Shown here: positions 1 through 64,000 of the stretch, one piece after another | Layout: each line of letters opens with the position of its first letter | Position numbering within the stretch: the first letter of the stretch is position 1 | Source: Candidatus Parvarchaeota archaeon | GTDB lineage: Archaea; Nanobdellota; Nanobdellia; JAFCGN01 | Assembly: GCA_017609105.1 (NCBI GenBank) | Contig: JAFCEQ010000001.1 | Span: 47,407-111,406, forward strand | Length of the DNA stretch: 64,000 bases | Reading direction: 5' to 3' | Program-made: the position numbers and the translations under genes | Notes under the pieces: generated by a model | What the model saw: the letters and a program-made list of their open reading frames with translations, nothing else | Databases searched by the model: none | Told to the model about the DNA's origin: nothing

Positions 1-775
1 TTTCTTTAAGAAGTTCTTCATAATTCTCTTTTAATATTTTTAGTGATTCATTAAACATTGTTTTTGCATCTAATTGCTCCCATGACTCAATTGTCATAAT
101 TATTTTTGTTTCATCCCATTCTATATTAATAATGTTTTTACAAGCTTCTAAGCAAGAATCCTTGATTTCACTTATCGCGAGATTAGTGTTATCAACAACA
201 ATTTTTCCTTTCTCTAATTTTATTGCTTCTGAAGTACAATTTTTTATGCATTCTTTTGCTTCTTTTTCAGTATGAGGTTTTACTTTAATTTTAGGAAAAT
301 AAGAGTATGAAACCATGCCTGGAACCCATTTTGCGTGTTCTAATCCTTTTCCTAATACTGCCACAGCTTTTAAGTTTATTTCCTGTCCTTCAAACAATTT
401 TGTTATTGGAATATCTTTTATTACTGGTTCAAAACCTGTTTCAGTTTTTAAATCTCCTGAATAAACTGTTTTAGGTCCTTTCTCTTTTAAATAAAACTCT
501 ACTCTGCATTTATTGCAGCCCTTGCCTTTGCATGAACATTTTTCAGGAAGTTTTAATAATTTTAAATCTGTTTTTAGTGGAATTAAACCAAGTCTTAAAG
601 CAATAACTTCATCATACATTGCACTTGAATTATTTGTAATAACCACATCTTCTATTGCAAGAGTTGGTACCTCAGAAATTATTGTTCTCCTAATAGCATT
701 CGCTTCTTCAGGCATTGTATCTTCAAGCAGAATTTTTGTTTTTATCTTATTTTCACTTATGATTTTTGCTTTCAT
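1..775 (-). CDS. rpoD: DNA-directed RNA polymerase subunit D (Rpo3), partial; the 3' end runs off the window
   Basis: Hand translation of the minus strand from the ATG at 775-773 gives [49 protein letters not shown]... with a Cys cluster [11 protein letters not shown] typical of the Rpo3 Fe-S domain. The start overlaps the rps11 stop (ATGA), and the position after rps13-rps4-rps11 is the conserved archaeal order. Confidence 0.75.
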
Positions 776-1329
776 ATTCTTCTACCTCTTCTACCTCCTT
801 TTTTCCTGCATCCATCATGAGGTAATGGTGTAACATCTTTTATCACGCCAATTCTAAGTCCTGCTCTCGCAAGAGCTCTTATTGCTGCTTGCGCTCCTGG
901 ACCCGGATGTTTAGGCCCATTATGTCCTCCAGGAGCCCTAACATAAATGTGCACTCCTCCAATTCCTTTTGCTAATATTTCTTGCGCTGCTTTTCTCGCA
1001 ACTTGCATTGCAGCTGTTGGAGATGATTCAAGTCTTGAGGATTTAACAACGTGTCCTCCGCTTACTCTTGCAAAAGTCTCGCTTCCTGTTAAATCAGTTA
1101 CATGAACCATTGTGTTATTATAACTTGAAAAAATATGAGCTATTCCCCACCTAATTTGTCTTTCTTTTCTTCTTTCCTTCTTCTCTTCCATCTTGCTTTC
1201 CTCTTTTTTGTTTTCCTTGACTTCAATTTTTACTTTTTTCTCTTGCGTGTTTTCTTTTTTTTCTTTCTTTGATTCTTGTTTTTCTGCACTAACTGCTTTT
1301 ATTTCTTTTTTTTCTTCATTCTTATTCAT
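772..1329 (-). CDS. rps11: 30S ribosomal protein uS11 with a K/E-rich N-terminal extension
   Basis: The C-terminal 130 aa ([33 protein letters not shown]...[19 protein letters not shown]) is canonical uS11. The start overlaps the rps4 stop; an internal Met would remove the ~45-aa lysine-rich leader. Confidence 0.9.
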
Positions 1330-1900
1330 TTTCCTTCACTTTTTCCTCTTTTTTTTCTTCTTTTTTCTCTTCTTTTTGAACTTCAACTTTCATTTTTGAA
1401 GTTTCTTCTTTTTTTTCAGCTTTTATTTTTGGCGCGATTCTTATTTGCGCTTCTTCTTTTAGTGTCACAAGCCTTCCTGGTGAAGAAACAACTTTGTCAC
1501 CAATCATTATTTTTTTATGAACTATCATTTGCCTTGCTTGCTTTATTGTTGAAGCAAGTTGTTTTTTATAAACAAGTGTTTGAAGTCTTCTATCAAGGAA
1601 TTGTTCAACAGTTAAGCTAAGCACATCATCTAATTCTGCTTTTGGGTTATCAAGCAATCCTTTATTATATAAGGAAGTTATTAGTCCTTTCTTTTCTTTT
1701 TCAGCTTGTTCACCAACAGCTGAAATAAGTTTTCTTGCTTGAGCTCTCACTCTTCTTAACTCACTCATTACTTTCCATACTTCTGTTTTATTCTTGAAGC
1801 CATACTTTTTTTTCAATCTTATTTCTTCTTTAATTCTTAATTTTTGCCATGGATGGCCAGGTTTTGAATATTTTCTTTTTGGTTTTTTTGGATCTCCCAT
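1322..1900 (-). CDS. rps4: 30S ribosomal protein uS4 (S9e-type) with a K/E-rich C-terminal tail
   Basis: The N-terminus [19 protein letters not shown] and the S4 RNA-binding domain pattern are present. It lies between rps13 and rps11. Confidence 0.9.
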
Positions 1901-1916
1901 TAGTCAGAACACCTTT

Positions 1917-2399
1917 TTACTTCTTTTTCTTTTTAACTCCCATTACAGCTCCTCTTCTTGATTTCCTGTATGGTGGTCTTGTATACCCTGCCTTTGTTCT
2001 TTGTCCTCTTAAAGGCAGATGATTGGAATGTCTTATTCCCTTATATGTTTTTAATTTTTGCATGTCTTTTATATCAAATTGAACTCTTAAATCAAGATCT
2101 GAACTAATTAAATGTTCATCCTTCCCTGTAATCTTATTCCTTCTACGATTTAATAAATAAGAAGGAATCTTGTATTTTTGAGGATTTTTAATAACTTCTA
2201 TTATGGAATTTAATTGTTCTTTTGTTAAATTCCCTACTTTTTCATCATAATCAATATTTAATACTTTTAGTATGGCATTAGCGAAAACATAACTAACTCC
2301 ATAAATCTTAGTCAAGCCTATGCTTATCTTGGTATCTCCTTTTAAATCTACTCCTCCAACACGCACTATTGTTTTTTGTTCTTTTACCATTTTCAACAC
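1917..2399 (-). CDS. rps13: 30S ribosomal protein uS13
   Basis: Residues VRVGGVDLKGDTKISIGLTKIYGV...GIRHSNHLPLRGQRTKAGYT are diagnostic of uS13. Confidence 0.9.
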   Translation of the reverse strand: MLKMVKEQKTIVRVGGVDLKGDTKISIGLTKIYGVSYVFANAILKVLNIDYDEKVGNLTKEQLNSIIEVIKNPQKYKIPSYLLNRRRNKITGKDEHLISSDLDLRVQFDIKDMQKLKTYKGIRHSNHLPLRGQRTKAGYTRPPYRKSRRGAVMGVKKKKK

Positions 2400-2460
2400 T
2401 CTTGTTTGATTTTTTAAAAAACAATTAAACAGTATTTAAAGTTTTTTATTTGTTTCAGAG

Positions 2461-2544
2461 CGCCGGGGACGAGATTCGAACTCGCGCCTTCCGAGGAAGA
2501 CAGGCTTTCAAGGCCTGCGCGTTAGACCACTCCGCCACCCCGGC
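2461..2544 (-). tRNA. tRNA-Ser (anticodon TGA)
   Basis: Reverse complement is GCCGGGGTGGCGGAGTGGTCTAACGCGCAGGCCTTGAAAGCCTG + long variable arm TCTTCCTCGGAAGGC + GCGAGTTCGAATCTCGT CCCCGGC-G. It has a 7-bp acceptor stem, a TTCGAAT T-loop, an anticodon loop CTTGAAA and a long extra arm typical of Ser. Confidence 0.8.
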
Positions 2545-2615
2545 AATAACTAATTTTGAAGCATATCTCTTTTTAAAGCTTTTTCAAAAGAAAATTTTTT
2601 TGATTTGGATAAAAA

Positions 2616-4982
2616 TTATTTTCCAATTTTAATAACTGGTACTGCAACATATTCAGGTGGTTTTTTAATAAATTTAATGTAAATAATCACTGATATTAAT
2701 ATAATCGATGGCAGAACAATAACTAAGAAGAATATGAGCCATGGGAATTGTCTTTTTACAATGAACGGACGTGAGAATGTGCTTTCTCTCTGCCCTATTT
2801 TTGCTGTTACTTTTACATCATAATTTCCTTCTGAGTAATTCGTTAATACTGGGATTTTTTCTTCAAAATTCAGGGTTTTTCTTAAAAATTGTTGGTCGTG
2901 ATTCTCGTAAATGGATTTATTATCTTTTATTATTTCATAGTCAAGCAAGACTTTTGTAATATCCTCCCATGTTTTTGAAATTGTTACATTAAGCAGGAGG
3001 TCTTTGCCTGGTGCTGTTTTTTCTTTTGGAATGCTAATGTAAAGGTCAATCCAATCAATATTTAATGGGTTTGAAAAAGAAAAAAATCTTGCTTTATCTT
3101 CATCAGGGAATTGCATGAAATAATCAATTGAGTAAGAGTAATCTGAACTTGTTGCTTTTGTTTTATCAATTGTTACTTTGAATTGCATGGTTGTATTTGG
3201 TTCAATAGTCACGTTTTGTGGTTCAACAGTGTATTGTGTTTCATTTAGATTGTTTAATTTAATTATTGTATTATTCATGTATGCATTGTAAGGGTTAAGC
3301 ACTGAAATATAAAAACTTAAGTAAGTCGTGTTTTCTTCTGTAACATAAATGTATTGAGTTGTAACAGAGTTAACGCTTACACAACTTGCTTTGCATTCAT
3401 TATCACACCATTGCCCTCCCATTATTGTACAAGTAGTTTCATTATTGCACACTTCCAAGTGTTGAGGGCTGCAACAATATTCTTCTTCACAAGTTCCTGT
3501 AAGAGCACACCATTTCTTACCTAATGATTCGCATTCTGTTTGATTGCATAAACTTAAATGATACTCATCACAACAAGAAGTGTTTCCACAAACACCATTA
3601 CAAAAGTATCCTCCCATATTATAACAATCAGTGACATTCGTGCAAGCTGTTAAATTGCTTATATGACAAGTCAAACAAGGCGAGCTCGAACAATAATTCC
3701 CGCACCAATTACATCCTACGTTTTCACAATCAGTTTTAGTATTACAAGCTGTATCACAATTTGAATAAGAGCAAGTTTCTTCTCCTTCTCCAACAACAAA
3801 AGCACCAATAAAAGTTGATGCTGTTAAAGTGTTAGCGCTTTCATCTTTTGTTGCACTAATGCTTGACCAACTTCCTGTGCAAGTTCTTGAAGAGTAATCC
3901 CATGAAGAGCATCCTTTCATTTGCATTCTTGATTCTGTTACTCCACTATCATCATAAGTTATTTTCACTGTTGCGGAATTATAATTAATTATTCCTGAAT
4001 AAAGCCCTATTGCTTTTTGTGGTGTAAGAGTTAATGGAAGAGAATCATGAGGCACTGGAATATCATCAATTAAAAGAATTTCAGTAATATCATTATTTAT
4101 TGTTGCTGAATTAATTGTTATTTCATAGCTTCCGTAAGTTATTTTAAAAGTATAAGTGCCTTCTATTAAATCAAAAGAATAATCTCCTGTGTAATCTCCT
4201 GAAACAATTGTTCCTGAAGAATTTGTTATTTCTAAATTAACTGTGATAGGCGTTCCGTCTTTATCAACAAAACTACCGCTTACTGTGTGTATGGCTTGAG
4301 AAGATATTGTAAAATAATAAATATATTCTCCTGTCCTATATCCGTCTTTTTCAGCTTTAAAAGTAAAGTGATGACTTCCTGCAGTGTAACCTGATAAATC
4401 AACAGTTCCAACAAAACTACCTCCCTCTCCTGTCGTAACTGTTCCTATTAAATCACTGTCAACATAATATTTTAAATCTTGATTAGCCATTAATTGGCAG
4501 TAACAATCTGGTCCAGCATCTGGTTTGAAATTACAGCAAGCATTATCAACAATTCTTCCTGAAAACCCTACTTGAGCATTCTGCTCGTAAGGGGAGTAAG
4601 TATCAAGATTTAAAGTCAAGTTTAAAGCACCTTCGTAAACATCAACGTTTTTTGTTTTTATCTCATCTTCATAACCTGTTTTATGAGAACGCGTTGTTAA
4701 AACATAAGTTCCTACTTCATTCGGGGCTTCAAAACTTATTATGAATTCTCCACTGCTATTTGTGACAACCATTCCTGCAATGCTATTCACAAGACTTCCG
4801 TCTTTTGTAAGATTGTAATAAACTTCTGCATCACCAATATTCGTGTTTCCAGGAAAAGCTGTTGGTTTCCCTCTTAATGTAATGCCATTTTTTTCATCTC
4901 CTAATTCATGCGTTATTATTTCTGCATTAACTATTGAAATTAAAAAAAACAAGGCAATCATTGAGTAAGTTTTTTTAAGCAT
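2616..4982 (-). CDS. Large Cys-rich cell-surface protein with an N-terminal signal peptide, PEGA/carboxypeptidase-regulatory-like beta domains, four tandem ~30-aa Cys-rich modules and a C-terminal TM anchor
   Basis: Signal peptide MLKKTYSMIALFFLISIVNA. Repeated modules TDCENVGCNWCGNYC / TDCYNMGGYFCNGVC / TECESLGKKWCALTGTC / TTCTIMGGQWCDNEC. C-terminal hydrophobic stretch WLIFFLVIVLPSIILISVIIYIKF followed by KKPP. Confidence 0.5.
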   Translation of the reverse strand: MLKKTYSMIALFFLISIVNAEIITHELGDEKNGITLRGKPTAFPGNTNIGDAEVYYNLTKDGSLVNSIAGMVVTNSSGEFIISFEAPNEVGTYVLTTRSHKTGYEDEIKTKNVDVYEGALNLTLNLDTYSPYEQNAQVGFSGRIVDNACCNFKPDAGPDCYCQLMANQDLKYYVDSDLIGTVTTGEGGSFVGTVDLSGYTAGSHHFTFKAEKDGYRTGEYIYYFTISSQAIHTVSGSFVDKDGTPITVNLEITNSSGTIVSGDYTGDYSFDLIEGTYTFKITYGSYEITINSATINNDITEILLIDDIPVPHDSLPLTLTPQKAIGLYSGIINYNSATVKITYDDSGVTESRMQMKGCSSWDYSSRTCTGSWSSISATKDESANTLTASTFIGAFVVGEGEETCSYSNCDTACNTKTDCENVGCNWCGNYCSSSPCLTCHISNLTACTNVTDCYNMGGYFCNGVCGNTSCCDEYHLSLCNQTECESLGKKWCALTGTCEEEYCCSPQHLEVCNNETTCTIMGGQWCDNECKASCVSVNSVTTQYIYVTEENTTYLSFYISVLNPYNAYMNNTIIKLNNLNETQYTVEPQNVTIEPNTTMQFKVTIDKTKATSSDYSYSIDYFMQFPDEDKARFFSFSNPLNIDWIDLYISIPKEKTAPGKDLLLNVTISKTWEDITKVLLDYEIIKDNKSIYENHDQQFLRKTLNFEEKIPVLTNYSEGNYDVKVTAKIGQRESTFSRPFIVKRQFPWLIFFLVIVLPSIILISVIIYIKFIKKPPEYVAVPVIKIGK

Positions 4983-5014
4983 ACTAATTTATAGTCATTA
5001 CTTTTTAAAAAGAA

Positions 5015-5689
5015 TTGCTAATTTTTTTAAATAAGAAATGTGCTTTCTCCACTATGAATAATAAGAAATCTTTTGAACAACCGCATTATTTTAGTAAAAT
5101 TCAGACTAGCAAACCAAAATTTGGTTATTTAGAAATAACTAATTTGCGTGGTAAAAATTTGAGATTACTAACTTGTTCTGGTGTTTTTAATTACAAAAAA
5201 ATTGATAGGGGCTCTTGGGTGTTAATTGAGCACATGAAATTAAAAGGGAAAAAAGTGCTTGATTATGGTTGCGGTATTGGAGTGATTGGCATAATGTATA
5301 AGATTCTTGTGCCAAAATCTGAGGTCTTGCTTATTGATAGTAATTCTAGAGCTGTTATGGTTGCTAATAAAAACATTAAACTCTTGAAATTAAAAAATAT
5401 TAAAGCAATTAGAAGCACTTTTCTTAGAAGAGTAAAGAATAAAAGTTTTGATAATATTTTGACTGCACCCCCTATTAGTGCTGGAATGAAGTGTTGTGAA
5501 AGAATTATTAGGGAGAGTTATGAAGCTCTTGAAGAAGAAGGTTTATTTCAATTTGTTGCAAGACATAATATAGCAGGAAAAAGATTAATGAATTATGCTA
5601 AAGAATTGTTTGGGAATTGTGAAGTGCTTGCGAAGAAAGGAGGGTTCTGGGTTTATTGTTGTGTTAAGAATAAACGCCTTGTTCCATAA
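5015..5689 (+). CDS. Class I SAM-dependent methyltransferase (small-domain RsmC/Mtq2-like)
   Basis: Motif I VLDYGCGIGVIG, an acidic motif II LIDSN and a motif IV-like TAPPISAG. The true start is possibly the internal Met (MNNKK). Confidence 0.5.
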   Translation: MLIFLNKKCAFSTMNNKKSFEQPHYFSKIQTSKPKFGYLEITNLRGKNLRLLTCSGVFNYKKIDRGSWVLIEHMKLKGKKVLDYGCGIGVIGIMYKILVPKSEVLLIDSNSRAVMVANKNIKLLKLKNIKAIRSTFLRRVKNKSFDNILTAPPISAGMKCCERIIRESYEALEEEGLFQFVARHNIAGKRLMNYAKELFGNCEVLAKKGGFWVYCCVKNKRLVP

Positions 5690-6608
5690 TCACTCTGCGT
5701 GTTTTTGCTGCTCTTCCTTTTCTTTTCTTTTTCATTTCGTTTGAACTCATTAATGCTTCAGCAAGCGCGACGAGTTCCCCTTTTAAACTCATTATTGCGA
5801 TTAGTTCTTCTTTTTTAATATCCTCATCTATCTTGCATACTCCTGGAAGATTAAGTTGTGCTCCTTGACATATTGTTTTAACAGCGGAATCTGATATCCA
5901 TATTTTTTTTAAATGAGAAACAGCTACTTCTATTGGAAGAATGCAGTAACGCAAATATTTTTCGTTCTTATTTTTTTTGTAAAAATGCATTGCATCAATT
6001 AAATCTTGAAGAGTAACTAAATTCGTTTCTTCAGTGAAGGGTCCTGCTTTTATTCTTCTTAACTCCTGCATGTTCGCCCCGACTTTAAGAAACTCGCCCA
6101 TATCATGAATTAGTTTTCTTATGTATGTTCCTGCTTCGCATTCAATAATCATTAAAACATCATTTCCTTTCATTTCTAGGATTTCAATATTGTAAACTTT
6201 TCTTTTTCTCTTAACTCTTTTTACATTGCTTTTCTTAGGAGGTAATTGAATGATTTCGCCTGTGAATTGTTTAATAGCAAGTTTAAGTTGTTTTTGCGTT
6301 ATTTTTTTGTGAAAATGAGCTAAACACACATATTTCTTGCTTGCTTTAAGCACTGCTTGAATTGCTTTTGTGCCTTTTCCAAGCATTATTGGTAGAACAC
6401 CATTAACTTTTGGATCAAGTGTTCCACTATGTCCTGCTTTATTGATTTTAAGAATTTTTTTAACACTTTCCACTACTTGATGGCTTGTTGGTCCTGATGG
6501 CTTATCAAGGTTCACAACCCCGTATTTCAAGAGTTCGTCTACGGTTCTCATCATGGGTTTTTTTCCATATTCTGGGTTTGTTTGTGATTCGTTTAATGTT
6601 ATAGCCAT
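5664..6608 (-). CDS. cbf5: H/ACA RNP pseudouridine synthase Cbf5 (TruB family) with a C-terminal PUA domain
   Basis: TruB catalytic motif KPSGPTSHQVVESVKKIL...AGHSGTLDPKVNGVLPIMLGKGTK. The context is downstream of the cmk-rpl14e cluster, as in many archaea. Confidence 0.85.
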   Translation of the reverse strand: MAITLNESQTNPEYGKKPMMRTVDELLKYGVVNLDKPSGPTSHQVVESVKKILKINKAGHSGTLDPKVNGVLPIMLGKGTKAIQAVLKASKKYVCLAHFHKKITQKQLKLAIKQFTGEIIQLPPKKSNVKRVKRKRKVYNIEILEMKGNDVLMIIECEAGTYIRKLIHDMGEFLKVGANMQELRRIKAGPFTEETNLVTLQDLIDAMHFYKKNKNEKYLRYCILPIEVAVSHLKKIWISDSAVKTICQGAQLNLPGVCKIDEDIKKEELIAIMSLKGELVALAEALMSSNEMKKKRKGRAAKTRRVIMEQGVYS

Positions 6609-6623
6609 TGTTTTTCACAAATT

Positions 6624-7181
6624 TTATTCTTTTAAATGATTTATTATTAAATTAAATTCTTTTTCAGTTATTTCAGGCCATTGAAGTTTGTTTAAGAGGT
6701 AATCTAAACTCATAATTTTTATTGGTTTTGATTTAACAAATCTTATTATTATTTTATTGTTTTTTATTTTAAAAGAGAAATCTTCAAAATCAGGGAATTC
6801 TTTTAAAATATGTTTTAAGTTTTCTATTCTTATTTTAGTTCTTGGATTATAATCTTTTTCAAAATAATAATTTTTGCACATTTTAGTAGTGTTTGTTTTG
6901 AATTTGTATTGAGTATTGTAAAGCGCGATTTCATCTAGAAATGCTTTGCCATCTTTGATTTTAACATTTTTGTTAGAAAGAAAAATGAAGTAATCATTTG
7001 TTAAGTTTTTCTTTTTTATTGAGTGTCCCGCTTTTTCTGCATAAATAAAGGATTGGTAAATAGTTGAAGAAATTATTAGAATTGTTAAGAATGTTAAAAG
7101 AAAATCAATATTATTGATTTCTATGATAATTATTAATGCTAACAATAATAATATAGTTATTTTAAAAAAATGTTTTTTCAT
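6624..7181 (-). CDS. Hypothetical protein with an N-terminal membrane anchor
   Basis: ORF with an N-terminal hydrophobic segment ITILLLLALIIIIEI. No recognisable motif. Confidence 0.35.
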   Translation of the reverse strand: MKKHFFKITILLLLALIIIIEINNIDFLLTFLTILIISSTIYQSFIYAEKAGHSIKKKNLTNDYFIFLSNKNVKIKDGKAFLDEIALYNTQYKFKTNTTKMCKNYYFEKDYNPRTKIRIENLKHILKEFPDFEDFSFKIKNNKIIIRFVKSKPIKIMSLDYLLNKLQWPEITEKEFNLIINHLKE

Positions 7182-7291
7182 GAAGAATATTAAACAAATT
7201 TTGGATTAAAAGATTTTGTTAAAATTTTGATGAAATATTTTTTTTGAAAAAGTATTAATTTTATGATAGCCTTATTAAATAGGGGGTTTTT

Positions 7292-7690
7292 TTGTGGAGT
7301 AAGGAAGAAGAGGATTATGTGAGGATTGAAATCTCTATTCATAATGTTATTCTTGCTAATAATATTTTAATTGGTTCTGAAAAGAATAGGGTGAGCACAT
7401 CTTATTTGTTGTTGAATTATCTTGGCGGTAATTTTGAGAACTTGAAGGCAATTGATGAAAAAAGCGTGTCGTATAAGAGAGAAAAAAGGCATTGGTTCTT
7501 GTTTCTTAATAATTTGGGCGGGCAGTATTATTTAAGTGATTGTGATAATTTTTTTTTAAAAAGCATTGAAAGAGGTTCTTTAGAAGAAGTTTATTATTTA
7601 ACTAAGGATGTTTGTAAAACTTTTGGAAGTCAAGAATGTGATAGTAATGCTAAGAATCTTTTAAATTTTTTGAAAACATTAAAAAAGTAG
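7292..7690 (+). CDS. Hypothetical protein
   Basis: Isolated 132-aa ORF with ordinary composition and no recognisable motif. Confidence 0.3.
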   Translation: MWSKEEEDYVRIEISIHNVILANNILIGSEKNRVSTSYLLLNYLGGNFENLKAIDEKSVSYKREKRHWFLFLNNLGGQYYLSDCDNFFLKSIERGSLEEVYYLTKDVCKTFGSQECDSNAKNLLNFLKTLKK

Positions 7691-7699
7691 TTTAAAAAT

Positions 7700-8066
7700 T
7701 GATTTCTTTATTTTCTCTCTTGCCTTGCTTTTAATTATTTTTTCCTGTCCTTCTTTCACTTTGCCTTATTTTTTATTTTCTTTCTTTTCTTTCTTCTCGC
7801 TTTTTCTTGTCCTTTAACTTTCCCTTATTTTTTTCTGCTGACTTATTCTTTATTTTTCTTAATTTTTTTCCTTTGCTTTCTTTATTTTTTACTTTTCCTG
7901 CTGCGCTTTATTCTTTATTTTTCTTAATTTTTTTCCTTTTTATTTTCTTGCTTTGTTTTGTTTGCCTTATTTTTTCCTGCTGTTTTATTCTTTGTTTTCT
8001 TTCTTTCCTGCCCTTTAACTTTTTATTTTCTTTCTTCTCGCTTTTTCTTGTCCTTTAACTTTTCCC
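7700..8066. repeat. Pyrimidine-rich (purine-rich on the coding strand) degenerate tandem repeat tract 3' of rpl14e, with units of ~65-70 nt related to the rpl18/rpl19e leader element
   Basis: Repeated cores such as ttattctttatttttcttaatttttttccttt occur twice, tttctttcttctcgctttttcttgtcctttaactt occurs twice and tttgccttatttttt(c)ctgc occurs three times. They share the gccttatttttttcctgc-ttattctttatttt core with the 14372-14534 and 15166-15326 copies. Confidence 0.6.
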
Positions 8067-8378
8067 TTATTTTTTTTCTTTTTTTGCTGTTGTTTTTTTC
8101 TTAGTTTTTTCTTGTTTCTTTTCTTTTCTTGTTTTCTTGTCTTTTGTTTTTAATTTGAATCCTGCTTCAATCAATGCTTTTCTTGTTTCTTCTGTGCTTG
8201 CATTCTTTTTTATTTTTAAGATTACTGGCGCGAAATCAAGGTGTGCTATATTGCATTTCCTTCTTTTCACATCGCCATCAATAATCACGAACTTATCATC
8301 AAGTTTGTCTATAATAACGCAAACACGTCCGGCTTCTCTTCCTGCAATTTTAATACAAACTCTTCCAATTTCTATCAT
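8067..8378 (-). CDS. rpl14e: 50S ribosomal protein eL14 (KOW domain) with a K-rich C-terminal tail
   Basis: MIEIGRVCIKIAGREAGRVCVIIDKLDDKFVIIDG is the eL14 KOW signature. The cmk-rpl34e neighbourhood matches. Confidence 0.8.
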   Translation of the reverse strand: MIEIGRVCIKIAGREAGRVCVIIDKLDDKFVIIDGDVKRRKCNIAHLDFAPVILKIKKNASTEETRKALIEAGFKLKTKDKKTRKEKKQEKTKKKTTAKKEKK

Positions 8379-8434
8379 AAATGTTTTAACATAAGAAACT
8401 ATTTTAAAAAGTTTTTGGAAATCAATTTATTTTT

Positions 8435-9112
8435 TTAAGTTATCTTTTTTTTCATTTTTTTTAATTCTTTTAAATAACAAACAATAGTTTTTTCTAAACT
8501 TTTTGTGTTGAGCACGCTCGCATCTAAGATTAAATCAAAAGGTGAGAGGTCTTTTCCGTATTCAAAACCGTATAATTTTTTGTATAATTCTGTGTTTTTT
8601 TTATCTCTTTCTTTAATCACTTCTCTCGCTTCTTCAAATGATAAGTTATCTCTGAGCATGCAACGATTAATACGTGTTTCATCATCTACTTTAAGCCATA
8701 TTTTTATACCGTACTTGCTTAGCCAAGGCATTGTCCAACTTGTAATTACAATATTTCCGTTGTTAATTTTTTTAATAAGTTTTTCATCAATTCTTTTATC
8801 TATTTTGTTGTCTTTTTTTCTTAGAGCAAGGAATTTCATTCCTTCTTTAGTACTCCACCAATTTTTTTTATTAACTTCTTCTTTTGAGAACCCGTCTTCA
8901 ATTGCAATTTCTTTCATTGCTTTTTTAATCATGTCTCCTCCATCAACATAAGTTAAACCCATTTTTTTTGAAATTTTTTTTGCAATTGTTGATTTACCAC
9001 TGCAAGGCATTGCTGAAATAATTATTGAAAGCTTATTATTTGGGAAATAAGTGTTTAATCGCGTTTTATTAAGAATTTTTAAATCTTTTATTTTTACTTG
9101 TTTTAATATCAT
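8435..9112 (-). CDS. cmk: Cytidylate kinase (archaeal type)
   Basis: P-loop SAMPCSGKSTIAKKI, and conserved placement between rpl34e and rpl14e. The ORF carries ~34 extra N-terminal codons, and the true start is probably the Met preceding PCSGKST (near 9010). Confidence 0.75.
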   Translation of the reverse strand: MILKQVKIKDLKILNKTRLNTYFPNNKLSIIISAMPCSGKSTIAKKISKKMGLTYVDGGDMIKKAMKEIAIEDGFSKEEVNKKNWWSTKEGMKFLALRKKDNKIDKRIDEKLIKKINNGNIVITSWTMPWLSKYGIKIWLKVDDETRINRCMLRDNLSFEEAREVIKERDKKNTELYKKLYGFEYGKDLSPFDLILDASVLNTKSLEKTIVCYLKELKKMKKKIT

Positions 9113-9151
9113 TATCTTTTGTTTAAAAAAAATTAAGAAATATAAGTTTTT

Positions 9152-9394
9152 TTAAAACTTCTCTTTAATTTTTTGAATTATTTTTTTTCTACTGCAAGAA
9201 GAACATAATTCTGGGTATGGTCTTTCAGGTCTTCTCTTAGTTTTTGCTCCTTCTTTCCTGCCGTGCAAGGGTTTCTTACACTCAGCGCACACTGGTTTTT
9301 TGTTCTTTTTTTTAGCAAAAACTTTTTTTGTTTTACTTCCAGGTGTTCTAACAAATTTTCTTCTTAAGGAAGTTACTCTTCTGCTTGGCCTCAT
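9152..9394 (-). CDS. rpl34e: 50S ribosomal protein eL34
   Basis: MRPSRRVTSLRRKFVRTPGSK...CAECKKPLHG is the eL34 signature with a Zn-ribbon. Confidence 0.8.
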   Translation of the reverse strand: MRPSRRVTSLRRKFVRTPGSKTKKVFAKKKNKKPVCAECKKPLHGRKEGAKTKRRPERPYPELCSSCSRKKIIQKIKEKF

Positions 9395-9444
9395 TTTTTA
9401 CCACTAACTTCTTCAATATTTAACGCTTTAAAAATTTTACTCAT

Positions 9445-9894
9445 TTACCATAAATATTTTTCAAAAACTTTTTTAGTGATAACACTAAAAAATAAGGAGA
9501 AAAGAATGTAAGTTCCGAGCCAACCAAAACCAATTCCGAACAAGGGTATTTTAAACCCCCAACTTAATACTGTTCCTGCATTCTTGAAAAGCTTGCTCAT
9601 ATAAGCAAAAACTATCCAAAAAGGCATGAGCGTAATAAAAGTTGGTTTCATGCTTATTCTGCTCATTTTCAAGCTCTTGTTAACCATGTGTTTTTGTTTT
9701 TTCATGTAATCCGGGTGAGTTGGATGGATTTGTTTTAATTCTTTTTTAAGAGAATCAATTTCTTCTTTTATTTTTTTGAATTCTTTTGTGTCAACCATGA
9801 ATTTGAAGACAACTTGATTTAAGAGTGATAATGTTAAAGAAAATATTGCTATAAGCAAAAGATTATTCACTGCCATTCCAAATATTAATGCCAT
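9445..9894 (-). CDS. DUF106 / EMC3-YidC-like membrane insertase homolog
   Basis: Three TM segments with a charged coiled-coil (KEFKKIKEEIDSLKKELKQI) between TM1 and TM2. It occupies the conserved secY-(adk)-DUF106-cmk slot. Confidence 0.6.
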   Translation of the reverse strand: MALIFGMAVNNLLLIAIFSLTLSLLNQVVFKFMVDTKEFKKIKEEIDSLKKELKQIHPTHPDYMKKQKHMVNKSLKMSRISMKPTFITLMPFWIVFAYMSKLFKNAGTVLSWGFKIPLFGIGFGWLGTYILFSLFFSVITKKVFEKYLW

Positions 9895-9958
9895 TCTTAA
9901 TCTAACTTTTTTTCTTTATTTAAATATTTTCTTAATCTTATAAAAAATTTTTAATTTT

Positions 9959-10795
9959 TTAAAGATAATAATTAGAAATTATTTCTTTTTCAAAAGAAAG
10001 ATCATTGATAGTTTTGTGTTTTGCTGAAATAAGATTTTGTTCAAATTTTTTTATGATTTCTACATCTAAAAAATTTCCTTTAATGGTTTTATCATTTTTT
10101 GTTTTTAATCCAGGAACATTATACGCGTTTTCAGAACTAAATTCAAAATCAAAAGCTTGTGGGGATAAACACAAAGAAATATTACGTTTTCCATTTTCTA
10201 CGAGTTCAATATCTTGTTTAATAAAAAAGGAATTATTATTATCTAAAGTTCTTGAAATCACTACAGGGATTTCAGCTTCATTTTTAATAAATTTCAATAA
10301 AGAGTTGTCGCCTTTCACAAGATAAGCATCAGAAAATTGTTTTAAATAAAAATAAGAATTTGTAAGTGCAAGAACAGGTTTTTTATTAATATTCTTAACT
10401 TTATTATAGGATTCCAAAGCATTATCAATTGTGTTTTGGTCTAATAAAAGCATATTAATTATTGATGAAGTAATAAAAGGAGTTTCATTAGGTACTATAA
10501 TGTTTTCAGGAAAATCAATTAAAGGTTTTTTAGAATAACCTAAAAGAATAATTCTTCTTTCTCTTTCCAGGGAATCATTTAATTTAGTTAAAGATTCAAA
10601 AAAAGTGTTGTTATAAGGAGCATCCAAAAAAATTAATGTTGCTTCATCTTTTTTTTCATTAATAAAATGTGAAAGATTTTGAAAATAAGGAGAGTCATGA
10701 GTAAAACTATCATTAGCTAAAATCGTGATTAAATTTTCTTTTTCAATTTTCATTATAATATCCTCTCTATACTTAATAATATTCAATATTTTCAA
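9959..10795 (-). CDS. Hypothetical protein occupying the slot where archaeal adk normally sits; it has no P-loop
   Basis: 278-aa ORF between secY and the DUF106 gene, with no Walker A motif or other recognised motifs. Confidence 0.4.
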   Translation of the reverse strand: MKILNIIKYREDIIMKIEKENLITILANDSFTHDSPYFQNLSHFINEKKDEATLIFLDAPYNNTFFESLTKLNDSLERERRIILLGYSKKPLIDFPENIIVPNETPFITSSIINMLLLDQNTIDNALESYNKVKNINKKPVLALTNSYFYLKQFSDAYLVKGDNSLLKFIKNEAEIPVVISRTLDNNNSFFIKQDIELVENGKRNISLCLSPQAFDFEFSSENAYNVPGLKTKNDKTIKGNFLDVEIIKKFEQNLISAKHKTINDLSFEKEIISNYYL

Positions 10796-10799
10796 AGAG

Positions 10800-10952
10800 T
10801 TAATTCTTCTTGTTTTCTAAAGATTTAATGTATTCTTTTGCTTGTTTTCTGCTAAACCCATACCTGACTAATTGGTTTTCCAAAAAACTGAAATTATTAA
10901 CTCTTCCTTCTTTAATTGGAGGAGGTTGTCTTGCCATTTTTTTACCACCCAT
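10800..10952 (-). CDS. Possible small ORF (~50 aa) immediately downstream of secY
   Basis: Hand translation gives MGGKKMARQPPPIKEGRVNNFSFLENQLVRYGFSRKQAKEYIKSLENKKN. It is below the ORF-track cutoff and has no motif support. Confidence 0.2.
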   Translation of the reverse strand: MGGKKMARQPPPIKEGRVNNFSFLENQLVRYGFSRKQAKEYIKSLENKKN

Positions 10953-11054
10953 AAGTAATATCTATTTAGAATAAGAAAGAAAAACTACTATTTAAATGTT
11001 ACTATTTTATAGTGATAATTTAAAAAGTGTTGTGTGTGGATTGTTTTAGTTTTC

Positions 11055-12425
11055 TTATTTTTTGCTTAATTTTTTTATGAGTGAAATATTGCTTGTTCCT
11101 ATTTCTGGTTTTGCTCTTTCATAGAAGTCATATAATATCATGACTGTTAGGAGTATTCCTGTTCCTCTGCTTAATGCATCGAATAGGTCTGCTGTTACTG
11201 CGAGCAATCCTACTACGAATCCTCCCATCACGCTTAATGGTTTTATGTATCTGTTGAGTATTCTTTCTAATATTCTTTTGTCTCTTCTGAATCCTGGAAT
11301 GCTTAAACCGCTTGAAATGATTTGTTCTGCAACAGTGCCTGCGTCTTGTCCTCCTATGCTTACCCATAACACGCTGAATAGTATTGAGCCGAAAAGCATG
11401 AAGATTAGGTATACTAAAAGGTTTAGTCCTTGTTCTCCAAACAATCCGTAGTTTATTATCCTGCTTAGTTGTGGTTGTTGTATGTATTTTACTAATCCTG
11501 TTGCTGGAACATCTATTCCATTGCTTTTTTCAAAAGTTCCTAGTATTGGAACTCCCATTTTGTATAGTGATAATCCCCAGAATTGCATGCTTGCCATGAA
11601 TGCTGCGATAAGAATTACTGGTATGTTGCTTGTGTAAATAAATTTTAGGGGCCATGATATATTGTATCCTCTGATTCTTCCGTAACTTAGTGGAATGTTT
11701 ATTTTAATACTTTGAACGAATATGGAGAGTGCGAAAACAATAATTGTTGATAGGATTCTCATTATTGGCCAAAGAGTTTCTTTTACCATGCCTTGACTTA
11801 TTAAAATAATGATTGTTGGCAGGCTCCCAATAGGGTATCCTGTTGGTCCTTGTACAAAGGAAAACGCGTTTGTAAAAATTTGTTGGCTTACTCCTGCTGC
11901 TATGAATAAGCTTATCCCGGATCCAATACCCCACTTGCTTACGAGTTCATCAAGAAGCATTATGATGAATCCTCCTAACACGAGTTGGATTGCAAGTAGT
12001 GTTATATTAAATATTGTTCCTGTTGCTGATGGTAATGCTCCGGAAACAACGTATAGTGTGTTTTCTATGATTATGAAACCTATGGAGAATAATTTTTGGA
12101 TTCCTTGATATCTTTTTTTTCCTTCTTTTGTGGTTGTGTCTATTTTTATGACTTCTGCTCCTGTAAGTAATTGGAGTATGATGCTTGCAGTGACTATTGG
12201 CCCAATACCTAGTGTTATTAGTGAGCCAAATTTTGCTGCTAATAAAACACTTAGTGTTTCGAATTGTGCTTTGTAACCAGGATCTAATCCGTAGAGTGGT
12301 ATTAGTGATAGAATAAAATATGATATGAGTGCTAATCCTGTCCATTTAAGTTTTTCATCAAAGGATAATTTTTTTTTTGGAGAACTAACTTCAGGAAGGT
12401 TGTAGATAACTGTGTCAAAATTCAA
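11055..12425 (-). CDS. secY: Preprotein translocase subunit SecY
   Basis: 456 aa with ten predicted TM segments, at the conserved position after rpl15. Confidence 0.9.
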   Translation of the reverse strand: MNFDTVIYNLPEVSSPKKKLSFDEKLKWTGLALISYFILSLIPLYGLDPGYKAQFETLSVLLAAKFGSLITLGIGPIVTASIILQLLTGAEVIKIDTTTKEGKKRYQGIQKLFSIGFIIIENTLYVVSGALPSATGTIFNITLLAIQLVLGGFIIMLLDELVSKWGIGSGISLFIAAGVSQQIFTNAFSFVQGPTGYPIGSLPTIIILISQGMVKETLWPIMRILSTIIVFALSIFVQSIKINIPLSYGRIRGYNISWPLKFIYTSNIPVILIAAFMASMQFWGLSLYKMGVPILGTFEKSNGIDVPATGLVKYIQQPQLSRIINYGLFGEQGLNLLVYLIFMLFGSILFSVLWVSIGGQDAGTVAEQIISSGLSIPGFRRDKRILERILNRYIKPLSVMGGFVVGLLAVTADLFDALSRGTGILLTVMILYDFYERAKPEIGTSNISLIKKLSKK

Positions 12426-12795
12426 TTGCCTTGCCCCCTATTTTTTCTATTTTTTCTTTTGCTTTTTTAGTAAAGGATTGTGCTTTGATTGTTATTGCGT
12501 GTTTTAATACGCCGTTTCCTAATACTTTTGTTTTTGGGAGTTCTATGTTTTTGGTTTCTAATCTTTCTGTTAGAATATTTAATTGAGTTAAATTAATGTT
12601 AGCGAGTTTTGGCCTTATTTTTTTTGCTGTAAAACCACTGGGTTTTGTTTTTGGTGTGAGTTTCATCTTTTTTTGAGCGCTTCTTTTTCCGTGTCCTGCT
12701 CTTCCGAATCCTCCTCTATTTCCACTGCCTCTTCTTCTTAAACCCATTCTTCTTTGGTTTCCTCTTTTTTTTCGGCTTTTTTTTCTGCTTGTCAT
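12415..12795 (-). CDS. rpl15: 50S ribosomal protein uL15
   Basis: The Gly/Arg-rich N-terminus RRGSGNRGGFGRAGHGKR and operon position match uL15. Confidence 0.85.
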   Translation of the reverse strand: MTSRKKSRKKRGNQRRMGLRRRGSGNRGGFGRAGHGKRSAQKKMKLTPKTKPSGFTAKKIRPKLANINLTQLNILTERLETKNIELPKTKVLGNGVLKHAITIKAQSFTKKAKEKIEKIGGKAIEF

Positions 12796-12802
12796 TTTAG
12801 TT

Positions 12803-13141
12803 TCATCTCATTCGTTTGAATAATTCGTTTATTTTTTCTTTTTTGTCTCCTAATTCTCCTTTTTTCCCTGATAATCTTGTTTCTTTTTTGAATCCTCCTT
12901 TTGGAGGTTTTAATCTTAAAACTTTTTGATTATTGAACGCGTTTATTGTGTTTTCATCAGCAATTCCGTAAGCAACATAATCTTTTATTTTCTTTAAAAT
13001 TCCTTTTGTTGTTTCATTATTATCAAGTAAAACAGCATTAAATTTTTTTTTTAATCCAATAAGCTCCATTGCTTTTTTTATTCCTGTTTTTATTCCTACT
13101 TGTCCTCTTATTCTTATTACTAATATTTTGTTTGGTGTCAT
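12803..13141 (-). CDS. rpl30: 50S ribosomal protein uL30
   Basis: ILVIRIRGQVGIKTGIKKAMELIGLKKKFNAVLL is the uL30 fold signature. Confidence 0.85.
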   Translation of the reverse strand: MTPNKILVIRIRGQVGIKTGIKKAMELIGLKKKFNAVLLDNNETTKGILKKIKDYVAYGIADENTINAFNNQKVLRLKPPKGGFKKETRLSGKKGELGDKKEKINELFKRMR

Positions 13142-13872
13142 TCTTCTTTTCCTCCTTCTATGATTCCAGCTTGTTTAGCAAATTTTTTGTGATACTTTGT
13201 TTTTGTTAATTTTTTTAATGCTCTCATTGTTGCTATGGTTAGGTTAATCCTGCTGTTTGTTTGTCCTTTTGTTCTTGACCACACGTCTTTTATTCCAGCA
13301 AGTTCTAGTATTTTTTTTGCTTCATCATGAACTACTAATCCTACTCCTTTTGGCGCAGGTAGTAAATCAATTCTAACGCTTGAGCATCTGCCGCTTACTT
13401 TGAAGGGTATTGAATGAGTTTCTCCGCAATTACACTCCCATGAACCGCATCCTCTTTTTATTCTTATTAAGTTTAATTTTGCTTTTTTTAGGGCTTTTTC
13501 TCTTGCTGGGAATGTTTCGTGGCTTCCTGCCATTCCAACACCAACATAACCGTTCCTGTTTCCTACAACCACCATTACACTGAATTTTGGCTTGTTTCCT
13601 TCTGCTGTCTTTTTTTGTGTTTGTTTAAAGGCTCTTCTTTGGCCTCCTCCGAATTTTCCTTTTGCTTGTCCGATGAGTATTAAATCATGTTCTAGATTAG
13701 GCATTAATTTATCTATGATTTCTGGTTCTCTTATTACATATCCTTTGTTAAAAATTTCATCAATATTAGTTATTTCTGCGTTTTTTACTTTTTTACCTAG
13801 TTCTGTTTTTGGAATCCATGAATCTGTTTCTGAAATTGTTTCAACTTTGTTTTTATTTTTTCTTTCTGCCAA
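13138..13872 (-). CDS. rps5: 30S ribosomal protein uS5
   Basis: VVVGNRNGYVGVGMAGSHETFPAREKALKKAKLNLIRI...GVGLVVHDEAKKILELAGIKDVW is canonical uS5. Confidence 0.9.
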   Translation of the reverse strand: MAERKNKNKVETISETDSWIPKTELGKKVKNAEITNIDEIFNKGYVIREPEIIDKLMPNLEHDLILIGQAKGKFGGGQRRAFKQTQKKTAEGNKPKFSVMVVVGNRNGYVGVGMAGSHETFPAREKALKKAKLNLIRIKRGCGSWECNCGETHSIPFKVSGRCSSVRIDLLPAPKGVGLVVHDEAKKILELAGIKDVWSRTKGQTNSRINLTIATMRALKKLTKTKYHKKFAKQAGIIEGGKEE

Positions 13873-14371
13873 ACTTCATCTCCTCTATTGTTTTTTTTAT
13901 TTTTTCAAAATCTTGTTTAATTTTTAAATGCTCTCCTTTTATTCTTTCTTCTGAAGGCATGATTTCAGGGTCATAATTTATTTTTATTCCACCGTCTGTT
14001 ATTCCTTTGATGAATGCCATGATTGAACATCCTTTGATTATGAAATGTAATCCTGTGTCAGGAACTACTTCTTTTATTTTGTTGTTTAATGCTTTTTTTG
14101 CAAGTAAGTAGCCTGTTAAGTATGATGCTGTTATGTTTTTCGTGTTTTCTCCTTTCCAACCGAGATTTAGTAATTCTTTTGAGTTTACTGTTATTAGGAT
14201 TTTATCTCCTTTTTCATTGTATTCAGCGATTTGCCCGATTACGCGTTTGTTTGTTTTTCTTATGATTAATCTTGGTTTTCTGCTTTTTAATAATGCTAAT
14301 CTCTTCTTATAATTAGTTTTTTGTTCTCTTCTTCTCCTGTATTTCACCACATATGTTGCTTTTTTTGCCAT
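13853..14371 (-). CDS. rpl18: 50S ribosomal protein uL18
   Basis: YRRRREQKTNYKKRLALLKSRKPRLIIRKTNKRVIGQI is the uL18 N-terminus. Confidence 0.9.
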   Translation of the reverse strand: MAKKATYVVKYRRRREQKTNYKKRLALLKSRKPRLIIRKTNKRVIGQIAEYNEKGDKILITVNSKELLNLGWKGENTKNITASYLTGYLLAKKALNNKIKEVVPDTGLHFIIKGCSIMAFIKGITDGGIKINYDPEIMPSEERIKGEHLKIKQDFEKIKKTIEEMKFGRKKK

Positions 14372-14534
14372 TTTTCCACCAATTTCATTCTTAATTACTC
14401 TTTTATTTTACCTTATTTTTTTCCTGCCACCTTATTCTTTATTTTCTTTTTTCTCCTCTTGCTTACCTTATTTTTCTCTTCTCCATCCCCTATTTTTTGT
14501 TTTCTTTTTTCTCCCTTTGTTTTGCCTTATTTTT
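14372..14534. repeat. ~160-nt leader/intergenic element, copy A (5' of rpl18, 3' of rpl19e); near-identical to copy B
   Basis: catttttccaccaatttcattcttaattactcttttattttaccttatttttttcctgccaccttattctttattttcttttttctcctcttgcttaccttatttttctcttctccatcccctattttttgttttcttttttctccctttgttttgccttattttt matches 15166-15326 with only a few substitutions and indels. Confidence 0.7.
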
Positions 14535-15165
14535 TTGTCTTTTTTTCTTTTTTCTCTGTGTTTTTCTTTGTTTTACTTGTTTTCGCGCGTTCTTCTTGTT
14601 TTACTTGTTTTTTTTGTGTTTCTTGTTTTTTTTGTTTCTTGTTTTGGTTTTCTTTTTCTTGTGCTTTGTTTTTTAGTAGTTCTTTTAATTTTTTTTCTTT
14701 GTTTTCTTTGTATTTGGTTAAATCTTTTTTCATTGTTTTTGTTAGGTAGAGTTCAAGGTGTGAGATGCTTCTGAAAAAGTTTCCTTTTGATTTTAAGTAT
14801 AATTCTCTGTATTCTTTGTTAGTGATTATTTTTGAGTTTTTTAATTCTTTTAGGAATCTTCTTTGAGGTCTTATCTTATTTATCCATCTTCTTTTCTTTG
14901 GATTTCTTGCTTTGAAGGTTCCTTTTCTTTTGCCTTGCCCGCTTCTTCTTCCTTTTCTTTTTTGTGCTAGTACTTTTTTCTTTCTTCCTGAGCTTATTCC
15001 TTTTTTTTGTTTTTTTGTTATGATTTTGTTTTTTATTAATGAACGAACATCTGCTCTTGTGATTGCTTCTTTTATTTCTTTGAGTTTTTCAACATTGAAT
15101 TTAACTCTTTTTTTTCCTGCTTTCAGTAGTTTTGCTCCTAATCTTTTTTGTGTTCTTAATTTCAT
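14527..15165 (-). CDS. rpl19e: 50S ribosomal protein eL19 with a K-rich C-terminal tail
   Basis: MKLRTQKRLGAKLLKAGKKRVKFN...GRRSGQGKRKGT matches eL19. Confidence 0.9.
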   Translation of the reverse strand: MKLRTQKRLGAKLLKAGKKRVKFNVEKLKEIKEAITRADVRSLIKNKIITKKQKKGISSGRKKKVLAQKRKGRRSGQGKRKGTFKARNPKKRRWINKIRPQRRFLKELKNSKIITNKEYRELYLKSKGNFFRSISHLELYLTKTMKKDLTKYKENKEKKLKELLKNKAQEKENQNKKQKKQETQKKQVKQEERAKTSKTKKNTEKKEKKTKK

Positions 15166-15326
15166 TTATTCCACCATTTCATTCTTAATTATTCTTTTTT
15201 GCCTTATTTTTTTCCTGCCACCTTATTCTTTATTTTCTTTTTTCTCCTCTTGCTTACCTTATTTTTCTCTTCTCCATCCCTATTCTTTGTTTTCTTTTTT
15301 CTCCCTTTGTTTTGCCTTATTTTTTA
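15166..15326. repeat. ~160-nt leader/intergenic element, copy B (5' of rpl19e, 3' of rpl32e)
   Basis: Near-identical to 14372-14534, including the SD-like GGTGG immediately upstream of the ATG. Confidence 0.7.
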
Positions 15327-15372
15327 TTTTTCCTGCCTTTGCTTGCCCTGCACCTTGTTTTCGGATTTTTTT

Positions 15373-15984
15373 TTATCTTCCTCTGTTGCTATCGCCTTTG
15401 AAAGATTTTGTTTCTTTTGTTGTTCTTGTTGTTTTTTTAATTTTGTTAATGCTTTGTTTTTCTTCTGTTATTTCTTTTTGTTCTTGCTTTATTTCTGGTT
15501 TTCCTGTTTTTGCTTTTTCTTTTTCAGCTTTTTCTTTTGCTTTTTTCATTCTTTCTTTCTTTTTGTTTTTTCTTTGTTCTGATTTCTTTTTTCTTTCTTT
15601 GATTTCTTTTTGTATTTTCTCTAATTTTTTTTCAATTTTTTTAGTGTTCGCTATTCTTATTTTGAGTTTTAAAGCATTTTCTAGGATTTCTTTTATTGTT
15701 TTTTTGCTGAGTTTTGAGTTTAAGACGAATATGTAATTGTTAAGAGTGTCTTTTTTTTCTTCTATTATTTTTTTAAATTGTTTTTTTGAGTTAATGATTA
15801 TTTGTTCTAATCCTGATGGGTGTTTGAATCTTTGGTTTTTTGGTTTCATAAAGCTTGGGTCTGGCATTTTAAAAGTTTTTTTCTCTTTTCTTCTGACTTT
15901 TGAGTGCATGCCTTTTGGTTTCCTCCATGCCATGCTAAGTTTTTTTCTTTTATGAAATTCTCTTCTATGAAATTTTTTACTCAT
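15373..15984 (-). CDS. rpl32e: 50S ribosomal protein eL32 with a long K/E-rich C-terminal tail
   Basis: WRKPKGMHSKVRRKEKK...KHPSGLEQ...IRIANTK matches the eL32 core (WRKPRG..N.VRR, PSG, I.VTN). It lies between rpl6 and rpl19e. Confidence 0.85.
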   Translation of the reverse strand: MSKKFHRREFHKRKKLSMAWRKPKGMHSKVRRKEKKTFKMPDPSFMKPKNQRFKHPSGLEQIIINSKKQFKKIIEEKKDTLNNYIFVLNSKLSKKTIKEILENALKLKIRIANTKKIEKKLEKIQKEIKERKKKSEQRKNKKKERMKKAKEKAEKEKAKTGKPEIKQEQKEITEEKQSINKIKKTTRTTKETKSFKGDSNRGR

Positions 15985-15989
15985 TCAAA

Positions 15990-16520
15990 TCACACTTTTT
16001 TATCATGTTTTTTTGTTATGAATATCCCGTCTTGGAATACTCTTTTATCATATCCTATTACTCTTGTAGCATTTTCTATGTTCGCAGCGCTTTGTGCTAC
16101 GTGTTCTATGTTATGTCCTTTTATGGTAATCGTATCTCCTTTAATATCTATTTTAACGTCTGGAAAGATTTTTGTTTTTCTTGGTTTTTTTTCTCCTAAA
16201 AAGTTTTTAATTATGATTTCTGTTCCTTTATTCTCTACTGTCATTGGAAAATGTTTATAACAAATTTTGAGTTGGTATTCAAAATCTTCTAAAAGTCCTT
16301 TAATCATGTTTTTTATGTGTGAAACATTTGTTTTCAATATTCTTTTCATTTTTCTTGTTTCTCCTTTTACTTCTAGTATTATTTTGTTTTCTTTTAATTG
16401 AACAGAAAGAAGAGGGTTATTGAAAATTCTTTCATTTGTCTTCCCGTCTTTAGTTAGGATTAGTTTTTTTTCTTTGTATTCTCCTGTTATGCCTTCTGGG
16501 ATTATAATTTCTTCTTTCAT
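15990..16520 (-). CDS. rpl6: 50S ribosomal protein uL6
   Basis: Two-domain uL6 pattern: PEGITGEYKEKKLILTKDGKT...KGDTITIKGHNIEHVAQSAANIENATRV. Confidence 0.9.
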   Translation of the reverse strand: MKEEIIIPEGITGEYKEKKLILTKDGKTNERIFNNPLLSVQLKENKIILEVKGETRKMKRILKTNVSHIKNMIKGLLEDFEYQLKICYKHFPMTVENKGTEIIIKNFLGEKKPRKTKIFPDVKIDIKGDTITIKGHNIEHVAQSAANIENATRVIGYDKRVFQDGIFITKKHDKKV

Positions 16521-16532
16521 TCATGAACACCT

Positions 16533-16937
16533 TTAATAAACATAAGCGAGTAAGATTCCTCCAAGTCCTTGTTTTCTTGCTTCTTCATGAGTCATTATTC
16601 CTTTTGAAGTGCTGACAATTAAGAAGCCAAAACTTTTTGCTGGTAGATATCTTTTCTCATATTTCTCAATTTCATCTTTTTTGAATGGGATTCGTGGTTT
16701 TATTACTGCGCACTTATTTATTTTTGAAATTAATTGTAATCTTATTTGTCCTCCTCTCTTGTCATCAATGTATTCAAAATCACCAACATAATTGTTTTGA
16801 TTTAAGATTTTTAATATTCTTCTTATTACATTTGATACTGGTTTAAGTAAAACTTCTTTTTTCCTAACTCTTTCTGCATTATTTATTTTGCTTAAAACAT
16901 CTGCTAATACATCATGTCTCATTTTTTTATACCTCAT
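16533..16937 (-). CDS. rps8: 30S ribosomal protein uS8
   Basis: [23 protein letters not shown]...[31 protein letters not shown]. Confidence 0.9.
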
Positions 16938-17166
16938 GTCCTTTTTTTCTAAATCCTAATTCGTGCGCTATTTCCCTGAAACATTGTCTGCAAACATTAA
17001 GATCGTATTTTCTTATGTGAGCACCGTATCTACCGCATCTTGAACATTTTCTTGCTCCGATTCCTTGTTTTCTTTTTTTAGGAATATTATGCTTTTTGAA
17101 CCTAACAACTTTATTTTTTTTATGCTTTATTTGTTTCAATATTTTTTCATATGAGCCTGTTGTCAT
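16927..17166 (-). CDS. rps14: 30S ribosomal protein uS14 (zinc-binding type)
   Basis: [25 protein letters not shown] Zn-ribbon. Confidence 0.9.
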
Positions 17167-17678
17167 ACTATTTCAACTCCGAAATTTTTTTTCATGTATT
17201 CTATTGCTTCTTCTTTTGTAATCTTGTGTTTTTTTCCTATTTTATTCTTTTTTCTTGCTCTTTTCTTTACTCTGTACCCGGGTCGTTCTAAGGTTATGCA
17301 AACATTAAATCCAATTATTCCAATATCTGGCATGTATTTAGCGTCAGGAATGTCTATATATTCTTTAATACTAAAATTGATATTGCCGTTATTGTCAAAA
17401 TTGCTTTGTTTTAATTTATTGCCAAGTGCTTTTAATAGTTTTTTTAATGATTCTTCTGCTTTTTTACCTCTTAATGTTGTTTTAATGCCAATAGTTAATC
17501 CTGGTCTCACGCCCCACGCTGGAATTCTTTTTTTTGTTGTTGTCTTAATTGCTTTGTGTTCAAACAAGGTTTCAATAAGTTTTTGAGCTTTCTCTAATCT
17601 TGGGCCTGCTTCCCCTACGCCTATGTTTATTGTAATTTTTTCTATTTTCGTGTTTTTCATGGGATTCATTATTTTCAC
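17163..17678 (-). CDS. rpl5: 50S ribosomal protein uL5
   Basis: [12 protein letters not shown]...[21 protein letters not shown]. Confidence 0.9.
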
Positions 17679-18388
17679 CTTATTTTAATTGCAGGCTTCT
17701 CCTTACCAACCACAAAAGCGTAGTTTTCAAGAGTATCGTATTCTTTATTATTTTCTCCAATAAGTGCTACTTTATTTTTTTGAGGGCCTTTATATTCTAT
17801 TATTTCTTTTATTTTTGCTATTTCACCAGCGTGTTTTCCTGCTAAAATCATTACTTTCATTCCTTTTTCAAAAGGCATGTATTCTATGATTTTTTGTTCT
17901 GGGAGTTGAATGAGTAAGGAAGCTTCTGTTTTGTATTTTTTTGCTTCTTTGTCAGCGAGTTTTATGTTTCTCCCGTCATTTAAGTTTAATTGAGTGAATC
18001 CTTTCTTTAATTTTGTCTTGTTTATTATCATTACAATTTTTTTATTGTTTTCTGCTTCATTTATTTCTATAGGCCATAATCTTCCTTTTTCATTGAGCGT
18101 GATTCTATAATATTTTTTTATTTTTGGAAATTCTATTACATCCATGAAGCCCACTGGGAATTTATGACTCTTAACTTTTCTTTTATCAACAAGCACTTCT
18201 TTATCATTGATTAATCTTTTAACTTCTTTTAATGAACTTGCAAAACCAAGAACATCTCTTAAAAGTATTGCTATTGGCATTGCATGTTTTTTATTATGAG
18301 GTCCTGGAAGTAGGGATATTACAAATTTTTTTTCTTTTCTTTTGATTCCCCAAGTTTTTGGGGCTTTTAATGTTTTTAAATGACTCAT
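17675..18388 (-). CDS. rps4e: 30S ribosomal protein eS4
   Basis: MSHLKTLKAPKTWGIKRKEKKFVISLLPGPH...FPVGFMDVIEF. Confidence 0.9.
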   Translation of the reverse strand: MSHLKTLKAPKTWGIKRKEKKFVISLLPGPHNKKHAMPIAILLRDVLGFASSLKEVKRLINDKEVLVDKRKVKSHKFPVGFMDVIEFPKIKKYYRITLNEKGRLWPIEINEAENNKKIVMIINKTKLKKGFTQLNLNDGRNIKLADKEAKKYKTEASLLIQLPEQKIIEYMPFEKGMKVMILAGKHAGEIAKIKEIIEYKGPQKNKVALIGENNKEYDTLENYAFVVGKEKPAIKIR

Positions 18389-18759
18389 TTATTTTTCACC
18401 TTCTCTGAACTTTTTGTTGTTTTCTTATTAAATCTCTTACTATCATTCGTGTTTGGATTAATTATTAAAAGATTTGAAACATGAATTGGTCTTTTAACTT
18501 TTGAACCGTCATTTTTTATTAATTCAACTCCGCTTACAAAAGCTGTTGATTTCTTTAAATCTACTTTTTCAACTTTTCCTTTTATTCCTTTGAAATCTCC
18601 TCTCATCACAATAACTTCATCTCCTTTTCTTAATTGAAGTTTTTTTCCGTAAAGTTTTCTTCCTTCTTTTGAAACCTTAGCATGAGCCATTTTTTGTTTT
18701 TTATGAAGAGGCGCGTTTCTTGCTCTTCTTCTTTGTTTTCTTGGACTAATTGTTTTCAT
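18385..18759 (-). CDS. rpl24: 50S ribosomal protein uL24 (KOW)
   Basis: LRKGDEVIVMRGDFKGIKGKVEKVDLKKSTAFVSGVE. Confidence 0.9.
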   Translation of the reverse strand: MKTISPRKQRRRARNAPLHKKQKMAHAKVSKEGRKLYGKKLQLRKGDEVIVMRGDFKGIKGKVEKVDLKKSTAFVSGVELIKNDGSKVKRPIHVSNLLIINPNTNDSKRFNKKTTKSSEKVKNK

Positions 18760-18762
18760 TTT

Positions 18763-19167
18763 TTACACCACGATATTAGCTATTTTTCCGATTTTAGGCC
18801 ATCTTTCTATTACTTCTTTTGCAACAGGGCCTTTGATAATAGAACCTTTTGGAAGCCCTTCTTTAACATCTCTTAAAACAATTGCAGCATTATCATGAAA
18901 TTTTATTCTTGTTCCGTCAGGACGTCTTATTTCTCTTCTTTGCCTAATTATAACGCAATTAACTATTTTGTGTCTCATATCAGGATTTCCTGTTTTAACA
19001 GAGCAAAGCACGAGATCCCCGATTCCTGCACTAGCAATTCTTCTCTTAACTCCTTTGTAATTCTTAACACCAATTATTTCCACAATCTTAGCACCGCTAT
19101 TATCAGCTACTGTTAGTCTTGCTCCTACGGGAAGCCCTCGTGTTATTTTTGATGATATTGCTTTCAT
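18763..19167 (-). CDS. rpl14: 50S ribosomal protein uL14
   Basis: [21 protein letters not shown]...[17 protein letters not shown]. Confidence 0.9.
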
Positions 19168-19174
19168 TTTTCAA

Positions 19175-19540
19175 TCACATTTTTTGTATTATCACAAATT
19201 TTTTGGTTTTGCTTAAAGGCCTGCACTCCATTATCTTAACTTTATCTCCTACTTCAATGTTAATGCATGGAGGAACATGAACTGTTATCTTGCTTCTTTT
19301 TTTCATGTATCTTTCGTATTTTGGAACTTTAACAAGCCTATTCCATGAGACAACAGCGGATTTGTCCATTTTGTTGGAAACAACTTTTGCTTCCAATATT
19401 TTTCCTCTTACAGTTAATTTACCGTGAAAGGGACAATTAATATCATTGCAAGTTTTTTCTGGAGGAACAATATTTAAGATGCCTATGTTCCTGCTTGTGC
19501 TATTTTTTTCTTTTTTTATTTCTTTTTTTGTGTTTTTCAT
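19175..19540 (-). CDS. rps17: 30S ribosomal protein uS17
   Basis: GKLTVRGKILEAKVVSNKMDKSAVVSWNRLVKVPKYERYMKKRSKITVHVPPCINIEVGDKVKIMECRPLSKTKKFVI. Confidence 0.9.
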   Translation of the reverse strand: MKNTKKEIKKEKNSTSRNIGILNIVPPEKTCNDINCPFHGKLTVRGKILEAKVVSNKMDKSAVVSWNRLVKVPKYERYMKKRSKITVHVPPCINIEVGDKVKIMECRPLSKTKKFVIIQKM

Positions 19541-19556
19541 TTACTCCACCTTTTTT

Positions 19557-19820
19557 TTATTTTTTCAACCTTTCTTCTGGCCTTCCGAATATGTCTTCTC
19601 CTTTCACAATTGTTTCTTTTTTGTTGCCAAATTTTATTTTAAATTTATTTCCTTTTTTTAGTATTTTTTTTTCTTTTCCTTTTGTTTCAATGATTATGAG
19701 ATTTTTTGTTTCATTAATTATTCTTCCTTGTGTTTCATTCAAATCCTTGTTTTTTGAAATCACTTCTACTTTTAATCCGATTAGTTCGTGTTTTCTAATG
19801 TTTTTTTCATTTCTTGGCAT
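19557..19820 (-). CDS. rnp1: RNase P protein component 1 (Rpp29/Pop4)
   Basis: 87 aa with HELIGLKVEVISKNKDLNETQGRIINETKNLIIIET, matching the Rpp29 Sm-like barrel pattern. It sits in the conserved rpl29-sui1-rnp1-rps17 order. Confidence 0.6.
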   Translation of the reverse strand: MPRNEKNIRKHELIGLKVEVISKNKDLNETQGRIINETKNLIIIETKGKEKKILKKGNKFKIKFGNKKETIVKGEDIFGRPEERLKK

Positions 19821-19826
19821 ATGCTT

Positions 19827-20153
19827 TCACTTTTCTTCTATGGATGATTCTGTGAATCCGTATTTAATGAGTTCTTTTTTTACTTCTGTTTTGTGCTCGC
19901 CTTGAAGTATGATTGAGTCTTTTTTTGCTGAACCACCGCAAGCAAATTTTTGCTTGAGTTTTTTTGCTAAATCCTTGATATCTATTTGTTTTGTGTCAAT
20001 CCCGCTTATTTCTGTTACAAGTTTGCCGTATCTTTTTTTTGCTGTTCTTATCACAATTTTTTGCTGTTCTTTTGCTAATGTCTCGCATACGCAAAGTTCT
20101 TTTGGTAACCCGCATTTTGAACAAATTCCTGTTTTTTCATTACCTTCGCTCAT
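19827..20153 (-). CDS. Translation initiation factor SUI1/eIF1 (YciH)
   Basis: CGGSAKKDSIILQGEHKTEVKKELIKYGF is the SUI1 core. An N-terminal CSKCGLPKELCVC Zn-ribbon is present. Confidence 0.8.
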   Translation of the reverse strand: MSEGNEKTGICSKCGLPKELCVCETLAKEQQKIVIRTAKKRYGKLVTEISGIDTKQIDIKDLAKKLKQKFACGGSAKKDSIILQGEHKTEVKKELIKYGFTESSIEEK

Positions 20154-20157
20154 TCTT

Positions 20158-20370
20158 TTAATTTACACCTCTTTTCGTTTTTTCTCTTAATTTTGTTAAT
20201 ATTCTTGCTATTGTTTTTTTTATTTCTTTTACTTGTCCAGGATTATCTGGATTTGCTTTATTAGCTATTTGAGCATTAATCTTAATTAAATCTCTTCTAA
20301 GCTGAGCTAATTTTTTTTCAAGCTCTTTTCTTCCCATTTCATTAAGTTCTTTTTTTCTTATTATTGCCAT
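20158..20370 (-). CDS. rpl29: 50S ribosomal protein uL29
   Basis: KELNEMGRKELEKKLAQLRRDLIKINAQIA. Confidence 0.8.
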   Translation of the reverse strand: MAIIRKKELNEMGRKELEKKLAQLRRDLIKINAQIANKANPDNPGQVKEIKKTIARILTKLREKTKRGVN

Positions 20371-20398
20371 TTCTTATCCCTTTAATTCAATTTTTTTC

Positions 20399-21250
20399 TT
20401 ATTCTGCCTTGTTTGGCTCTTTCTCTTTGCCTTGTTTTTCCTTGTTTTGTTCTTTTTTTGGTTGTGCGTGTTCTTTCTGACTTTCTTTTTCGTTTTTTTC
20501 CTTTTTTTTCTTAACTTCTTCTTTTTTAGTTTCTTCTACTTTCGTTTCTTCTGTTTTAGCTTCCTCTGTTTTTGCTTCTTCCACTTTTGCTTCTTCTGTT
20601 GTAGTTTCCTCTGTTTTTGCTTCTTCTACTTTCTTTTTTATTTCACTAACTTCTTCTAATGTGTAAGTAATATCATCAGGCATTTTCAAAGCAGGCGGAA
20701 GTATTTTCACTGTAACGCCAACCACTCCGATTTTTAGTTTTGCTTCTTTAAACCCTATTTCCACGAGTTCATCGCTTGGTTCTCCGCATTTCGGAAGGAA
20801 TCCTTTGTAAAACCTCCAATACCTTGCTCTTTTTCCAGGCACTTTTCCTGAAATCTTTATTTCAACGCCTTGCGCTCCTGCTTTCATTACTTCTGCAATG
20901 CTTCTGTGCCCTATTGATTTGAATCTTCCTACGCCAAAGTGTGTTAATTGATTTGCTATTTTTTCAGCAACGATTTGAGCATCTAAATAAGGTTCAGTAA
21001 TTTCTCTTACTTCTACTTGCGGTGAGTCAAGTTTGAATTTTTTTGTAAGAGTTTCAGTAATATTTCTTATATTTTCACCGCCCCTGCCAACAATAAGTCC
21101 TGGCTTGCTAGTGTAAATAACAACTTTAACACCCACAGGTGTTTTCACTATTTCTACTCTGCTGAATTCTGTTTTTTCTAAATTATTCTCAAACCATTCT
21201 TTAATTATTTGTTCTCTAATTCTTTGTTGAATGAATTTTTTTTCAATCAT
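20399..21250 (-). CDS. rps3: 30S ribosomal protein uS3 with a ~70-aa E/K/T-rich C-terminal tail
   Basis: KH domain VVIYTSKPGLIVGRGGENIRNITETL and C-terminal GVEIKISGKVPGKRARYWRF match uS3. Tail is TEETTTEEAKVEEAKTEEAK... Confidence 0.9.
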   Translation of the reverse strand: MIEKKFIQQRIREQIIKEWFENNLEKTEFSRVEIVKTPVGVKVVIYTSKPGLIVGRGGENIRNITETLTKKFKLDSPQVEVREITEPYLDAQIVAEKIANQLTHFGVGRFKSIGHRSIAEVMKAGAQGVEIKISGKVPGKRARYWRFYKGFLPKCGEPSDELVEIGFKEAKLKIGVVGVTVKILPPALKMPDDITYTLEEVSEIKKKVEEAKTEETTTEEAKVEEAKTEEAKTEETKVEETKKEEVKKKKEKNEKESQKEHAQPKKEQNKEKQGKEKEPNKAE

Positions 21251-21756
21251 TTTTCATTCTCTCCTTCTTGTTTTTTTTCCTCTTCCTTTTTTGCTTTTTT
21301 TGCTTTGCTTTCTGCTTTTTCTTTTGTTTTTTCTTTTTTCTTTAATACTGCTCCTTTTTTTGGAACACCAATTATTTCAATATGAGTTGATTTTCCTAAT
21401 CTTCTTGTTGCCATTTTTTCTTTGCTTACTGCTCTGTTCACAATAACTTTTGATATCATAATGTCTTCTTCATCAAAATACATGTTTGTTGCGTTCGCAA
21501 TCAAATTCTTCAAAACCTTGATTATTTCTTTTGATGCTTTCACAGGATATCTGCCTGCACTTATTCCTCTTTTATGCCCCATGTCCTTATTGAATTTCAT
21601 GAATTTAATTGGTTTCTTTAATATAGAAACTTCTTCTAATAATTGAATTGCTTTTTTAACATTCATTCCTTTTATGTTCCTACCTATCATTACGCTTTGC
21701 TTAAAGCTTATTGGCAAGTACGTGCCTTTTGCTTTTATTTCATTTTTTTCCTTCAT
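21247..21756 (-). CDS. rpl22: 50S ribosomal protein uL22 with a K/E tail
   Basis: KGTYLPISFKQSVMIGRNIKGMNVKKAIQLLEEV. Confidence 0.85.
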   Translation of the reverse strand: MKEKNEIKAKGTYLPISFKQSVMIGRNIKGMNVKKAIQLLEEVSILKKPIKFMKFNKDMGHKRGISAGRYPVKASKEIIKVLKNLIANATNMYFDEEDIMISKVIVNRAVSKEKMATRRLGKSTHIEIIGVPKKGAVLKKKEKTKEKAESKAKKAKKEEEKKQEGENEK

Positions 21757-21768
21757 TATTCATCACTT

Positions 21769-22161
21769 TTACTTTATTGGAACGAATTTGGAACTTCTTG
21801 ATGCTCCTACTCCTGGCGAACTATGCTTAACAACTTTTCTTGTGTGAGCAAATTCTCCTAAATAGTGTCCGAGCATTTCAGGAATAATATTTACTTTTAC
21901 AAATTCCTTACCATTATGAACTTCTATTGTTAAACCAAGCATTTTTGGAACAATAATCATATCCCTAACATGAGTTCTGATTTTCTTAATTTTTCCTTCT
22001 TTTGCTTTCTGCACTTTTTTCATCAAAATTTTTTGTTGTTCAGTAAGCCCTCTTTTTAAACTTCTTTTCTGTCTTGCATTAAGTAACTCTGCGAATTCTT
22101 TTAAATCCATTTTCTCTAATTCTTCAATTGTTTTTCCCCTTAATTTGAATTCTTTGCTCAT
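21769..22161 (-). CDS. rps19: 30S ribosomal protein uS19
   Basis: [46 protein letters not shown]. Confidence 0.9.
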
Positions 22162-22172
22162 TATCTCACCTT

Positions 22173-22889
22173 TTATTTCTTCTTCTTCCCAGTTCTTTTT
22201 GCTGCTATGCTTCCAACTCTTGCACCTCTAGGCGCTCTTCTTGAAGTTGTGAAACGTTTTCCTGGTCTTCCAGTACCGCCTCCTAATGGGTGGTCTATTG
22301 CGTTCATTGCTGTTGCACTAACTCTTGGCCACACTTTTGAACGAACTCTCATAGCATAATGCTTTTTTCCTGCTTTAACAAATGGTTTTTCTTTTCTGCC
22401 ACCGCCAGCGACTTTTCCTATAATTGCTCGGCAGCGAGGATTAAAAACCACAGTTTTCTTGCTTGGAAGAGAAACAATGACTTTGTCTTTCTCTTTTGTT
22501 ATAATCTTTGCTGAACTGCCTGAAGAACGAACTAATTTTCCTTTATCTCCAGGTTTTTTTTCAATATTAAATATGTTTGTTCCTTCAGGTATTGACGATA
22601 AAGGAAGAATATTTCCAACTTGAATTGGCGCGCTTAATCCTTCTGAAATCACTTGTCCTTCATAAACACCTTCTGGAGCAGGAAGAAGTGCTTCTGAATT
22701 ATCCTCATATTTTATTTTTATTAAAGGTGCTGTTCTGCCTCTATCATGCAATATTTCTACAATTCTGCCTGTTATAAGATCTTTAGGTTCTCTTGCAACA
22801 AAACCTGCTTCTCCTGCAAATCTGTGAGACTTAGCAGTATATTTTGGTTTTCCTTTTCCTCTTCTTTGCATTTTTGTTCTTCTTGGCAT
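22173..22889 (-). CDS. rpl2: 50S ribosomal protein uL2
   Basis: [14 protein letters not shown]...SGSSAKII...[17 protein letters not shown]. Confidence 0.9.
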
Positions 22890-22894
22890 TTTAT

Positions 22895-23152
22895 TTACAC
22901 CATTCCTAATTCAGTTGCAACATCTAAAGCATTTGAATCTTTTCCTAAAACAACATATGCTTTCTTTTTTTTACCTTCATTTACTATTCTTACTTTTTCA
23001 ACATTTACTTTGAAAAGTTTTTCAACTGCTTTTTTTATTTGATTCTTATTTGATTTTTCATTAACTATGAATGTTATTGTATTATTTGATTCCATTAATC
23101 TAACTGCTTTTTCAGTGCTAACAGGGTTCTTAATAATTTCTTCTGCGTTCAT
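22895..23152 (-). CDS. rpl23: 50S ribosomal protein uL23
   Basis: IKNPVSTEKAVRLMESNNTITFIVNEKSNKNQIKKAVEKLF. Confidence 0.85.
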   Translation of the reverse strand: MNAEEIIKNPVSTEKAVRLMESNNTITFIVNEKSNKNQIKKAVEKLFKVNVEKVRIVNEGKKKKAYVVLGKDSNALDVATELGMV

Positions 23153-24033
23153 TTCTTCTCACCTTTTTTTATTTTCTTTTCTTTTGTTTCTGCTTTCTTT
23201 TCTTGTTTTTCTTCTTTTTTTTCTAATTTCTTATTTTCTTCTAAATACAATTTTTTTTCTTTTAATTCCTTGATAGCGCTTTCAGTGAATAAGCATAAAC
23301 GCCCTGGCATTGTTCCTGGTGCTAAGAGTTCAGCGCTTAATCTATTAACACTTCTTACTTGAACTCCAGGAATATTTCTTCCTGCTTTGCTTAGCTTGCA
23401 TGACTTGCTCACTACAATAAGAGGCCCGATTTTTTTCTTATATTTTCTTCCTCTCATTTTTCCTTTTCCTGCTCTTATCTTTTTTTCAGAACATCTTTCT
23501 AATTCTTTTTCAAGCCCTAATTTCAAAAGCGCTTCCTTAACTTCTTTTGTTTTGCTTAAGGATTCAAAAGAATCATTTATGATTAAAGGAGTTTCACCAT
23601 CATATTTGTGTCCTCTTCTTGTAACAATTTCTTTTTTAGCGCATGCTGAGAGAGCGCTTCTGATTGCAAATAATCTTTCTTTCTTGTTTATTTTCTTAAC
23701 AATAATTTTTCTTGTTTCAGGTGGGTGCGCGACTCTTCCTCCTTTTGTCATAGGTGCTGTTGCTCCTTCATACCCGAATTGCATTCCTCTTCTCCACATA
23801 ACTTTGCTTGGTGTTCTTGATTTTCCTCTTCCATAAGTGCCTCTGTATTTTCTTCTTCTCTTGCTTAAGAAACTGCTTTTTCTTAAACCTGCTAATAAAT
23901 TAGTGCCGTAAGGAGTTAATTTCTTTGATTGCGAAGCTATAACTGCTTTTTTTATTATGTCTTGTCTTATTTCTTCCTTAAATTGTTCTGGAAGTTCAAT
24001 TGTTTTTGAAGTGCCTTGTATTTTTCTTTTCAT
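23149..24033 (-). CDS. rpl4: 50S ribosomal protein uL4 with a K/E tail
   Basis: Long globular uL4 core (SKTKEVKEALLKLGL...RAGKGKMRGRKYKK) followed by KLEKKEEKQEKK. Confidence 0.85.
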   Translation of the reverse strand: MKRKIQGTSKTIELPEQFKEEIRQDIIKKAVIASQSKKLTPYGTNLLAGLRKSSFLSKRRRKYRGTYGRGKSRTPSKVMWRRGMQFGYEGATAPMTKGGRVAHPPETRKIIVKKINKKERLFAIRSALSACAKKEIVTRRGHKYDGETPLIINDSFESLSKTKEVKEALLKLGLEKELERCSEKKIRAGKGKMRGRKYKKKIGPLIVVSKSCKLSKAGRNIPGVQVRSVNRLSAELLAPGTMPGRLCLFTESAIKELKEKKLYLEENKKLEKKEEKQEKKAETKEKKIKKGEKK

Positions 24034-24042
24034 ATTAAATCA

Positions 24043-25032
24043 CTACTGCTTGCTCTTTCTTGATATTTCAATTAATGATACATTTAATAATTTCCCGCTT
24101 GTTCTCTTGCCTGTTCTTAATTTAATTAATCTCTTAACAGGCCCTGGAACGCTTCCTTTAAGAAGCAAGTAATCATTTTTGACAAAACCATATTTTAAAA
24201 ATCCTCCTTCAGGATTTACTTCTTCTGGTTTATCTCCAATTTTAAGTATTACTTTATTATGTTCTGTTCTTGCAAAATAACCTAATTGCCCGTGCTGTGG
24301 GGTTCTATAAGATGTTTTAGCAGGATGCCATGAACCAAGAGAACCAACTTTTCTTCTGTTTTTTTCAGCCTTGTTTTGAAGAAGCTTAACATGAAATCTT
24401 TTTACACTGCCTTGGAATCCTTTTCCTTTTGTGATTGATGCTACATCAATTTCTTCTTTTTCTTCAAAAACATCAGAAACTCTTAATTCTTTTCCAAGAT
24501 TCTCTTTTGCATATTCAATTTTTTCATTAATGCTTCCGCCAAGCCCGATTTCAATTAATTCAGGCTTCTTCTTAAAACCTATTTTATTAGGTTGTGTTAA
24601 ACCATATAATGTTAAATCATGAATTTTATCTTTGTTTTCTTCAATAATTTTGTTCAAATCCTTATCTTTCTTTATTGGACTTAATAATCTTTTAAAGAAA
24701 TTATCTTCATTTTTCATTAAGTATTGAGTTAAAACTTTTATTCCTACAGGCGTTTTCTCATAAAATCTTATGCCAACAATTTTAATAGGAGGGCATTCAA
24801 TTACTGTTACTGGAATGCTTATTTCTTTTTTTCTTGTTGAACTTATTTTTCTATTATCATAAGCAATAACATGAGTCATTCCTGACTTATACCCTGCAAA
24901 AAGCAATGGTTTGACTTCACTAATTTCTGGAAATTTTCTTATTCTTGCTGTTGTTCTCTTGCTTCTTTTATGAGGCCAAAACTGCAAGCTACCTCTATGT
25001 GGTCTCTTTCTTCTGCTTATTTTATGTCCCAT
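24043..25032 (-). CDS. rpl3: 50S ribosomal protein uL3
   Basis: MGHKISRRKRPHRGSLQFWPHKRS...AGYKSGMTHV is the uL3 N-terminus, and it is the first gene of the operon. Confidence 0.9.
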   Translation of the reverse strand: MGHKISRRKRPHRGSLQFWPHKRSKRTTARIRKFPEISEVKPLLFAGYKSGMTHVIAYDNRKISSTRKKEISIPVTVIECPPIKIVGIRFYEKTPVGIKVLTQYLMKNEDNFFKRLLSPIKKDKDLNKIIEENKDKIHDLTLYGLTQPNKIGFKKKPELIEIGLGGSINEKIEYAKENLGKELRVSDVFEEKEEIDVASITKGKGFQGSVKRFHVKLLQNKAEKNRRKVGSLGSWHPAKTSYRTPQHGQLGYFARTEHNKVILKIGDKPEEVNPEGGFLKYGFVKNDYLLLKGSVPGPVKRLIKLRTGKRTSGKLLNVSLIEISRKSKQ

Positions 25033-25059
25033 TTTTTTCGCCTTTTTTTTAACTTAAAT

Positions 25060-25110
25060 TTTAATCATTAATTTCTTTTTAAATCTTATTATATTTTTTT
25101 ATTGCTTACT
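25060..25110 (-). promoter_or_regulatory. Candidate archaeal promoter (A/T-rich TATA-like TTTAAAAAG in gene orientation) for the rpl3 operon
   Basis: The plus-strand motif ctttttaaatcttatta resembles the cttttttaaagattacta element found upstream of tuf and the Cas4-like gene. A 284-nt AT-rich intergenic region precedes the first operon gene. Confidence 0.3.
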
Positions 25111-25316
25111 TTTTATTTCTTTTTAAACCTAACTGGCATTAAAAACACGTAGAATTTTTGATTACGAAACCTTCATTTACTTCCTAAAATTAATTAGTTT
25201 ATAAATATTGCTCTTTATTTTTAACAAAAATAAGCATGCATTAATTTGAAAAATAAGTTTATTGAAAAATAAGTTTAAAAGAAATTTATTTAATAAAAGA
25301 ATTTTAACAATTAATT

Positions 25317-25853
25317 ATGAAAAAAGATTCAAATAATAATTTAGAAGAAATGCTTAGTGAATTTTATCCAGAATTAGATAATAAAACAAAAGATAATATT
25401 CAATATTTTTGTGCAATTGGGGAATTCAAAATTTATGATCCTAAAAAATTCTTTAAATATTATAAAAAGGATTATAACTTATTTTTTTCAGAAACAATTG
25501 TTAGATTAAATGATTTAACTAATTTGCTTTACCCATTTTTTGAGTTTGAAAATTTTATTCAAAAAAAAAGTGAAGAAAAAAAATTGTATGTAGATGTTTT
25601 TTATAAAAAAGGCACAAAAACAATAAAGTATTTAACAAATCTTCTTCAAGCAGTTATTGTTGCAAGTAAGATTTCTTCTCCAGAAAATATTCTTGCTTTT
25701 GGCTCATATGATAGCAATGAAGTTAAAGTAATTGAAATTGAAAGATTTTCAGATAAAACAAGACAAGAAATTGAAATGTTAGCTCAATTTCATAAAAAAC
25801 CATTTTTATTTCAAAACAATAAATCAAAATATGATTATGAGGGTTTTGTTTAA
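25317..25853 (+). CDS. Hypothetical protein
   Basis: 178-aa ORF with no motifs. A 17-nt tandem direct repeat (ttgaaaaataagttta x2) lies ~45 nt upstream. Confidence 0.35.
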   Translation: MKKDSNNNLEEMLSEFYPELDNKTKDNIQYFCAIGEFKIYDPKKFFKYYKKDYNLFFSETIVRLNDLTNLLYPFFEFENFIQKKSEEKKLYVDVFYKKGTKTIKYLTNLLQAVIVASKISSPENILAFGSYDSNEVKVIEIERFSDKTRQEIEMLAQFHKKPFLFQNNKSKYDYEGFV

Positions 25854-25877
25854 AAAAATTTTTTTAAGCAGAATAAA

Positions 25878-27419
25878 TCAAATTTTTTCTTTAAGAAGGG
25901 CTTCAATAGAATACCTATTCTCTCTTGTTATTTTTTCAGGATTTGTTACATGAAGAAAGGTTATTTTTTCTTCATCAAATCCTATCCTATTTCTTTCCTC
26001 ATCTATTTTTACTACTTTCTTCCATCTTCTCATATCTTCTTTTATTTCTTTTAATTCAATGTTTAAGTCTTTCAATATTTTTCTGAATTCTTTTCTAAAG
26101 TTTTTAAAATTTTCAGGAAGTTTATTATCTTCTTTTCTTATCCTATAAGCAGTAATTTCTTTTTTATTAGGAGGTTTAACTTTTACTTCTTCTAATAACC
26201 CTGCTTTTTTTGCAACGAGCAAGTGCAAATTAATTGAATTTTTTGAAGCATGCATAAATGTTTGTAGATAATTCTTTGTTTTGAATGATTTATGTCTTAA
26301 AATATCTGTTAAAAAATAAAATCTAAGCAATGAAGAATTATTACTGAATTCTTGATTATATTCAAAAGATGACATAAAATATTTGTATTCTTCTTCATTC
26401 ATTACTTGAGAAGCAAGTTCACTTAATGGTGGAATAAAGAATTTCACAGCTTCAAAATTATAATTTTTTTCTTTTAAAACAGCGGATTTGCTGAGAATTG
26501 CTTCAATTCCTACTGTTCTTATCTCACCAATTCTTCTGAAACCTCCTTTCGGGTCTCTTGTTAAAACTTTTCTCCCCCTATTAATTAATGAGTACACACT
26601 CATTGGATCGCAGAAATCATTTATTAAACAAGAATTACAAGCATTTTTATCATAAATATCTAAAAAAGTTGGCTTGTTTTTTTTTAATTCTAAAAGCTCG
26701 GAATGCGTTTTTCTAACTTTCTCTTCAAGAAGTTCTTCTCTTCCAAACCTTTGTATTTTAATTCCAGAACTCTCCTTATTAAATAAAAAGTTAATTAAAA
26801 GTCCTTCATCAGACGGAAGATTATATTCTTCTTCGCAAAGAATATTATATAATAAAAGTTGTAATTTAGGTTTTTCAAAATTTGTTTCATTTACTTTTAA
26901 ATCAATAGGCACTGCTTGTTTCTTGTTTTCTCCCCAAAACTCAATTTTATCAGGAACTCCTACAAGTTTTTTATTTAATCCTTTTAATCTTTCAATTCTT
27001 CCATCAAGAAGGATTGCGTCCTCAAAAACTCCTTCCACAGAGTATAAATTAAATTTCTCGTCTAATGCAGAAACATACCTAGCGTAGTTCAAAGAAGATA
27101 ATTCATTAATAAACGCGTTTATCACGTTTTCTTGCAATTCAAAAGATATGAGTTTTGGTTTTGGAATTAAAAAATTGTTTTCATATGATTCTTTGAAATC
27201 TGAAAAAAAGATTTCATCATTAAATCTTTTATGAACAAGTTGTTTATCAATCCTAATTGATTGAGAAAACAAATTATGAGCAAGAGTATCAATTTCAATT
27301 ACAGGAGTGTAAATATGCCTTCCTTTTCCTAACCAATGCCTCCAAAGCCAATAATTATAACATGTGCTGAAATCCACGAGTTCTGACACACTATTATAAT
27401 TTCTTCTGCCTTTTTTCAT
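25878..27419 (-). CDS. Cas4-like / RecB-family PD-(D/E)xK nuclease with Fe-S cysteines, fused to a ~250-aa C-terminal domain of unknown function
   Basis: N-terminal Cys in SELVDFSTCYNYWLW, motif II ILLDGRIERL, motif III VPIDLKV, QxxxY motif KLQLLLY, and three-Cys cluster CNSCLINDFC (C-x2-C-x5-C) at ~aa 260. The protein continues ~250 aa further. Confidence 0.6.
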   Translation of the reverse strand: MKKGRRNYNSVSELVDFSTCYNYWLWRHWLGKGRHIYTPVIEIDTLAHNLFSQSIRIDKQLVHKRFNDEIFFSDFKESYENNFLIPKPKLISFELQENVINAFINELSSLNYARYVSALDEKFNLYSVEGVFEDAILLDGRIERLKGLNKKLVGVPDKIEFWGENKKQAVPIDLKVNETNFEKPKLQLLLYNILCEEEYNLPSDEGLLINFLFNKESSGIKIQRFGREELLEEKVRKTHSELLELKKNKPTFLDIYDKNACNSCLINDFCDPMSVYSLINRGRKVLTRDPKGGFRRIGEIRTVGIEAILSKSAVLKEKNYNFEAVKFFIPPLSELASQVMNEEEYKYFMSSFEYNQEFSNNSSLLRFYFLTDILRHKSFKTKNYLQTFMHASKNSINLHLLVAKKAGLLEEVKVKPPNKKEITAYRIRKEDNKLPENFKNFRKEFRKILKDLNIELKEIKEDMRRWKKVVKIDEERNRIGFDEEKITFLHVTNPEKITRENRYSIEALLKEKI

Positions 27420-27447
27420 TTTAATTACAACTTATAAATTCAAAACA

Positions 27448-27471
27448 CTTTTTTTAAAGATTACTAATTAA
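27448..27471 (-). promoter_or_regulatory. Promoter-like element shared with tuf (22-nt identity ttttttaaagattactaattaa on the plus strand; TTAATTAGTAATCTTTAAAAAA in gene orientation)
   Basis: Identical 22-mer at 43537-43558 upstream of EF-1alpha. It ends in the TATA-like CTTTAAAAA ~35 nt before the Cas4-like ATG. Confidence 0.35.
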
Positions 27472-27579
27472 CAACTAAGGCCTCTTAATAATAAAAGTGT
27501 ATAATTCAATATATGTTTTATAAATCAATATTCAATGTGAATAATTGTTTAAAAAAGATGACAGGATTTTATAGTAATA

Positions 27580-30096
27580 ATGAGTGGTGGATTGGAGGAA
27601 AATTTAGAAGATTTAGTTAAAGAGAACGTGTTTGGTTCTAAAATTTTTAGAAAAAACAGTCAAAAAATAATAGCGATTAGCAATCCTTTTTTTAGTGATA
27701 AAGGCATAGCTGTTTCTTTAGAAAGATGGGAGGATTATTGTAAAGTAATTGATAAGTTTTTTGATAAAAAAGGAGATTTTTTTATTCTTGGAGGAGCAAT
27801 AAGCCCAACAAGATTTCATTATTCTAAAAAAAATGTTAAAACCTTGGAACAAGAAATGATGCCTAAGAACCTTGAAGAAATGTTTCCTACTAAGAAAGCT
27901 TTTGAACAAAAACTTTACTATAAAATTGAAAGATTAAAAAAATATATAGAAAAAATTCCTGCAAAAGCAAATATTTATTATCTTATGACAGACACTGATA
28001 ATAAAACAATTGAGGACATCACAAATTTTTATGTTGACTTATTTACTCAAAGAATAACATTAATAAAAAAGAATTTAGATAAATTCCAAGAACTTTATTT
28101 AAAATGGGATGAATTTGATAATGAATTCCAACAAATATTAGAATTGCAAGCAGCAATAGGTAAAAAACTTGGTGGCAATCGTTCTGGTTTGGCAAAAACA
28201 AAAAATGAAAAAACAAAAAAAAGATTGGAAAAAAACATAAAGAGGTTGGAAAAAGAGTTAAAGAACGGGGAGAAAACTATTGAAAAATTTGAAAACAAAA
28301 AACAGAATTATTATAATAAAATAAAACAGAAGTTTGAATTTGTGAACAAATTAAATGAAGAATTAAAAAGCAAGAATTTGTTTTTTATGGAAAAAGAGTT
28401 AACAGATATTGTCAATTCTTTTAATGAAATCAATCCATATTCAGAGTCAATTCTTTCAGAAATAAGCGTTCTTGATTCAAAAATTAGTGATTATTTAAAT
28501 AATCTTGAAAGAAAAATCACTTTTAATGAATGGAATAAGAATTCAAGAATAACTAAAAGGGATTTACCAAATGATATTTTAGCTAAAATAAATGAAACAG
28601 CTAAAAGAGAATATGTTACTCTTTTAGAAAGTGCTGGACTGAATATTATAACACCTGAAATTAAAAAAGAATTAGTTGATAAATTAATTAATGTTTCTTA
28701 CACTCCAATGAGAGTGTTGAAATCTAATGTAAAGAATTTCAGACAAGAACTTGCTATAGAAAAAATGAATAGAGAGATTAAAGAGCGGGTTTTTTTAGTT
28801 GGGAATGATTATTGCTTTAGAGCTCAATCCTTTGTAGTTAATAATAAAGGAGATTTTGTTTATGAAATTACTGTAGGGCCTTTTTTTAATACAAAAAAAG
28901 CAAGAGAACTTTCAAAAAAAGGAATTAAAACAGAAGCAACAAAATTAGTTAATTCATTTGAATCAGTTCAAGGAATGGTTTTCATAGATTATGATCCGAA
29001 AACAACAGCAAGATTTTGTTTCTTACAGGATCATGAATTAGAAACATTTCTTCAACATTTAGAAAAAGAAGATAAAGAAAATTTATTATGCATTGCTCAT
29101 ATTTCAGACCAACATAATACAAAGAGAAATTCAAGAAGAGACCTAATTTTAGGAACAAAACTATTTTTAAGAGAAGATAATAGCCTTGAGAAATTAATTG
29201 AGACAGGAGATTTAACGCAAGGTGTTGGTAATTTCAGCGGAGAACAACTTGCAGGAGTTAATATGCGTCTTGAAGACCAAGTATATGTTGCTGCAAAATC
29301 ATTATTTAACATGTCACTTCCAATAATAAGAAGATCTAGATTAAAACAACCAATCACAACAATAGAAGGAAATCATGCAAAAGGAACAACAAGAATTGGT
29401 TTTAGACCTACTGTTGCTATAACAAATATTTGTAACTTAATTTATAGTATTTCAAACACAAATCAAACAATAAAAAAAACAATTGAAGTAGAAAAAAATG
29501 ATTTACTAATAGAAGAAGGTTTAATACCTCCAGAAAAACCGTTTTACACTGTTTTCTCAAACGGGCCTGAAACAGGAGGATTTATTGATTTTAAATTAAA
29601 GAATAATGAAAGTTTTGGACAAGCTTATGTTAGTCATAAAACTCCAGGAAGAGCTGATAAAGCAGACCCAACTTTAAGAGCTTTTTCTCATTTCAAGGAA
29701 TTAGGAAGATTAAATAAAAACGTTAGAATGGTGTATTTCGGGCACTCGCATCTTCCAGCAACAGCATTAATTGGCGGACTTCACTTGCAATGCGGCGGAA
29801 GTTATGAAGGAATGGATTACAATATTGAATTCCCTCACAAAAATGATTCTTCTTATGCTTACATGGCAGGATTCCCTCCTGCAGCAATGGGTTTTTGGAA
29901 GAACTATGTGGCTAAAGGCAATAATGGCATACAAGGGTTTGTTGTTTCAGAATTCATAAGCCACAAATTATTAGATAGAATAGTTAATGAATATAAAATA
30001 GAAGACAAAACAATTAGAGATATTTTAATTGAGAACGCACTAGAACCAAATGAACTTCCTTCTTCTATTCTTGCAAGATATAAGAAGATTATTTAA
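27580..30096 (+). CDS. Large protein with a K/E-rich coiled-coil segment and a C-terminal Mre11/SbcD-like metallophosphoesterase domain
   Basis: Motif I CIAHISDQHN (aa ~500), II ETGDLTQG (~541), III IEGNHA (~598), V/VI YFGHSHLP (~716). The spacing resembles Mre11. Coiled-coil KKRLEKNIKRLEKELKNGEKTIEKFENKKQNYYNKIKQKFEF at aa ~210-260. No Walker A. Confidence 0.55.
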   Translation: MSGGLEENLEDLVKENVFGSKIFRKNSQKIIAISNPFFSDKGIAVSLERWEDYCKVIDKFFDKKGDFFILGGAISPTRFHYSKKNVKTLEQEMMPKNLEEMFPTKKAFEQKLYYKIERLKKYIEKIPAKANIYYLMTDTDNKTIEDITNFYVDLFTQRITLIKKNLDKFQELYLKWDEFDNEFQQILELQAAIGKKLGGNRSGLAKTKNEKTKKRLEKNIKRLEKELKNGEKTIEKFENKKQNYYNKIKQKFEFVNKLNEELKSKNLFFMEKELTDIVNSFNEINPYSESILSEISVLDSKISDYLNNLERKITFNEWNKNSRITKRDLPNDILAKINETAKREYVTLLESAGLNIITPEIKKELVDKLINVSYTPMRVLKSNVKNFRQELAIEKMNREIKERVFLVGNDYCFRAQSFVVNNKGDFVYEITVGPFFNTKKARELSKKGIKTEATKLVNSFESVQGMVFIDYDPKTTARFCFLQDHELETFLQHLEKEDKENLLCIAHISDQHNTKRNSRRDLILGTKLFLREDNSLEKLIETGDLTQGVGNFSGEQLAGVNMRLEDQVYVAAKSLFNMSLPIIRRSRLKQPITTIEGNHAKGTTRIGFRPTVAITNICNLIYSISNTNQTIKKTIEVEKNDLLIEEGLIPPEKPFYTVFSNGPETGGFIDFKLKNNESFGQAYVSHKTPGRADKADPTLRAFSHFKELGRLNKNVRMVYFGHSHLPATALIGGLHLQCGGSYEGMDYNIEFPHKNDSSYAYMAGFPPAAMGFWKNYVAKGNNGIQGFVVSEFISHKLLDRIVNEYKIEDKTIRDILIENALEPNELPSSILARYKKII

Positions 30097-30187
30097 TTGA
30101 GATTCATAATTCTAAAAAAAATAAGTTCGCTTAAATGCAATCTTAATTAATGATTTTCCTTAATTCTTTTTATGAATTAAAAATCAT

Positions 30188-31627
30188 TCAACCTTTTATA
30201 ACACCAATAGGCGTTAGTTTAACAACTCTTCGAGCTATTCCTGTTTTTTCACTAACCATTGCTACTTCATTAATATCCTTATACGCTATTGGAGCTTCTT
30301 CTGCAACAACCCTCCATGAATGCGCTTTAAGAGTTATATTCTTTTTATTCAATTGTTTTTGTATTTCCTCGCCTTTCACTTTGTTCTTTGCTGCATGCCT
30401 GCTCAAAACCCTTCCTGCTCCATGCGCTGTGCTGCCAAACGTTTTCTCCAAACCTTCTTTTGTTCCAACTAAAACATAACTCGAGGTTCCCATACTCCCT
30501 GGTAATAAAACAGGATGCCCATAATTCTTGTATGCTTCCGGCACTTCTTTATGCCCTGCTGGGAACGCTCTCGTCGCTCCTTTTCTATGCACGAAAACTT
30601 CTTTTGTTACTCCTTCAATCTTGTGTTTTTCTTTTTTAGCAATATTATGGCAAATATCATACACTTGCTGTAATTCACTGTTTGGAAAAACTTTTTCAAA
30701 TGCTTGTCTTGCCCAATAAAGAATTAATTGCCTGTTATTCCAAGCAAAATTAGCAGCAGAATTCATTGCTAAAAAATATTTATTACATAAATCAGTGCCT
30801 GCTGGAGCATAAATAAGCTCTCTGTCAGGAAGAGAATTTATTAAATCAGGAAAAGTTCTTTCCATTTCACGCAAATAATCAGAACACACTTGATGGCCTA
30901 AACCCCTGCTCCCAGTGTGAATCATTAAAACAATTTGGTTATCCTCTAATTTAAATGCTTTAGCTGTTTTCTCATCAAAAATTTTCTCTACTTTTTGGAT
31001 TTCCATAAAATGATTTCCTGCTCCTAAACTGCCTAATTGCTTAGCACCTCTTGCTTTTGCTTTATCACTCACAAACAAAGCGTTCGCGTTTAATCTTCCA
31101 TTACTTTCTGTGTGTTTTAAATCATTTTTAGTAGCATAATCCCTCTCATAAGCCCAGGTCGCACCTAAATTAAGAACATTATTAATTTCATCTTTTGTTA
31201 ATCTCCCAAGCCTTCCTTCACTACCTAAACCCGCTGGAATGAATTCATAAATTTTTTTTATAATCTCCTTAATTTTTGGAATAACCTCTTCATAAGTTAA
31301 ATTAGTTCTTACTAAACGAACTCCGCAATTAATATCATAACCAACGCCTCCAGGACTCAAACCACCTGTTTTACTATCTAATGCAACAACACCGCCAATG
31401 CAAAAACCGTATCCTTGATGAGCGTCAGGCAAAGCAATTGAGTATTTATAAATTCCAGGCATTGATGCCATGTTCTTTAATTGTTCAAGAGTTCTATCAT
31501 GACTTATGCTTTCCAAAAGCTTGGTGCTTGCAAAAATTCTTCCAGGAACCTTCATATCTTTAGTTTTAGGTATTTCCCATTCAAATTCATTCAATTTCTT
31601 TAATTTTACTTCCATTCCATTCACCAA
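30188..31627 (-). CDS. rtcB: RNA-splicing ligase RtcB (tRNA ligase)
   Basis: Full-length RtcB signature: ALPDAHQGYGFCIGGV, GYDINCGVR, GAGNHFMEIQ, MIHTGSRGLGHQV, HNIA and a C-terminal HGAGR. Confidence 0.9.
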   Translation of the reverse strand: MVNGMEVKLKKLNEFEWEIPKTKDMKVPGRIFASTKLLESISHDRTLEQLKNMASMPGIYKYSIALPDAHQGYGFCIGGVVALDSKTGGLSPGGVGYDINCGVRLVRTNLTYEEVIPKIKEIIKKIYEFIPAGLGSEGRLGRLTKDEINNVLNLGATWAYERDYATKNDLKHTESNGRLNANALFVSDKAKARGAKQLGSLGAGNHFMEIQKVEKIFDEKTAKAFKLEDNQIVLMIHTGSRGLGHQVCSDYLREMERTFPDLINSLPDRELIYAPAGTDLCNKYFLAMNSAANFAWNNRQLILYWARQAFEKVFPNSELQQVYDICHNIAKKEKHKIEGVTKEVFVHRKGATRAFPAGHKEVPEAYKNYGHPVLLPGSMGTSSYVLVGTKEGLEKTFGSTAHGAGRVLSRHAAKNKVKGEEIQKQLNKKNITLKAHSWRVVAEEAPIAYKDINEVAMVSEKTGIARRVVKLTPIGVIKG

Positions 31628-31718
31628 AAATATGTTAAGTATTAAACAACCCTAAGTGTTAAACAACCCCTACTTATTTATAAAGCAAAAACAAAGGAAA
31701 TATTTAAACTCAACTCTC

Positions 31719-32138
31719 TTAAATATCAAGCGTGAACTTTATCATTGTCTTGTTTTTTTCTTCTTTAATTTCCATTCCAAAATAAGTCATTGCTTTAACA
31801 ACAGATTTTGGAGTATGTTTTTTCTCATTAAATTTTTCACCTCTTGCAGTGCAAATTAAAGAAAAATTTTTTTTGTCTATCATTACTTTGTAATCACAGA
31901 AAAGCAAGTGCTTCATTTCAAAAACATGAATTAATTCATCAATAAAATCATAAAGCAAGGATTTAATATCTTCTGCTTTTATTTTAAATTTATACTCTTT
32001 TTTAGGTTTTATTTGATTTAAATCCACCATTACATTAGTGAATGCTTTAGCACTTTCCTCAAACGCTTCCTCAACACTCTTGCCTTCAGCAACAACAGCA
32101 ATGTCAGCAGTAGCTTCCTCACAAAGATATTTAAACAT
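31719..32138 (-). CDS. Archease (RtcB activator)
   Basis: 139 aa with the N-terminal FKYLCEEATADIAVVAEGKSVEEAFEESAKAF pattern (E.TAD...G...EEAF) typical of archease. It is immediately upstream of rtcB. Confidence 0.75.
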   Translation of the reverse strand: MFKYLCEEATADIAVVAEGKSVEEAFEESAKAFTNVMVDLNQIKPKKEYKFKIKAEDIKSLLYDFIDELIHVFEMKHLLFCDYKVMIDKKNFSLICTARGEKFNEKKHTPKSVVKAMTYFGMEIKEEKNKTMIKFTLDI

Positions 32139-32255
32139 GTAAAAAAAAAGGAAACAAGCATTATTAACATTTATTAAAAAAAATAATAAACAATAATAAA
32201 CACAAAAAAAAGAAGTAACAAAAAGTATTTAAATAAGATTTTTTACTACTATAAA

Positions 32256-32810
32256 GTGATTTCCATGTTACCAAGGGATGTTATTTGGGCTTTAAAAACT
32301 CTTAATGCAAGGAAAGGTGTTTTTGATAAAAAAGCTTTAACAAGACTTTATATTAGTTCTACTAATAACACTCTTAATGCTAAAACAGAACACTTGAAAG
32401 CTTTTGAAATTTTACAAGAGTATGTGAAAAAAAAAGGTTCAATAAAATATGATGAATCTGAGAGTTTAGAATCTTATTTAAATTTTGAAGTAACTCCTTC
32501 AAATGATTATTCTGTTAATTTCAAATTTTATGATGAAAAGCCATTAACAATTGATGAATCAATTGTGGATTATATTCAAACTAGTGAAAAAAAGTTTTTT
32601 CCTGGAATTGAAGAAGTGCTTGTTAAAGAAAATAACCCTATTTATTTATTAAAACTTGGAAAACAAATCAAAAAACTAATTAATTTAGGTGAGGACTTGT
32701 TTATTGAATCAAAAAAAGAATATGAAGAAAAATTAGAAGAAATCCTCACTGCTTACCATAATTATTTAGAACTAACTGAAACATTTCTTAGTTTTTATAA
32801 GCATGATTAA
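32256..32810 (+). CDS. Hypothetical protein
   Basis: 184-aa ORF with no motifs. Confidence 0.35.
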   Translation: MISMLPRDVIWALKTLNARKGVFDKKALTRLYISSTNNTLNAKTEHLKAFEILQEYVKKKGSIKYDESESLESYLNFEVTPSNDYSVNFKFYDEKPLTIDESIVDYIQTSEKKFFPGIEEVLVKENNPIYLLKLGKQIKKLINLGEDLFIESKKEYEEKLEEILTAYHNYLELTETFLSFYKHD

Positions 32811-32842
32811 GTTTTTTTAATTGCTTTGTTTATTTTATTAAA

Positions 32843-33355
32843 ATGAAAAAAGAAATTTTAGCAAAGAATTATTATGATGAAATTAGTAAAAACTATGATG
32901 AATTATATGGTAGTGAGCAGGAAGAAAAAATAAGAGTGATTACTCAAAAATTTAAAGAAATAATCCTGTGTTCTGAAAGAATTTTGGATGCTGGTGCTGG
33001 AACAGGTATTTTAAACAATTTTTTAAAAAACAAGGATTTAACAAGCTTGGATGTAAGCCCTAAAATGCTTGAAAAAAACAAGAATAACAAGAAAATAATA
33101 GGTTCCATTACTAACATGCCTTTTAAAAACAAGGAATTTGATTTAGTTTTTTGTATTACAGTGCTTCAAGATTTGAATGAAAATGAAATTGAAAAAGCAA
33201 TAAAGGAAATTAAGAGAATAAGTGAAAAAGCAATTATTAGTTTTCTTAAAAGAAGTTCAAAAAAAGAAACAATCATTAAATTTCTTAAAAAACTTACGAA
33301 AATAGATAAGATAGTGGAACTCAAAAAAGATATTGTTTTATTAGTAATTTTTTAA
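32843..33355 (+). CDS. Class I SAM-dependent methyltransferase (Methyltransf_11-like)
   Basis: Motif I ILDAGAGTGIL, motif II TSLDVS, and motif post-I EFDLVFCITVLQD. Confidence 0.55.
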   Translation: MKKEILAKNYYDEISKNYDELYGSEQEEKIRVITQKFKEIILCSERILDAGAGTGILNNFLKNKDLTSLDVSPKMLEKNKNNKKIIGSITNMPFKNKEFDLVFCITVLQDLNENEIEKAIKEIKRISEKAIISFLKRSSKKETIIKFLKKLTKIDKIVELKKDIVLLVIF

Positions 33356-33457
33356 TAATCTGAATTAACCAAGAATAGAAAGGGAAAATACTGTTATCAT
33401 TACTTGTTTTTTAAATTATCAAAATTATTATAAAGAGTAATCGTTGTTTTTTGTAGT

Positions 33458-34093
33458 ATGGTAAAGGGTCTTGGGTGGTTGTTTAAATTAAATAATTGGT
33501 TTTCATCTATTTTTAAAAGAAAAAAAAGTGTTAAGTTAGGGCTTTACGGAAGCACTAATGCTGGGAAAACAACTCTCGCGAATAGAATAAGTCTTGATTG
33601 GCTTGGTGAGGAAGTAGGAAGTGTTAGTAATGTACCGCATGAAACAAGAAAAGTTCAGAAAAAAGAAAACATAACTATTGAAAGCGGGGGAAAAAAATTA
33701 AACATGACTTTAATTGACACTCCTGGAATTGCTACGCGCATTGATTTTGAAGATTTTAAGAAGTACGGAATTAAAACTAAAGAAGCAAAGAACAGGGCTA
33801 AAGAAGCAACTCAAGGAATCATTGAAGCAATAAAATGGCTTGATGACATGGATGTTGTGATTGCTGTGATGGACGCTACTCAAAATCCTTACACGCAAGT
33901 TAATCTCACGATTCTCGGCAATTTGGAAGCAAGAAAAACTCCAGTGATAATAGCAGCGAATAAAATTGATTTAAAAAATGCGAAAGTTAAAAGAATAGAA
34001 AATGCTTTCCCACAGTATAAAGTGATTGGTATTAGCGCAAAAAACGGAGATAATATTGAAGAATTGTACAAAGCAATATCCAAATTGGTTTGA
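33458..34093 (+). CDS. Small GTP-binding protein (Ras-like/Era-like GTPase)
   Basis: G1 GSTNAGKT, G3 DTPG, G4 ANKID, G5 SAK. Confidence 0.65.
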   Translation: MVKGLGWLFKLNNWFSSIFKRKKSVKLGLYGSTNAGKTTLANRISLDWLGEEVGSVSNVPHETRKVQKKENITIESGGKKLNMTLIDTPGIATRIDFEDFKKYGIKTKEAKNRAKEATQGIIEAIKWLDDMDVVIAVMDATQNPYTQVNLTILGNLEARKTPVIIAANKIDLKNAKVKRIENAFPQYKVIGISAKNGDNIEELYKAISKLV

Positions 34094-34479
34094 GGTGTTC
34101 AAAGATAAAAAAAGAACTTTCATTAAAATTCATAACATTTGAAAAATTTAATAACATGGATTCTCAAGAAATGATTGATTTTATCATAAAAGAAACAAGA
34201 AAAGAAAACATTATTGTGATTGAAGGAAGTCTTAATTCTATTGAAGAAGCTAATTTAATTCAAGCAACAATGGAGAACATTGACAAAAAGTTTCCTGGTA
34301 TTGAAATCGCTAATTTGCATTCAAATAATATTGAAAACCTGAGTTTTAAAGAAAAAGCTAAAAGGTTTATTGTGAACAAACTTTATGGTAAAAAAAGAGG
34401 GCTTACAATAATAGGGCCTGCTAAATTAGTGAAACAAATAAAAAGAGACCCTAATAATGTAATTCTTAAAATGATGTAA
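34090..34479 (+). CDS. Hypothetical protein translationally coupled to the GTPase (possible DUF2073-like partner)
   Basis: 4-nt overlap with the GTPase gene. Family assignment is from recalled archaeal gene-neighbourhood knowledge only. Confidence 0.35.
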   Translation: MRCSKIKKELSLKFITFEKFNNMDSQEMIDFIIKETRKENIIVIEGSLNSIEEANLIQATMENIDKKFPGIEIANLHSNNIENLSFKEKAKRFIVNKLYGKKRGLTIIGPAKLVKQIKRDPNNVILKMM

Positions 34480-34573
34480 TGAAACTTTCTTAACTAATTA
34501 GTTTTAATTTCTTTTAAGAAATCATAAGTGCATTAAAGAAATTGTTATAAAAGGAGGAATTAATTAATTAATT

Positions 34574-34924
34574 ATGCCACATAAATGCGTTAGGTGCGGT
34601 GCGTTATACCCTGATGGAGCTAAGCAATTGCTTAGTGGTTGTGATAATTGCAGTGGGAAATTCTTTTATTTTATAAAAGAAGAAAATCTTCATAAAAAAC
34701 TACCGAAATTAAGTCCAAAAGAAATTGAAGAAATAGAGAATGATATTAAAGAAGTTATTGGGATTAATGAGAAGAATGACAAACCCATTGTGTTAGATTT
34801 AGAAACAATCACTGTTTTGAAGCCTGGGAAGTACGAAATTGATCTTGTGAAAGTTTTTGATAAAAAACGCCCTGTTGTGTTCAAAATAAAGGACGGTAAA
34901 TACTTAATTGACTTAAGAAATTAA
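34574..34924 (+). CDS. Zn-ribbon-containing protein (possible COG3364/DUF2072-like)
   Basis: CVRCG...CDNCSG four-Cys Zn-ribbon at the N-terminus, following the GTPase pair. Confidence 0.4.
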   Translation: MPHKCVRCGALYPDGAKQLLSGCDNCSGKFFYFIKEENLHKKLPKLSPKEIEEIENDIKEVIGINEKNDKPIVLDLETITVLKPGKYEIDLVKVFDKKRPVVFKIKDGKYLIDLRN

Positions 34925-35532
34925 ATCTCCATTGCTTTAAATTCTTCTTTTAGTTCTTGCTTAATTTTTTTAAGCACTTCTAATAAGAGAATTCTTTTAG
35001 CGAACTTAATATTCTCATTATCAAACAAGATTTCTTCAAATTTTTTAGATAATTCTTCATAACCTATTTTTCTAAGCCATGAAATTACTTTTTTCATTTC
35101 TGTTTTATTAAAATCTAATTCCATTAAGTGTTCTGCTAAATCTTCTAAATCCCGGAATTCAAAACCATTTATTCTTATAACGTTTATTTCTCTTATAGCA
35201 CTCAAAATCTTATACTTATCAGCACTTGCAATTAAACGACAACCCTTGAAAAGTGCTTCAATGCGATTCTTATTTCTTTTTGGAATAAGTTTTTTTGTTT
35301 TAATTAATTTCACGAAATCTCTTGTTTTTAATTTAATTGTTAAGCTTAGAGAATCACACCAAAAAACTTTTTTTATGTTTAAGTCTTCAAGTTCTTTTAA
35401 AGCTCTTATCATAATTTCAGAATTTCTTTTTTCTTTTTCATATTTGTTTATGTAATCTTTTACTGAAATGAATTCTTCTATTTTCTTTTTTTCAGTAATG
35501 AACTCTCTTAATTCTTCTAATTCCATAATCAT
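34921..35532 (-). CDS. Hypothetical protein, overlapping partner of the MinD-like ATPase
   Basis: 4-nt overlap with the upstream minD-like gene. Mostly helical and charged. Confidence 0.35.
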   Translation of the reverse strand: MIMELEELREFITEKKKIEEFISVKDYINKYEKEKRNSEIMIRALKELEDLNIKKVFWCDSLSLTIKLKTRDFVKLIKTKKLIPKRNKNRIEALFKGCRLIASADKYKILSAIREINVIRINGFEFRDLEDLAEHLMELDFNKTEMKKVISWLRKIGYEELSKKFEEILFDNENIKFAKRILLLEVLKKIKQELKEEFKAMEI

Positions 35533-36305
35533 AACCCAACCTTGCTTCTTATAATTCCAAAAATATCTTGCTTGTATTCAACATTTATTAAATCCGCTGC
35601 TAATCTCTTAAACGCAAGAGAACTTTTTGAATAAGGTTTGTAATGCGTTACAGGTATTTTAGCAGATATGCTTTTTGGAACGTTTTTGTCTTCTGGGATT
35701 AAAGAAATAATTGGCACATTACAAATTTTATAAATTTCAGAAAGGGATAAACTCCCGTTCTTATTATACTTATTCACTACGATTCCAAGAACATGAACAT
35801 CATATTCTCTTGATAACTTAATCATTTTTAATGCTTCTATTACAGAAGGCAAATCAGGGTTTGTAACAATGATTGCTTCATCACAGCATTTTAAACTCCA
35901 TATTGTTTCAGAGCCAATGCTTGGTGCAGTATCTAATAATATAATATCACTTATTTGACTTACTTGTTCTATTATTTGCGGTAATCTTGAATGATCAATA
36001 AAACTATCGCTTAATCTTAAACTTGCTGGAATAACCTTCATATTAGAACCGTGCACTTCTATTATGTCTTCAACATCACTCTCACCTTTTAAAGCTGAAT
36101 TAATTGTTAATGGAGAAAAATGAAGTCCAAGGTGTAAAGCCAAACAACTACTACTAGTGTTTGTGTCAATAACAGTGACGTTTTGGTTGAATTCGTAAGA
36201 GAGCGTGGCACCCAAATTCACGGTTGTTGTTGTTTTTCCTACTCCCCCTTTTCCTGAAAACACTCCTATAACTCGAGCCATACCAAAAAATAAAAGCATA
36301 ATCAT
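35529..36305 (-). CDS. MinD/ParA-family ATPase (deviant Walker A)
   Basis: GKGGVGKTTTTVNLGATL deviant Walker A, with DTAPS as Walker B. Confidence 0.75.
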   Translation of the reverse strand: MIMLLFFGMARVIGVFSGKGGVGKTTTTVNLGATLSYEFNQNVTVIDTNTSSSCLALHLGLHFSPLTINSALKGESDVEDIIEVHGSNMKVIPASLRLSDSFIDHSRLPQIIEQVSQISDIILLDTAPSIGSETIWSLKCCDEAIIVTNPDLPSVIEALKMIKLSREYDVHVLGIVVNKYNKNGSLSLSEIYKICNVPIISLIPEDKNVPKSISAKIPVTHYKPYSKSSLAFKRLAADLINVEYKQDIFGIIRSKVGL

Positions 36306-36379
36306 TAATAAATCTTGCTCTCTTTTGTAAAATTTTTTTTGTAATAATTTTTAAAAAAGAAAAAAATCAAAAAAAGGGT

Positions 36380-36811
36380 ATGGAGTGCGATTATTTTTTT
36401 ATCCTGTACAATAATATTAATTATGGTTTTGCTTTAATATTTGATAAAAGAGTTTATAGAACTAATTTAGAGAATTTTTTGAGAAGTATTGGATTTAAAT
36501 TTAAAAATGAGTTAAGACCGAATTATGTTAAGAATGCTTTGCTGAACTATGATTTTCTTCAAATATATGATTTTGATAGGATTAATGGATGTTTGTTTGT
36601 TGAATCAACGTTTAAAACAAAAAAAATTATTGGTAAGAATAATGTTTGTTTTAGTATTAAATTCTCTTTTTTTGATGAAACTGAACGCGTTGAAACAATA
36701 TTTGATTTAGAAAAAATTTTAAAATCATGTTTAAAACCAATCACTTTAGAAGAGCTCATAAAAGAAGTTCAAGAACATTATAAAAGAAACATATTAGAAG
36801 CACATGTTTAA
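36380..36811 (+). CDS. Hypothetical protein
   Basis: 143-aa ORF with no motifs. Confidence 0.3.
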   Translation: MECDYFFILYNNINYGFALIFDKRVYRTNLENFLRSIGFKFKNELRPNYVKNALLNYDFLQIYDFDRINGCLFVESTFKTKKIIGKNNVCFSIKFSFFDETERVETIFDLEKILKSCLKPITLEELIKEVQEHYKRNILEAHV

Positions 36812-36921
36812 AAAAAATACTAATAACAAATAATAACTCCTTAATAATTGATTGCTTGTTATTATTTTTGTCTAACAAAATCTTTAAAAAACAGTAATAA
36901 TATTTAATTATTAATATGCTC

Positions 36922-36947
36922 CCTGCCATTGCTTCGGCAACGGCAGG
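36922..36947 (+). terminator. GC-rich hairpin with a UUCG tetraloop followed by a T-tract (terminator-like or a small structured RNA)
   Basis: cctgccattgc-ttcg-gcaacggcagg, then ttcttatcttttgttatatttttttt. It lies 110 nt downstream of the 36380-36811 ORF. Confidence 0.35.
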
Positions 36948-37028
36948 TTCTTATCTTTTGTTATATTTTTTTTGTTAATACCTACCCATAACATAAAATT
37001 AATATTTATATAAAATTTCAATTTGTAA

Positions 37029-37565
37029 ATGGAAAGAGTTTGTGTATTTATTGATGGAAGCAATTTCTATTATGGATTGAAATCTCTTAATCTAAACAAC
37101 AAAAAATTGGATTTTTTTAAATTAGGTGAATTGCTTGCTGGAAAGAAAAGAAAACTTATAAGAGTTTACTACTACAATGCTCCTTTGGATCAAGCAATGA
37201 ATAAGGAAAAGTACAAGGCACAACAACGTTTTTTTGAAGAGTTGAAAAAAACAAAAAAAGTAAGTATTATTCTTTGCAGAATGCAAAAAAGGAAAGTAGA
37301 TGGGAGGATTATTTATGCTGTTAAAGAAGATGATATTCGTATTGCTGTAGATATGTTAAGATACGCTTATAACAATGCATACGATACTGCAATCCTTGTT
37401 AGTGGGGATGGAGATTTTGTGCCAGCAGTAACTGCTGTTCAAGAACTTGGAAAATCTGTTGAACACGCTTATTTTAAGATAGGTCATTCTTATCATTTAA
37501 GACAAATATGTGATGATTCCTTCCTGTTAGATAAGAAATTCATAAAAAAATGCTTAAAAGAATAA
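37029..37565 (+). CDS. NYN-domain (LabA/DUF88-like) PIN-fold ribonuclease
   Basis: VCVFIDGSNFYYG...AILVSGDGDFVPAV match the NYN acidic motifs. Confidence 0.65.
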   Translation: MERVCVFIDGSNFYYGLKSLNLNNKKLDFFKLGELLAGKKRKLIRVYYYNAPLDQAMNKEKYKAQQRFFEELKKTKKVSIILCRMQKRKVDGRIIYAVKEDDIRIAVDMLRYAYNNAYDTAILVSGDGDFVPAVTAVQELGKSVEHAYFKIGHSYHLRQICDDSFLLDKKFIKKCLKE

Positions 37566-37595
37566 GAAAGAACATGAACTGTAAGAGAAAAACAG

Positions 37596-37680
37596 CGCCA
37601 GGGACGAGATTCGAACTCGCGCCCTCAAGAAGAGGACAGGCTCTCCAGGCCTGCGCGTTAGACCACTCCGCCACCCTGGC
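37596..37680 (-). tRNA. tRNA-Ser (anticodon GGA)
   Basis: Reverse complement GCCAGGGTGGCGGAGTGGTCTAACGCGCAGGCCTGGAGAGCCTG + long variable arm + GCGAGTTCGAATCTCGT CCCTGGC-G, with anticodon loop CTGGAGA. Confidence 0.8.
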
Positions 37681-37735
37681 ACAAGTTTAAAAAATATAAG
37701 AATACTTTAAAAGCTTATCTTTCTTTTTTTGCAAG

Positions 37736-38779
37736 TTATTTTTTTGATTTTTTATTCAAAGTGAATTTTAATATAAGAAAACCTGAAAAACAAATTATTG
37801 CAATAATAAAATTAATTATTGTTAAAGCAATAAGCGGTGTTCTCAATAAAGCATTAAAAATCATTGACATTACTGATTGCATTTCCACTGGGATGCTAAG
37901 TTTTAAACTTGAAAAAAACACTTCTTGTATTTTTGGGAAAAGCAGGATAATTGTTAAAGAAAAAACGCCTGAGAATAAAAAAGATGCGAAAAGTTTTTTG
38001 AAAATAGCTTTTGGAAACTCCCTCTTCTCAACAGAAAATAAGAATGCAATGCCAAGCAAAAACAAGATAATAACTGTAACTAATTTAGAGTAAAACCTTG
38101 TTTTATTATTAATTAATTCTAAAGAGATTGTGGAATTAAACGGTGAAATGCCTTGAGTAAGAGTGTTATTCACATTATTCGTGTATAATGAATAAAAAGT
38201 TTGATTAAGACATTGTTCTGGTTTTGAATACATTTTTAGGTCTTGACAATTCAAGCAAGGAACTTCAAAACCAAAAGAATTGTTTTCCTCGCAGAAATCA
38301 GAGAGAAGAGTTAAAAAAGTGTTTATTGAATTTATTCCTTCAATTTTATTCCTATAATTAATTACGCATTCAGAACCATTATTAAATTTTAATAAACTCT
38401 CGCAAGTAAAACAAGGAAGAGATGGCAAGGAATTAGAAGTTATGCCTTTAAAAGGAACACCATATACCTCGCAATCATGATGCATATCATTAAAATTTAT
38501 ACCATTAGATTGATTTAATTGATAGAGTTCAAGCAAAGGAGCAGTTAAGTTTGTTTTATCTAAGAGTAAAGGAATTAAACTATCCCCTGCTTTCATAATG
38601 GTTTCAAACAAGTAATTATAAGAGTAATAGTGATTTAATATAAGCATTATTATAAGTGAGGTTATTAAAATTACAGAAGTGTTTAAGCAAAAACCTGATG
38701 CAATTCTTCTTAAAAATTTTAACATATTAATAATGTATATTGCATAAATATTAAAATGTTTAGGAAGTTTTAACAACAT
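37736..38779 (-). CDS. Hypothetical multi-pass membrane protein with a Cys-containing extracytoplasmic region
   Basis: N-terminal TM, a central Cys-rich region, and C-terminal TM segments. Confidence 0.35.
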   Translation of the reverse strand: MLLKLPKHFNIYAIYIINMLKFLRRIASGFCLNTSVILITSLIIMLILNHYYSYNYLFETIMKAGDSLIPLLLDKTNLTAPLLELYQLNQSNGINFNDMHHDCEVYGVPFKGITSNSLPSLPCFTCESLLKFNNGSECVINYRNKIEGINSINTFLTLLSDFCEENNSFGFEVPCLNCQDLKMYSKPEQCLNQTFYSLYTNNVNNTLTQGISPFNSTISLELINNKTRFYSKLVTVIILFLLGIAFLFSVEKREFPKAIFKKLFASFLFSGVFSLTIILLFPKIQEVFFSSLKLSIPVEMQSVMSMIFNALLRTPLIALTIINFIIAIICFSGFLILKFTLNKKSKK

Positions 38780-38929
38780 TCCTTGTTTTATTAATAATTC
38801 ATAACAATTTTTTAAGCAAGAGAGGAGTTCTTAAAAAAAATCATACTAAGTAATAAAAATAAAATAAAAAATCGAAAGTAATTTAAATAAGATTGTATTA
38901 TAAAAATGTTAAGAGCGCCTAGGAGGGGT

Positions 38930-39148
38930 TCAAGGCGTCTCTTTTTTATTTTTTTTTAAATTTTTTTTAAACCCAATCCAACATGTTTTACAATATTTTG
39001 TGGAATGTTTTAAGGAGAAAGAATTTTTTATTTCATAATAATTTTCTCCTTTTCTAATAATGTTTTGACACTTAAAGCACCTATGAGGTTTTCTTGCTTT
39101 GCGAATGAAAACGAGGTTTCCTCTTTTTGTTTTAAAAACTCTTGGCAT
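38930..39148 (-). CDS. Small basic Zn-ribbon protein
   Basis: 72 aa with CFKCQN...CKTCW (two CxxC pairs). Confidence 0.3.
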   Translation of the reverse strand: MPRVFKTKRGNLVFIRKARKPHRCFKCQNIIRKGENYYEIKNSFSLKHSTKYCKTCWIGFKKNLKKNKKETP

Positions 39149-39202
39149 TAAGGAATTAGTAAGGGATAGTTATTAATAATTGTTTGTGAATAATTTAATT
39201 GT

Positions 39203-39979
39203 ATGATGTTAAGAGTCACGCCTGAATTAAATGAGGTTAAGGATATAGTAAGTGTTGGTGTTAGGAATAAATGGTTAGTAGTATTAGTAGGAGTTTTCGG
39301 AGTGAATTATAAGGGCAGGGCTATTAGTGAATTAAGCTGTGGTGAGCGTTTACTGATTATTAAGCCGGATGGTTGCGTGTTAATTCATAATAGCGAGGGT
39401 GTTAATCCTATTAATTGGATGAGAGAGGGTTCAAGTATTAATGCAAAGCTTGATGAAGAAGTTCTTAACATTAAAGTTCTTAACATTAATCCTAGGGAGG
39501 AGTTAGTATTAAGGATTCAAAAAGTTAGCGTGGTCTTCACTAATGGTTTTAGTAGTGTTGGTGAGTTGCGCGTTATTGGGAGTGAAGCTGATATGGCAAG
39601 AAAGATTTATGAGAATCCCAGTGTTATCTCCAAGAATTTTAAGCCTGTTAGTTTGGAAGAGCAAACCAAGTACGGTTTCATTGATGTTCTTGGGTGTGAA
39701 GGAGAGGATTATGTGGTAGTGGAGTGCAAGCGTTATAGAGCTGGTTTAAGCGGGGTTCAACAATTACGCAGGTATGTTGAGAAGTTTAAGAAAGCGCGCG
39801 GGATTAATAATGTTAAAGGAGTTCTCGCAGCTCCAAGTATTACGAAGAACGCTTTTAAAATGCTTACTGATTGGGGTTTCAGTTATAAGCGTGTTGAACC
39901 TCCGATGCACTTAATTGGTGAGAAAACAGTTCAAGAAAAATTAAGTAAGTTCTTGCATGAGAATGAAACTAAGAATTAA
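39203..39979 (+). CDS. nucS: Endonuclease NucS / EndoMS (mismatch-specific RecB-like nuclease)
   Basis: The C-terminal domain GFIDVLGCEGEDYVVVECKRYRAGLSGVQQLRRYVEKF matches the NucS catalytic D...E.K + QxxxY core, and the size is ~250 aa. The gene is visibly G-rich compared with its neighbours. Confidence 0.65.
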   Translation: MMLRVTPELNEVKDIVSVGVRNKWLVVLVGVFGVNYKGRAISELSCGERLLIIKPDGCVLIHNSEGVNPINWMREGSSINAKLDEEVLNIKVLNINPREELVLRIQKVSVVFTNGFSSVGELRVIGSEADMARKIYENPSVISKNFKPVSLEEQTKYGFIDVLGCEGEDYVVVECKRYRAGLSGVQQLRRYVEKFKKARGINNVKGVLAAPSITKNAFKMLTDWGFSYKRVEPPMHLIGEKTVQEKLSKFLHENETKN

Positions 39980-39990
39980 AAAAAGTTTTT

Positions 39991-41091
39991 TTATTTCTCG
40001 TAAGCATTGATTATCTCAGCATAAGAGTATTCAGGGGTTTTGTAAACAAGTGTTTTCGCCCAAACCTTTAAAATAAATGGTTTATCCTGAACATTGTAAT
40101 TAATATCAAATTCAAAATCCCTCCACTCCTTGAATCCTTTTTCTTTTGAAAAAGAAATTTTTTCTGTCTTATTTGTTAATACACTCCCGTCTTCTCCTAT
40201 TAATTCAATCTTAACACTTGTTATGTTATAAACATCTATGAAACCAATTTTTTCTAATTCAACGTATAAATCTTTTTCTCCTACAAAAGGCAACCACTTT
40301 GGAGCATGAGAAGTTAATCCCCAATTATCTTCATAATGAGCTTCTTGCACTTCTTCTGGAAGGTCCTTGAATAAGGGCATGTCGCAGTAAATCTTGCCTC
40401 GCACTCTTGTTTTATTATTAATTATTTTATATGTTAAGTTCTCAATATTGCAAAGCGTGTTATATTCTGTTTTGTTTTCACTCCACTTAATTGTTTCAGG
40501 CATAGTATTGTTAAAGAATTTTTCAGAAATCTGAAATGTTTTATTACTTCCATTAGCATTAATGAGAATATAGCCTTTGCAAGAAGAAACAATAGAATCA
40601 TCCCTATTCTTAAATTGCAGAACATAAGGAACTCTTGTTGTAAACCAAGAAGAATGATTGCTAAGATTTGTTAAATTAATGTTAATATTTGTTTTAAGTG
40701 TTTTCTTGCCTTTAACAAAATTATCAGAAAGTGAAATGCTAATGCAATTAAAACAAGTATTTGAACTATTTTCTAAAAAAAGTTTTTCAAATCTTTGAAT
40801 CTCATAATCATCAGTTATTATTATTGACTCGTTTGGAATAACTTCAAGGAATTTATCATTGCAATAAACATTATCTGCTTTTACAGGAAGTGAAAAAACG
40901 CTTTTATTCATAATATCTGTGGCATTAATTGTAAGATTAAAATCAGTGCAAACTGGATTAGTTTCTTCAATATCTCTTGCACAACCTAAACCTTCTCTGT
41001 CAAAAACAACCATTCCTGTAGTATTAGTGCACCCAAATAAAAAAGAAACTAAGAAAATGCTAATAAAAAAAATCATTTCTTTTTTAATCAT
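39991..41091 (-). CDS. Secreted or lipoprotein-like hypothetical protein
   Basis: Signal-like N-terminus MIKKEMIFFISIFLVSFLFGCTNTTG, with many N-x-S/T sequons. Confidence 0.4.
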   Translation of the reverse strand: MIKKEMIFFISIFLVSFLFGCTNTTGMVVFDREGLGCARDIEETNPVCTDFNLTINATDIMNKSVFSLPVKADNVYCNDKFLEVIPNESIIITDDYEIQRFEKLFLENSSNTCFNCISISLSDNFVKGKKTLKTNININLTNLSNHSSWFTTRVPYVLQFKNRDDSIVSSCKGYILINANGSNKTFQISEKFFNNTMPETIKWSENKTEYNTLCNIENLTYKIINNKTRVRGKIYCDMPLFKDLPEEVQEAHYEDNWGLTSHAPKWLPFVGEKDLYVELEKIGFIDVYNITSVKIELIGEDGSVLTNKTEKISFSKEKGFKEWRDFEFDINYNVQDKPFILKVWAKTLVYKTPEYSYAEIINAYEK

Positions 41092-41154
41092 GTATCTTTA
41101 AAAAAAATTCACTTTTTAAAAGCTTTTTTAAAATTCTCAGCTTTTTTAAAATTT

Positions 41155-41463
41155 TTAATCAACTATTTGCATTTCAATATTAACATCTTTTGGGATTTGA
41201 ATTTTAATTATTAATCTTAATGCTCTTTCATCAGCTTGTAAATCAATTAATCTTTTATGCACTCTTAATTCCCAAGTTTCATAAGATTCTCTTCCACTCC
41301 CGCAAGGACTTCTTCTTACAGGAACTTTTAATTTTTTTGTCGGAAGTTTTATTGGACCTTTTAATGGAACTCCTGCTCTTTCAGCAATGCTTTTAATTTG
41401 CTCGCATAAAGCATCTAATTTCTTTGGATCCGTACTTAATAATTTAACTCTTGCTTTTGACAT
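41155..41463 (-). CDS. rps10: 30S ribosomal protein uS10
   Basis: [50 protein letters not shown]...HKRLIDL. Confidence 0.9.
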
Positions 41464-41479
41464 AACGAGATATCACAAC

Positions 41480-41510
41480 AGTTTAATTTAAAAAGTTTAT
41501 GCTACTTATA
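41480..41510 (-). promoter_or_regulatory. Candidate rps10 promoter (TATA-like TTTTTAAAT in gene orientation preceded by the conserved AAGTAGCATAAAC motif)
   Basis: A 16-nt motif aaagtttatgctactt on the plus strand is shared with the EF-2 upstream region at 45958-45973. The TATA-like box lies ~30 nt before the ATG, so the mRNA is probably leaderless or has a short leader. Confidence 0.35.
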
Positions 41511-41586
41511 TTTTTATAAGGACAATATAATATAAGTAAGTGAAAAAAACAAAAAAATTAAGTAATTAATGAACATGGGGGAATAA

Positions 41587-42138
41587 ATGAGAGCATTAAA
41601 ACTTTATGTTAATACTTCAAACCTTTTTACTAATAAGGGGATTAAAGTTTCTGAAATAGAAAAGGATTTTCTTTTTTCAAAGGATTATTTGTTTTTTGAG
41701 AATACAAAAAAAATTGATTTTGAAGAATTTAAGGGATTCATTAATCTTATTAAAAGAAATTCTTTTAGTGTTGAAAATTTTTCAGAAGGAGGTAATAAAG
41801 TTTTTGAGATTATGAGAAAAAAAAATTTAACAATGTTAAGTGTTTCAAAAAAAGGGCTTGAAGAATTTCTTGAAATCCTGATTCCTTATAGGAATGTTTT
41901 GTCTTTTGAAAACAAAGAACATTATTTAATAAAAAACAAGGAGTTATATTATATTTATTCAAGTAATAAGAGGAGGAAGTTAAGATTTGAAGAAATGTTT
42001 TTGGATGTTGGGAGTTTTAAATTTGAAAAATCGCGGGTACTGCCTTTGTTTCCAAAATTAAGCAATAAAAATTCTTTGCACGCGACTTATAAAAAGTATT
42101 TTAAGAATAAATTATTAGAAGAAATAATTCTTTGGTAA
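41587..42138 (+). CDS. Hypothetical protein inserted on the opposite strand between tuf and rps10
   Basis: 183-aa ORF with ordinary composition. It is flanked downstream by a hairpin plus T-tract. Confidence 0.35.
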   Translation: MRALKLYVNTSNLFTNKGIKVSEIEKDFLFSKDYLFFENTKKIDFEEFKGFINLIKRNSFSVENFSEGGNKVFEIMRKKNLTMLSVSKKGLEEFLEILIPYRNVLSFENKEHYLIKNKELYYIYSSNKRRKLRFEEMFLDVGSFKFEKSRVLPLFPKLSNKNSLHATYKKYFKNKLLEEIILW

Positions 42139-42181
42139 AACCTTTTCAAAAAATTTTTTTAAAATAATAAAAATAAAGGTT

Positions 42182-42204
42182 AAAGGCGTTTCCGCCTTTT
42201 TTTT
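42182..42204. terminator. Bidirectional hairpin terminator between convergent tuf and the 41587-42138 ORF
   Basis: aaaggcg-tttc-cgccttt followed by a T-run on the plus strand. The reverse complement is likewise followed by a T-rich stretch. Confidence 0.4.
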
Positions 42205-42212
42205 AATTGTTT

Positions 42213-43484
42213 TTACGCTTTTTCTATAATGTCTATGCAAACGCCAGCTCCAATAGTTGAGCCCATGTCCCTGATTGCAAAACTTGATAATTGTGGTATA
42301 TCTGATTTCTTTTCAATAACCATTGCTTTTGTTGGTTCTATTTCAACAATTGCTGCGTCTCCTGTTCTTAAAACATCAGGGTTTTCTTCTAAAACTGCTC
42401 CTGTTTTTGGATCAAGTTTTTGCAATAATTTTGTGAATTTGCATGCAACTTGACTTGTGTGGCAGTGGAATACTGGTGTGTATCCTACTGTTATAACAGT
42501 TGGATGATTAAGCACTATGATTTGTGCTTTGAATTTCTTAGCCACTGTTGGTGGGTTATCCACTGGACCTAAAACATCTCCTCTCTTAATTTGGTCTTTT
42601 CCAACGCCTCTTATATTGAATCCGATATTGTCGCCAGCTTCTGCTTTTTGATATGATTCATGATGCATTTCTATGCTTTTCACTTCTCCAACAACATTGC
42701 CAGGTTGCACAACAACTTTTTGCCCTACTTTCATTTCTCCAGTTTCAATCCTGCCAACAGGAACTGTTCCAATACCTGTTATTGAATAAACATCTTGGAT
42801 TGGAAGTCTTAATGGCAAATTAACTGGTGGTTCAGGCACTTCAAACAAGTTAAGTGCTTCAACAAGTGTTGGTCCATTATACCATTGCATTTTATCGCTT
42901 TTCTTTACTATGTTATCTCCCATTAATGCGCTTACAGGCACGAAATGCATTTTTTCTACATTATACCCTATTCCTCTAAGAAGTTTTGATAATTCTTCTT
43001 TTACTTCATTGTATCTTTTCTCATCATAATTCACAGTATCCATTTTATTGATTGCTACATTAATTTGTTTAACTCCTAAGACCTTACTAAGGTATGCGTG
43101 TTCTTTTGTTTGTGGCATTATACCGTCTTTTGCATCAACAACTAAGATCGCTGCATCAGCTTGGCTTGCTCCTGTGATCATGTTTTTAACAAAATCCCTG
43201 TGTCCTGGAGCGTCAATAACAGTAAAGTAGTACTTGTCTGTTTCAAATTTTCTGTGCGCTAAGTCAATTGTAACTCCTCTTTTTCTTTCTTCTTTTGTTG
43301 CATCAACAGCATAAGCGAACTCCCAAGTTCCCTTTCCATATTCTTCTGCTTCTTTTTTGAATTTTTCAAGATCTTGTTGAGAAAGTGCTCCTGTTTCATA
43401 GAAAACTCTACCAATAAGAGTTGATTTTCCGTGGTCTACATGTCCTATGAAGACCAAGTTCATGTGTGGTTTATCTTTTGCCAT
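42213..43484 (-). CDS. tuf: Translation elongation factor EF-1alpha (aEF1A)
   Basis: [18 protein letters not shown] and NKMD G-motifs, with full-length collinear EF-1A sequence. Confidence 0.95.
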
Positions 43485-43536
43485 AATTACATCACCTATT
43501 TTATCATGAGTTTGCTTTATTGAATAAAAATCAATT

Positions 43537-43558
43537 CTTTTTTAAAGATTACTAATTA
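43537..43558 (-). promoter_or_regulatory. Candidate tuf promoter element (22-nt identity with the Cas4-like gene upstream region)
   Basis: ttttttaaagattactaattaa on the plus strand. An AGGTGAT SD lies 8 nt before the tuf ATG. Confidence 0.35.
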
Positions 43559-43601
43559 ATTTATTTTTATTATTAATAATCTTTTATTAGTATTGATTTT
43601 T

Positions 43602-45785
43602 TTATTGGTTTATGCCTTTTCGTTGTTTTATTTTCTTTATTGTTTCTTCTTGTAATTCTCTTGGGATTCTCTCGAACTCTGAGTCCTTTAAAGACCAAAC
43701 GCCTCTTCCTTCAGTTTCACTTCTTAAAGCACTTGTAAACCCGAACATTTCTGCGACAGGCACTTTTGCTGTAATAACAACAAGAGATGGTTGTTGTTCC
43801 ATGTCTATTAATTGTCCTCTTCTTGATTGAATGAGTTTGTTCACAGAGCCCATAAAATCTGTTGGAACATCTATTCTTATTGTTTGAATTGGTTCAAGCA
43901 AGGTGTATTCAGTGCTCATAATCGCGCTTTTAATAGCATCTCTAACAGCAGGAATTACTTGTCCCGGTCCTCTGTGTATTGCATCTTCGTGAAGTTTTAC
44001 GTCCACAAGTTTTACTTTAATCCCGCTTACTGGTTCTTTAGCAACAGGACCTGCTTTCATCACGTCTTCAAATCCTTGCATAACCATTTCTATAACTTCT
44101 TTTATGTGAACTTCTCCTTTTGTCATGTCTAAAAGCAAGTTTCCGTTGTAAATATCAACTACTGACCTGCTTTCTTCTTTTGAAAGTCCTGCTTCTTGTA
44201 ATTTTGTCTGTAATTCAGGAAGTTTCTTTTTAATTCTTCTTTCTTGAATATCCCCTTTCATTATTGCTTCATAAACTTCTTTTTCAAGTGGTTCAACAAA
44301 AATGTAGAACTTATTGTGTTTGTTCGGAGATTTTCCTTCCATTGTCTCGCTTTGTTTTTGAACAGTTTCTCTATAAACTACAAGGGGTTCGCTTGTGATA
44401 ATCTTTATACCTCTGTCTCTTTCAATAATATGTTCTTTTATTTCAAGATGTAATTCTCCAAGCCCGCTGATTAAATGCTCGCCTGTTTCCTCATTTATTT
44501 CTACTTTTAATGTTGGGTCTTCTTTTACAAGATCTCTTAAAACCCTTATTAATTTTGGAAGGTCTTTTGGGTTTTTCGCTTCAATTGCTTTTGTTACAAC
44601 TGGTTCAAAAATGTGTTTAATGTCTTCAAATGGTGTTAATTCTTTTTTTGTAGTTAATGTTTCTCCACTGCTTGCGTTCTTAAGTCCAGAAAGTCCTACA
44701 ATGTTTCCTGCTGGAACTTCTTCCATTGAAAATTTATGATCTCCTTTAAAAATGTATATTTGTTGGATTCTTTGATCACTTATAGCTTTAACAAGATGAA
44801 TGTCCATTCCGCTTCTTAAAGTGCCGCTGAAAATCCTGCCAACAACTAATTCTCCTGCTTGAGGGTCTACAATAACTTTTATTGCACAAAAAATAGCAGG
44901 TCCTTTTTCATCACAATTAAGCAATGCTTTTCCTTCAGGACTTTCTAAATCTCCTTGCCAAATTTTTGGAATCCTGTATTTTTGTGCTTCCACAGGATTT
45001 GGGTAATGATGCACTGCCATATCAAGCACTGCTTCATGAAGAGGTGCTTTTTCTTGTAATTTTTTTAATGCTTCTTTTCTTTCCTCTTCTTCTAAAGCAT
45101 ATGCATTATAAACATCTTTAAAGTTTATTCCTTTCTTTTTCATTATAGGAACACTTAAAGCCCATTTATCAATAGCACTGCCAAATGCTACAGTCCCGTT
45201 ATCAACGCGCACTTGCCATTCATTCTTAAATTCTTTTGGTGCAAAGGAATAAATTAACTTGTTTATTTTGCCAATCATTTGAGTTAATCTTTCTTGCATT
45301 TGCTCAGGCGTTAATTTTAATTCATTTATTAACCTGTCAACCTTGTTTATGAATAAAACAGGTTTTACTTTTTCTTTTAATGATTGTCGTAAAACTGTTT
45401 CTGTTTGAGGCATTGCACCTTCAACAGCGCATACAACAACAAGAGAGCCGTCCACTGCTCTCATTGCTCTTGTAACATCTCCTCCAAAATCAACGTGTCC
45501 TGGAGTATCAATTAAGTTAATTAAATATTCCTTGCCATCAACTTCGTGCACCATGTTCGCTGTTGCGCTTTGAATCGTAATCCCTCTTTGCTGTTCTTCA
45601 TCCATTGTGTCAAGAGCTCTTTGTTGTCCTGCAGTCTCATAAGAAAGCATTCCTGCTCCTGCTAAAAGAGAATCAGAAAGAGTTGTTTTTCCATGATCAA
45701 TATGAGCGATTATTCCCATATTCCTTATTCTTTCTTTTAATCCAATCAATCGTTTAACTTTATCAATCATTGTTTCCTTTGCCAT
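43602..45785 (-). CDS. fusA: Translation elongation factor EF-2 (aEF2)
   Basis: AHIDHGKTTLSD, DTPGHVDF, NKVD and the diphthamide-region residues. Confidence 0.95.
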   Translation of the reverse strand: MAKETMIDKVKRLIGLKERIRNMGIIAHIDHGKTTLSDSLLAGAGMLSYETAGQQRALDTMDEEQQRGITIQSATANMVHEVDGKEYLINLIDTPGHVDFGGDVTRAMRAVDGSLVVVCAVEGAMPQTETVLRQSLKEKVKPVLFINKVDRLINELKLTPEQMQERLTQMIGKINKLIYSFAPKEFKNEWQVRVDNGTVAFGSAIDKWALSVPIMKKKGINFKDVYNAYALEEEERKEALKKLQEKAPLHEAVLDMAVHHYPNPVEAQKYRIPKIWQGDLESPEGKALLNCDEKGPAIFCAIKVIVDPQAGELVVGRIFSGTLRSGMDIHLVKAISDQRIQQIYIFKGDHKFSMEEVPAGNIVGLSGLKNASSGETLTTKKELTPFEDIKHIFEPVVTKAIEAKNPKDLPKLIRVLRDLVKEDPTLKVEINEETGEHLISGLGELHLEIKEHIIERDRGIKIITSEPLVVYRETVQKQSETMEGKSPNKHNKFYIFVEPLEKEVYEAIMKGDIQERRIKKKLPELQTKLQEAGLSKEESRSVVDIYNGNLLLDMTKGEVHIKEVIEMVMQGFEDVMKAGPVAKEPVSGIKVKLVDVKLHEDAIHRGPGQVIPAVRDAIKSAIMSTEYTLLEPIQTIRIDVPTDFMGSVNKLIQSRRGQLIDMEQQPSLVVITAKVPVAEMFGFTSALRSETEGRGVWSLKDSEFERIPRELQEETIKKIKQRKGINQ

Positions 45786-45870
45786 AATTTATAACCTCTA
45801 CTTATTTGTTTTTTAAAACAAACTTGAAAAATAATTTATTTTTTTAAAAAGCTTTCGAGAGTTAATTCCC

Positions 45871-45925
45871 AGCAAGGATGAAAGAATTGGATGGGGGATG
45901 ACAAAAAAAGACTTCCATCCTTGCT
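45871..45925 (-). ncRNA. Stem-loop (14-bp inverted repeat, one mismatch) within the ~250-nt EF-2 leader/intergenic region; a possible structured regulatory RNA element
   Basis: agcaaggatgaaag ...27-nt loop... cttccatccttgct. A GAGGT SD-like motif lies 9 nt before the EF-2 ATG. Confidence 0.3.
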
Positions 45926-45944
45926 AAGAATGATTTTAATCACA

Positions 45945-45975
45945 AAAGAAGTATTTAAAGTTTATGCTACTTTTT
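45945..45975 (-). promoter_or_regulatory. Candidate promoter upstream of EF-2 carrying the conserved motif shared with rps10
   Basis: aaagtttatgctactt (45958-45973) is identical to 41492-41507. In gene orientation it is AAGTAGCATAAACTTTAAATAC (TATA-like). Confidence 0.3.
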
Positions 45976-46035
45976 TAACATGTTTAAAATTTTTTTCCTC
46001 TTAACTTCCCTAGTTTTTAGTTATTAAATTTTTTT

Positions 46036-46659
46036 TTACCTGCTTGCTTTTGCTTGTCTTTCAACTTCCATGCGTTTGTTCACAGAAAAACTTTTTGAAT
46101 CATTCTGGCTTGCAAGAATGAGTTCATTAGCAAGTGCTTTTGCGAAACTTAATTTTTTTCCTGCACTTGCTTGATAACTTGATTGAGTTATCCACCTAAG
46201 AGCTAAATCAACTCTTCTTTGAGGCGCAACATCAACGCATTTAGGGTGTCTTGCACCACCATACTCAATAACTGTTGTTTCTTGCATTGGAGCGCTGTTT
46301 TCAACTGCTCTAACAATTACTTCAACAGGGTTTTTGTTTGTTTTTTCTTCAATTATTTTCATTGCTTCTCTAACAATGTTTGTTGCTAAAGAATATTTTC
46401 CAACGTTTTTTCCGCTTGAACGCTTATGTTTTTTGCCTCTGTGCCCTGTAATACCTACTTTATTTATTAATCTTTCAACAATGTGCATCTTGCTTTTCCC
46501 AAACCTCTTACTATTATGTTTTCCTGCTGTTCTTGGAACAATAATAGGTGTTAAATTAATGTATTCTCGAAGTCCTCTATCTCTCACAATAATGTTAGAA
46601 TCATAAAGATTGAAGAGAAGTATTTTTTCAATTTCTTTTTTATCTTCTGTTTTATTCAC
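46036..46659 (-). CDS. rps7: 30S ribosomal protein uS7
   Basis: YDSNIIVRDRGLREYINL...GKKHKRSSGKNVGKYSLATNIVREAMKIIEEKT. Confidence 0.9.
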   Translation of the reverse strand: MNKTEDKKEIEKILLFNLYDSNIIVRDRGLREYINLTPIIVPRTAGKHNSKRFGKSKMHIVERLINKVGITGHRGKKHKRSSGKNVGKYSLATNIVREAMKIIEEKTNKNPVEVIVRAVENSAPMQETTVIEYGGARHPKCVDVAPQRRVDLALRWITQSSYQASAGKKLSFAKALANELILASQNDSKSFSVNKRMEVERQAKASR

Positions 46660-46660
46660 T

Positions 46661-47098
46661 TTATCTCACCGGTTTTTGTTTTCTTCCCCTAACTAATTCT
46701 TTTAAAGAAGTTCCAACAACTTTTATAACTTTAAATTTAACTCCTGGCATGTCACCTGCACTGCCTCTTTGAGGTCCTCCAACTCTTGTAATTAATACTT
46801 CATTATGTTCGTCCACGAATTTCATTGCTCCTTCTCCTGGCAAGTGTGCTGTAACTGTTTCCCCTGTTTTAGCGAGTTGGACTTTCACACATTTTCTTAA
46901 ACCACTGTGAGGCTGTTTAACTTCAACTTGCACTTTTTCTAAAACAATGCCTCTTCCTTGAGGACTTCCTCTTAAAGGATCGTTTTTCTTATAAGTTTTC
47001 ATAATCATTTGATAAGCATTCTTTTTAGCAAATCTGAATTTTTTTCTTCTTTTCAGTAATTTTCTTGCTGCAAATAATCCTCTTGTTTTTTTAGCCAT
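46661..47098 (-). CDS. rps12: 30S ribosomal protein uS12
   Basis: SPQGRGIVLEKVQVEVKQPHSGLRKCVKVQL...VTAHLPGEG. Confidence 0.9.
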   Translation of the reverse strand: MAKKTRGLFAARKLLKRRKKFRFAKKNAYQMIMKTYKKNDPLRGSPQGRGIVLEKVQVEVKQPHSGLRKCVKVQLAKTGETVTAHLPGEGAMKFVDEHNEVLITRVGGPQRGSAGDMPGVKFKVIKVVGTSLKELVRGRKQKPVR

Positions 47099-47221
47099 GA
47101 GAAAATAAAATTCTCAATTCATTTAAAAATGTTTTGATATTGTTTCCTCTTAGTTTATTTATTTCTTCTTAATTTATTAAAAAAAAAGTATTTATTAAAA
47201 AAAGAAATAATTAAGGTTATT

Positions 47222-47512
47222 ATGATAACTTGTTATCATGTTTTTTTTAGGGGAAGAGTTCAAGGAGTGTGCTTTCGTGCTTTTTGCAAGAGTGTTGTTG
47301 ATGAATTCAATAAATTAAATAAAAAAGTAACGGGTTTTGTGAGGAATTTAGAGAATGGTGAAGTTGAATTGCTTCTTCAAGGTGAGGAAGGGATTGTTAG
47401 AAAAGTGTTTGAGAGAATAAGAAAAGGCAATGATTATTGCAGTATTTCAGAAATTAATTTAAGAAAAGAAGATCCTCAAAAAAAATATGAGGATTTTATT
47501 ATATTATATTAA
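47222..47512 (+). CDS. acyP: Acylphosphatase
   Basis: GRVQGVCFRAFCKSVVDEF...GFVRNLENGEVELLLQGEE is the acylphosphatase signature. Confidence 0.7.
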   Translation: MITCYHVFFRGRVQGVCFRAFCKSVVDEFNKLNKKVTGFVRNLENGEVELLLQGEEGIVRKVFERIRKGNDYCSISEINLRKEDPQKKYEDFIILY

Positions 47513-47520
47513 ATTTTTTT

Positions 47521-47949
47521 TTAATTAAATTTGATTTCATCAATATTGTAATATTTTTTTATGAATTCTTCAGCTCTTTTCATTTTCACTTTAGCAAGCA
47601 TTCTTGTTTTAGTTATTGTTGCGTTCAAAATTTTGTTCCCGTCTTGATCCTCGCTTAAATAAGGATTTTTTATTTCTATTGGCTTAAATAATTTTATTAA
47701 GAATTTAATAGGATCCTTACTGAATTCAATTATTTCTATTTTTTTGTTAAATTTTTCAGTTAGTGTTTTAACATTCATTCCTTTTTTTCCAATAGCTATT
47801 CCTGCATGCCCTTCTTTAACTACAAAAGTTATTTTATTATCTAAGGGAATGCAATCAACAACATGTGCTTTCGTGAGTTTTTCAAAAAGACTTATGTAAT
47901 GTATTGCTTCTGTGTCTAATCTAATTCTTGCTTTCAATAAAAATTTCAC
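47521..47949 (-). CDS. nusA: Archaeal NusA-like transcription termination factor (KH domains)
   Basis: KH GxxG loop AGIAIGKKGMNVKTL. Position between rpl30e and rps12 as in archaeal RNAP operons. Confidence 0.75.
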   Translation of the reverse strand: MKFLLKARIRLDTEAIHYISLFEKLTKAHVVDCIPLDNKITFVVKEGHAGIAIGKKGMNVKTLTEKFNKKIEIIEFSKDPIKFLIKLFKPIEIKNPYLSEDQDGNKILNATITKTRMLAKVKMKRAEEFIKKYYNIDEIKFN

Positions 47950-48209
47950 CCCTTTATTGCTATTACTGAAATATTAAAAGGTTTCTTACAAAGAATTCCA
48001 AGTTCTTTGTTGTTTCCTTTAAACATTTTTATTGGAATATTAGTTATTTTTGAAATACTCTCTAATTCTTCTTTCACATTTATTGGTGTATTCTGCGCGA
48101 AAATCACGAGTTTGCATTTCTTGTTCTTCATTAAATTTATTGATTCTTTCGTGCCTATTATTGCTTTGTTTGATTTAACTGCATTAATTATTTCTTTGTT
48201 TAAATCCAT
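47946..48209 (-). CDS. rpl30e: 50S ribosomal protein eL30
   Basis: 87 aa with KLVIFAQNTP...ELGILCKKPFNISVIAI. Context rpoA''-rpl30e-nusA. Confidence 0.8.
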   Translation of the reverse strand: MDLNKEIINAVKSNKAIIGTKESINLMKNKKCKLVIFAQNTPINVKEELESISKITNIPIKMFKGNNKELGILCKKPFNISVIAIKG

Positions 48210-48212
48210 TTT

Positions 48213-49364
48213 TTATTCACCTTTTTTCTTCTTATCCTTGATTGTTTTTTTATTATTTTCTGCTTCATTCACAACTAATTTCACAATTCCTGTTCCTACT
48301 GGTACTGTTTGGTTTATCATAATATTCTCTATAACTCCTTTAAGTTCATCCTTTTCTTTTCTTGTTGCAGCATTATATAAGTGTTTTAAAGGAACTTCAA
48401 AACTTGCTCTTGCAAGAACGCTCTCCTGTTTTTTACTCACGCCATATCTTGTTACTCCTCTTATCATGCCTTCAAGCGTCATTGTGTCAGCGATAAGCAT
48501 TATGTGTCTTAAATTAACGTTTAATCCTTGATCCTTTAAAGTTAAGATTATTTCCCTGATTATTGCGTTTCTCGCAGCTTCAATGCCTAAAACGCTTGCT
48601 ACTTCAAAAATATTATTGCTTATAGTTTTTGTTGGATCCACTTCTTCCATAAGCAATATTTTCTTAAGATTAGTTCCTGCTGTTTGGATTATCCATCCTC
48701 TTGTTTTTTTTATTGGAAGAACTTGAGTTATTCCTTTTATTCCTCTTATATGAATATCTTTTAATTTTGTTTTTAATTTATATAAGTCAATAACTTCTAT
48801 TTCTTTTTTAGGAGTTATTTTAACTAATCCTTTTTTTAAAACCTTAACATCTTCTTCACTGAATATGTTTTTCAAAGTTTTTTCCACATCTTCAAGAGTT
48901 AAAGCATAATTTTCTAAAGATTCCATAGAAATTTGAGCTTCAATCCTAAAATCAAGAAGATTAACAGTAATGCTTTCCATAATATCTTCAAACTTGATTT
49001 CAAGGATTTTTGCTGCAATTTTTTTAACAGCTTCCTCATCATCTCTGTAAGGTTCTTTTAAAAAGATTGTCATGGTTGGCGTGCTTGGCTCTTTTTTCGC
49101 ATCAAAGATTTCTATTAAACGCGGTAATCCTTGCGTAACACTCATTTCAGCAACTCCTGCGAAGTGTTTAGTGTTTAAAGTCATTTGCGTTCCTGGTTCT
49201 CCTAAGGATTGTGCTGCTATCACTCCTATTGCTTCTCCAGGAGTAATCTTTGCTTTTTCATAACTCTCATTTAATTCTTTAAGAATTTTTTTTGCTTCAG
49301 AACTTGAATACTTCTTATTAATCTCATTAATTATGATTTTTGGAATTATTAAATCCTCACTCAT
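48213..49364 (-). CDS. rpoA2: DNA-directed RNA polymerase subunit A'' (Rpo1C)
   Basis: C-terminal third of the largest subunit: [29 protein letters not shown]. Confidence 0.9.
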
Positions 49365-51934
49365 TTTTTATCACCTTCATAGATTTTTCCGCCTTTTGAT
49401 TTAGTTACATCAACCTTGTCATCACCGTACTCAAATTGCACTATTTGTCCTGAAGCATTTCTTACGCTTCCGTCCTTCCATACTTTTAAATCAAGCATGG
49501 CGTTCACTAATCTTCTTTGTAAGTAACCGCTTTTTGGAGTTCTCATACCAGTGTCCATCATACTATCTCTTCCTGCCATTGCATGAAAGAAGAATTCAGT
49601 TGCATTAAGCCCTCCTTTATACCCGTGTTTTACGAAACCTCTTGCCATAGGGCCTAAATCTTCTTTTTCAAAATGAGGCAAAGCTCTTTTCTTATAACCT
49701 TTATTAATTCTCGTACCTCTTAATGCTTGTTGCCCAACTGTTGCAGCAATTAATGCTAAATTAAGAGCGCTTCCTCTTGCTCCTGATTCTGCCATCACAA
49801 TTGTTGGATTTTCTTTAAGATTCTTTTCAACAATATTACTTATTTCATTACGCGCTCTATTCAGGATATCCATTATTTTTACTTCAAGCGTTTCTCTTAA
49901 AGTTCTTCCAGGATATGCTTCCATGTTATTACTCTTGTATTTAGCAATAACTTCATACGCTTGATTTTCTGCTTCTTCTAATCTTTGTTTTATTTTCTTA
50001 ACAAGTTCTTGAGATAAATCAGTGTCTGAAATATAAACGCTGAAACCTCTTTGAGCCAAGTAATTAATGCCTAATAAAGAAATTGCTTGTAAGAATTGTG
50101 ATGTTTTTTCAGGCCCGTACTTAGTGTAGAATTCTTGTAATAAAATACCTTTTCCTGCTCCAATTATTTTTGCATCAATTGTTCCTTCAACAAGTTCTCC
50201 TTTCTTAATCACAACTTTTTCATCAGACTTATTTATTGTTTCAAAATTCAAATCCTTTGGAAGCAATATTGAAAAGATTTGTTTTCCTGTCCAAAACTCT
50301 TTGCCATCTCTTATTTTCTTAGGTTTTGGCAAGGACTCAATATTAAACCCTCCTAATGATGAAAGCAAATTAATTGCTTCTTTTTTTTCTAAATAAACTT
50401 CATTTTTTGTTAAAAGATAATTTCCTGTTATTTGATCTTGTATTGCACCAATGATTGGCAAACCATAACGTGGTGTTATCATATTGTTTATAACATTCAT
50501 TAAAACCTCAACTTCTGAACGAGCCTCATCATTTTGAGGAATGTGAAGATTCATTTCATCACCGTCAAAATCCGCGTTATAAGGCCTTGTTACGCATAAA
50601 TTAAGTCTGAAGGTTTTATAAGGAAGAATTTTGACTTTATGCCCCATCATACTCATTTTATGAAGGCTTGGTTGCCTATTGAATATTGCCCAATCCCCAT
50701 TAATTAAATGCCTCTCAACTATGTACCCAGGAGCTAATTCTTTTAGCACAACCTCTTTTGTCTCATCTGTTATTTTCTTTCTCTTCCCTTCTTTCGTAAT
50801 CACGTAATTCGCTCCAGGATATTTTTTTGGACCGTTCTCAACAAATTTTTTTAACCATTTAATATTCCATTCAGTAACAGTTTCAGGAAATGTTAAATCC
50901 ATTGCCATTAAAATTGGAATACCAACTTCATTAATCTTTATTCGTGGATCAGGACTAATAACAGTTCTTGCACTGAAATCAACTCTCTTGCCTGCTAAAT
51001 TCTTTCTGAACCTTCCTTCTTTGCTTTTTATTCTTTCTTCCAAAGTTTTTAAAGGCCTTCCGCTTCTATGCCTTGCAGGAGGTATTTGATTTATATTATT
51101 CGTAAAAAAAGTTGTCACGTGATATTGAAGTAAATCCCATAAATCTTCTATTATGATTTCAGGAGCTCCTGCATTAAGGTTTTCATAAAGTCTTTGATTT
51201 GTCCTGACAATATCGCCTAACTTATGTGTTAAATCATCTTCGCTTTTAGCGCCTGTTTCTAAAGTAATTGAAGGTCTAGCTGTTACTGGTGGAACAGGTA
51301 ATAATGTTAATATCATCCATTCAGGCCTGCCTGCTTCAGGATTTAAACCAAGATACTCTAAATCATTATCAGGAATGCGTTCTAATCTTTCTCTAATATC
51401 AATGGGTGTTAATCTTGTTCCTTCCTCATTAAAAAAAGAGGGTTTATCAAATTTTATTTTTAATTGTTCTTCCTCACAATGAGGGCACTTCTTAACGTTT
51501 TTAGCTTTTTTTATTATTTCCTTAATAAACGCCCATTTATCAATATCTCCTTTCTGAAGTGAAATATTTTTTAATTTTTCATCATATTTTCTTAAAACCT
51601 CATCACTTAATAAGATTCTTCCGCATTTTCTGCAAGTGCTTGTTAAAAAATTATTTATCCAATTAATATACTTTATGTGAATAACAGGTCTTGCTAATTC
51701 TATTACTCCAAAATGCCCTAAACACTCTTTAACTTTAGAACCGCAAGTCCTGCATCTTAAACCAGGATCAACAACACCCATTCTTAAATCCATTAATCCT
51801 CCATCCACTGGATAACTATCAATATCATAAAGTTCAGGAGTTGTTATCTTCACTACTCCCATTTTTTGAATCATTTTAGGGGACATTAATCTAAATTCTA
51901 TGCTTCCTATTTTTTCTTTTACTAAATCATTCAT
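49361..51934 (-). CDS. rpoA1: DNA-directed RNA polymerase subunit A' (Rpo1N)
   Basis: Zn-finger [16 protein letters not shown], catalytic [12 protein letters not shown], 857 aa. Confidence 0.95.
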
Positions 51935-51948
51935 TTTTTATTCACCAT

Positions 51949-53766
51949 TTACATCTTATCCTTAAGATTAAGTTTTGGATAAATGCATAAAGATTTTAGT
52001 TCATCCAATAAAAGCTTGAATGCATAACTCATCTCCACAAAACCTATTTCAGTGTTTTCTCCGCATATAAGACACATTCCTTTCTTCCTGAATTTATTGT
52101 ATATAGCAACATTACCGCATTTCTTGCACACAGGGATTTTTGTTTTATCTGAATCAAATCTCTCTTTTAAAAGCAAAGAAGCTCCGTGCGCTACAAAGCA
52201 ATGATTCTCCATTTCTCCAAGCCTTAATCCTCCTTCTTTACTTCTTCCTTCTGTTGGTTGTCTTGTTAATAATTGTATTGGTCCTCTTGAACGACTATGT
52301 ATTTTATTTGCAACCATGTGCTTTAATTTTAAATAAAATGAATTACCTATGAAGATTCTTGCTTTATATTGTCTTCCTGTTTTTCCATCATACATAATCT
52401 CAGTGCCATCATCCTTGAATCCTAATTCAATAAGCGTGTCTCTTAATTCCCTTTCAGATTCTGAACTGAATGGTGATGCATCAACAAACTTTCCTGATAA
52501 CGCTCCTACTTTTCCGCCAATAATTTCAAGTAATTGCCCAACAGTCATACGACTTGGTATTGAATGAGGACTGAAAATAACATCAGGTACTACCCCGCTT
52601 GCTGTAAAAGGCAAGTCTCTTTGAGGGACTAACATGCCGATAACACCTTTTTGTCCGTGCCTTGATGAGAATTTATCACCGATTTCAGGAATTCTTTGAT
52701 CCCTTATTCTCACTCCAACGAGTTTGTTCCCAGCATCACTATCTGTTAAAAGAACTGAATCAACAATGCCTTTTTCTTTAAATCTTACAGAAACGCTTGT
52801 CTCCCTTCTCTCTTCAACACCCATCTTGAATTCTTCTAAACTTGTTAAAAACCTTGGAGGGCTTGTTTTACCAACTAACACATCACCGGAATTAACAACT
52901 GCTTCTGGATAAATAATGCCATCTTCTTCAAGATGCCTGTAAACTTTTTCAGTTCTATATCCTTTTACTTCTTTGCTTGGTATTTCAATAGAATCTAATT
53001 GTCCTCCAGGATACCTTAATTCTTCTGTGAAATAAGGTCTGAAATACGTGCTCCTAAATAATCCTCTTTCAACACTTGATTTATTAAAAATTATTGCATC
53101 CTCCATATTATACCCGTGCCAACTCATTACTGCAATAACCATGTTTTGCCCGACAGGATGAGAATCATAATCCATTACATCATAAATGTAAGTATTAACA
53201 ATAGGTCTTTGAGGATAATGAAGAATATTAGCATCAGTATCCATTCTTAACAAATAATTAGAAGCGTAAACACCGATTCCCTGCTTCATTGTTTTAGCGC
53301 CAATCATTACTCTAACAGATAAATTATGCTCAGGGAAAGGCACCATGCTTGCTTTGCTTCCGAAAATTATTGCAGGACTTAATTCAAGATGCGTGTGTTT
53401 CGGGGTTAATTGAGATTCATCCAAAGCAATAAGCGTGTTCTCTTCTTCTTCTGCATCCAAGTACTCAATAACTCCTTGTTTAACTAAATCATTAAAATCA
53501 ATTTCACCTTTTTTCAATTGTTCATAAAGCTCTGTTGTAAACAAGGATTTACCATTTTTAACAACAATTAAAGGTCTTCTTGCTCTTCCTTTCTCAGTAT
53601 TTATGAAAACAATATTTTGATCCTCATCATAAGCAACATTAACTTCTTTAGGAAGATTGCCAATCCTTCTTTGTTCTCTTATGAATTCCACCCATTCCTT
53701 TGGATTATCACAACATCCTTCAAGCCTGCCATTTATATACACGTCTGCCATTTTTTTAATCACCAT
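51949..53766 (-). CDS. rpoB1: DNA-directed RNA polymerase subunit B' (Rpo2C, C-terminal half of B)
   Basis: GDKFSSRHGQKGVIG and a C-terminal Zn-ribbon CKKCGN...CLICG. Confidence 0.95.
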   Translation of the reverse strand: MVIKKMADVYINGRLEGCCDNPKEWVEFIREQRRIGNLPKEVNVAYDEDQNIVFINTEKGRARRPLIVVKNGKSLFTTELYEQLKKGEIDFNDLVKQGVIEYLDAEEEENTLIALDESQLTPKHTHLELSPAIIFGSKASMVPFPEHNLSVRVMIGAKTMKQGIGVYASNYLLRMDTDANILHYPQRPIVNTYIYDVMDYDSHPVGQNMVIAVMSWHGYNMEDAIIFNKSSVERGLFRSTYFRPYFTEELRYPGGQLDSIEIPSKEVKGYRTEKVYRHLEEDGIIYPEAVVNSGDVLVGKTSPPRFLTSLEEFKMGVEERRETSVSVRFKEKGIVDSVLLTDSDAGNKLVGVRIRDQRIPEIGDKFSSRHGQKGVIGMLVPQRDLPFTASGVVPDVIFSPHSIPSRMTVGQLLEIIGGKVGALSGKFVDASPFSSESERELRDTLIELGFKDDGTEIMYDGKTGRQYKARIFIGNSFYLKLKHMVANKIHSRSRGPIQLLTRQPTEGRSKEGGLRLGEMENHCFVAHGASLLLKERFDSDKTKIPVCKKCGNVAIYNKFRKKGMCLICGENTEIGFVEMSYAFKLLLDELKSLCIYPKLNLKDKM

Positions 53767-55280
53767 AATTCTTTCATTCCGTTCTTTTTGAAAAAATTAA
53801 ATAATTCTTCTTCGCTTACCTCAGGCTCAGTACTAATCTCTGAAGTAACAGCTAAATTTTTTCTTAAACCAACATTCGGGCCTTCAGGTGTTTCACTCAC
53901 GCATAACCTGCCCCAATGAGTAGGATGTAAGTCTCTTGCTTCAAAATTCTCCCTGCTTGAAGTAAGTAAAGAAACAACTCTTCTTAAATGAGATATCATT
54001 GAATAATGATTTATCCTATCTAAGTGTTGGCTTACTCCTTCTCTTCCTCCCATCCATTCTCCTGTTGCAAGCGCGCTTTTTATTCTTGAAGTAAGCAAAC
54101 TCGCTCTCGTAATCCCTGCTAAAGAAGGAGTTCTTCCTCTTTTAACAAGTCTTTCAAAATTATACTTCATATCACCTACAAGCATTCTGAAACTATACCT
54201 GAACAAGGTTTCCATTAAATCCCCTGACAACTTTAATCTCTTATTTGCATAATGATCCTTATCATCAGGTCTAAGTCTTCCATAACTAACAAGAAGCAAT
54301 TTTTTCACAGCCCTTCCTAAGAAAAAAGCTTTCTTCTTCCTATGCTTCACATCCTTTCCAATATGAGGTAATAAGAATTTATCAATAACTTCTTCTGCTT
54401 TTTCAACAGCTCTCTCTTCAGAATGCACTACTCCCATTTTCTTACCTATCATCATAAGTGCTTTCTTTTGAGAATCTATCTCATTTGCTTTATACAAGTT
54501 AATGTAAAGGTCTCCTTGAAGTTCTTCACCAACATTAATGGCATCAGAGATTTCTTTATCCTTCACTAAACCTAATGCTTTCATCACATAAACAAGAGGA
54601 ATTCTTTTAAGACGAGTAAAAGTCAAATAAATTATGCCATCCTTTCCTTTTTCAAAAACATGAGGAATCCTATACTGCCCGTCATCACTAAATACTTTAG
54701 CAACCCATGGGTAAGGTCCTGTTGTTTTCTTATCTTCCACAAACACTTTGTTCTGCGCTAAATCCTCTATTATAACAATCACTCTTTCAGTGCCATTAAC
54801 AATAAAATAACCTCCAGGATCTGTAGGGTCTTCATTATTTTTTATTAATTCTTGCTTATTAAGTCCTTTTAAATAACAATTATCAGATTTTAATAATATT
54901 GGGAGTTCACCAATTTGCACTGTGCTTTTCTCAGTTTCAACACCGTCTTTTATCATCTTCATTTCAAGCATTATTGGTGCTGCATACGTTAATTTTCTTA
55001 ACCTCGCTTCCACTGGCATTATCCTTCTTCTTGTTCCATCAGCTTCTCTCACATACGGTTTTTCAACCCATATTCTTCCAAAAACAATTTTTAATTCATT
55101 AACTCTTTCAGGAATTATGTCAGGAACTATTTCTTTAACTTCATCAACAACTCTCTGCATTCCTTTAAATAAAAACTTATTAAAAGAATCTATGCTATGC
55201 CCTACAAGCCCTCTATTCTCAAAATATTTTATTAACAACATATTATTATCATTTTTAACAACATTATTGTTTTCACTCAT
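53760..55280 (-). CDS. rpoB2: DNA-directed RNA polymerase subunit B'' (Rpo2N, N-terminal half of B)
   Basis: N-terminal RpoB domains. The gene overlaps the rpoB' start, and the split gene arrangement is present. Confidence 0.9.
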   Translation of the reverse strand: MSENNNVVKNDNNMLLIKYFENRGLVGHSIDSFNKFLFKGMQRVVDEVKEIVPDIIPERVNELKIVFGRIWVEKPYVREADGTRRRIMPVEARLRKLTYAAPIMLEMKMIKDGVETEKSTVQIGELPILLKSDNCYLKGLNKQELIKNNEDPTDPGGYFIVNGTERVIVIIEDLAQNKVFVEDKKTTGPYPWVAKVFSDDGQYRIPHVFEKGKDGIIYLTFTRLKRIPLVYVMKALGLVKDKEISDAINVGEELQGDLYINLYKANEIDSQKKALMMIGKKMGVVHSEERAVEKAEEVIDKFLLPHIGKDVKHRKKKAFFLGRAVKKLLLVSYGRLRPDDKDHYANKRLKLSGDLMETLFRYSFRMLVGDMKYNFERLVKRGRTPSLAGITRASLLTSRIKSALATGEWMGGREGVSQHLDRINHYSMISHLRRVVSLLTSSRENFEARDLHPTHWGRLCVSETPEGPNVGLRKNLAVTSEISTEPEVSEEELFNFFKKNGMKELW

Positions 55281-55659
55281 TAACTACCACCCTATAATAC
55301 TTCACAACACCAGCGAGCTTGCTTTTCCTTGTTATTTCAATAACATCTCCTTCCTTAACACCTTCAATATTCCTAATCCCTGGATCATTTTTAAAAATCT
55401 TAGGCAAATCACTTAAAGAACAATTATATTTTTTTAAAACCTCTTCTACTTCTTTATCAGTCATTAATCTATGCTTTGGAACAAAAACATGCTCAAAAAT
55501 ATCAAATTTTTTTTCTTTTTCTGATTTTTTTTTAGAATCTGTTTTTTTAACCATCTTAACACCCAAGGAACAAGTTTTTAACTCTTTTTTTGCATTTAAA
55601 TTCTTTTCTATGTAAGAACTCATTAAAGAGTTCTTAACCCTTTTTTTTGATTCAAGCAA
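55273..55659 (-). CDS. rpoH: DNA-directed RNA polymerase subunit H (Rpo5) with a K-rich N-terminal extension
   Basis: The C-terminal 75 aa FEHVFVPKHRLMTDKEVEEVLKKYNCSLSDLPKIFKNDPGIRNIEGVKEGDVIEITRKS match RpoH. The true start may be the internal Met (MVKKTD). Confidence 0.8.
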   Translation of the reverse strand: MLESKKRVKNSLMSSYIEKNLNAKKELKTCSLGVKMVKKTDSKKKSEKEKKFDIFEHVFVPKHRLMTDKEVEEVLKKYNCSLSDLPKIFKNDPGIRNIEGVKEGDVIEITRKSKLAGVVKYYRVVVNE

Positions 55660-55671
55660 GCAACTTTATTA

Positions 55672-55745
55672 TGGGCCGTGAGGGATTTGAACCCCCGACC
55701 CTCTGGTTAAAAGCCAGATGCTCTGCCAGACTGAGCTAACGGCCC
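55672..55745 (-). tRNA. tRNA-Lys (anticodon TTT)
   Basis: Reverse complement GGGCCGTTAGCTCAGTCTGGCAGAGCATCTGGCTTTTAACCAGAGGGTCGGGGGTTCAAATCCCTCACGGCCCA, with anticodon loop CTTTTAA. Confidence 0.85.
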
Positions 55746-55927
55746 AACAGTTTTTTTTGCTTGTTAAATTCTCCATTTCCTATTTAATAACTTTTCGGAT
55801 AATTAACTAATTTTAAAAAATCTTCAAAGCAGGGAACCTCATTTTTAGAAAAAAGAAACTACTTATTAGTTTAAAAAATTTTGGGTTACTGCTATTAAAT
55901 CCTATTTTCAAATTACCATAATCATTT

Positions 55928-56521
55928 TTATAATAAATTATCATAATACTTGATTTCATTTCCTGAAGAATTTAATGGAGGCACGTACCTGCATAAATAA
56001 TATTGCGGGGTCTTGCTTGTTAATTGAAATGAATGCGGTGTTTTATCAGTCCTATGAATTAAAAAACAATTATTAAACCCTTTTAATAACATGAATTCAG
56101 AATTTTTTTTGTATAGCTCATTATTAGATATTGTTCTTAAATCTCTTTTAACAATTCTTTCCTGAAAATATTTAACAAAATACATTTCAGAAGGCATAAG
56201 CAATAATTCTTCAATACCTATCGCTCCTTTTTGCAAGAATGTTTGCGGAAAATAAATAGTGAAGCCCTTAGGTTTTGTCATAAAATTAAGAATTCTTATT
56301 TCAGGCAATAAAAGATTTTTTTTAATTAATGGTCTTTCAAGAGAGTATGGCACTCCATCACCATATGCTTTAACAATATTTATTTCTTGAACAGCGTTTT
56401 CCTTAATTGTTTTATTACCGTACTCATCAAAGTAGAAGGGTAAATACTCTTTTTTTTCTTTTCTTGTTTCAAACCAAGAACTTTTTTTAAAATCAGAATT
56501 AATGATTATCACGTCATTCAT
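55928..56521 (-). CDS. Hypothetical protein
   Basis: 197-aa ORF with no motifs. Confidence 0.35.
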   Translation of the reverse strand: MNDVIIINSDFKKSSWFETRKEKKEYLPFYFDEYGNKTIKENAVQEINIVKAYGDGVPYSLERPLIKKNLLLPEIRILNFMTKPKGFTIYFPQTFLQKGAIGIEELLLMPSEMYFVKYFQERIVKRDLRTISNNELYKKNSEFMLLKGFNNCFLIHRTDKTPHSFQLTSKTPQYYLCRYVPPLNSSGNEIKYYDNLL

Positions 56522-56637
56522 TAAATATTACCAAACCCTGTTTTTTTACTAATAACAATTAATTATTAAAACACAAGACGTTTTTTGTTTAAAAAAATTT
56601 TTTCTAAAAAAAAATAAGCACTTAATATATTTTTGAG

Positions 56638-56757
56638 TCCCGCCTCCCGGATTCGAACCGGGAATCTCACGGTAACGGCTAATAAAGAACACGTGTTCGT
56701 GTTCAGCCCTTTAAACCTAACTACAGCCGTGCGCGTTAGCCATTACGCTAAGGCGGG
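56638..56757 (-). tRNA. tRNA-Tyr (anticodon GTA) with a 47-nt intron at the canonical 37/38 position
   Basis: Exons CCCGCCTTAGCGTAATGGCTAACGCGCACGGCTGTAG / ACCGTGAGATTCCCGGTTCGAATCCGGGAGGCGGGA. The C1-G72 pair is the archaeal Tyr identity element. Intron is TTAGGTTTAAAGGGCTGAACACGAACACGTGTTCTTTATTAGCCGTT. Confidence 0.75.
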
Positions 56758-56879
56758 TTAATTAATAGATAAAAATATGTTAAGTGATATTAAAAAGTTT
56801 TTCCTAAAAAAAAATTTCTTTAAAAGTTTTTTAAGTAAAGTTTTTAAAGATGTTTGTTAATAATCTTTTATTAAGTAAA

Positions 56880-56952
56880 GCCCTTGTAGTCTAGTGGCCT
56901 AGGATTCCGGCCTGTCACGCCGGCGACCCGGGTTCGAATCCCGGCGAGGGCG
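56880..56952 (+). tRNA. tRNA-Asp (anticodon GTC)
   Basis: GCCCTTGTAGTCTAGTGGCCTAGGATTCCGGCCTGTCACGCCGGCGACCCGGGTTCGAATCCCGGCGAGGGCG, with anticodon loop CTGTCAC. Confidence 0.85.
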
Positions 56953-57017
56953 CTCAAAAATTTTTTTTAAGAAAATTTTAAGAAAAATTAAAAAATTTTA
57001 TTTGAGTATTTAATTAT

Positions 57018-57443
57018 ATGGAAAAAGGAAATAATATTTCGGTTATTAGGGTTTATGAACAATCTTTTGTTGAATTATTATATGATATTGGTTTTTTTGG
57101 TGAGAGTGAAGAATTAATTGTTAAAAAAAGAGATCCGAATGTAATAAACTTGCCTGAAGAAGTTTATGGTTTTAGGTTTTTTGATAGAACGATTGCTGAA
57201 ATTCTTCGAAATGAAAATGGAAAGAGAAAAAATGAAAAGCTTTTTGGTGAAAAAAGAAATTATTCAAAAACGTATTTAATAGGAAGAGTTTACACGCTCA
57301 AAGAAGTTAAAGAACAAATGCCGGATAAAAAAGCGTTAATTTATAATATGGAAGTTAATAACGCTGATGAAGTTGTTAAAACAAGAACCGGGAGATTTAT
57401 TTTATTTGATAAATTAGAAGATATTCTTTGGAAAGAAGAATAA
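57018..57443 (+). CDS. Hypothetical protein
   Basis: 141-aa ORF. Confidence 0.3.
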   Translation: MEKGNNISVIRVYEQSFVELLYDIGFFGESEELIVKKRDPNVINLPEEVYGFRFFDRTIAEILRNENGKRKNEKLFGEKRNYSKTYLIGRVYTLKEVKEQMPDKKALIYNMEVNNADEVVKTRTGRFILFDKLEDILWKEE

Positions 57444-57554
57444 ATTAATAATTTGTAAAGAATAATAAATTAGTTAATAATCATAGTATTTTAAAAAAAT
57501 ATCCCACGATATTTTTTCACAAAAAAAAATAATTGACTTTTTAATCCTTCTTTT

Positions 57555-58970
57555 TTAGTTTTCATTTTTTTTGCGAGCAATTAAGGTAACCATATTTGAT
57601 TTTCTTAAATAAGTTCCTGTTTTGTCTTTAACAAAAACTTGTGTTGATGGGAAAACAATAGTTCCAATTATGTTCATCGTGCTTTGTATCTTATATGATA
57701 AGTGGATTTCTTCTCTTGGATTCAAGTTCTCTAAATTCCATATTAATCTCTTGGTTTGCCCAACACTCTTGAGTTCTGGTTTTAAGGAACCAAAGGAGTG
57801 TATTTTTTTGACAAAGGAAGGAATTCTTTCCACAACTTTTATTTTTTTTAATTTTGTTGTTCCAACATTCCTAATAATAATGCTTACAGTAGCTTCTAAT
57901 TCTTTATCTTCCTGCTTGTAATGTTTTATTGTTTTTGTTACACTCACTTTTCTTGTATTAAGGACTAAAACCCATAGAATTCCTAAGATTAAGAAAGGAA
58001 GAAGTAATAAAGGCACATAAGTTATTGAATAAGAGTAAGTTATTTGAGAGTATTGAATTTCATTGTTCTTGATTTCAGACGGAGGTAATGAATTAATACT
58101 CCACACTAATGATGTGCCTTCTTTTTTTGAGCCTCCTCCATCAACAACTAAAAGAGATTCTAAGAAGGAAAGTTCTTGTTTTAAATCATAATTTTCTAAA
58201 CTTTTTGTGCCATTATTTATTAGAATTATGTTAATTGTTTTCCCAAAAATTGTTTCATTCTTTTGAGTTAAGATTACTGGTTCTGAAAAAGGTTCTATTT
58301 CTACATTTCTTATTTCAGAATTAATCGTGCTTCCATAAAGCGTTTCTTTTGTTTCAAGAGTGTATTCTCCAGGCGTGAAAAGGTATGGAAGTGTTAAAGA
58401 GAAAGTGTAATTCTTAGAACCAAGTTCTATTTCAATTTCTCTTTGAAAAGATGTTATGTTCTCATTGTCTTTGTAAAAAGTGATTAACAAGCTTATTGGC
58501 TTTTTTTTATAAGTGTTTGTTATTTCAAAAGTTAGATTAAAAGGTTTTCTTGGATTAATTTTTTGCGGAGCATTAATTACTTTAATCTTAATTAATTCAT
58601 GAAGAGGTAATTCCACATAAGTTTTAAAGGATTTGCTTAAAGAACCTGTGCCGTAATCAAAATAAATAGTGCTTGAATATGTTCCGAGTTTAACATCTCT
58701 TTCATTAACTCCTACCGATAAATTAACTAATTTGTTTCCCCCGCTTTCTAAAAAGAATCTGTAAGGAATAGCAGAATAACTTCCAAAAGATGGAAACATT
58801 AAAATCGTGTAAGTTCTGTTCTGTATTTCCTCGCTCGTTAAGTTTAATAAATAACGTGCTGTTTCTCCTGGAGCAACTCTATCATCAATAGGTATGATAT
58901 CTATTTTTAAACCATAAGAATATGAAAAAAGTGCGAAAAGTATTATAAAACCAATTATTGTTTTTCTCAT
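57555..58970 (-). CDS. Hypothetical surface protein (signal peptide, internal TM anchor)
   Basis: MRKTIIGFIILFALFSYSYG signal, and a TM segment ITYVPLLLLPFLILGILWVLVL near aa 330. Confidence 0.4.
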   Translation of the reverse strand: MRKTIIGFIILFALFSYSYGLKIDIIPIDDRVAPGETARYLLNLTSEEIQNRTYTILMFPSFGSYSAIPYRFFLESGGNKLVNLSVGVNERDVKLGTYSSTIYFDYGTGSLSKSFKTYVELPLHELIKIKVINAPQKINPRKPFNLTFEITNTYKKKPISLLITFYKDNENITSFQREIEIELGSKNYTFSLTLPYLFTPGEYTLETKETLYGSTINSEIRNVEIEPFSEPVILTQKNETIFGKTINIILINNGTKSLENYDLKQELSFLESLLVVDGGGSKKEGTSLVWSINSLPPSEIKNNEIQYSQITYSYSITYVPLLLLPFLILGILWVLVLNTRKVSVTKTIKHYKQEDKELEATVSIIIRNVGTTKLKKIKVVERIPSFVKKIHSFGSLKPELKSVGQTKRLIWNLENLNPREEIHLSYKIQSTMNIIGTIVFPSTQVFVKDKTGTYLRKSNMVTLIARKKNEN

Positions 58971-59032
58971 AATGATAATTCAAATTATTATAATATTAAA
59001 ACTTTTTTGTATCCTGTTTTTTTATTTTATAA

Positions 59033-59605
59033 TTACTTAAAATTTTGTTTTTTTTTCAAAAATTTTGAAAGAAGATTGTCTATTTTCTTATGAAGTTCTA
59101 AAATCGTGCTTTCATTCATTATTTCCGCGCTTGCAAGCGAATAAGTTTCTTTAAGATTAAAAATCTTGTTTTCTTTTTTTTCTTGTTCTAAAAATTCTTC
59201 ATAAGAATTTGGTTTATCCTCCCTTCCTCTTCTCACTAATCTTTCATACCTTATTTTAGAAGAAGCATTAATGAGTATGAGCAGAAAATCTTTGCCAAAA
59301 ACTTGTTGAGGAATTCTTGCTTGATGAGGGTATCTTATGCCATCAATAACTACTTTTTCCCAAGCGTTTTTTTTTATTTTTTCAATAATGCTTTTAATAA
59401 TATAATGAGGGTCTTTTCTTCTTAATTCTGCTTGCACTTTATATGAATTCTCTCTTGTTATCTCCAAGTTTCTTTTTTTTAATTCCTCTCTAATTATGTC
59501 TCCAATAGTGATTATTTTAAACCCGTGTTTTTCTCTTAAATAATTGCTAACCGCTCCTTTCCCACAACCAATTGGTCCGACTAATCCAATAATAATTCTT
59601 CTCAT
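59033..59605 (-). CDS. adk: Adenylate kinase / NMP kinase family protein (short bacterial/eukaryotic-type)
   Basis: P-loop IIIGLVGPIGCGKGAVSNYLREKHGFKIITIGDIIRE (compare IILLGAPGAGKGTQ...ISTGDMLR) and the NMP-binding-like VIDGIRYPHQARIPQ (compare LDGFPRTIPQA). Confidence 0.55.
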   Translation of the reverse strand: MRRIIIGLVGPIGCGKGAVSNYLREKHGFKIITIGDIIREELKKRNLEITRENSYKVQAELRRKDPHYIIKSIIEKIKKNAWEKVVIDGIRYPHQARIPQQVFGKDFLLILINASSKIRYERLVRRGREDKPNSYEEFLEQEKKENKIFNLKETYSLASAEIMNESTILELHKKIDNLLSKFLKKKQNFK

Positions 59606-59661
59606 TTCTTATCTCACAATAAAAAAGAATAATAACAAGTATTAATTATTTTTTATTTAGG

Positions 59662-60069
59662 ATGAGCATTAAATATAAGAAAGATGAAGAAATTAAGAGA
59701 AGAGTAAATCAAATAATTGATATTCTAAATTGGAAGCATATTAAAAAGGAGAACATAATTTGTTTTAAAAGCGAAGGAACTAATAGTAAAAGAGTGATTG
59801 CTAGGTGTTGGGCTTTGCCGAAAATATTTCAACAAGCATTAAATACTGAAGCTCATTATTGTATTGAAGTCTTAAGTGAAAGATTTGATAAATTAAGTGA
59901 AAGTGAAAAAGATAAAGTGTTAATTCATGAATTAATGCATATTCCTAAAACTTTCGGCGGTGGATTAAAACACCATGGTCATGTTAATGCTCAAAACGTG
60001 AACAAAGAATTCCAAAAATATAAATTAAAAAAATCTAAAAAGGATTTGTTGAATTTACTTAAAATTTAA
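59662..60069 (+). CDS. Putative zinc metallopeptidase (HExxH motif)
   Basis: VLIHELMHIPKTFGGGLKHHGH. Confidence 0.35.
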   Translation: MSIKYKKDEEIKRRVNQIIDILNWKHIKKENIICFKSEGTNSKRVIARCWALPKIFQQALNTEAHYCIEVLSERFDKLSESEKDKVLIHELMHIPKTFGGGLKHHGHVNAQNVNKEFQKYKLKKSKKDLLNLLKI

Positions 60070-60174
60070 TGATTTGCTTAAATTAATAATTTAAGTTTAA
60101 TAATCTAAGTTTTATAAAAAAAAGAATGTTTAAAAGAAAATACTTAAAAACAATTTCTTTTTTTTTAAATAAAA

Positions 60175-60954
60175 ATGCCGTTTATTAAAGACACTTACTA
60201 TGAAGTAATTGGCAATGGATTTCCATTAATAATGATTCCGGGTTTAGGAAGTTATTGCGAGCAAGTAAGATTTTTTGCTGAAAAACTAAGCATTGAAGGG
60301 TTTAAAATAATTGTAATTGACTTGCCAGGATATGGTAAGAGCAAAAAAGTTCTAACAAGAAAATCATGGAATAAAAGAATTAATGAAATTATTCAAGCAG
60401 AAAAAATAAATGAATTCGGGATGATTGGGTATAGTAATGGCGGTCTTGTTTGTTTAAAATATTGCGAGAAAATAAGAAATCCAAAATTCCTAATTTTAAT
60501 TTCAACGCCTCTTAATAATTTCGGCAGAGTTGTTTTAACTAATTTAAACTTAGTTAAAAAATTTGTTAAAGATAATAAAACACGTTTTTATTCTTGGGAT
60601 TTATTCTGCGAGTACCGAACAAAAAAGAGTTTCACGCGAGAAGTTAAGAAAAAAGTTTTTGAAAAAAAATTGTTTTACATTAAAAAAACGGGTTTCTTAA
60701 AACAAGTTTATAATATTTGGCTTGCTTTCGGGAATAAACCAAACTTTAATAAAATAAACACGAACACATTACTCATTCACGGAGACAAAGATGTTATGGT
60801 TCCTCAAATTGATTTCATGAGTTTAAGCAAGAAATTAAGAAAGGAATCAAAAAAACATAAAAGAGTTGTTATTCCTGAACAAAATCATTTCGTGCTTTAC
60901 GAAAAACCTGACGAGATTATTGAAGAAATAAAAAAATTTGTTAAAGATTTATAA
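60175..60954 (+). CDS. Alpha/beta-hydrolase fold protein
   Basis: GxSxG nucleophile elbow IGYSNGG, with a C-terminal HGDKD...EQNHFV. Confidence 0.6.
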   Translation: MPFIKDTYYEVIGNGFPLIMIPGLGSYCEQVRFFAEKLSIEGFKIIVIDLPGYGKSKKVLTRKSWNKRINEIIQAEKINEFGMIGYSNGGLVCLKYCEKIRNPKFLILISTPLNNFGRVVLTNLNLVKKFVKDNKTRFYSWDLFCEYRTKKSFTREVKKKVFEKKLFYIKKTGFLKQVYNIWLAFGNKPNFNKINTNTLLIHGDKDVMVPQIDFMSLSKKLRKESKKHKRVVIPEQNHFVLYEKPDEIIEEIKKFVKDL

Positions 60955-60956
60955 AA

Positions 60957-62546
60957 TTAGTATTTTCTGATAAAAAAGATTAATAATCCTATTGACAATG
61001 GTAAAAAAGAGTTTGTTAATAATAACTTAATTTTAGAAAACAAAATGTATTTTGAACCAACGTAAGGATTATAAAAAGATGTAAAATCCATATTATTTTC
61101 TCCCAAGTAATAATTAATGGACATTCCGCATAAAGAACTGTCTTTTTCACAAATAACTCGCATCTTATCCTCTACTTTTCTTGCAAAAGAAAGATAGGTT
61201 TCTTCAAATTCTTCGCGAGAATTATAAATCATTGTGCTCACAAACTCGCACATATCCCCATAATAATTAAAATGAAGTATTACTAAAGGAAACAGTTTTT
61301 CATTCATTATGTTTTCTGTAATGTTTTTTCTTAAATTCTCATCAATCTGATGATTAATAAATAAATTATGTTCAAGCACGTTTATTGAATGATTTAAGTT
61401 ATCATAATTCTCCAAACCCTTAAATTGCTCATAAGATAGTTGCAAACCATTTATTCCTCTTTGAGTGCAAATTACTTTATTAGGCATGACTTCTATGAAA
61501 TCTGATAAAAAAATCATTGGATTAACTGGTTGTGTTATGATTAAAAAATAATATGTTAAGAAAACAAGAGAAAAAGAAGTTGAGATTACAAGCAATTCCT
61601 TTCTATATTTATTAAAAACTTCAAGAAAAGGCAAGAGCAAAGGGAATACTAAATTCAAGTAATAATCAGCACCGTCTTTTGATTGAGATAAAAAGAAAAA
61701 AATAAATGAGAGGAGTATGAAAAAACTTTTTTGCAATTCCTTTTTTGAAGCAATGAATAAACAAGTAATTAAAAGCATTGCAGGAAAAACATAATATGGA
61801 AAAGTGAAAAGAACATGAGTTCTAAAAGGAGTTAATAAATATTTAAAGAATAAGAATTCGCTTTCTGTGTGAGAAAGGAAAATTCTTTTAAAAGATTGTT
61901 TTAATCCGAAATAAGTTAATGGAAGAAAAAAAGTAAATAAGAGAATGAGTGTTTGAACACTTACTTTTTTAATAAATTCTTTAGTTAAAATTTTTTTTAT
62001 CTTAAAATCTTTTTCTTCCCATGCGAAATGAATTATTAATAAAAAAGCAGGAATAATCATTAATTGCTTGCTTAACGCGCTTAAAGCAAAAAACACGGGT
62101 AATAAATATTTATTATTCTTGTTTATAACTCCTAATAAGAAAAAGAAAGCAGATAAAGTTAAAGCCCATTCCACGCCAGGTATTAAAAGCACTAAAAGAT
62201 TTACAAGAAAAAAATGTTTTCTGAGTTTCGGAAAATAATGATAAGTTAGTATGAGCATTAATAAATGAGTGAAAAAATTAAGATAATTCATGAAAGCGCC
62301 TAAATAATTCCATGGAATAATCTTACTGAAAAAAAAGAGTAATAAAAAAGAGAGAGGAGCAGTATCAAAAGATTTTCTATAATAAAGACTCCTATCAGGA
62401 ATGAACTTTACAGATCCAGGCCAAAAATACCTATAACCCCCGTAATATTGAGTGTAAAACAAGATTTTGTAAAGAGGTATGATTAAAATTAAGAAAAGCA
62501 AGTAATACTTTAAGGGGTATTGTTTAAAGAGTTTTATTAAAGACAT
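60957..62546 (-). CDS. Integral membrane protein, multi-pass (possible GT-C-type glycosyltransferase; speculative)
   Basis: About 10 predicted TM helices in the N-terminal 340 aa, then a soluble domain and a terminal TM. Confidence 0.3.
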   Translation of the reverse strand: MSLIKLFKQYPLKYYLLFLILIIPLYKILFYTQYYGGYRYFWPGSVKFIPDRSLYYRKSFDTAPLSFLLLFFFSKIIPWNYLGAFMNYLNFFTHLLMLILTYHYFPKLRKHFFLVNLLVLLIPGVEWALTLSAFFFLLGVINKNNKYLLPVFFALSALSKQLMIIPAFLLIIHFAWEEKDFKIKKILTKEFIKKVSVQTLILLFTFFLPLTYFGLKQSFKRIFLSHTESEFLFFKYLLTPFRTHVLFTFPYYVFPAMLLITCLFIASKKELQKSFFILLSFIFFFLSQSKDGADYYLNLVFPLLLPFLEVFNKYRKELLVISTSFSLVFLTYYFLIITQPVNPMIFLSDFIEVMPNKVICTQRGINGLQLSYEQFKGLENYDNLNHSINVLEHNLFINHQIDENLRKNITENIMNEKLFPLVILHFNYYGDMCEFVSTMIYNSREEFEETYLSFARKVEDKMRVICEKDSSLCGMSINYYLGENNMDFTSFYNPYVGSKYILFSKIKLLLTNSFLPLSIGLLIFFIRKY

Positions 62547-62646
62547 GATGTGAAAAAAAAATGAATTATTAATTTATATATCTTATACGTTTTCTAAAAT
62601 CTTAAATAATAATTCAGTTAATTTGTAAAAAATTATTAAAAGTTAA

Positions 62647-62718
62647 AGCCCCTGACGAGATTTGAACTCGTGACCTCTGCGTTACCAACGCAGCGCTCTA
62701 CCACTGAGCTACAGGAGC
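62647..62718 (-). tRNA. tRNA-Thr (anticodon GGT)
   Basis: Reverse complement GCTCCTGTAGCTCAGTGGTAGAGCGCTGCGTTGGTAACGCAGAGGTCACGAGTTCAAATCTCGTCAGGGGCT, with anticodon loop TTGGTAA. Confidence 0.85.
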
Positions 62719-62763
62719 AATGAGTTTTTTAACATAATTAGCTTTTATTTTAAAAATTTTCTT

Positions 62764-63708
62764 TTAACTATAAATAAGTATTGTTCCCTCACCAGTGCTT
62801 AATTGAGGGTTTCGCCTAATGCCAATAACATAACCATTCACTGGAGAGTATAAAAAAGTTGACTCGCTTGAATAAGGATTATGTATTTCAGCAACAGGTT
62901 CGTTCTTCCTAACTTTTTCTCCTTCCTCTTTTAAGGAAACAAGCAAACCTCCTTTCGTGCTTCTCACATACCACCTGTCTTTTAATAAAATTTGTTGAAA
63001 TGTTTTTTTGAACTCTCCTTCAATCATGTTCAAATAAATCATTGTGTTAATAACTCCTTTAACACCGAGTTCAACGTATTCTTTTTCAAGCCTATTGCCT
63101 TCTCCAATTTCAACACAAATGCCTGGGATTTTTAATTGTTTGCGAGCAGTTGCTAAAAGAGTGAAAATGCCTTTGCGTTGAATAACAAATTTTAATCCGA
63201 ACGCTTTAGCCATATTAATTGCATCAAGATTGCTTGGATCAACTCTCACGTGAGGCGCTAACCTGAATTTAAACCCTCCTGAATGAAAATCAATAAGGTA
63301 ATCAGTTTTTCTTATCACGCTGTTAAACAAAGCATAAGCTATTTGGTAAGTTATTGAATCATTAAGTTTTCCAGGAAAACACCTGTTCAAATCAAGCCCG
63401 TCTAAAGGCGTTTTCCTCACCCTACTATTGAAAGCAAGAGGATTGCATATTGGTAAAAGAACAAGCGTTCCCTTAATATCTTCAGGATTCAGTTTTTGCG
63501 CTAATTGATAACAAACTTCGCTTCCATTAACTTCATCCCCGTGAATAGCAGCTGTTATTGTAAGAATAGGACCTTTTGAACCTCTAATAATTATTATTGG
63601 AACTAATACATCACTATTATCAGGTAATTCCCCAACTTTTAGAGCTGCAAAAATTTTTTGGCGCGGCTGAACTGATATATTATCAAGACGGATTTCTTTT
63701 TTTATCAT
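62764..63708 (-). CDS. Succinylglutamate desuccinylase / aspartoacylase (AstE/AspA, M14-like) family protein
   Basis: TITAAIHGDEVNGSEV zinc-ligand motif, and the size is ~310 aa. Confidence 0.55.
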   Translation of the reverse strand: MIKKEIRLDNISVQPRQKIFAALKVGELPDNSDVLVPIIIIRGSKGPILTITAAIHGDEVNGSEVCYQLAQKLNPEDIKGTLVLLPICNPLAFNSRVRKTPLDGLDLNRCFPGKLNDSITYQIAYALFNSVIRKTDYLIDFHSGGFKFRLAPHVRVDPSNLDAINMAKAFGLKFVIQRKGIFTLLATARKQLKIPGICVEIGEGNRLEKEYVELGVKGVINTMIYLNMIEGEFKKTFQQILLKDRWYVRSTKGGLLVSLKEEGEKVRKNEPVAEIHNPYSSESTFLYSPVNGYVIGIRRNPQLSTGEGTILIYS

Positions 63709-63743
63709 TTCAAATTAATTAAAGAACACTTCTTTTAAATTCA

Positions 63744-64000
63744 TTATTGATTTATAAAATCCAGAATGTCTTTGTAAAACTTTCTTGGCTTTTCAATAGG
63801 TATTACGTGCCAAGCATTCTTATAAATCTTGATTTTATAATTCTTCATTTTTTTTAAATCACTTAATACTAATGACTTATTCACTAAAGGGTCTTTTTCT
63901 CCGAGCAAAACAAGCGATGGTTTTTTGAATTTCTTAAAATCAAGTTTTAATCTGAAATAATTTAACAGAAAAAGTTGTTCAACAATGTTAATAACTTTGT
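63744..64000 (-). CDS. C-terminal fragment of an alpha/beta hydrolase (the 5' end lies beyond the window)
   Basis: Hand translation gives ...PSLVLLGEKDPLVNKSLVLSDLKKMKNYKIKIYKNAWHVIPIEKPRKFYKDILDFINQ*, matching the catalytic-His tail of alpha/beta hydrolases. Confidence 0.45.
   Translation of the reverse strand, partial: KVINIVEQLFLLNYFRLKLDFKKFKKPSLVLLGEKDPLVNKSLVLSDLKKMKNYKIKIYKNAWHVIPIEKPRKFYKDILDFINQ

Follow-up and report, generated by a model that had tools for sequence, protein, structure and literature searches.

The locus described here raises the question of whether a gene whose base composition departs sharply from that of its surroundings must have come from elsewhere. The gene is nucS, predicted to encode the mismatch endonuclease NucS/EndoMS, and it lies in a 64-kb stretch of archaeal DNA (the window, meaning the whole stretch analyzed) with a GC content of 30.1%. 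The first-pass annotation had read the G-rich character of nucS as a possible sign of foreign acquisition. The gene is an intact nucS and its compositional anomaly is real, but the reading as a foreign gene is contradicted by its tree position, its synteny with a related genome (L004), and the parallel divergence of NucS and the host marker EF-2.

The gene, its protein and its surroundings

The open reading frame (ORF) is a complete NucS/EndoMS, in agreement with the earlier identification. Both Pfam domains of the family are found above their gathering scores (NucS_N, PF21003, 3.4e-20; NucS_C, PF01939, 9.3e-32), the NCBIfam equivalog for archaeal NucS (NF003270, cut-off 216 bits) is passed at 233.8 bits, and nearly the whole protein is matched by PDB entries 2vld (Pyrococcus abyssi NucS, 7e-45) and 5gke (Thermococcus kodakarensis EndoMS, 9.4e-43). 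The second codon is also an ATG, and a database copy of the protein (P0001) begins there, which is why the full 258-aa form had no exact database match. The features of the gene are as follows:

39203-39979, plus strand: intact nucS/EndoMS coding sequence, 258 aa (ORF list; Pfam, NCBIfam and PDB matches)
39275-39532, plus strand: PH-like N-terminal domain for DNA binding and dimerization, residues 25-110 (PF21003)
39308-39418, plus strand: region with the residues of the mismatch-base pocket, Y36, R39, N71 and W72 (alignment with T. kodakarensis EndoMS)
39459-39488, plus strand: perfect tandem duplication of a 15-nt unit, encoding VLNIK-VLNIN (repeat search, family D7)
39581-39919, plus strand: RecB-like C-terminal nuclease domain, residues 127-239 (PF01939)
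39683-39730, plus strand: catalytic motif D161 ... E174-C-K176, of the form D...ExK, invariant in 32 homologues
39932-39955, plus strand: PIP-like motif for clamp binding, Q244-E-K-L-S-K-F-L251, with a tail of 7 residues after it (homologue alignment)

Residue conservation was assessed in an alignment of the window NucS with 31 homologues (32 sequences). Residues Y36, R39, N71 and W72 align with Y41, R44, N76 and W77 of T. kodakarensis EndoMS, which contact the flipped-out G or T by stacking and hydrogen bonding (PMC6829318). Y36 is invariant among the 32 sequences, and R39 and N71 are nearly so. By their shared motif and near-identical numbering, D161, E174 and K176 are the likely counterparts of D159, E173 and K175 in Sulfolobus islandicus EndoMS, mutants of which are catalytic-deficient enzymes (PMC7736090). 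A PCNA-binding motif at the C-terminus, suggested in the first-pass annotation as worth looking for, is present as QEKLSKFL; Q244 is invariant in the alignment and the pattern Qxx(L/I)xx(F/Y) is common to the homologues. The tandem 15-nt unit is accompanied by no change in protein length relative to the aligned homologues.

Judged from these residues, the window NucS looks fully functional. By homology, the enzyme would act as a dimer that receives the two mismatched bases, flipped out, in pockets built from Y36, N71 and W72; both DNA strands would be cut by the D161/E174/K176 site, and PCNA would recruit and stimulate the enzyme through the C-terminal QEKLSKFL.

The EndoMS/NucS proteins of Thermococcales (5gke and 2vld) have the same two-domain architecture over their full length (E 1e-43 to 1e-45), and the Y/R/N/W pocket, the D...ExK motif and a C-terminal PIP-type motif are common to them and the window NucS. 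They are nonetheless clearly more distant than the homologues from DPANN archaea and serve as the tree outgroup; the window protein differs from them in the 7-residue tail that follows its PIP-like motif and in belonging to a mesophile-like DPANN genome of 30% GC. In the S. islandicus enzyme (SisEndoMS), the D/E/K residues and the DNA-binding positions R39 and W72 have almost the same numbering as in the window NucS, and the PIP box, QKLGLEF (PMC7736090), follows the same pattern as QEKLSKFL. Other DPANN NucS proteins (Woesearchaeota, Nanoarchaeota, "Parvarchaeota") are of the same family and length, at 39-59% identity to the window protein; many of the more distant copies carry Y at the pocket W position, while some keep W. 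The domains of actinobacterial NucS (NF002876) are homologous, but the window NucS reaches only 97 bits against a cut-off of 252 and so is not the bacterial equivalog. Bacterial NucS has a beta-clamp motif in place of the PIP box (PMC8228993).

The ORF list also agrees with the earlier description of nucS as the sole plus-strand gene between minus-strand genes, which are without family matches in Pfam or NCBIfam. Its immediate surroundings are as follows:

38911-38943: hairpin cgcct...aggcg with GGAGG in its loop (-16 kcal/mol, z=-1.9)
38930-39148, minus strand: divergent 72-aa ORF, zn72, upstream of nucS (ORF list)
39149-39202, no strand: AT-rich spacer of 54 bp between zn72 and nucS (sequence)
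39991-41091, minus strand: convergent gene downstream of nucS

The hairpin and the GGAGG exist as first described, but not just upstream of nucS: they lie ~260 bp away, beyond zn72, at the 3' end of that opposite-strand ORF, and were rejected as a ribosome-binding site or regulator of nucS. No terminator-like site was called. The 54-bp spacer directly upstream of nucS contains no GGAGG and presumably holds the promoters of both zn72 and nucS. It is 91% identical to that of the sister species represented by loci L002 and L005, compared with 41-57% for other intergenic stretches.

Rfam matches in the window are confined to six tRNAs, which leaves no known RNA family in or beside nucS. A tRNA-Ser gene is located 1.5 kb upstream, with two other genes between. 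No integrase or mobility genes were found among the neighbors with Pfam or NCBIfam, and a mobile cassette with flanking repeats was rejected, since the only flanking repeats seen are low-complexity, AT-rich matches at chance level. An inverted pair of 34 nt occurs at 37683/41120, in promoter-like spacers beside the tRNA and S10. The window as a whole carries archaeal ribosomal-protein, EF-2/EF-1alpha and RNA-polymerase clusters, and nucS is one gene beyond S10 in the window, L002 and L005.

Composition and codon usage

The composition of nucS was compared with that of the 73 other ORFs of at least 80 aa in the window, taken as the longest ATG ORFs and called mechanically; two that are probably spurious were left out of later tests. 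The G content of nucS is 0.270 against a mean of 0.180, the highest of the 74 ORFs, and the ~1.5-fold enrichment first estimated by hand proves exact. GC content is 0.378 against 0.301 (rank 2 of 74). At third codon positions, GC3 is 0.34 against ~0.22 (0.216) for the other 73 ORFs, G3 is 0.236 against 0.115 (rank 1 of 74), and A3 falls to 0.224 from 0.455, for an overall third-position mix of A.22, C.10, G.24 and T.44. The anomaly is present in both protein domains and ends at the ORF boundaries, with G ranging from 0.21 to 0.35 within the ORF and from 0.16 to 0.19 just outside it. The same anomaly is found in the sister species.

The codons responsible are, in part, those singled out at first as rare elsewhere in the window. 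GGT (55% versus 21%) and GAG (58% versus 15%) fit that description, while GTT does not: it supplies 59% of the Val codons of nucS against 55% outside the gene, and is the commonest Val codon everywhere in the window. Further differences from the rest of the window are seen for AAG (65% versus 18%), AGT (65% versus 23%) and ATA (6% versus 39%). In general terms, nucS shuns codons ending in A, with G taking its place in two-fold families and T in four-fold families.

A synonymous-only test, in which third bases were predicted for each ORF from its amino acids and the codon table of all the others, makes nucS the most extreme of the 74 ORFs. Its GC3 gives z=4.6, its G3 z=+6.0 (2.6 for the next gene) and its A3 z=-8.4 (-4.5 for the next), while C3 is normal. 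The outlier status persists when the background is limited to plus-strand genes, to local genes or to minus-strand genes. The composition anomaly is therefore real and strong, and nucS, as the top outlier of the window, falls outside the genomic codon range; the first of the two refuting results named in the first-pass annotation is thus not obtained. An antisense ORF that might constrain third positions was rejected, the longest stop-free antisense stretch being 78 codons with no ORF of at least 60 aa. Nor is nucS a general codon outlier of AT-rich DPANN genomes, given a mean G3 z of 0.3 across 68 loci.

The density of A/T runs is also the lowest in the window, at 2.6 per kb compared with a median of 15.5. 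Two runs of at least 5 are observed in nucS, against 8.2 predicted after recoding with host codons. On permuting the gene's own synonymous codons, the depletion of homopolymer runs is not significant (p=0.32). Homopolymer avoidance as a general rule, a "hardening" of the repair gene, was rejected, as relatives are without such a trend.

Relatives, synteny and recombination at the locus

Taxon names used here are those of the record titles, and relatives were compared over ~20 kb each. Most protein matches of the window NucS are unnamed, and the named ones are almost all from Woesearchaeota, Nanoarchaeota or unclassified archaea, with a lone exception in a partial record titled "Thermoproteota" (P0042). 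Among the best 80 of 305 genome loci with NucS, titles are of DPANN archaea save for ~20 "uncultured Methanosarcinales", which are probably unreliable. Titles within the lineage read "Candidatus Parvarchaeota" or Nanoarchaeota; that of L005, for example, is "Candidatus Parvarchaeota archaeon Meg22_810_Bin_165".

A neighbor-joining tree of 83 NucS sequences, rooted on two Thermococcales proteins and built without bootstrap, places the window NucS within a 17-member DPANN subclade. The window, L002 and L005 group together, with L004 as their sister. Next outward are L008, L009, L010, P0004, P0015, P0017 and P0023, then L006, L007, L015 and P0027-P0029, and finally all other DPANN sequences. L004, the nearest outgroup, has a NucS at 59% identity and is saturated at synonymous sites relative to the window. 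Relatives found through EF-2 (68-73% identity) are roughly equidistant from the window, but L004 is marginally the closest by EF-1alpha, S7, S12 and S10, which agrees with its sister position in the NucS tree.

Identities of NucS and EF-2 fall in step across these genomes: 89-90% and 91% in the sister species, 59% and 72% in L004, and 44% and 60% in L015. Thus, the phylogeny proposed in the first-pass annotation as a check for nesting outside the host clade gives a gene tree congruent with host descent, the second of the refuting results named there, as far as an unbootstrapped neighbor-joining tree and the small number of taxa with both genes allow. Gene order adds to this picture. In L004, nucS sits between EF-1alpha and S10, and only the window, L002, L005 and L004 have nucS linked to S10/EF-1alpha. 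Three other relatives with ~72% EF-2 identity (L085, L086 and L087) have other genes and no nucS in the EF-2/EF-1alpha/S10 interval. The site thus varies among relatives, and some lineages have probably relocated or lost nucS.

An identity profile in 100-bp steps against the sister species, together with synonymous divergence (dS) by the Nei-Gojobori method, reveals a further property of the locus. Two blocks of low divergence are seen:

39100-40300, no strand: low-divergence block of ~90% nucleotide identity to the sister species
36380-37565: second low-divergence block

The first block, 1.2 kb long, takes in the 54-bp spacer together with nucS and, from the convergent gene, its last ~100 codons. 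Within it, nucS has a dS of 0.36-0.39 and the C-terminal 100 codons of the neighbor one of 0.42, compared with ~0.9-1.3 for core genes. As the block includes non-coding DNA, it points to recombination and not to codon selection. Recombination is also suggested by L002 and L005, which are otherwise ~99% identical but differ sharply over a ~125-bp patch in the neighboring gene. Close relatives clearly exchange DNA by homologous recombination at this locus. Of note is that the flanks of nucS inside the block have host-typical codon usage; exchange can therefore explain the low divergence, but not the codon anomaly.

Origin of the codon anomaly

The best explanation of these data is that nucS has been inherited beside rpS10 and EF-1alpha at least since the ancestor shared with L004. 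On balance, and with moderate confidence, the gene is taken to be native to its DPANN lineage, and its atypical composition to be a long-lived, gene-specific codon bias. In an import that was fading toward host composition, GC->AT changes should predominate. With L004 as the outgroup, the synonymous differences that separate the window from L005 were polarized, and in nucS 10 changes were AT->GC and 7 GC->AT (17 changes in all, with a saturated outgroup). Decay from a GC3 of 0.34 to the host value of 0.21 predicts ~2 GC->AT changes per AT->GC change, from which the observed count differs at a P of about 0.03, with low power. Since a GC-rich outgroup tips the count in favor of decay, the test is conservative. 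In EF-1alpha, the same polarization yields 14 AT->GC and 37 GC->AT changes. A slow synonymous rate that merely lags behind AT drift was rejected as well, since it too predicts the GC->AT excess that is absent.

The excess is moreover not confined to the window species. In the 17-member clade, nucS has a higher GC3 than its neighbors at 7 of 7 loci, the mean excess being +0.11 (z 1.5-4.1), compared with +0.03 at 61 DPANN loci outside the clade (Mann-Whitney p=7e-5); most other DPANN nucS genes, unlike that of the window, are no codon-usage outliers. A single transfer cannot explain a clade-wide excess, because the lineages are far beyond synonymous saturation. The flavor of the excess varies within the clade, being G3-driven in the window genome, L006 and L007 and C3-driven in L004, L008 and L009, and this variation counts against the native reading.

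The most plausible cause of such a bias would be selection on synonymous sites. One route by which it might act is expression: non-preferred codons could limit how much is made of a nuclease whose over-production is toxic. Over-expressed EndoMS is toxic in S. islandicus (PMC7736090), and that toxicity has been shown in S. islandicus only; codon throttling in the present lineage would be an extrapolation from it.

The main competitor, possible but distinctly less probable, is lateral replacement at the same locus, in which homologous recombination would have exchanged the resident nucS for a related DPANN allele of ~37-40% GC, before or around the split between the window species and the L002/L005 species, with donor codon usage partly kept. 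The sharp confinement of the codon outlier to the ORF is the look of an imported or replaced gene, and counts for replacement and against a native gene alike. So do the codon backgrounds that fit best. Log-likelihood per codon for nucS is -1.01 on the backgrounds of L008, L009 and L004 and -1.14 on its own genome, so that its codons are more at home in relatives of 37-40% GC; related genomes span 30-50% GC, with the window lineage at the AT-rich end. The two readings also divide over the history of the site. A dS of 0.36-0.42 across the nucS block, compared with ~1.0 in core genes, implies that alleles were shared after speciation, the recombination patch in the neighboring gene is there to be seen, and the EF-1alpha/S10 interval varies among relatives, all of which favors replacement; the variable site and the lower divergence of the block are likewise points against the native reading.

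Other details are hard to reconcile with a replaced allele. The best donor fit of -1.01 is itself far worse than the median fit of a native gene to its own genome (-0.83). No blend of the host with a typical relative of 37-40% GC yields the third-position mix of nucS: its G3 is above and its A3 below the values of the host and of candidate donors alike, and its C3 already equals that of the host. Net GC->AT decay is absent, the flanks within the low-divergence block are host-like, the GC3 excess spans the whole NucS clade, and both tree and synteny look vertical. The native reading with a long-lived bias is retained here as the likeliest.

A more specific version of that native reading is improbable as it stands. 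It would have synonymous-site selection keep the subclade's only recognizable mismatch-repair gene rich in GC3 or G3 against AT drift, with the copy of this lineage nearly free of A/T homopolymer runs. Such usage might serve to throttle a toxic nuclease, or to shield a repair gene from the very mutational bias that it polices. That relatives show no avoidance of homopolymer runs counts against the native reading with selection as its cause.

Import from outside the host lineage or from outside DPANN, which would have given a genome without MutS/MutL a new form of mismatch repair, is very unlikely and is contradicted by phylogeny and synteny. Its supports are the atypical composition and the tRNA-Ser gene 1.5 kb upstream. 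Set against these are the named homologues, nearly all DPANN (most are unnamed, and P0042 and the doubtful "Methanosarcinales" titles are the exceptions), the place of nucS deep inside the DPANN clade with Thermococcales outside, the syntenic copy in L004, the parallel with EF-2, and the lack of mobility genes at the locus. Least credible of all, and refuted here, is an artefact of the Val, Gly and Glu content of NucS, of strand asymmetry or of chance: GC1 is fairly high (0.47, rank 8 of 74) and many DPANN loci show large strand-linked A3/T3 and G3/C3 swings between nucS and its neighbors, in both directions, but z-scores of 6.0 and -8.4 persist in the synonymous-only test, where amino-acid content no longer plays a part, plus-strand genes as sole background leave a G3 z of 4.8 and an A3 z of -6.8, and the unchanged C3 is at odds with pure strand skew.

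NucS/EndoMS is already recognized as the MutS/MutL-independent mismatch-repair nuclease of many archaea. Its distribution across archaea is wide, and NucS and MutS/MutL usually occur in complementary fashion across hosts (PMC8228993). Its occurrence in DPANN genomes is already known from database annotation, and finding it here has little import beyond annotation. The locus does offer a caution, in that a solid codon-usage anomaly is no evidence of foreign origin in this case, because synteny, tree position and the direction of substitution point to a resident gene. That one repair gene has kept a GC3 excess for so long across a whole subclade is a minor curiosity; if selection on synonymous sites is indeed the cause of this excess, it would bear on how a potentially toxic nuclease is regulated or protected in extremely AT-rich, reduced genomes.

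nucS and its neighbours

The codon bias of nucS (39203-39979, plus strand) has a counterpart in two DPANN loci of the same NucS clade, L006 and L007 (NucS 52% identical, genomes 41% GC). The nucS gene of these loci (positions 10001-10726) shows an anomaly of the same flavour, with third-codon-position G at 0.33-0.35 and A at 0.15-0.16, as compared with 0.19 and 0.38, respectively, in neighbouring genes. Within the window's nucS, a 15-nt unit occurs as two perfect tandem copies at 39459-39488 (VLNIK-VLNIN in the protein), and its length is the same as in homologues. One small ORF lies beside it:

38930-39148, minus strand: 72-aa ORF, divergent from nucS, that contains two CxxC pairs and ends in a Lys-rich tail

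No family match was found for this ORF, which also adjoins nucS in the sister-species loci L002 and L005 and is 81-82% conserved there. Farther upstream, the NYN-domain gene at 37029-37565 is present in L002 and missing from the otherwise collinear L005, and L002 carries ~6.5 kb of additional genes immediately upstream of its copy.

Other features of the window

25878-27419, minus strand: 513-aa nuclease of the PD-(D/E)XK superfamily
27580-30096, plus strand: 838-aa protein with no family match, adjoining the nuclease
14527-15165 and 15373-15984, minus strand: two very basic, ribosomal-protein-like ORFs with long Lys/Glu-rich C-terminal extensions
56638-56757, minus strand: 120-nt tRNA called by Rfam
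51949-53766 and 53760-55280, minus strand: adjacent ORFs, putative Rpb2 halves

The nuclease and its 838-aa neighbour (25878-30096) lie where the window is richest in AT. The two basic ORFs are possibly L19e and L32e, and their Lys/Glu-rich extensions account both for the extreme AT skew of this stretch (-0.6 to -0.7) and for a spurious ORF of 238-274 aa that reads in the other direction. The tRNA is absent from the ARAGORN output; it probably belongs to the archaeal tRNAs that contain an intron. The last pair of ORFs is collinear with genes annotated as Rpb2 in relatives and on this basis appears to encode RNA polymerase subunit B in two pieces; the subunit is likewise split in L085 and L087, and fused in L086 (1109 aa, L086 1003-4332).

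Probable homologous exchange and gene turnover

The window diverges from its sister species, as represented by L002 and L005, in a mosaic fashion. In the blocks 36380-37565 and 39100-40300, synonymous divergence amounts to 0.29-0.42, versus ~0.9-1.3 in adjoining core genes, a pattern suggesting that the two species underwent homologous exchange once they had separated. On a smaller scale, ~125 bp at ~40318-40440, inside an ORF (39991-41091) whose product is a probable surface protein, are sharply different in L005 from both the window and L002. Since L002 and L005 are ~99% identical elsewhere, this patch is a small recombination tract.

Gene content also differs in the interval between EF-2, EF-1alpha and rpS10 (window 41155-45785), where the inserted genes vary by relative among L004 (NucS 59% identical), L085, L086, L087 and the window. 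These insertions comprise a subtilase, a saccharopine dehydrogenase with a decarboxylase, PEP synthase-like and radical SAM genes, and nucS. The interval behaves as a gene-turnover hot spot within a conserved operon.

Follow-up and report, generated by a model that had tools for sequence, protein, structure and literature searches.

Small RNA genes in the intergenic regions of archaea carry their own BRE/TATA promoter and a poly-U terminator, as exemplified by those of Methanosarcina mazei and Haloferax volcanii. In bacteria, some mRNAs are stabilised by stem-loops at their 5′ terminus, such as those in the ompA leader of Escherichia coli and the aprE and ermC leaders of Bacillus subtilis, and RNAs of the RNAIII/Rsa type in Staphylococcus have C-rich (UCCC) loops. 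The str operon of E. coli is subject to autoregulation by S7, the site of which lies between the S12 and S7 genes and overlaps the translation start of S7; most of the r-protein leaders of E. coli have a narrow phylogenetic distribution (PMC3616713).

The present analysis concerns the corresponding gene cluster of a DPANN archaeon, within a 30%-GC stretch of 64,000 nt (hereafter the window). The spacer between the S7 and EF-2 genes comprises 250 nt (45786–46035). The upstream gene, rps7 (46036–46659), is an ORF matching Pfam Ribosomal_S7 (E=5e-38), and the ORF of the EF-2 gene (43602–45785) has homologues with EF-G/EF-2 Pfam domains. Both are on the minus strand, as are the other members of the str cluster, which were recognised as ORFs by synteny and Pfam labels: RNA polymerase A′ (49361–51934) and A″ (48213–49364), L30e (47946–48209), NusA-KH (47521–47949), rps12 (46661–47098), EF-1alpha (42213–43484), which comes after EF-2, and rps10 (41155–41463). 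An acylphosphatase gene (47222–47512) and a 183-aa gene located between EF-1alpha and rps10 lie on the opposite strand. The closest public genome was that of ‘Candidatus Parvarchaeota archaeon Meg22_810_Bin_165’ (L001), the EF-2 of which is 91% identical; L001, L010, and L018 are one species from three samples with an identical spacer, referred to below as the sister species; its sources are JGI Ga0190313, ENA ERZ27248007, and the Meg22_810 MAG. The more distant EF-2 matches came from MAGs of Woesearchaeota and Nanoarchaeota. When relatives with the spacer element were sought in genome and metagenome scans, in a 5.8-billion-protein search, and among cluster members, only this one other species was found; the EF-2 of the window itself had no database entry.

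A preliminary description of the spacer had reported a stem-loop with a 14-bp inverted repeat and a G-rich loop. The stem-loop is present and is stronger than claimed. In the gene-sense RNA (minus strand, 45865–45931), the 5′ arm (45912–45931) and the 3′ arm (45865–45884) form 20 uninterrupted pairs, of which three are G.U, around a 27-nt loop (45885–45911), with a folding energy of −28 kcal/mol. The 14-bp stem, with one A.C mismatch, is what is seen on the plus strand, and it is on this strand only that the loop is G-rich; in gene orientation it is C-rich. No other uninterrupted stem in the 64 kb, on whichever strand, is as long; the second longest has 15 bp, and the maxima in 10 shuffles were 14–17. 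The z-scores of the fold were −5.1 in the window and −5.8 in L001 for the sense strand, and −2.1 and −3.0, respectively, for the antisense strand. One G.U pair common to both species corresponds to a C.A mismatch on the other strand.

The stems of the two species differ by one compensatory change of A-U to G-C, two changes of G.U to A-U, and two terminal pairs that are broken in L001. The covariation was not significant, as only two distinct sequences could be compared, with 15 of the 20 pairs invariant and 243 of 500 shuffles doing as well. The predicted 20-bp fold is supported thermodynamically and, weakly, by covariation. The positions of the broken pairs, alignment columns 55 and 71, show mutual covariation, with AAUUC/GAAUU in the window and AAUUG/CAAUU in L001; this one event, found by eye, hints at an alternative small hairpin. 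In addition, CAUCC occurs three times in the loop core and 3′ arm, and each copy could pair with the single GGAUG of the 5′ arm, so that alternative pairings are possible in principle. When the whole leader of either species was folded, the hairpin formed on its own, and no pairing of it with the Shine-Dalgarno (SD) sequence or the AUG was conserved between the two predictions.

A box of the form AAA[CG]N?TTT(T)(T)AAA[AT] recurs upstream of genes in the window, the core promoter consensus of the genome being AAAC-TTT(TT)AAAT. There were 12 matches in the window compared with 4.8 ± 2.1 in shuffles, and nine of the 12 were intergenic. Four of them end 22–23 nt before an ATG, namely those of rps12, rps10, the gene at 39991–41091, and the KOW-domain gene at 8067–8378, a geometry that indicates leaderless mRNAs. 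One match ends 26 nt before tRNA-Ser, and two fall in the S7/EF-2 spacer. A scan for bacterial sigma-70 promoters gave nothing above background.

The first of the spacer matches, P1 (AAACTTTAAAT, minus strand, 45951–45963), consists of an A-rich BRE and a TATA element (AAAC TTTAAATAC), the pattern match itself being given as 45953–45963, and AAACTTTAAATACT is common to P1 and the rps13 promoter. Based on the 22–23-nt geometry and on a purine start after a pyrimidine, the P1 transcript is predicted to start at A45931, which is preceded by C; both the TATA-to-start geometry and the purine start are general archaeal rules (PMC7289017). A45931 is also where the stem begins. The second match, P2 (AAAGCTTTTTAAAA, minus strand, 45842–45855), overlaps a T5 tract, and its predicted start near 45819 would produce an EF-2 leader of approximately 34 nt that includes the SD. 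P2, as well as a P3-like box at 45808–45819, may be spurious because TATA-like strings are common in intergenic DNA of 30% GC. The suggestion of an internal promoter in the spacer gained support in silico from the consensus box of P1 and from the fact that both its sequence and its spacing are kept in the sister species, and we regard P1 as a strong promoter prediction. The GAGGT SD that had been reported is present on the minus strand at 45794–45798, 8 nt before the EF-2 ATG, and the sister species retains TAGAGGT. From the end of the hairpin (45865), it is 78 nt to the EF-2 ATG (45785) and 66 nt to the SD.

Comparison of the spacers of the two species showed that the identity varied markedly by segment. 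The TATA element TTTAAATAC was identical at 9/9 positions, and the TATA-to-stem spacer was 60% identical with its 20-nt length kept; by comparison, the two species do not differ anywhere in the −42/−44 to −1 region of the rps10 and rps12 promoters, whereas they do in the TATA-to-start spacer of P1, a point against the reading favoured below. Downstream of the predicted start, TTCTTAGCAAGGATGGA was identical at 17/17 positions and TTCATCCTTGCT at 12/12. The T7 tract in the loop (U7 in the RNA; minus strand, 45903–45909) has the same length, seven T, in the sister species, even though a 4-nt insertion adjoins it, and the loop core (minus strand, 45885–45902; GUCAUCCCCCAUCCAAUU in the RNA, GTCATCCCCCATCCAATT in the alignment), was identical at 18/18 positions. 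The conserved tail and second promoter, with CTCTCGAAAGC, T5 (45846–45850; U5 in the RNA), and A7 TAA, occupy 45836–45861 on the minus strand; in the corresponding tail/U5/P2 block, CTCTCGAAA(G/C)CTTTTTAAAAAAATAA, 27 of 32 alignment columns were identical, and there was a 4-nt indel. The proximal leader, i.e. the last ~50 nt before the ATG, was 57% identical. As the neutral reference, four-fold degenerate sites of five flanking genes were 56–69% identical. Set against this reference, conservation starts at the predicted +1 and stops after the U5/A7 block. This comparison indicates purifying selection on the segment that runs from the predicted +1 to the U5/A7 tract, the boundaries of which coincide with those of a putative promoter-to-terminator unit.

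The element may instead function as DNA, as an operator in which the inverted repeat and the CATCC/GGATG sequences bind a transcription factor acting on P1 or P2, or it may have no present function, having been left behind by a palindromic insertion. In favour of such readings, the conservation of the arms and the ‘loop’ holds for the DNA, promoter-like boxes flank the repeat on both sides, CATCC is present three times and GGATG once, and small palindromic inserts are known in the clade, one example being a 41-nt insert within the EF-2 gene of L019. However, the inter-arm distance is 27 in one species and 31 in the other, and this difference of 4 bp shifts the helical phase of an operator but is harmless in an RNA loop. 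The G.U-type asymmetry between the strands favours a sense RNA, the stem shows a compensatory change, and the element is single-copy in the window and 20 loci, with no repeat family. A relic would not be expected to show conservation well above the neutral level. We therefore hold a role at the DNA level, or none, to be very improbable.

The preliminary description had also pointed to a 16-nt motif, AAGTAGCATAAACTTT, shared between the EF-2 and rps10 promoters. There are exactly two perfect copies in the window, both on the minus strand: one at 45957–45972, which differs by one position from the reported 45958–45973, and one in the rps10 promoter (41492–41507). A TATA-like box adjoins both copies (TTTAAATAC at EF-2 and TTTTTAAAT at rps10). 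The rps10 copy is part of a 44-nt block that is opened by GTAGCATAAAC, ends at the rps10 ATG, and is 100% identical in the sister species. At EF-2, the 16-mer is missing from the orthologous site of L001, L010, and L018. An exact 16-mer of such composition is not exceptional on its own; the window contained 13 comparable direct repeats versus 3.25 ± 1.97 in first-order Markov simulations. The non-random aspect is the placement of both copies in register with a promoter box, which is unlikely by chance (~4e-8 per anchored pair for the 13 nt that precede TTT).

The two halves of the motif have different distributions. Judged from the pattern matches, the 3′ part (AAACTTT) is the general BRE/TATA core promoter consensus of the genome. 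The 5′ half, AAGTAGCAT, is conserved at rps10, but the sister species lacks it in its EF-2 promoter, and the longer GTAGCATAAAC is likewise kept at rps10 in the sister species and absent at EF-2 in all three of its samples. With up to one mismatch allowed, GTAGCATAAAC matched no further promoter in the window, those of rps12, rps13, EF-1alpha, and the large r-protein cluster being among the ones checked. The 16-mer therefore does not hold up as a shared element of translation-gene promoters, since its 3′ half is general and its 5′ half is found elsewhere only at rps10. From its distribution, the shared motif most plausibly arose when the rps10 promoter's upstream half was recently copied locally, and it is at most a species-specific site for a shared factor. 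The core promoter consensus and a local copy together largely explain the similarity. In the alignments, the stretch from the S7 stop to the P1 TATA (minus strand, 45960–46035) is 76 nt here versus 12 nt in the sister species, and its promoter-proximal end is the rps10-like AAGTAGCATAAAC. An exact 22-mer is likewise common to the promoters of EF-1alpha and a PD-(D/E)XK-nuclease-like gene, showing that promoter ‘families’ are not unique to the EF-2/rps10 pair.

Conservation of the hairpin, which had been proposed as a check on its significance, was confirmed in L001, L010, and L018 but did not extend further: the hairpin was absent from all relatives with an EF-2 identity of 73% or less, including those with the same operon. 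The S7/EF-2 gap is 5 nt in L012 (EF-2 identity 72%), 48 nt in L013 (73%), 57 nt in L015 (69%), and 145 nt, without the hairpin, in L019 (71%). A PPDK gene is inserted between S7 and EF-2 in L014 (72%), L020 (68%) has a different upstream neighbour (GDH), and L002 (60%) has a dUTPase-like ORF in the gap. A covariance model of the element (R1), run with filters off, found only the one copy in the 64 kb and, across loci L001–L020 (including L016 and L017, which are chance viral loci), only the orthologous copies. A promoter box is present 20–35 nt before the EF-2 ATG in L013, L014, L015, L019, and L020 (68–73% identity), and L001 has, in front of EF-2, a perfect box of leaderless geometry (AAAGTTTAAAT + 22 nt + ATG). 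On the evidence of these EF-2-proximal boxes, P1 and the hairpin were added in front of a promoter that is ancestral. Thus, the P1–hairpin–U5 unit appears from these comparisons to be a single-copy innovation of one genus-level lineage, inserted upstream of the older EF-2 promoter.

We also examined whether the spacer contains an element of a known kind. In an Rfam 15 scan of the window, only tRNAs passed the gathering threshold, and neither the window nor the loci contained an rRNA with which to compare the hairpin; in a permissive search, the best matches in 45700–46120 reached 10–18 bits against thresholds of 39–45, and a match to snoR126 (E=0.94, 18 bits against a threshold of 39) was rejected. 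The spacer contained no tRNA or tmRNA. A box C/D sRNA would carry a C box (RUGAUGA) and a D box (CUGA), and a K-turn that binds L7Ae/L30e would have tandem sheared G.A pairs beside a 3-nt bulge; these features were missing, the stem being uninterrupted and the sense loop having a single G without GA and no CUGA. A bacterial-type intrinsic terminator, in which a U run comes 0–2 nt after a G+C-rich stem, was rejected because the scan found no sites and U5 begins 15 nt past the stem, and a MITE or repetitive extragenic palindrome because neither the covariance model nor mismatch searches revealed another copy in the 64 kb and the 20 loci. Small proteins were not supported: the sense ORF MEVFFCHPPSNSFILAGN has 18 codons here and three (MET) in L001, and a 37-codon antisense ORF is reduced to four codons in L001. 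A 7-codon antisense ORF, MK(E/Q)LDGG, that persists in both is taken as a by-product of the conserved stem-loop. An RNA from the antisense strand was rejected since it would fold less stably, with C.A mismatches in place of G.U pairs, and since the plus strand has no match to the promoter pattern. Two IMG/VR matches to the 18-nt loop core were located inside coding sequence without the arms and were attributed to chance, and a viral origin was dismissed. A literature search for an archaeal element in the S7/EF-2 spacer found nothing relevant.

Taken together, the spacer may be interpreted as harbouring a lineage-specific small structured RNA unit, made up of a promoter, a hairpin, and U5, between rps7 and the EF-2 promoter; we tentatively favour this reading and put its probability at about 0.42. 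The unit probably also reads through as the EF-2 leader. According to this reading, P1 would fire approximately 22 nt downstream of its BRE/TATA, at A45931, and the first 67 nt of the transcript would fold into the 20-bp hairpin, exposing U7 and GUCAUCCCCCAUCCAAUU as single strands. U5 (45846–45850), 14–15 nt past the hairpin (45864–45851), is a candidate poly-U terminator, and termination there would yield an RNA of ~85 nt (~95 nt in the sister species). The A/T block of U5 could double as P2 and give rise to the SD-containing EF-2 leader of ~34 nt, whereas P1 transcripts reading through U5 would become EF-2 mRNA with a fully paired 5′-terminal stem-loop. The start and end points of the RNA, and its accumulation, are predictions from the sequence. 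The parts that are fixed beyond the stem, U7 and the C-rich loop core, are single-stranded, which points to recognition by a partner. Accordingly, the RNA may act through this conserved, exposed loop, with a protein or a G-rich RNA as its putative partner.

No target for such pairing was evident. A search for complements of the loop with up to three mismatches found none, and no translation-initiation-region target of the loop was found in the window; the best predicted duplex (−20.5 kcal/mol) involved the interior of an RNA polymerase subunit gene rather than a translation start. The spacer element resembles the RNAIII/Rsa-type sRNAs in presenting a C-rich loop on a long stem. Unlike theirs, its loop is not complementary to the SD motifs of the genome: by inspection it pairs with neither GAGGT nor GGTGAT, and anti-SD mimicry was rejected.

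The main difficulty for the sRNA reading is U7. Poly-U suffices for termination in archaea and hairpins are not needed (PMC7289017). In the window, T5–T9 runs follow many operon-terminal stops, and the poly-U tract after the structured part of the putative sRNA gene is the conserved U5 at 45846–45850. By the same rule, U7, at about +23 to +29 of the P1 transcript and within the loop, should end a share of the P1 transcripts ahead of the synthesis of the 3′ arm. There are, however, 29 sense-strand T runs of at least seven inside genes of the window, which suggests that T7 is leaky rather than an absolute stop.

U7 may also terminate rps12–rps7 transcripts, as it is the first T run of at least five after the S7 stop, at +127, there being none within 120 nt. 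It is conceivable, then, that the element is the 3′ end of the rps12–rps7 mRNA, with termination at U7 and/or U5, the hairpin acting as a 3′-UTR stabiliser against 3′-to-5′ decay, and P1 serving EF-2 only. The position of U7 and the conservation of both U7 and U5 agree with this. However, a transcript stopping at U7 would end before the 3′ arm is transcribed, and archaeal terminators do not need hairpins (PMC7289017). Furthermore, conservation starts at the +1 predicted for P1 and not at the S7 stop, the stretch in between being 76 nt here and 12 nt in L001. Such a role is thus highly doubtful.

A less remote, albeit unlikely, alternative is that the element is solely a cis-acting 5′ leader, with P1 as the main promoter of EF-2 and the hairpin protecting or regulating an mRNA with a 146-nt leader. 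The stem-loop could shield this mRNA from 5′-end-dependent decay or bind a protein, and EF-2 expression would be uncoupled from that of rps12–rps7. The RNA adjoins EF-2 in the same orientation, and the conserved SD (TAGAGGT) needs a transcript that starts upstream of it. The hairpin, which is autonomous in the full leader fold, would begin at the predicted first transcribed nucleotide, the first paired base, upstream of a highly expressed gene, as do the 5′-terminal stabiliser stem-loops of the ompA, aprE, and ermC mRNAs, even if these belong to another domain of life with other decay machinery. On the other hand, the stretch from U5 to the SD is at the neutral level (57%), the hairpin has no conserved pairing with SD or AUG, and, unlike in the bacterial leaders, the U7 and U5 tracts are in the path of the polymerase to the ORF. 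A conserved promoter-like box (P2) lies further downstream, in L001 along with the perfect box of leaderless geometry, and the strict conservation of the loop (18/18) is needless for a mere stabiliser. Of the earlier proposal of a regulatory 5′-UTR structure or a small ncRNA, what stands is a conserved structured RNA with its first base at the predicted start, which may be either a leader or an ncRNA. The autoregulatory protein-binding site offered as an example was not borne out, given the absence of the hairpin at ~70% EF-2 identity and its lack of coupling to SD and AUG in the folds.

The structured RNA unit that we tentatively favour is most similar to archaeal sRNA genes, with which it shares a promoter, a structured RNA, a U-tract, an intergenic block conserved above the neutral level, and an exposed loop suited to base pairing or protein binding. 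In contrast to the described sRNAs, it has no sequence or Rfam relationship and is known from sequence, in two species of one DPANN lineage. As in the case of the E. coli S7 site, a spacer of the S12–S7–EF-G/EF-2 cluster contains a structured RNA, and, as with most r-protein leaders of E. coli, its distribution is narrow; it differs from the S7 site in lying downstream of S7, with a predicted promoter of its own and at a distance of 78 nt from the EF-2 ATG, and the analogy would appear to be positional only.

The element is a real, well-delimited, lineage-specific candidate for a structured RNA. As its distribution is narrow, its significance is local unless a partner is found. An improbable scenario is that of a hitherto undescribed regulatory RNA of this DPANN lineage, the invariant loop of which binds either a G-rich RNA or a translation component, for example EF-2, S7, or an Sm-like protein, with premature termination and read-through at U7 and U5 tuning EF-2 independently of rps12–rps7; if true, a translational GTPase would here be controlled by an archaeal attenuator or autoregulatory leader. 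Since DPANN archaea are uncultured, their ncRNAs and cis-regulatory RNAs have hardly been explored. The present candidate is testable, as it combines a consensus promoter with a start position predicted at single-nucleotide resolution, an exceptional fold, and conserved single-stranded segments beside the gene of an essential translation factor. The results also provide a usable promoter rule for the genome, AAAC-TTT(TT)AAAT with the ATG 22–23 nt downstream, and show that the str cluster is split into several predicted transcription units in this lineage.

The promoter-to-ATG regions of rps10 (44 nt; 41464-41507, minus strand) and rps12 (approximately 42 nt; 47099-47140, minus strand) were compared with their counterparts at locus L001 of the sister species (9223-9266 and 3694-3737, respectively). 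Both regions were 100% identical across their whole length, while the four-fold sites of the same two species were only about 60% identical. Judged by this conservation, the two promoters, which are apparently leaderless, are under constraint far above what a TATA box alone would need.

In this clade, a small acylphosphatase gene lies between NusA and rps12 on the opposite strand to rps12 (47222-47512, plus strand, in the window; 3129-3404 at L012, the locus of a relative; and 2810-3106 at L018, from the same species as L001 in another sample). Since this gene splits NusA from rps12, rps12-rps7 forms a separate transcription unit with a leaderless-type promoter.

The exact 22-mer TTAATTAGTAATCTTTAAAAAA was common to the promoters of EF-1alpha (43538-43559) and a PD-(D/E)XK-nuclease-like gene located at 25878-27419 (27450-27471), both copies being on the minus strand. 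The EF-1alpha copy also serves as the 3' arm in a 13-bp hairpin at 43544-43584. The preliminary description had pointed out a 16-nt motif common to the EF-2 leader and the rps10 promoter; the EF-1alpha and nuclease-like genes are a second 'promoter family' pair, which extends beyond translation genes.

The consensus promoter box AAACTTTTTAAT was located approximately 30 nt upstream of a 120-nt tRNA (56638-56757, minus strand) that was called by Rfam and missed by ARAGORN. In the tRNA sequence, the anticodon region is followed by an insertion of roughly 45 nt, so an intron is probably present.

An insert of 41 nt was found within the EF-2 ORF of another relative, L019 (2906-2950; JGI Ga0366835_1004041; EF-2 71% identical), where it breaks the G1 motif (GIVAH / IDHGKTT) and has GCGCA direct repeats on both sides. 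As its length is not a multiple of 3, the N-terminus of EF-2 was missed by the gene caller. The insert forms a hairpin of 14 bp (z = -4.0), bulged at each junction; the arrangement of the bulges does not fit a canonical bulge-helix-bulge. Possible explanations for the insert are a mini-intron, a small palindromic insertion and an assembly artefact.

Two sets of long exact direct repeats were T/C-rich on the plus strand: one with lengths of 79 and 40 nt at a spacing of about 790 nt (14411-14535 / 15202-15325), and one with lengths of 37 and 32 nt near 7.8-8.0 kb (7785-8062). Both may be minus-strand coding repeats of low complexity, rich in Lys, Glu and Gly; the ORF calls in these regions are ambiguous. 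On the sense strand of the coding regions throughout the window, A runs of at least 7 nt outnumbered T runs of at least 7 nt approximately six-fold (176 vs 29). This excess is consistent with proteins rich in Lys, with selection against poly-U terminators inside genes, or with both.
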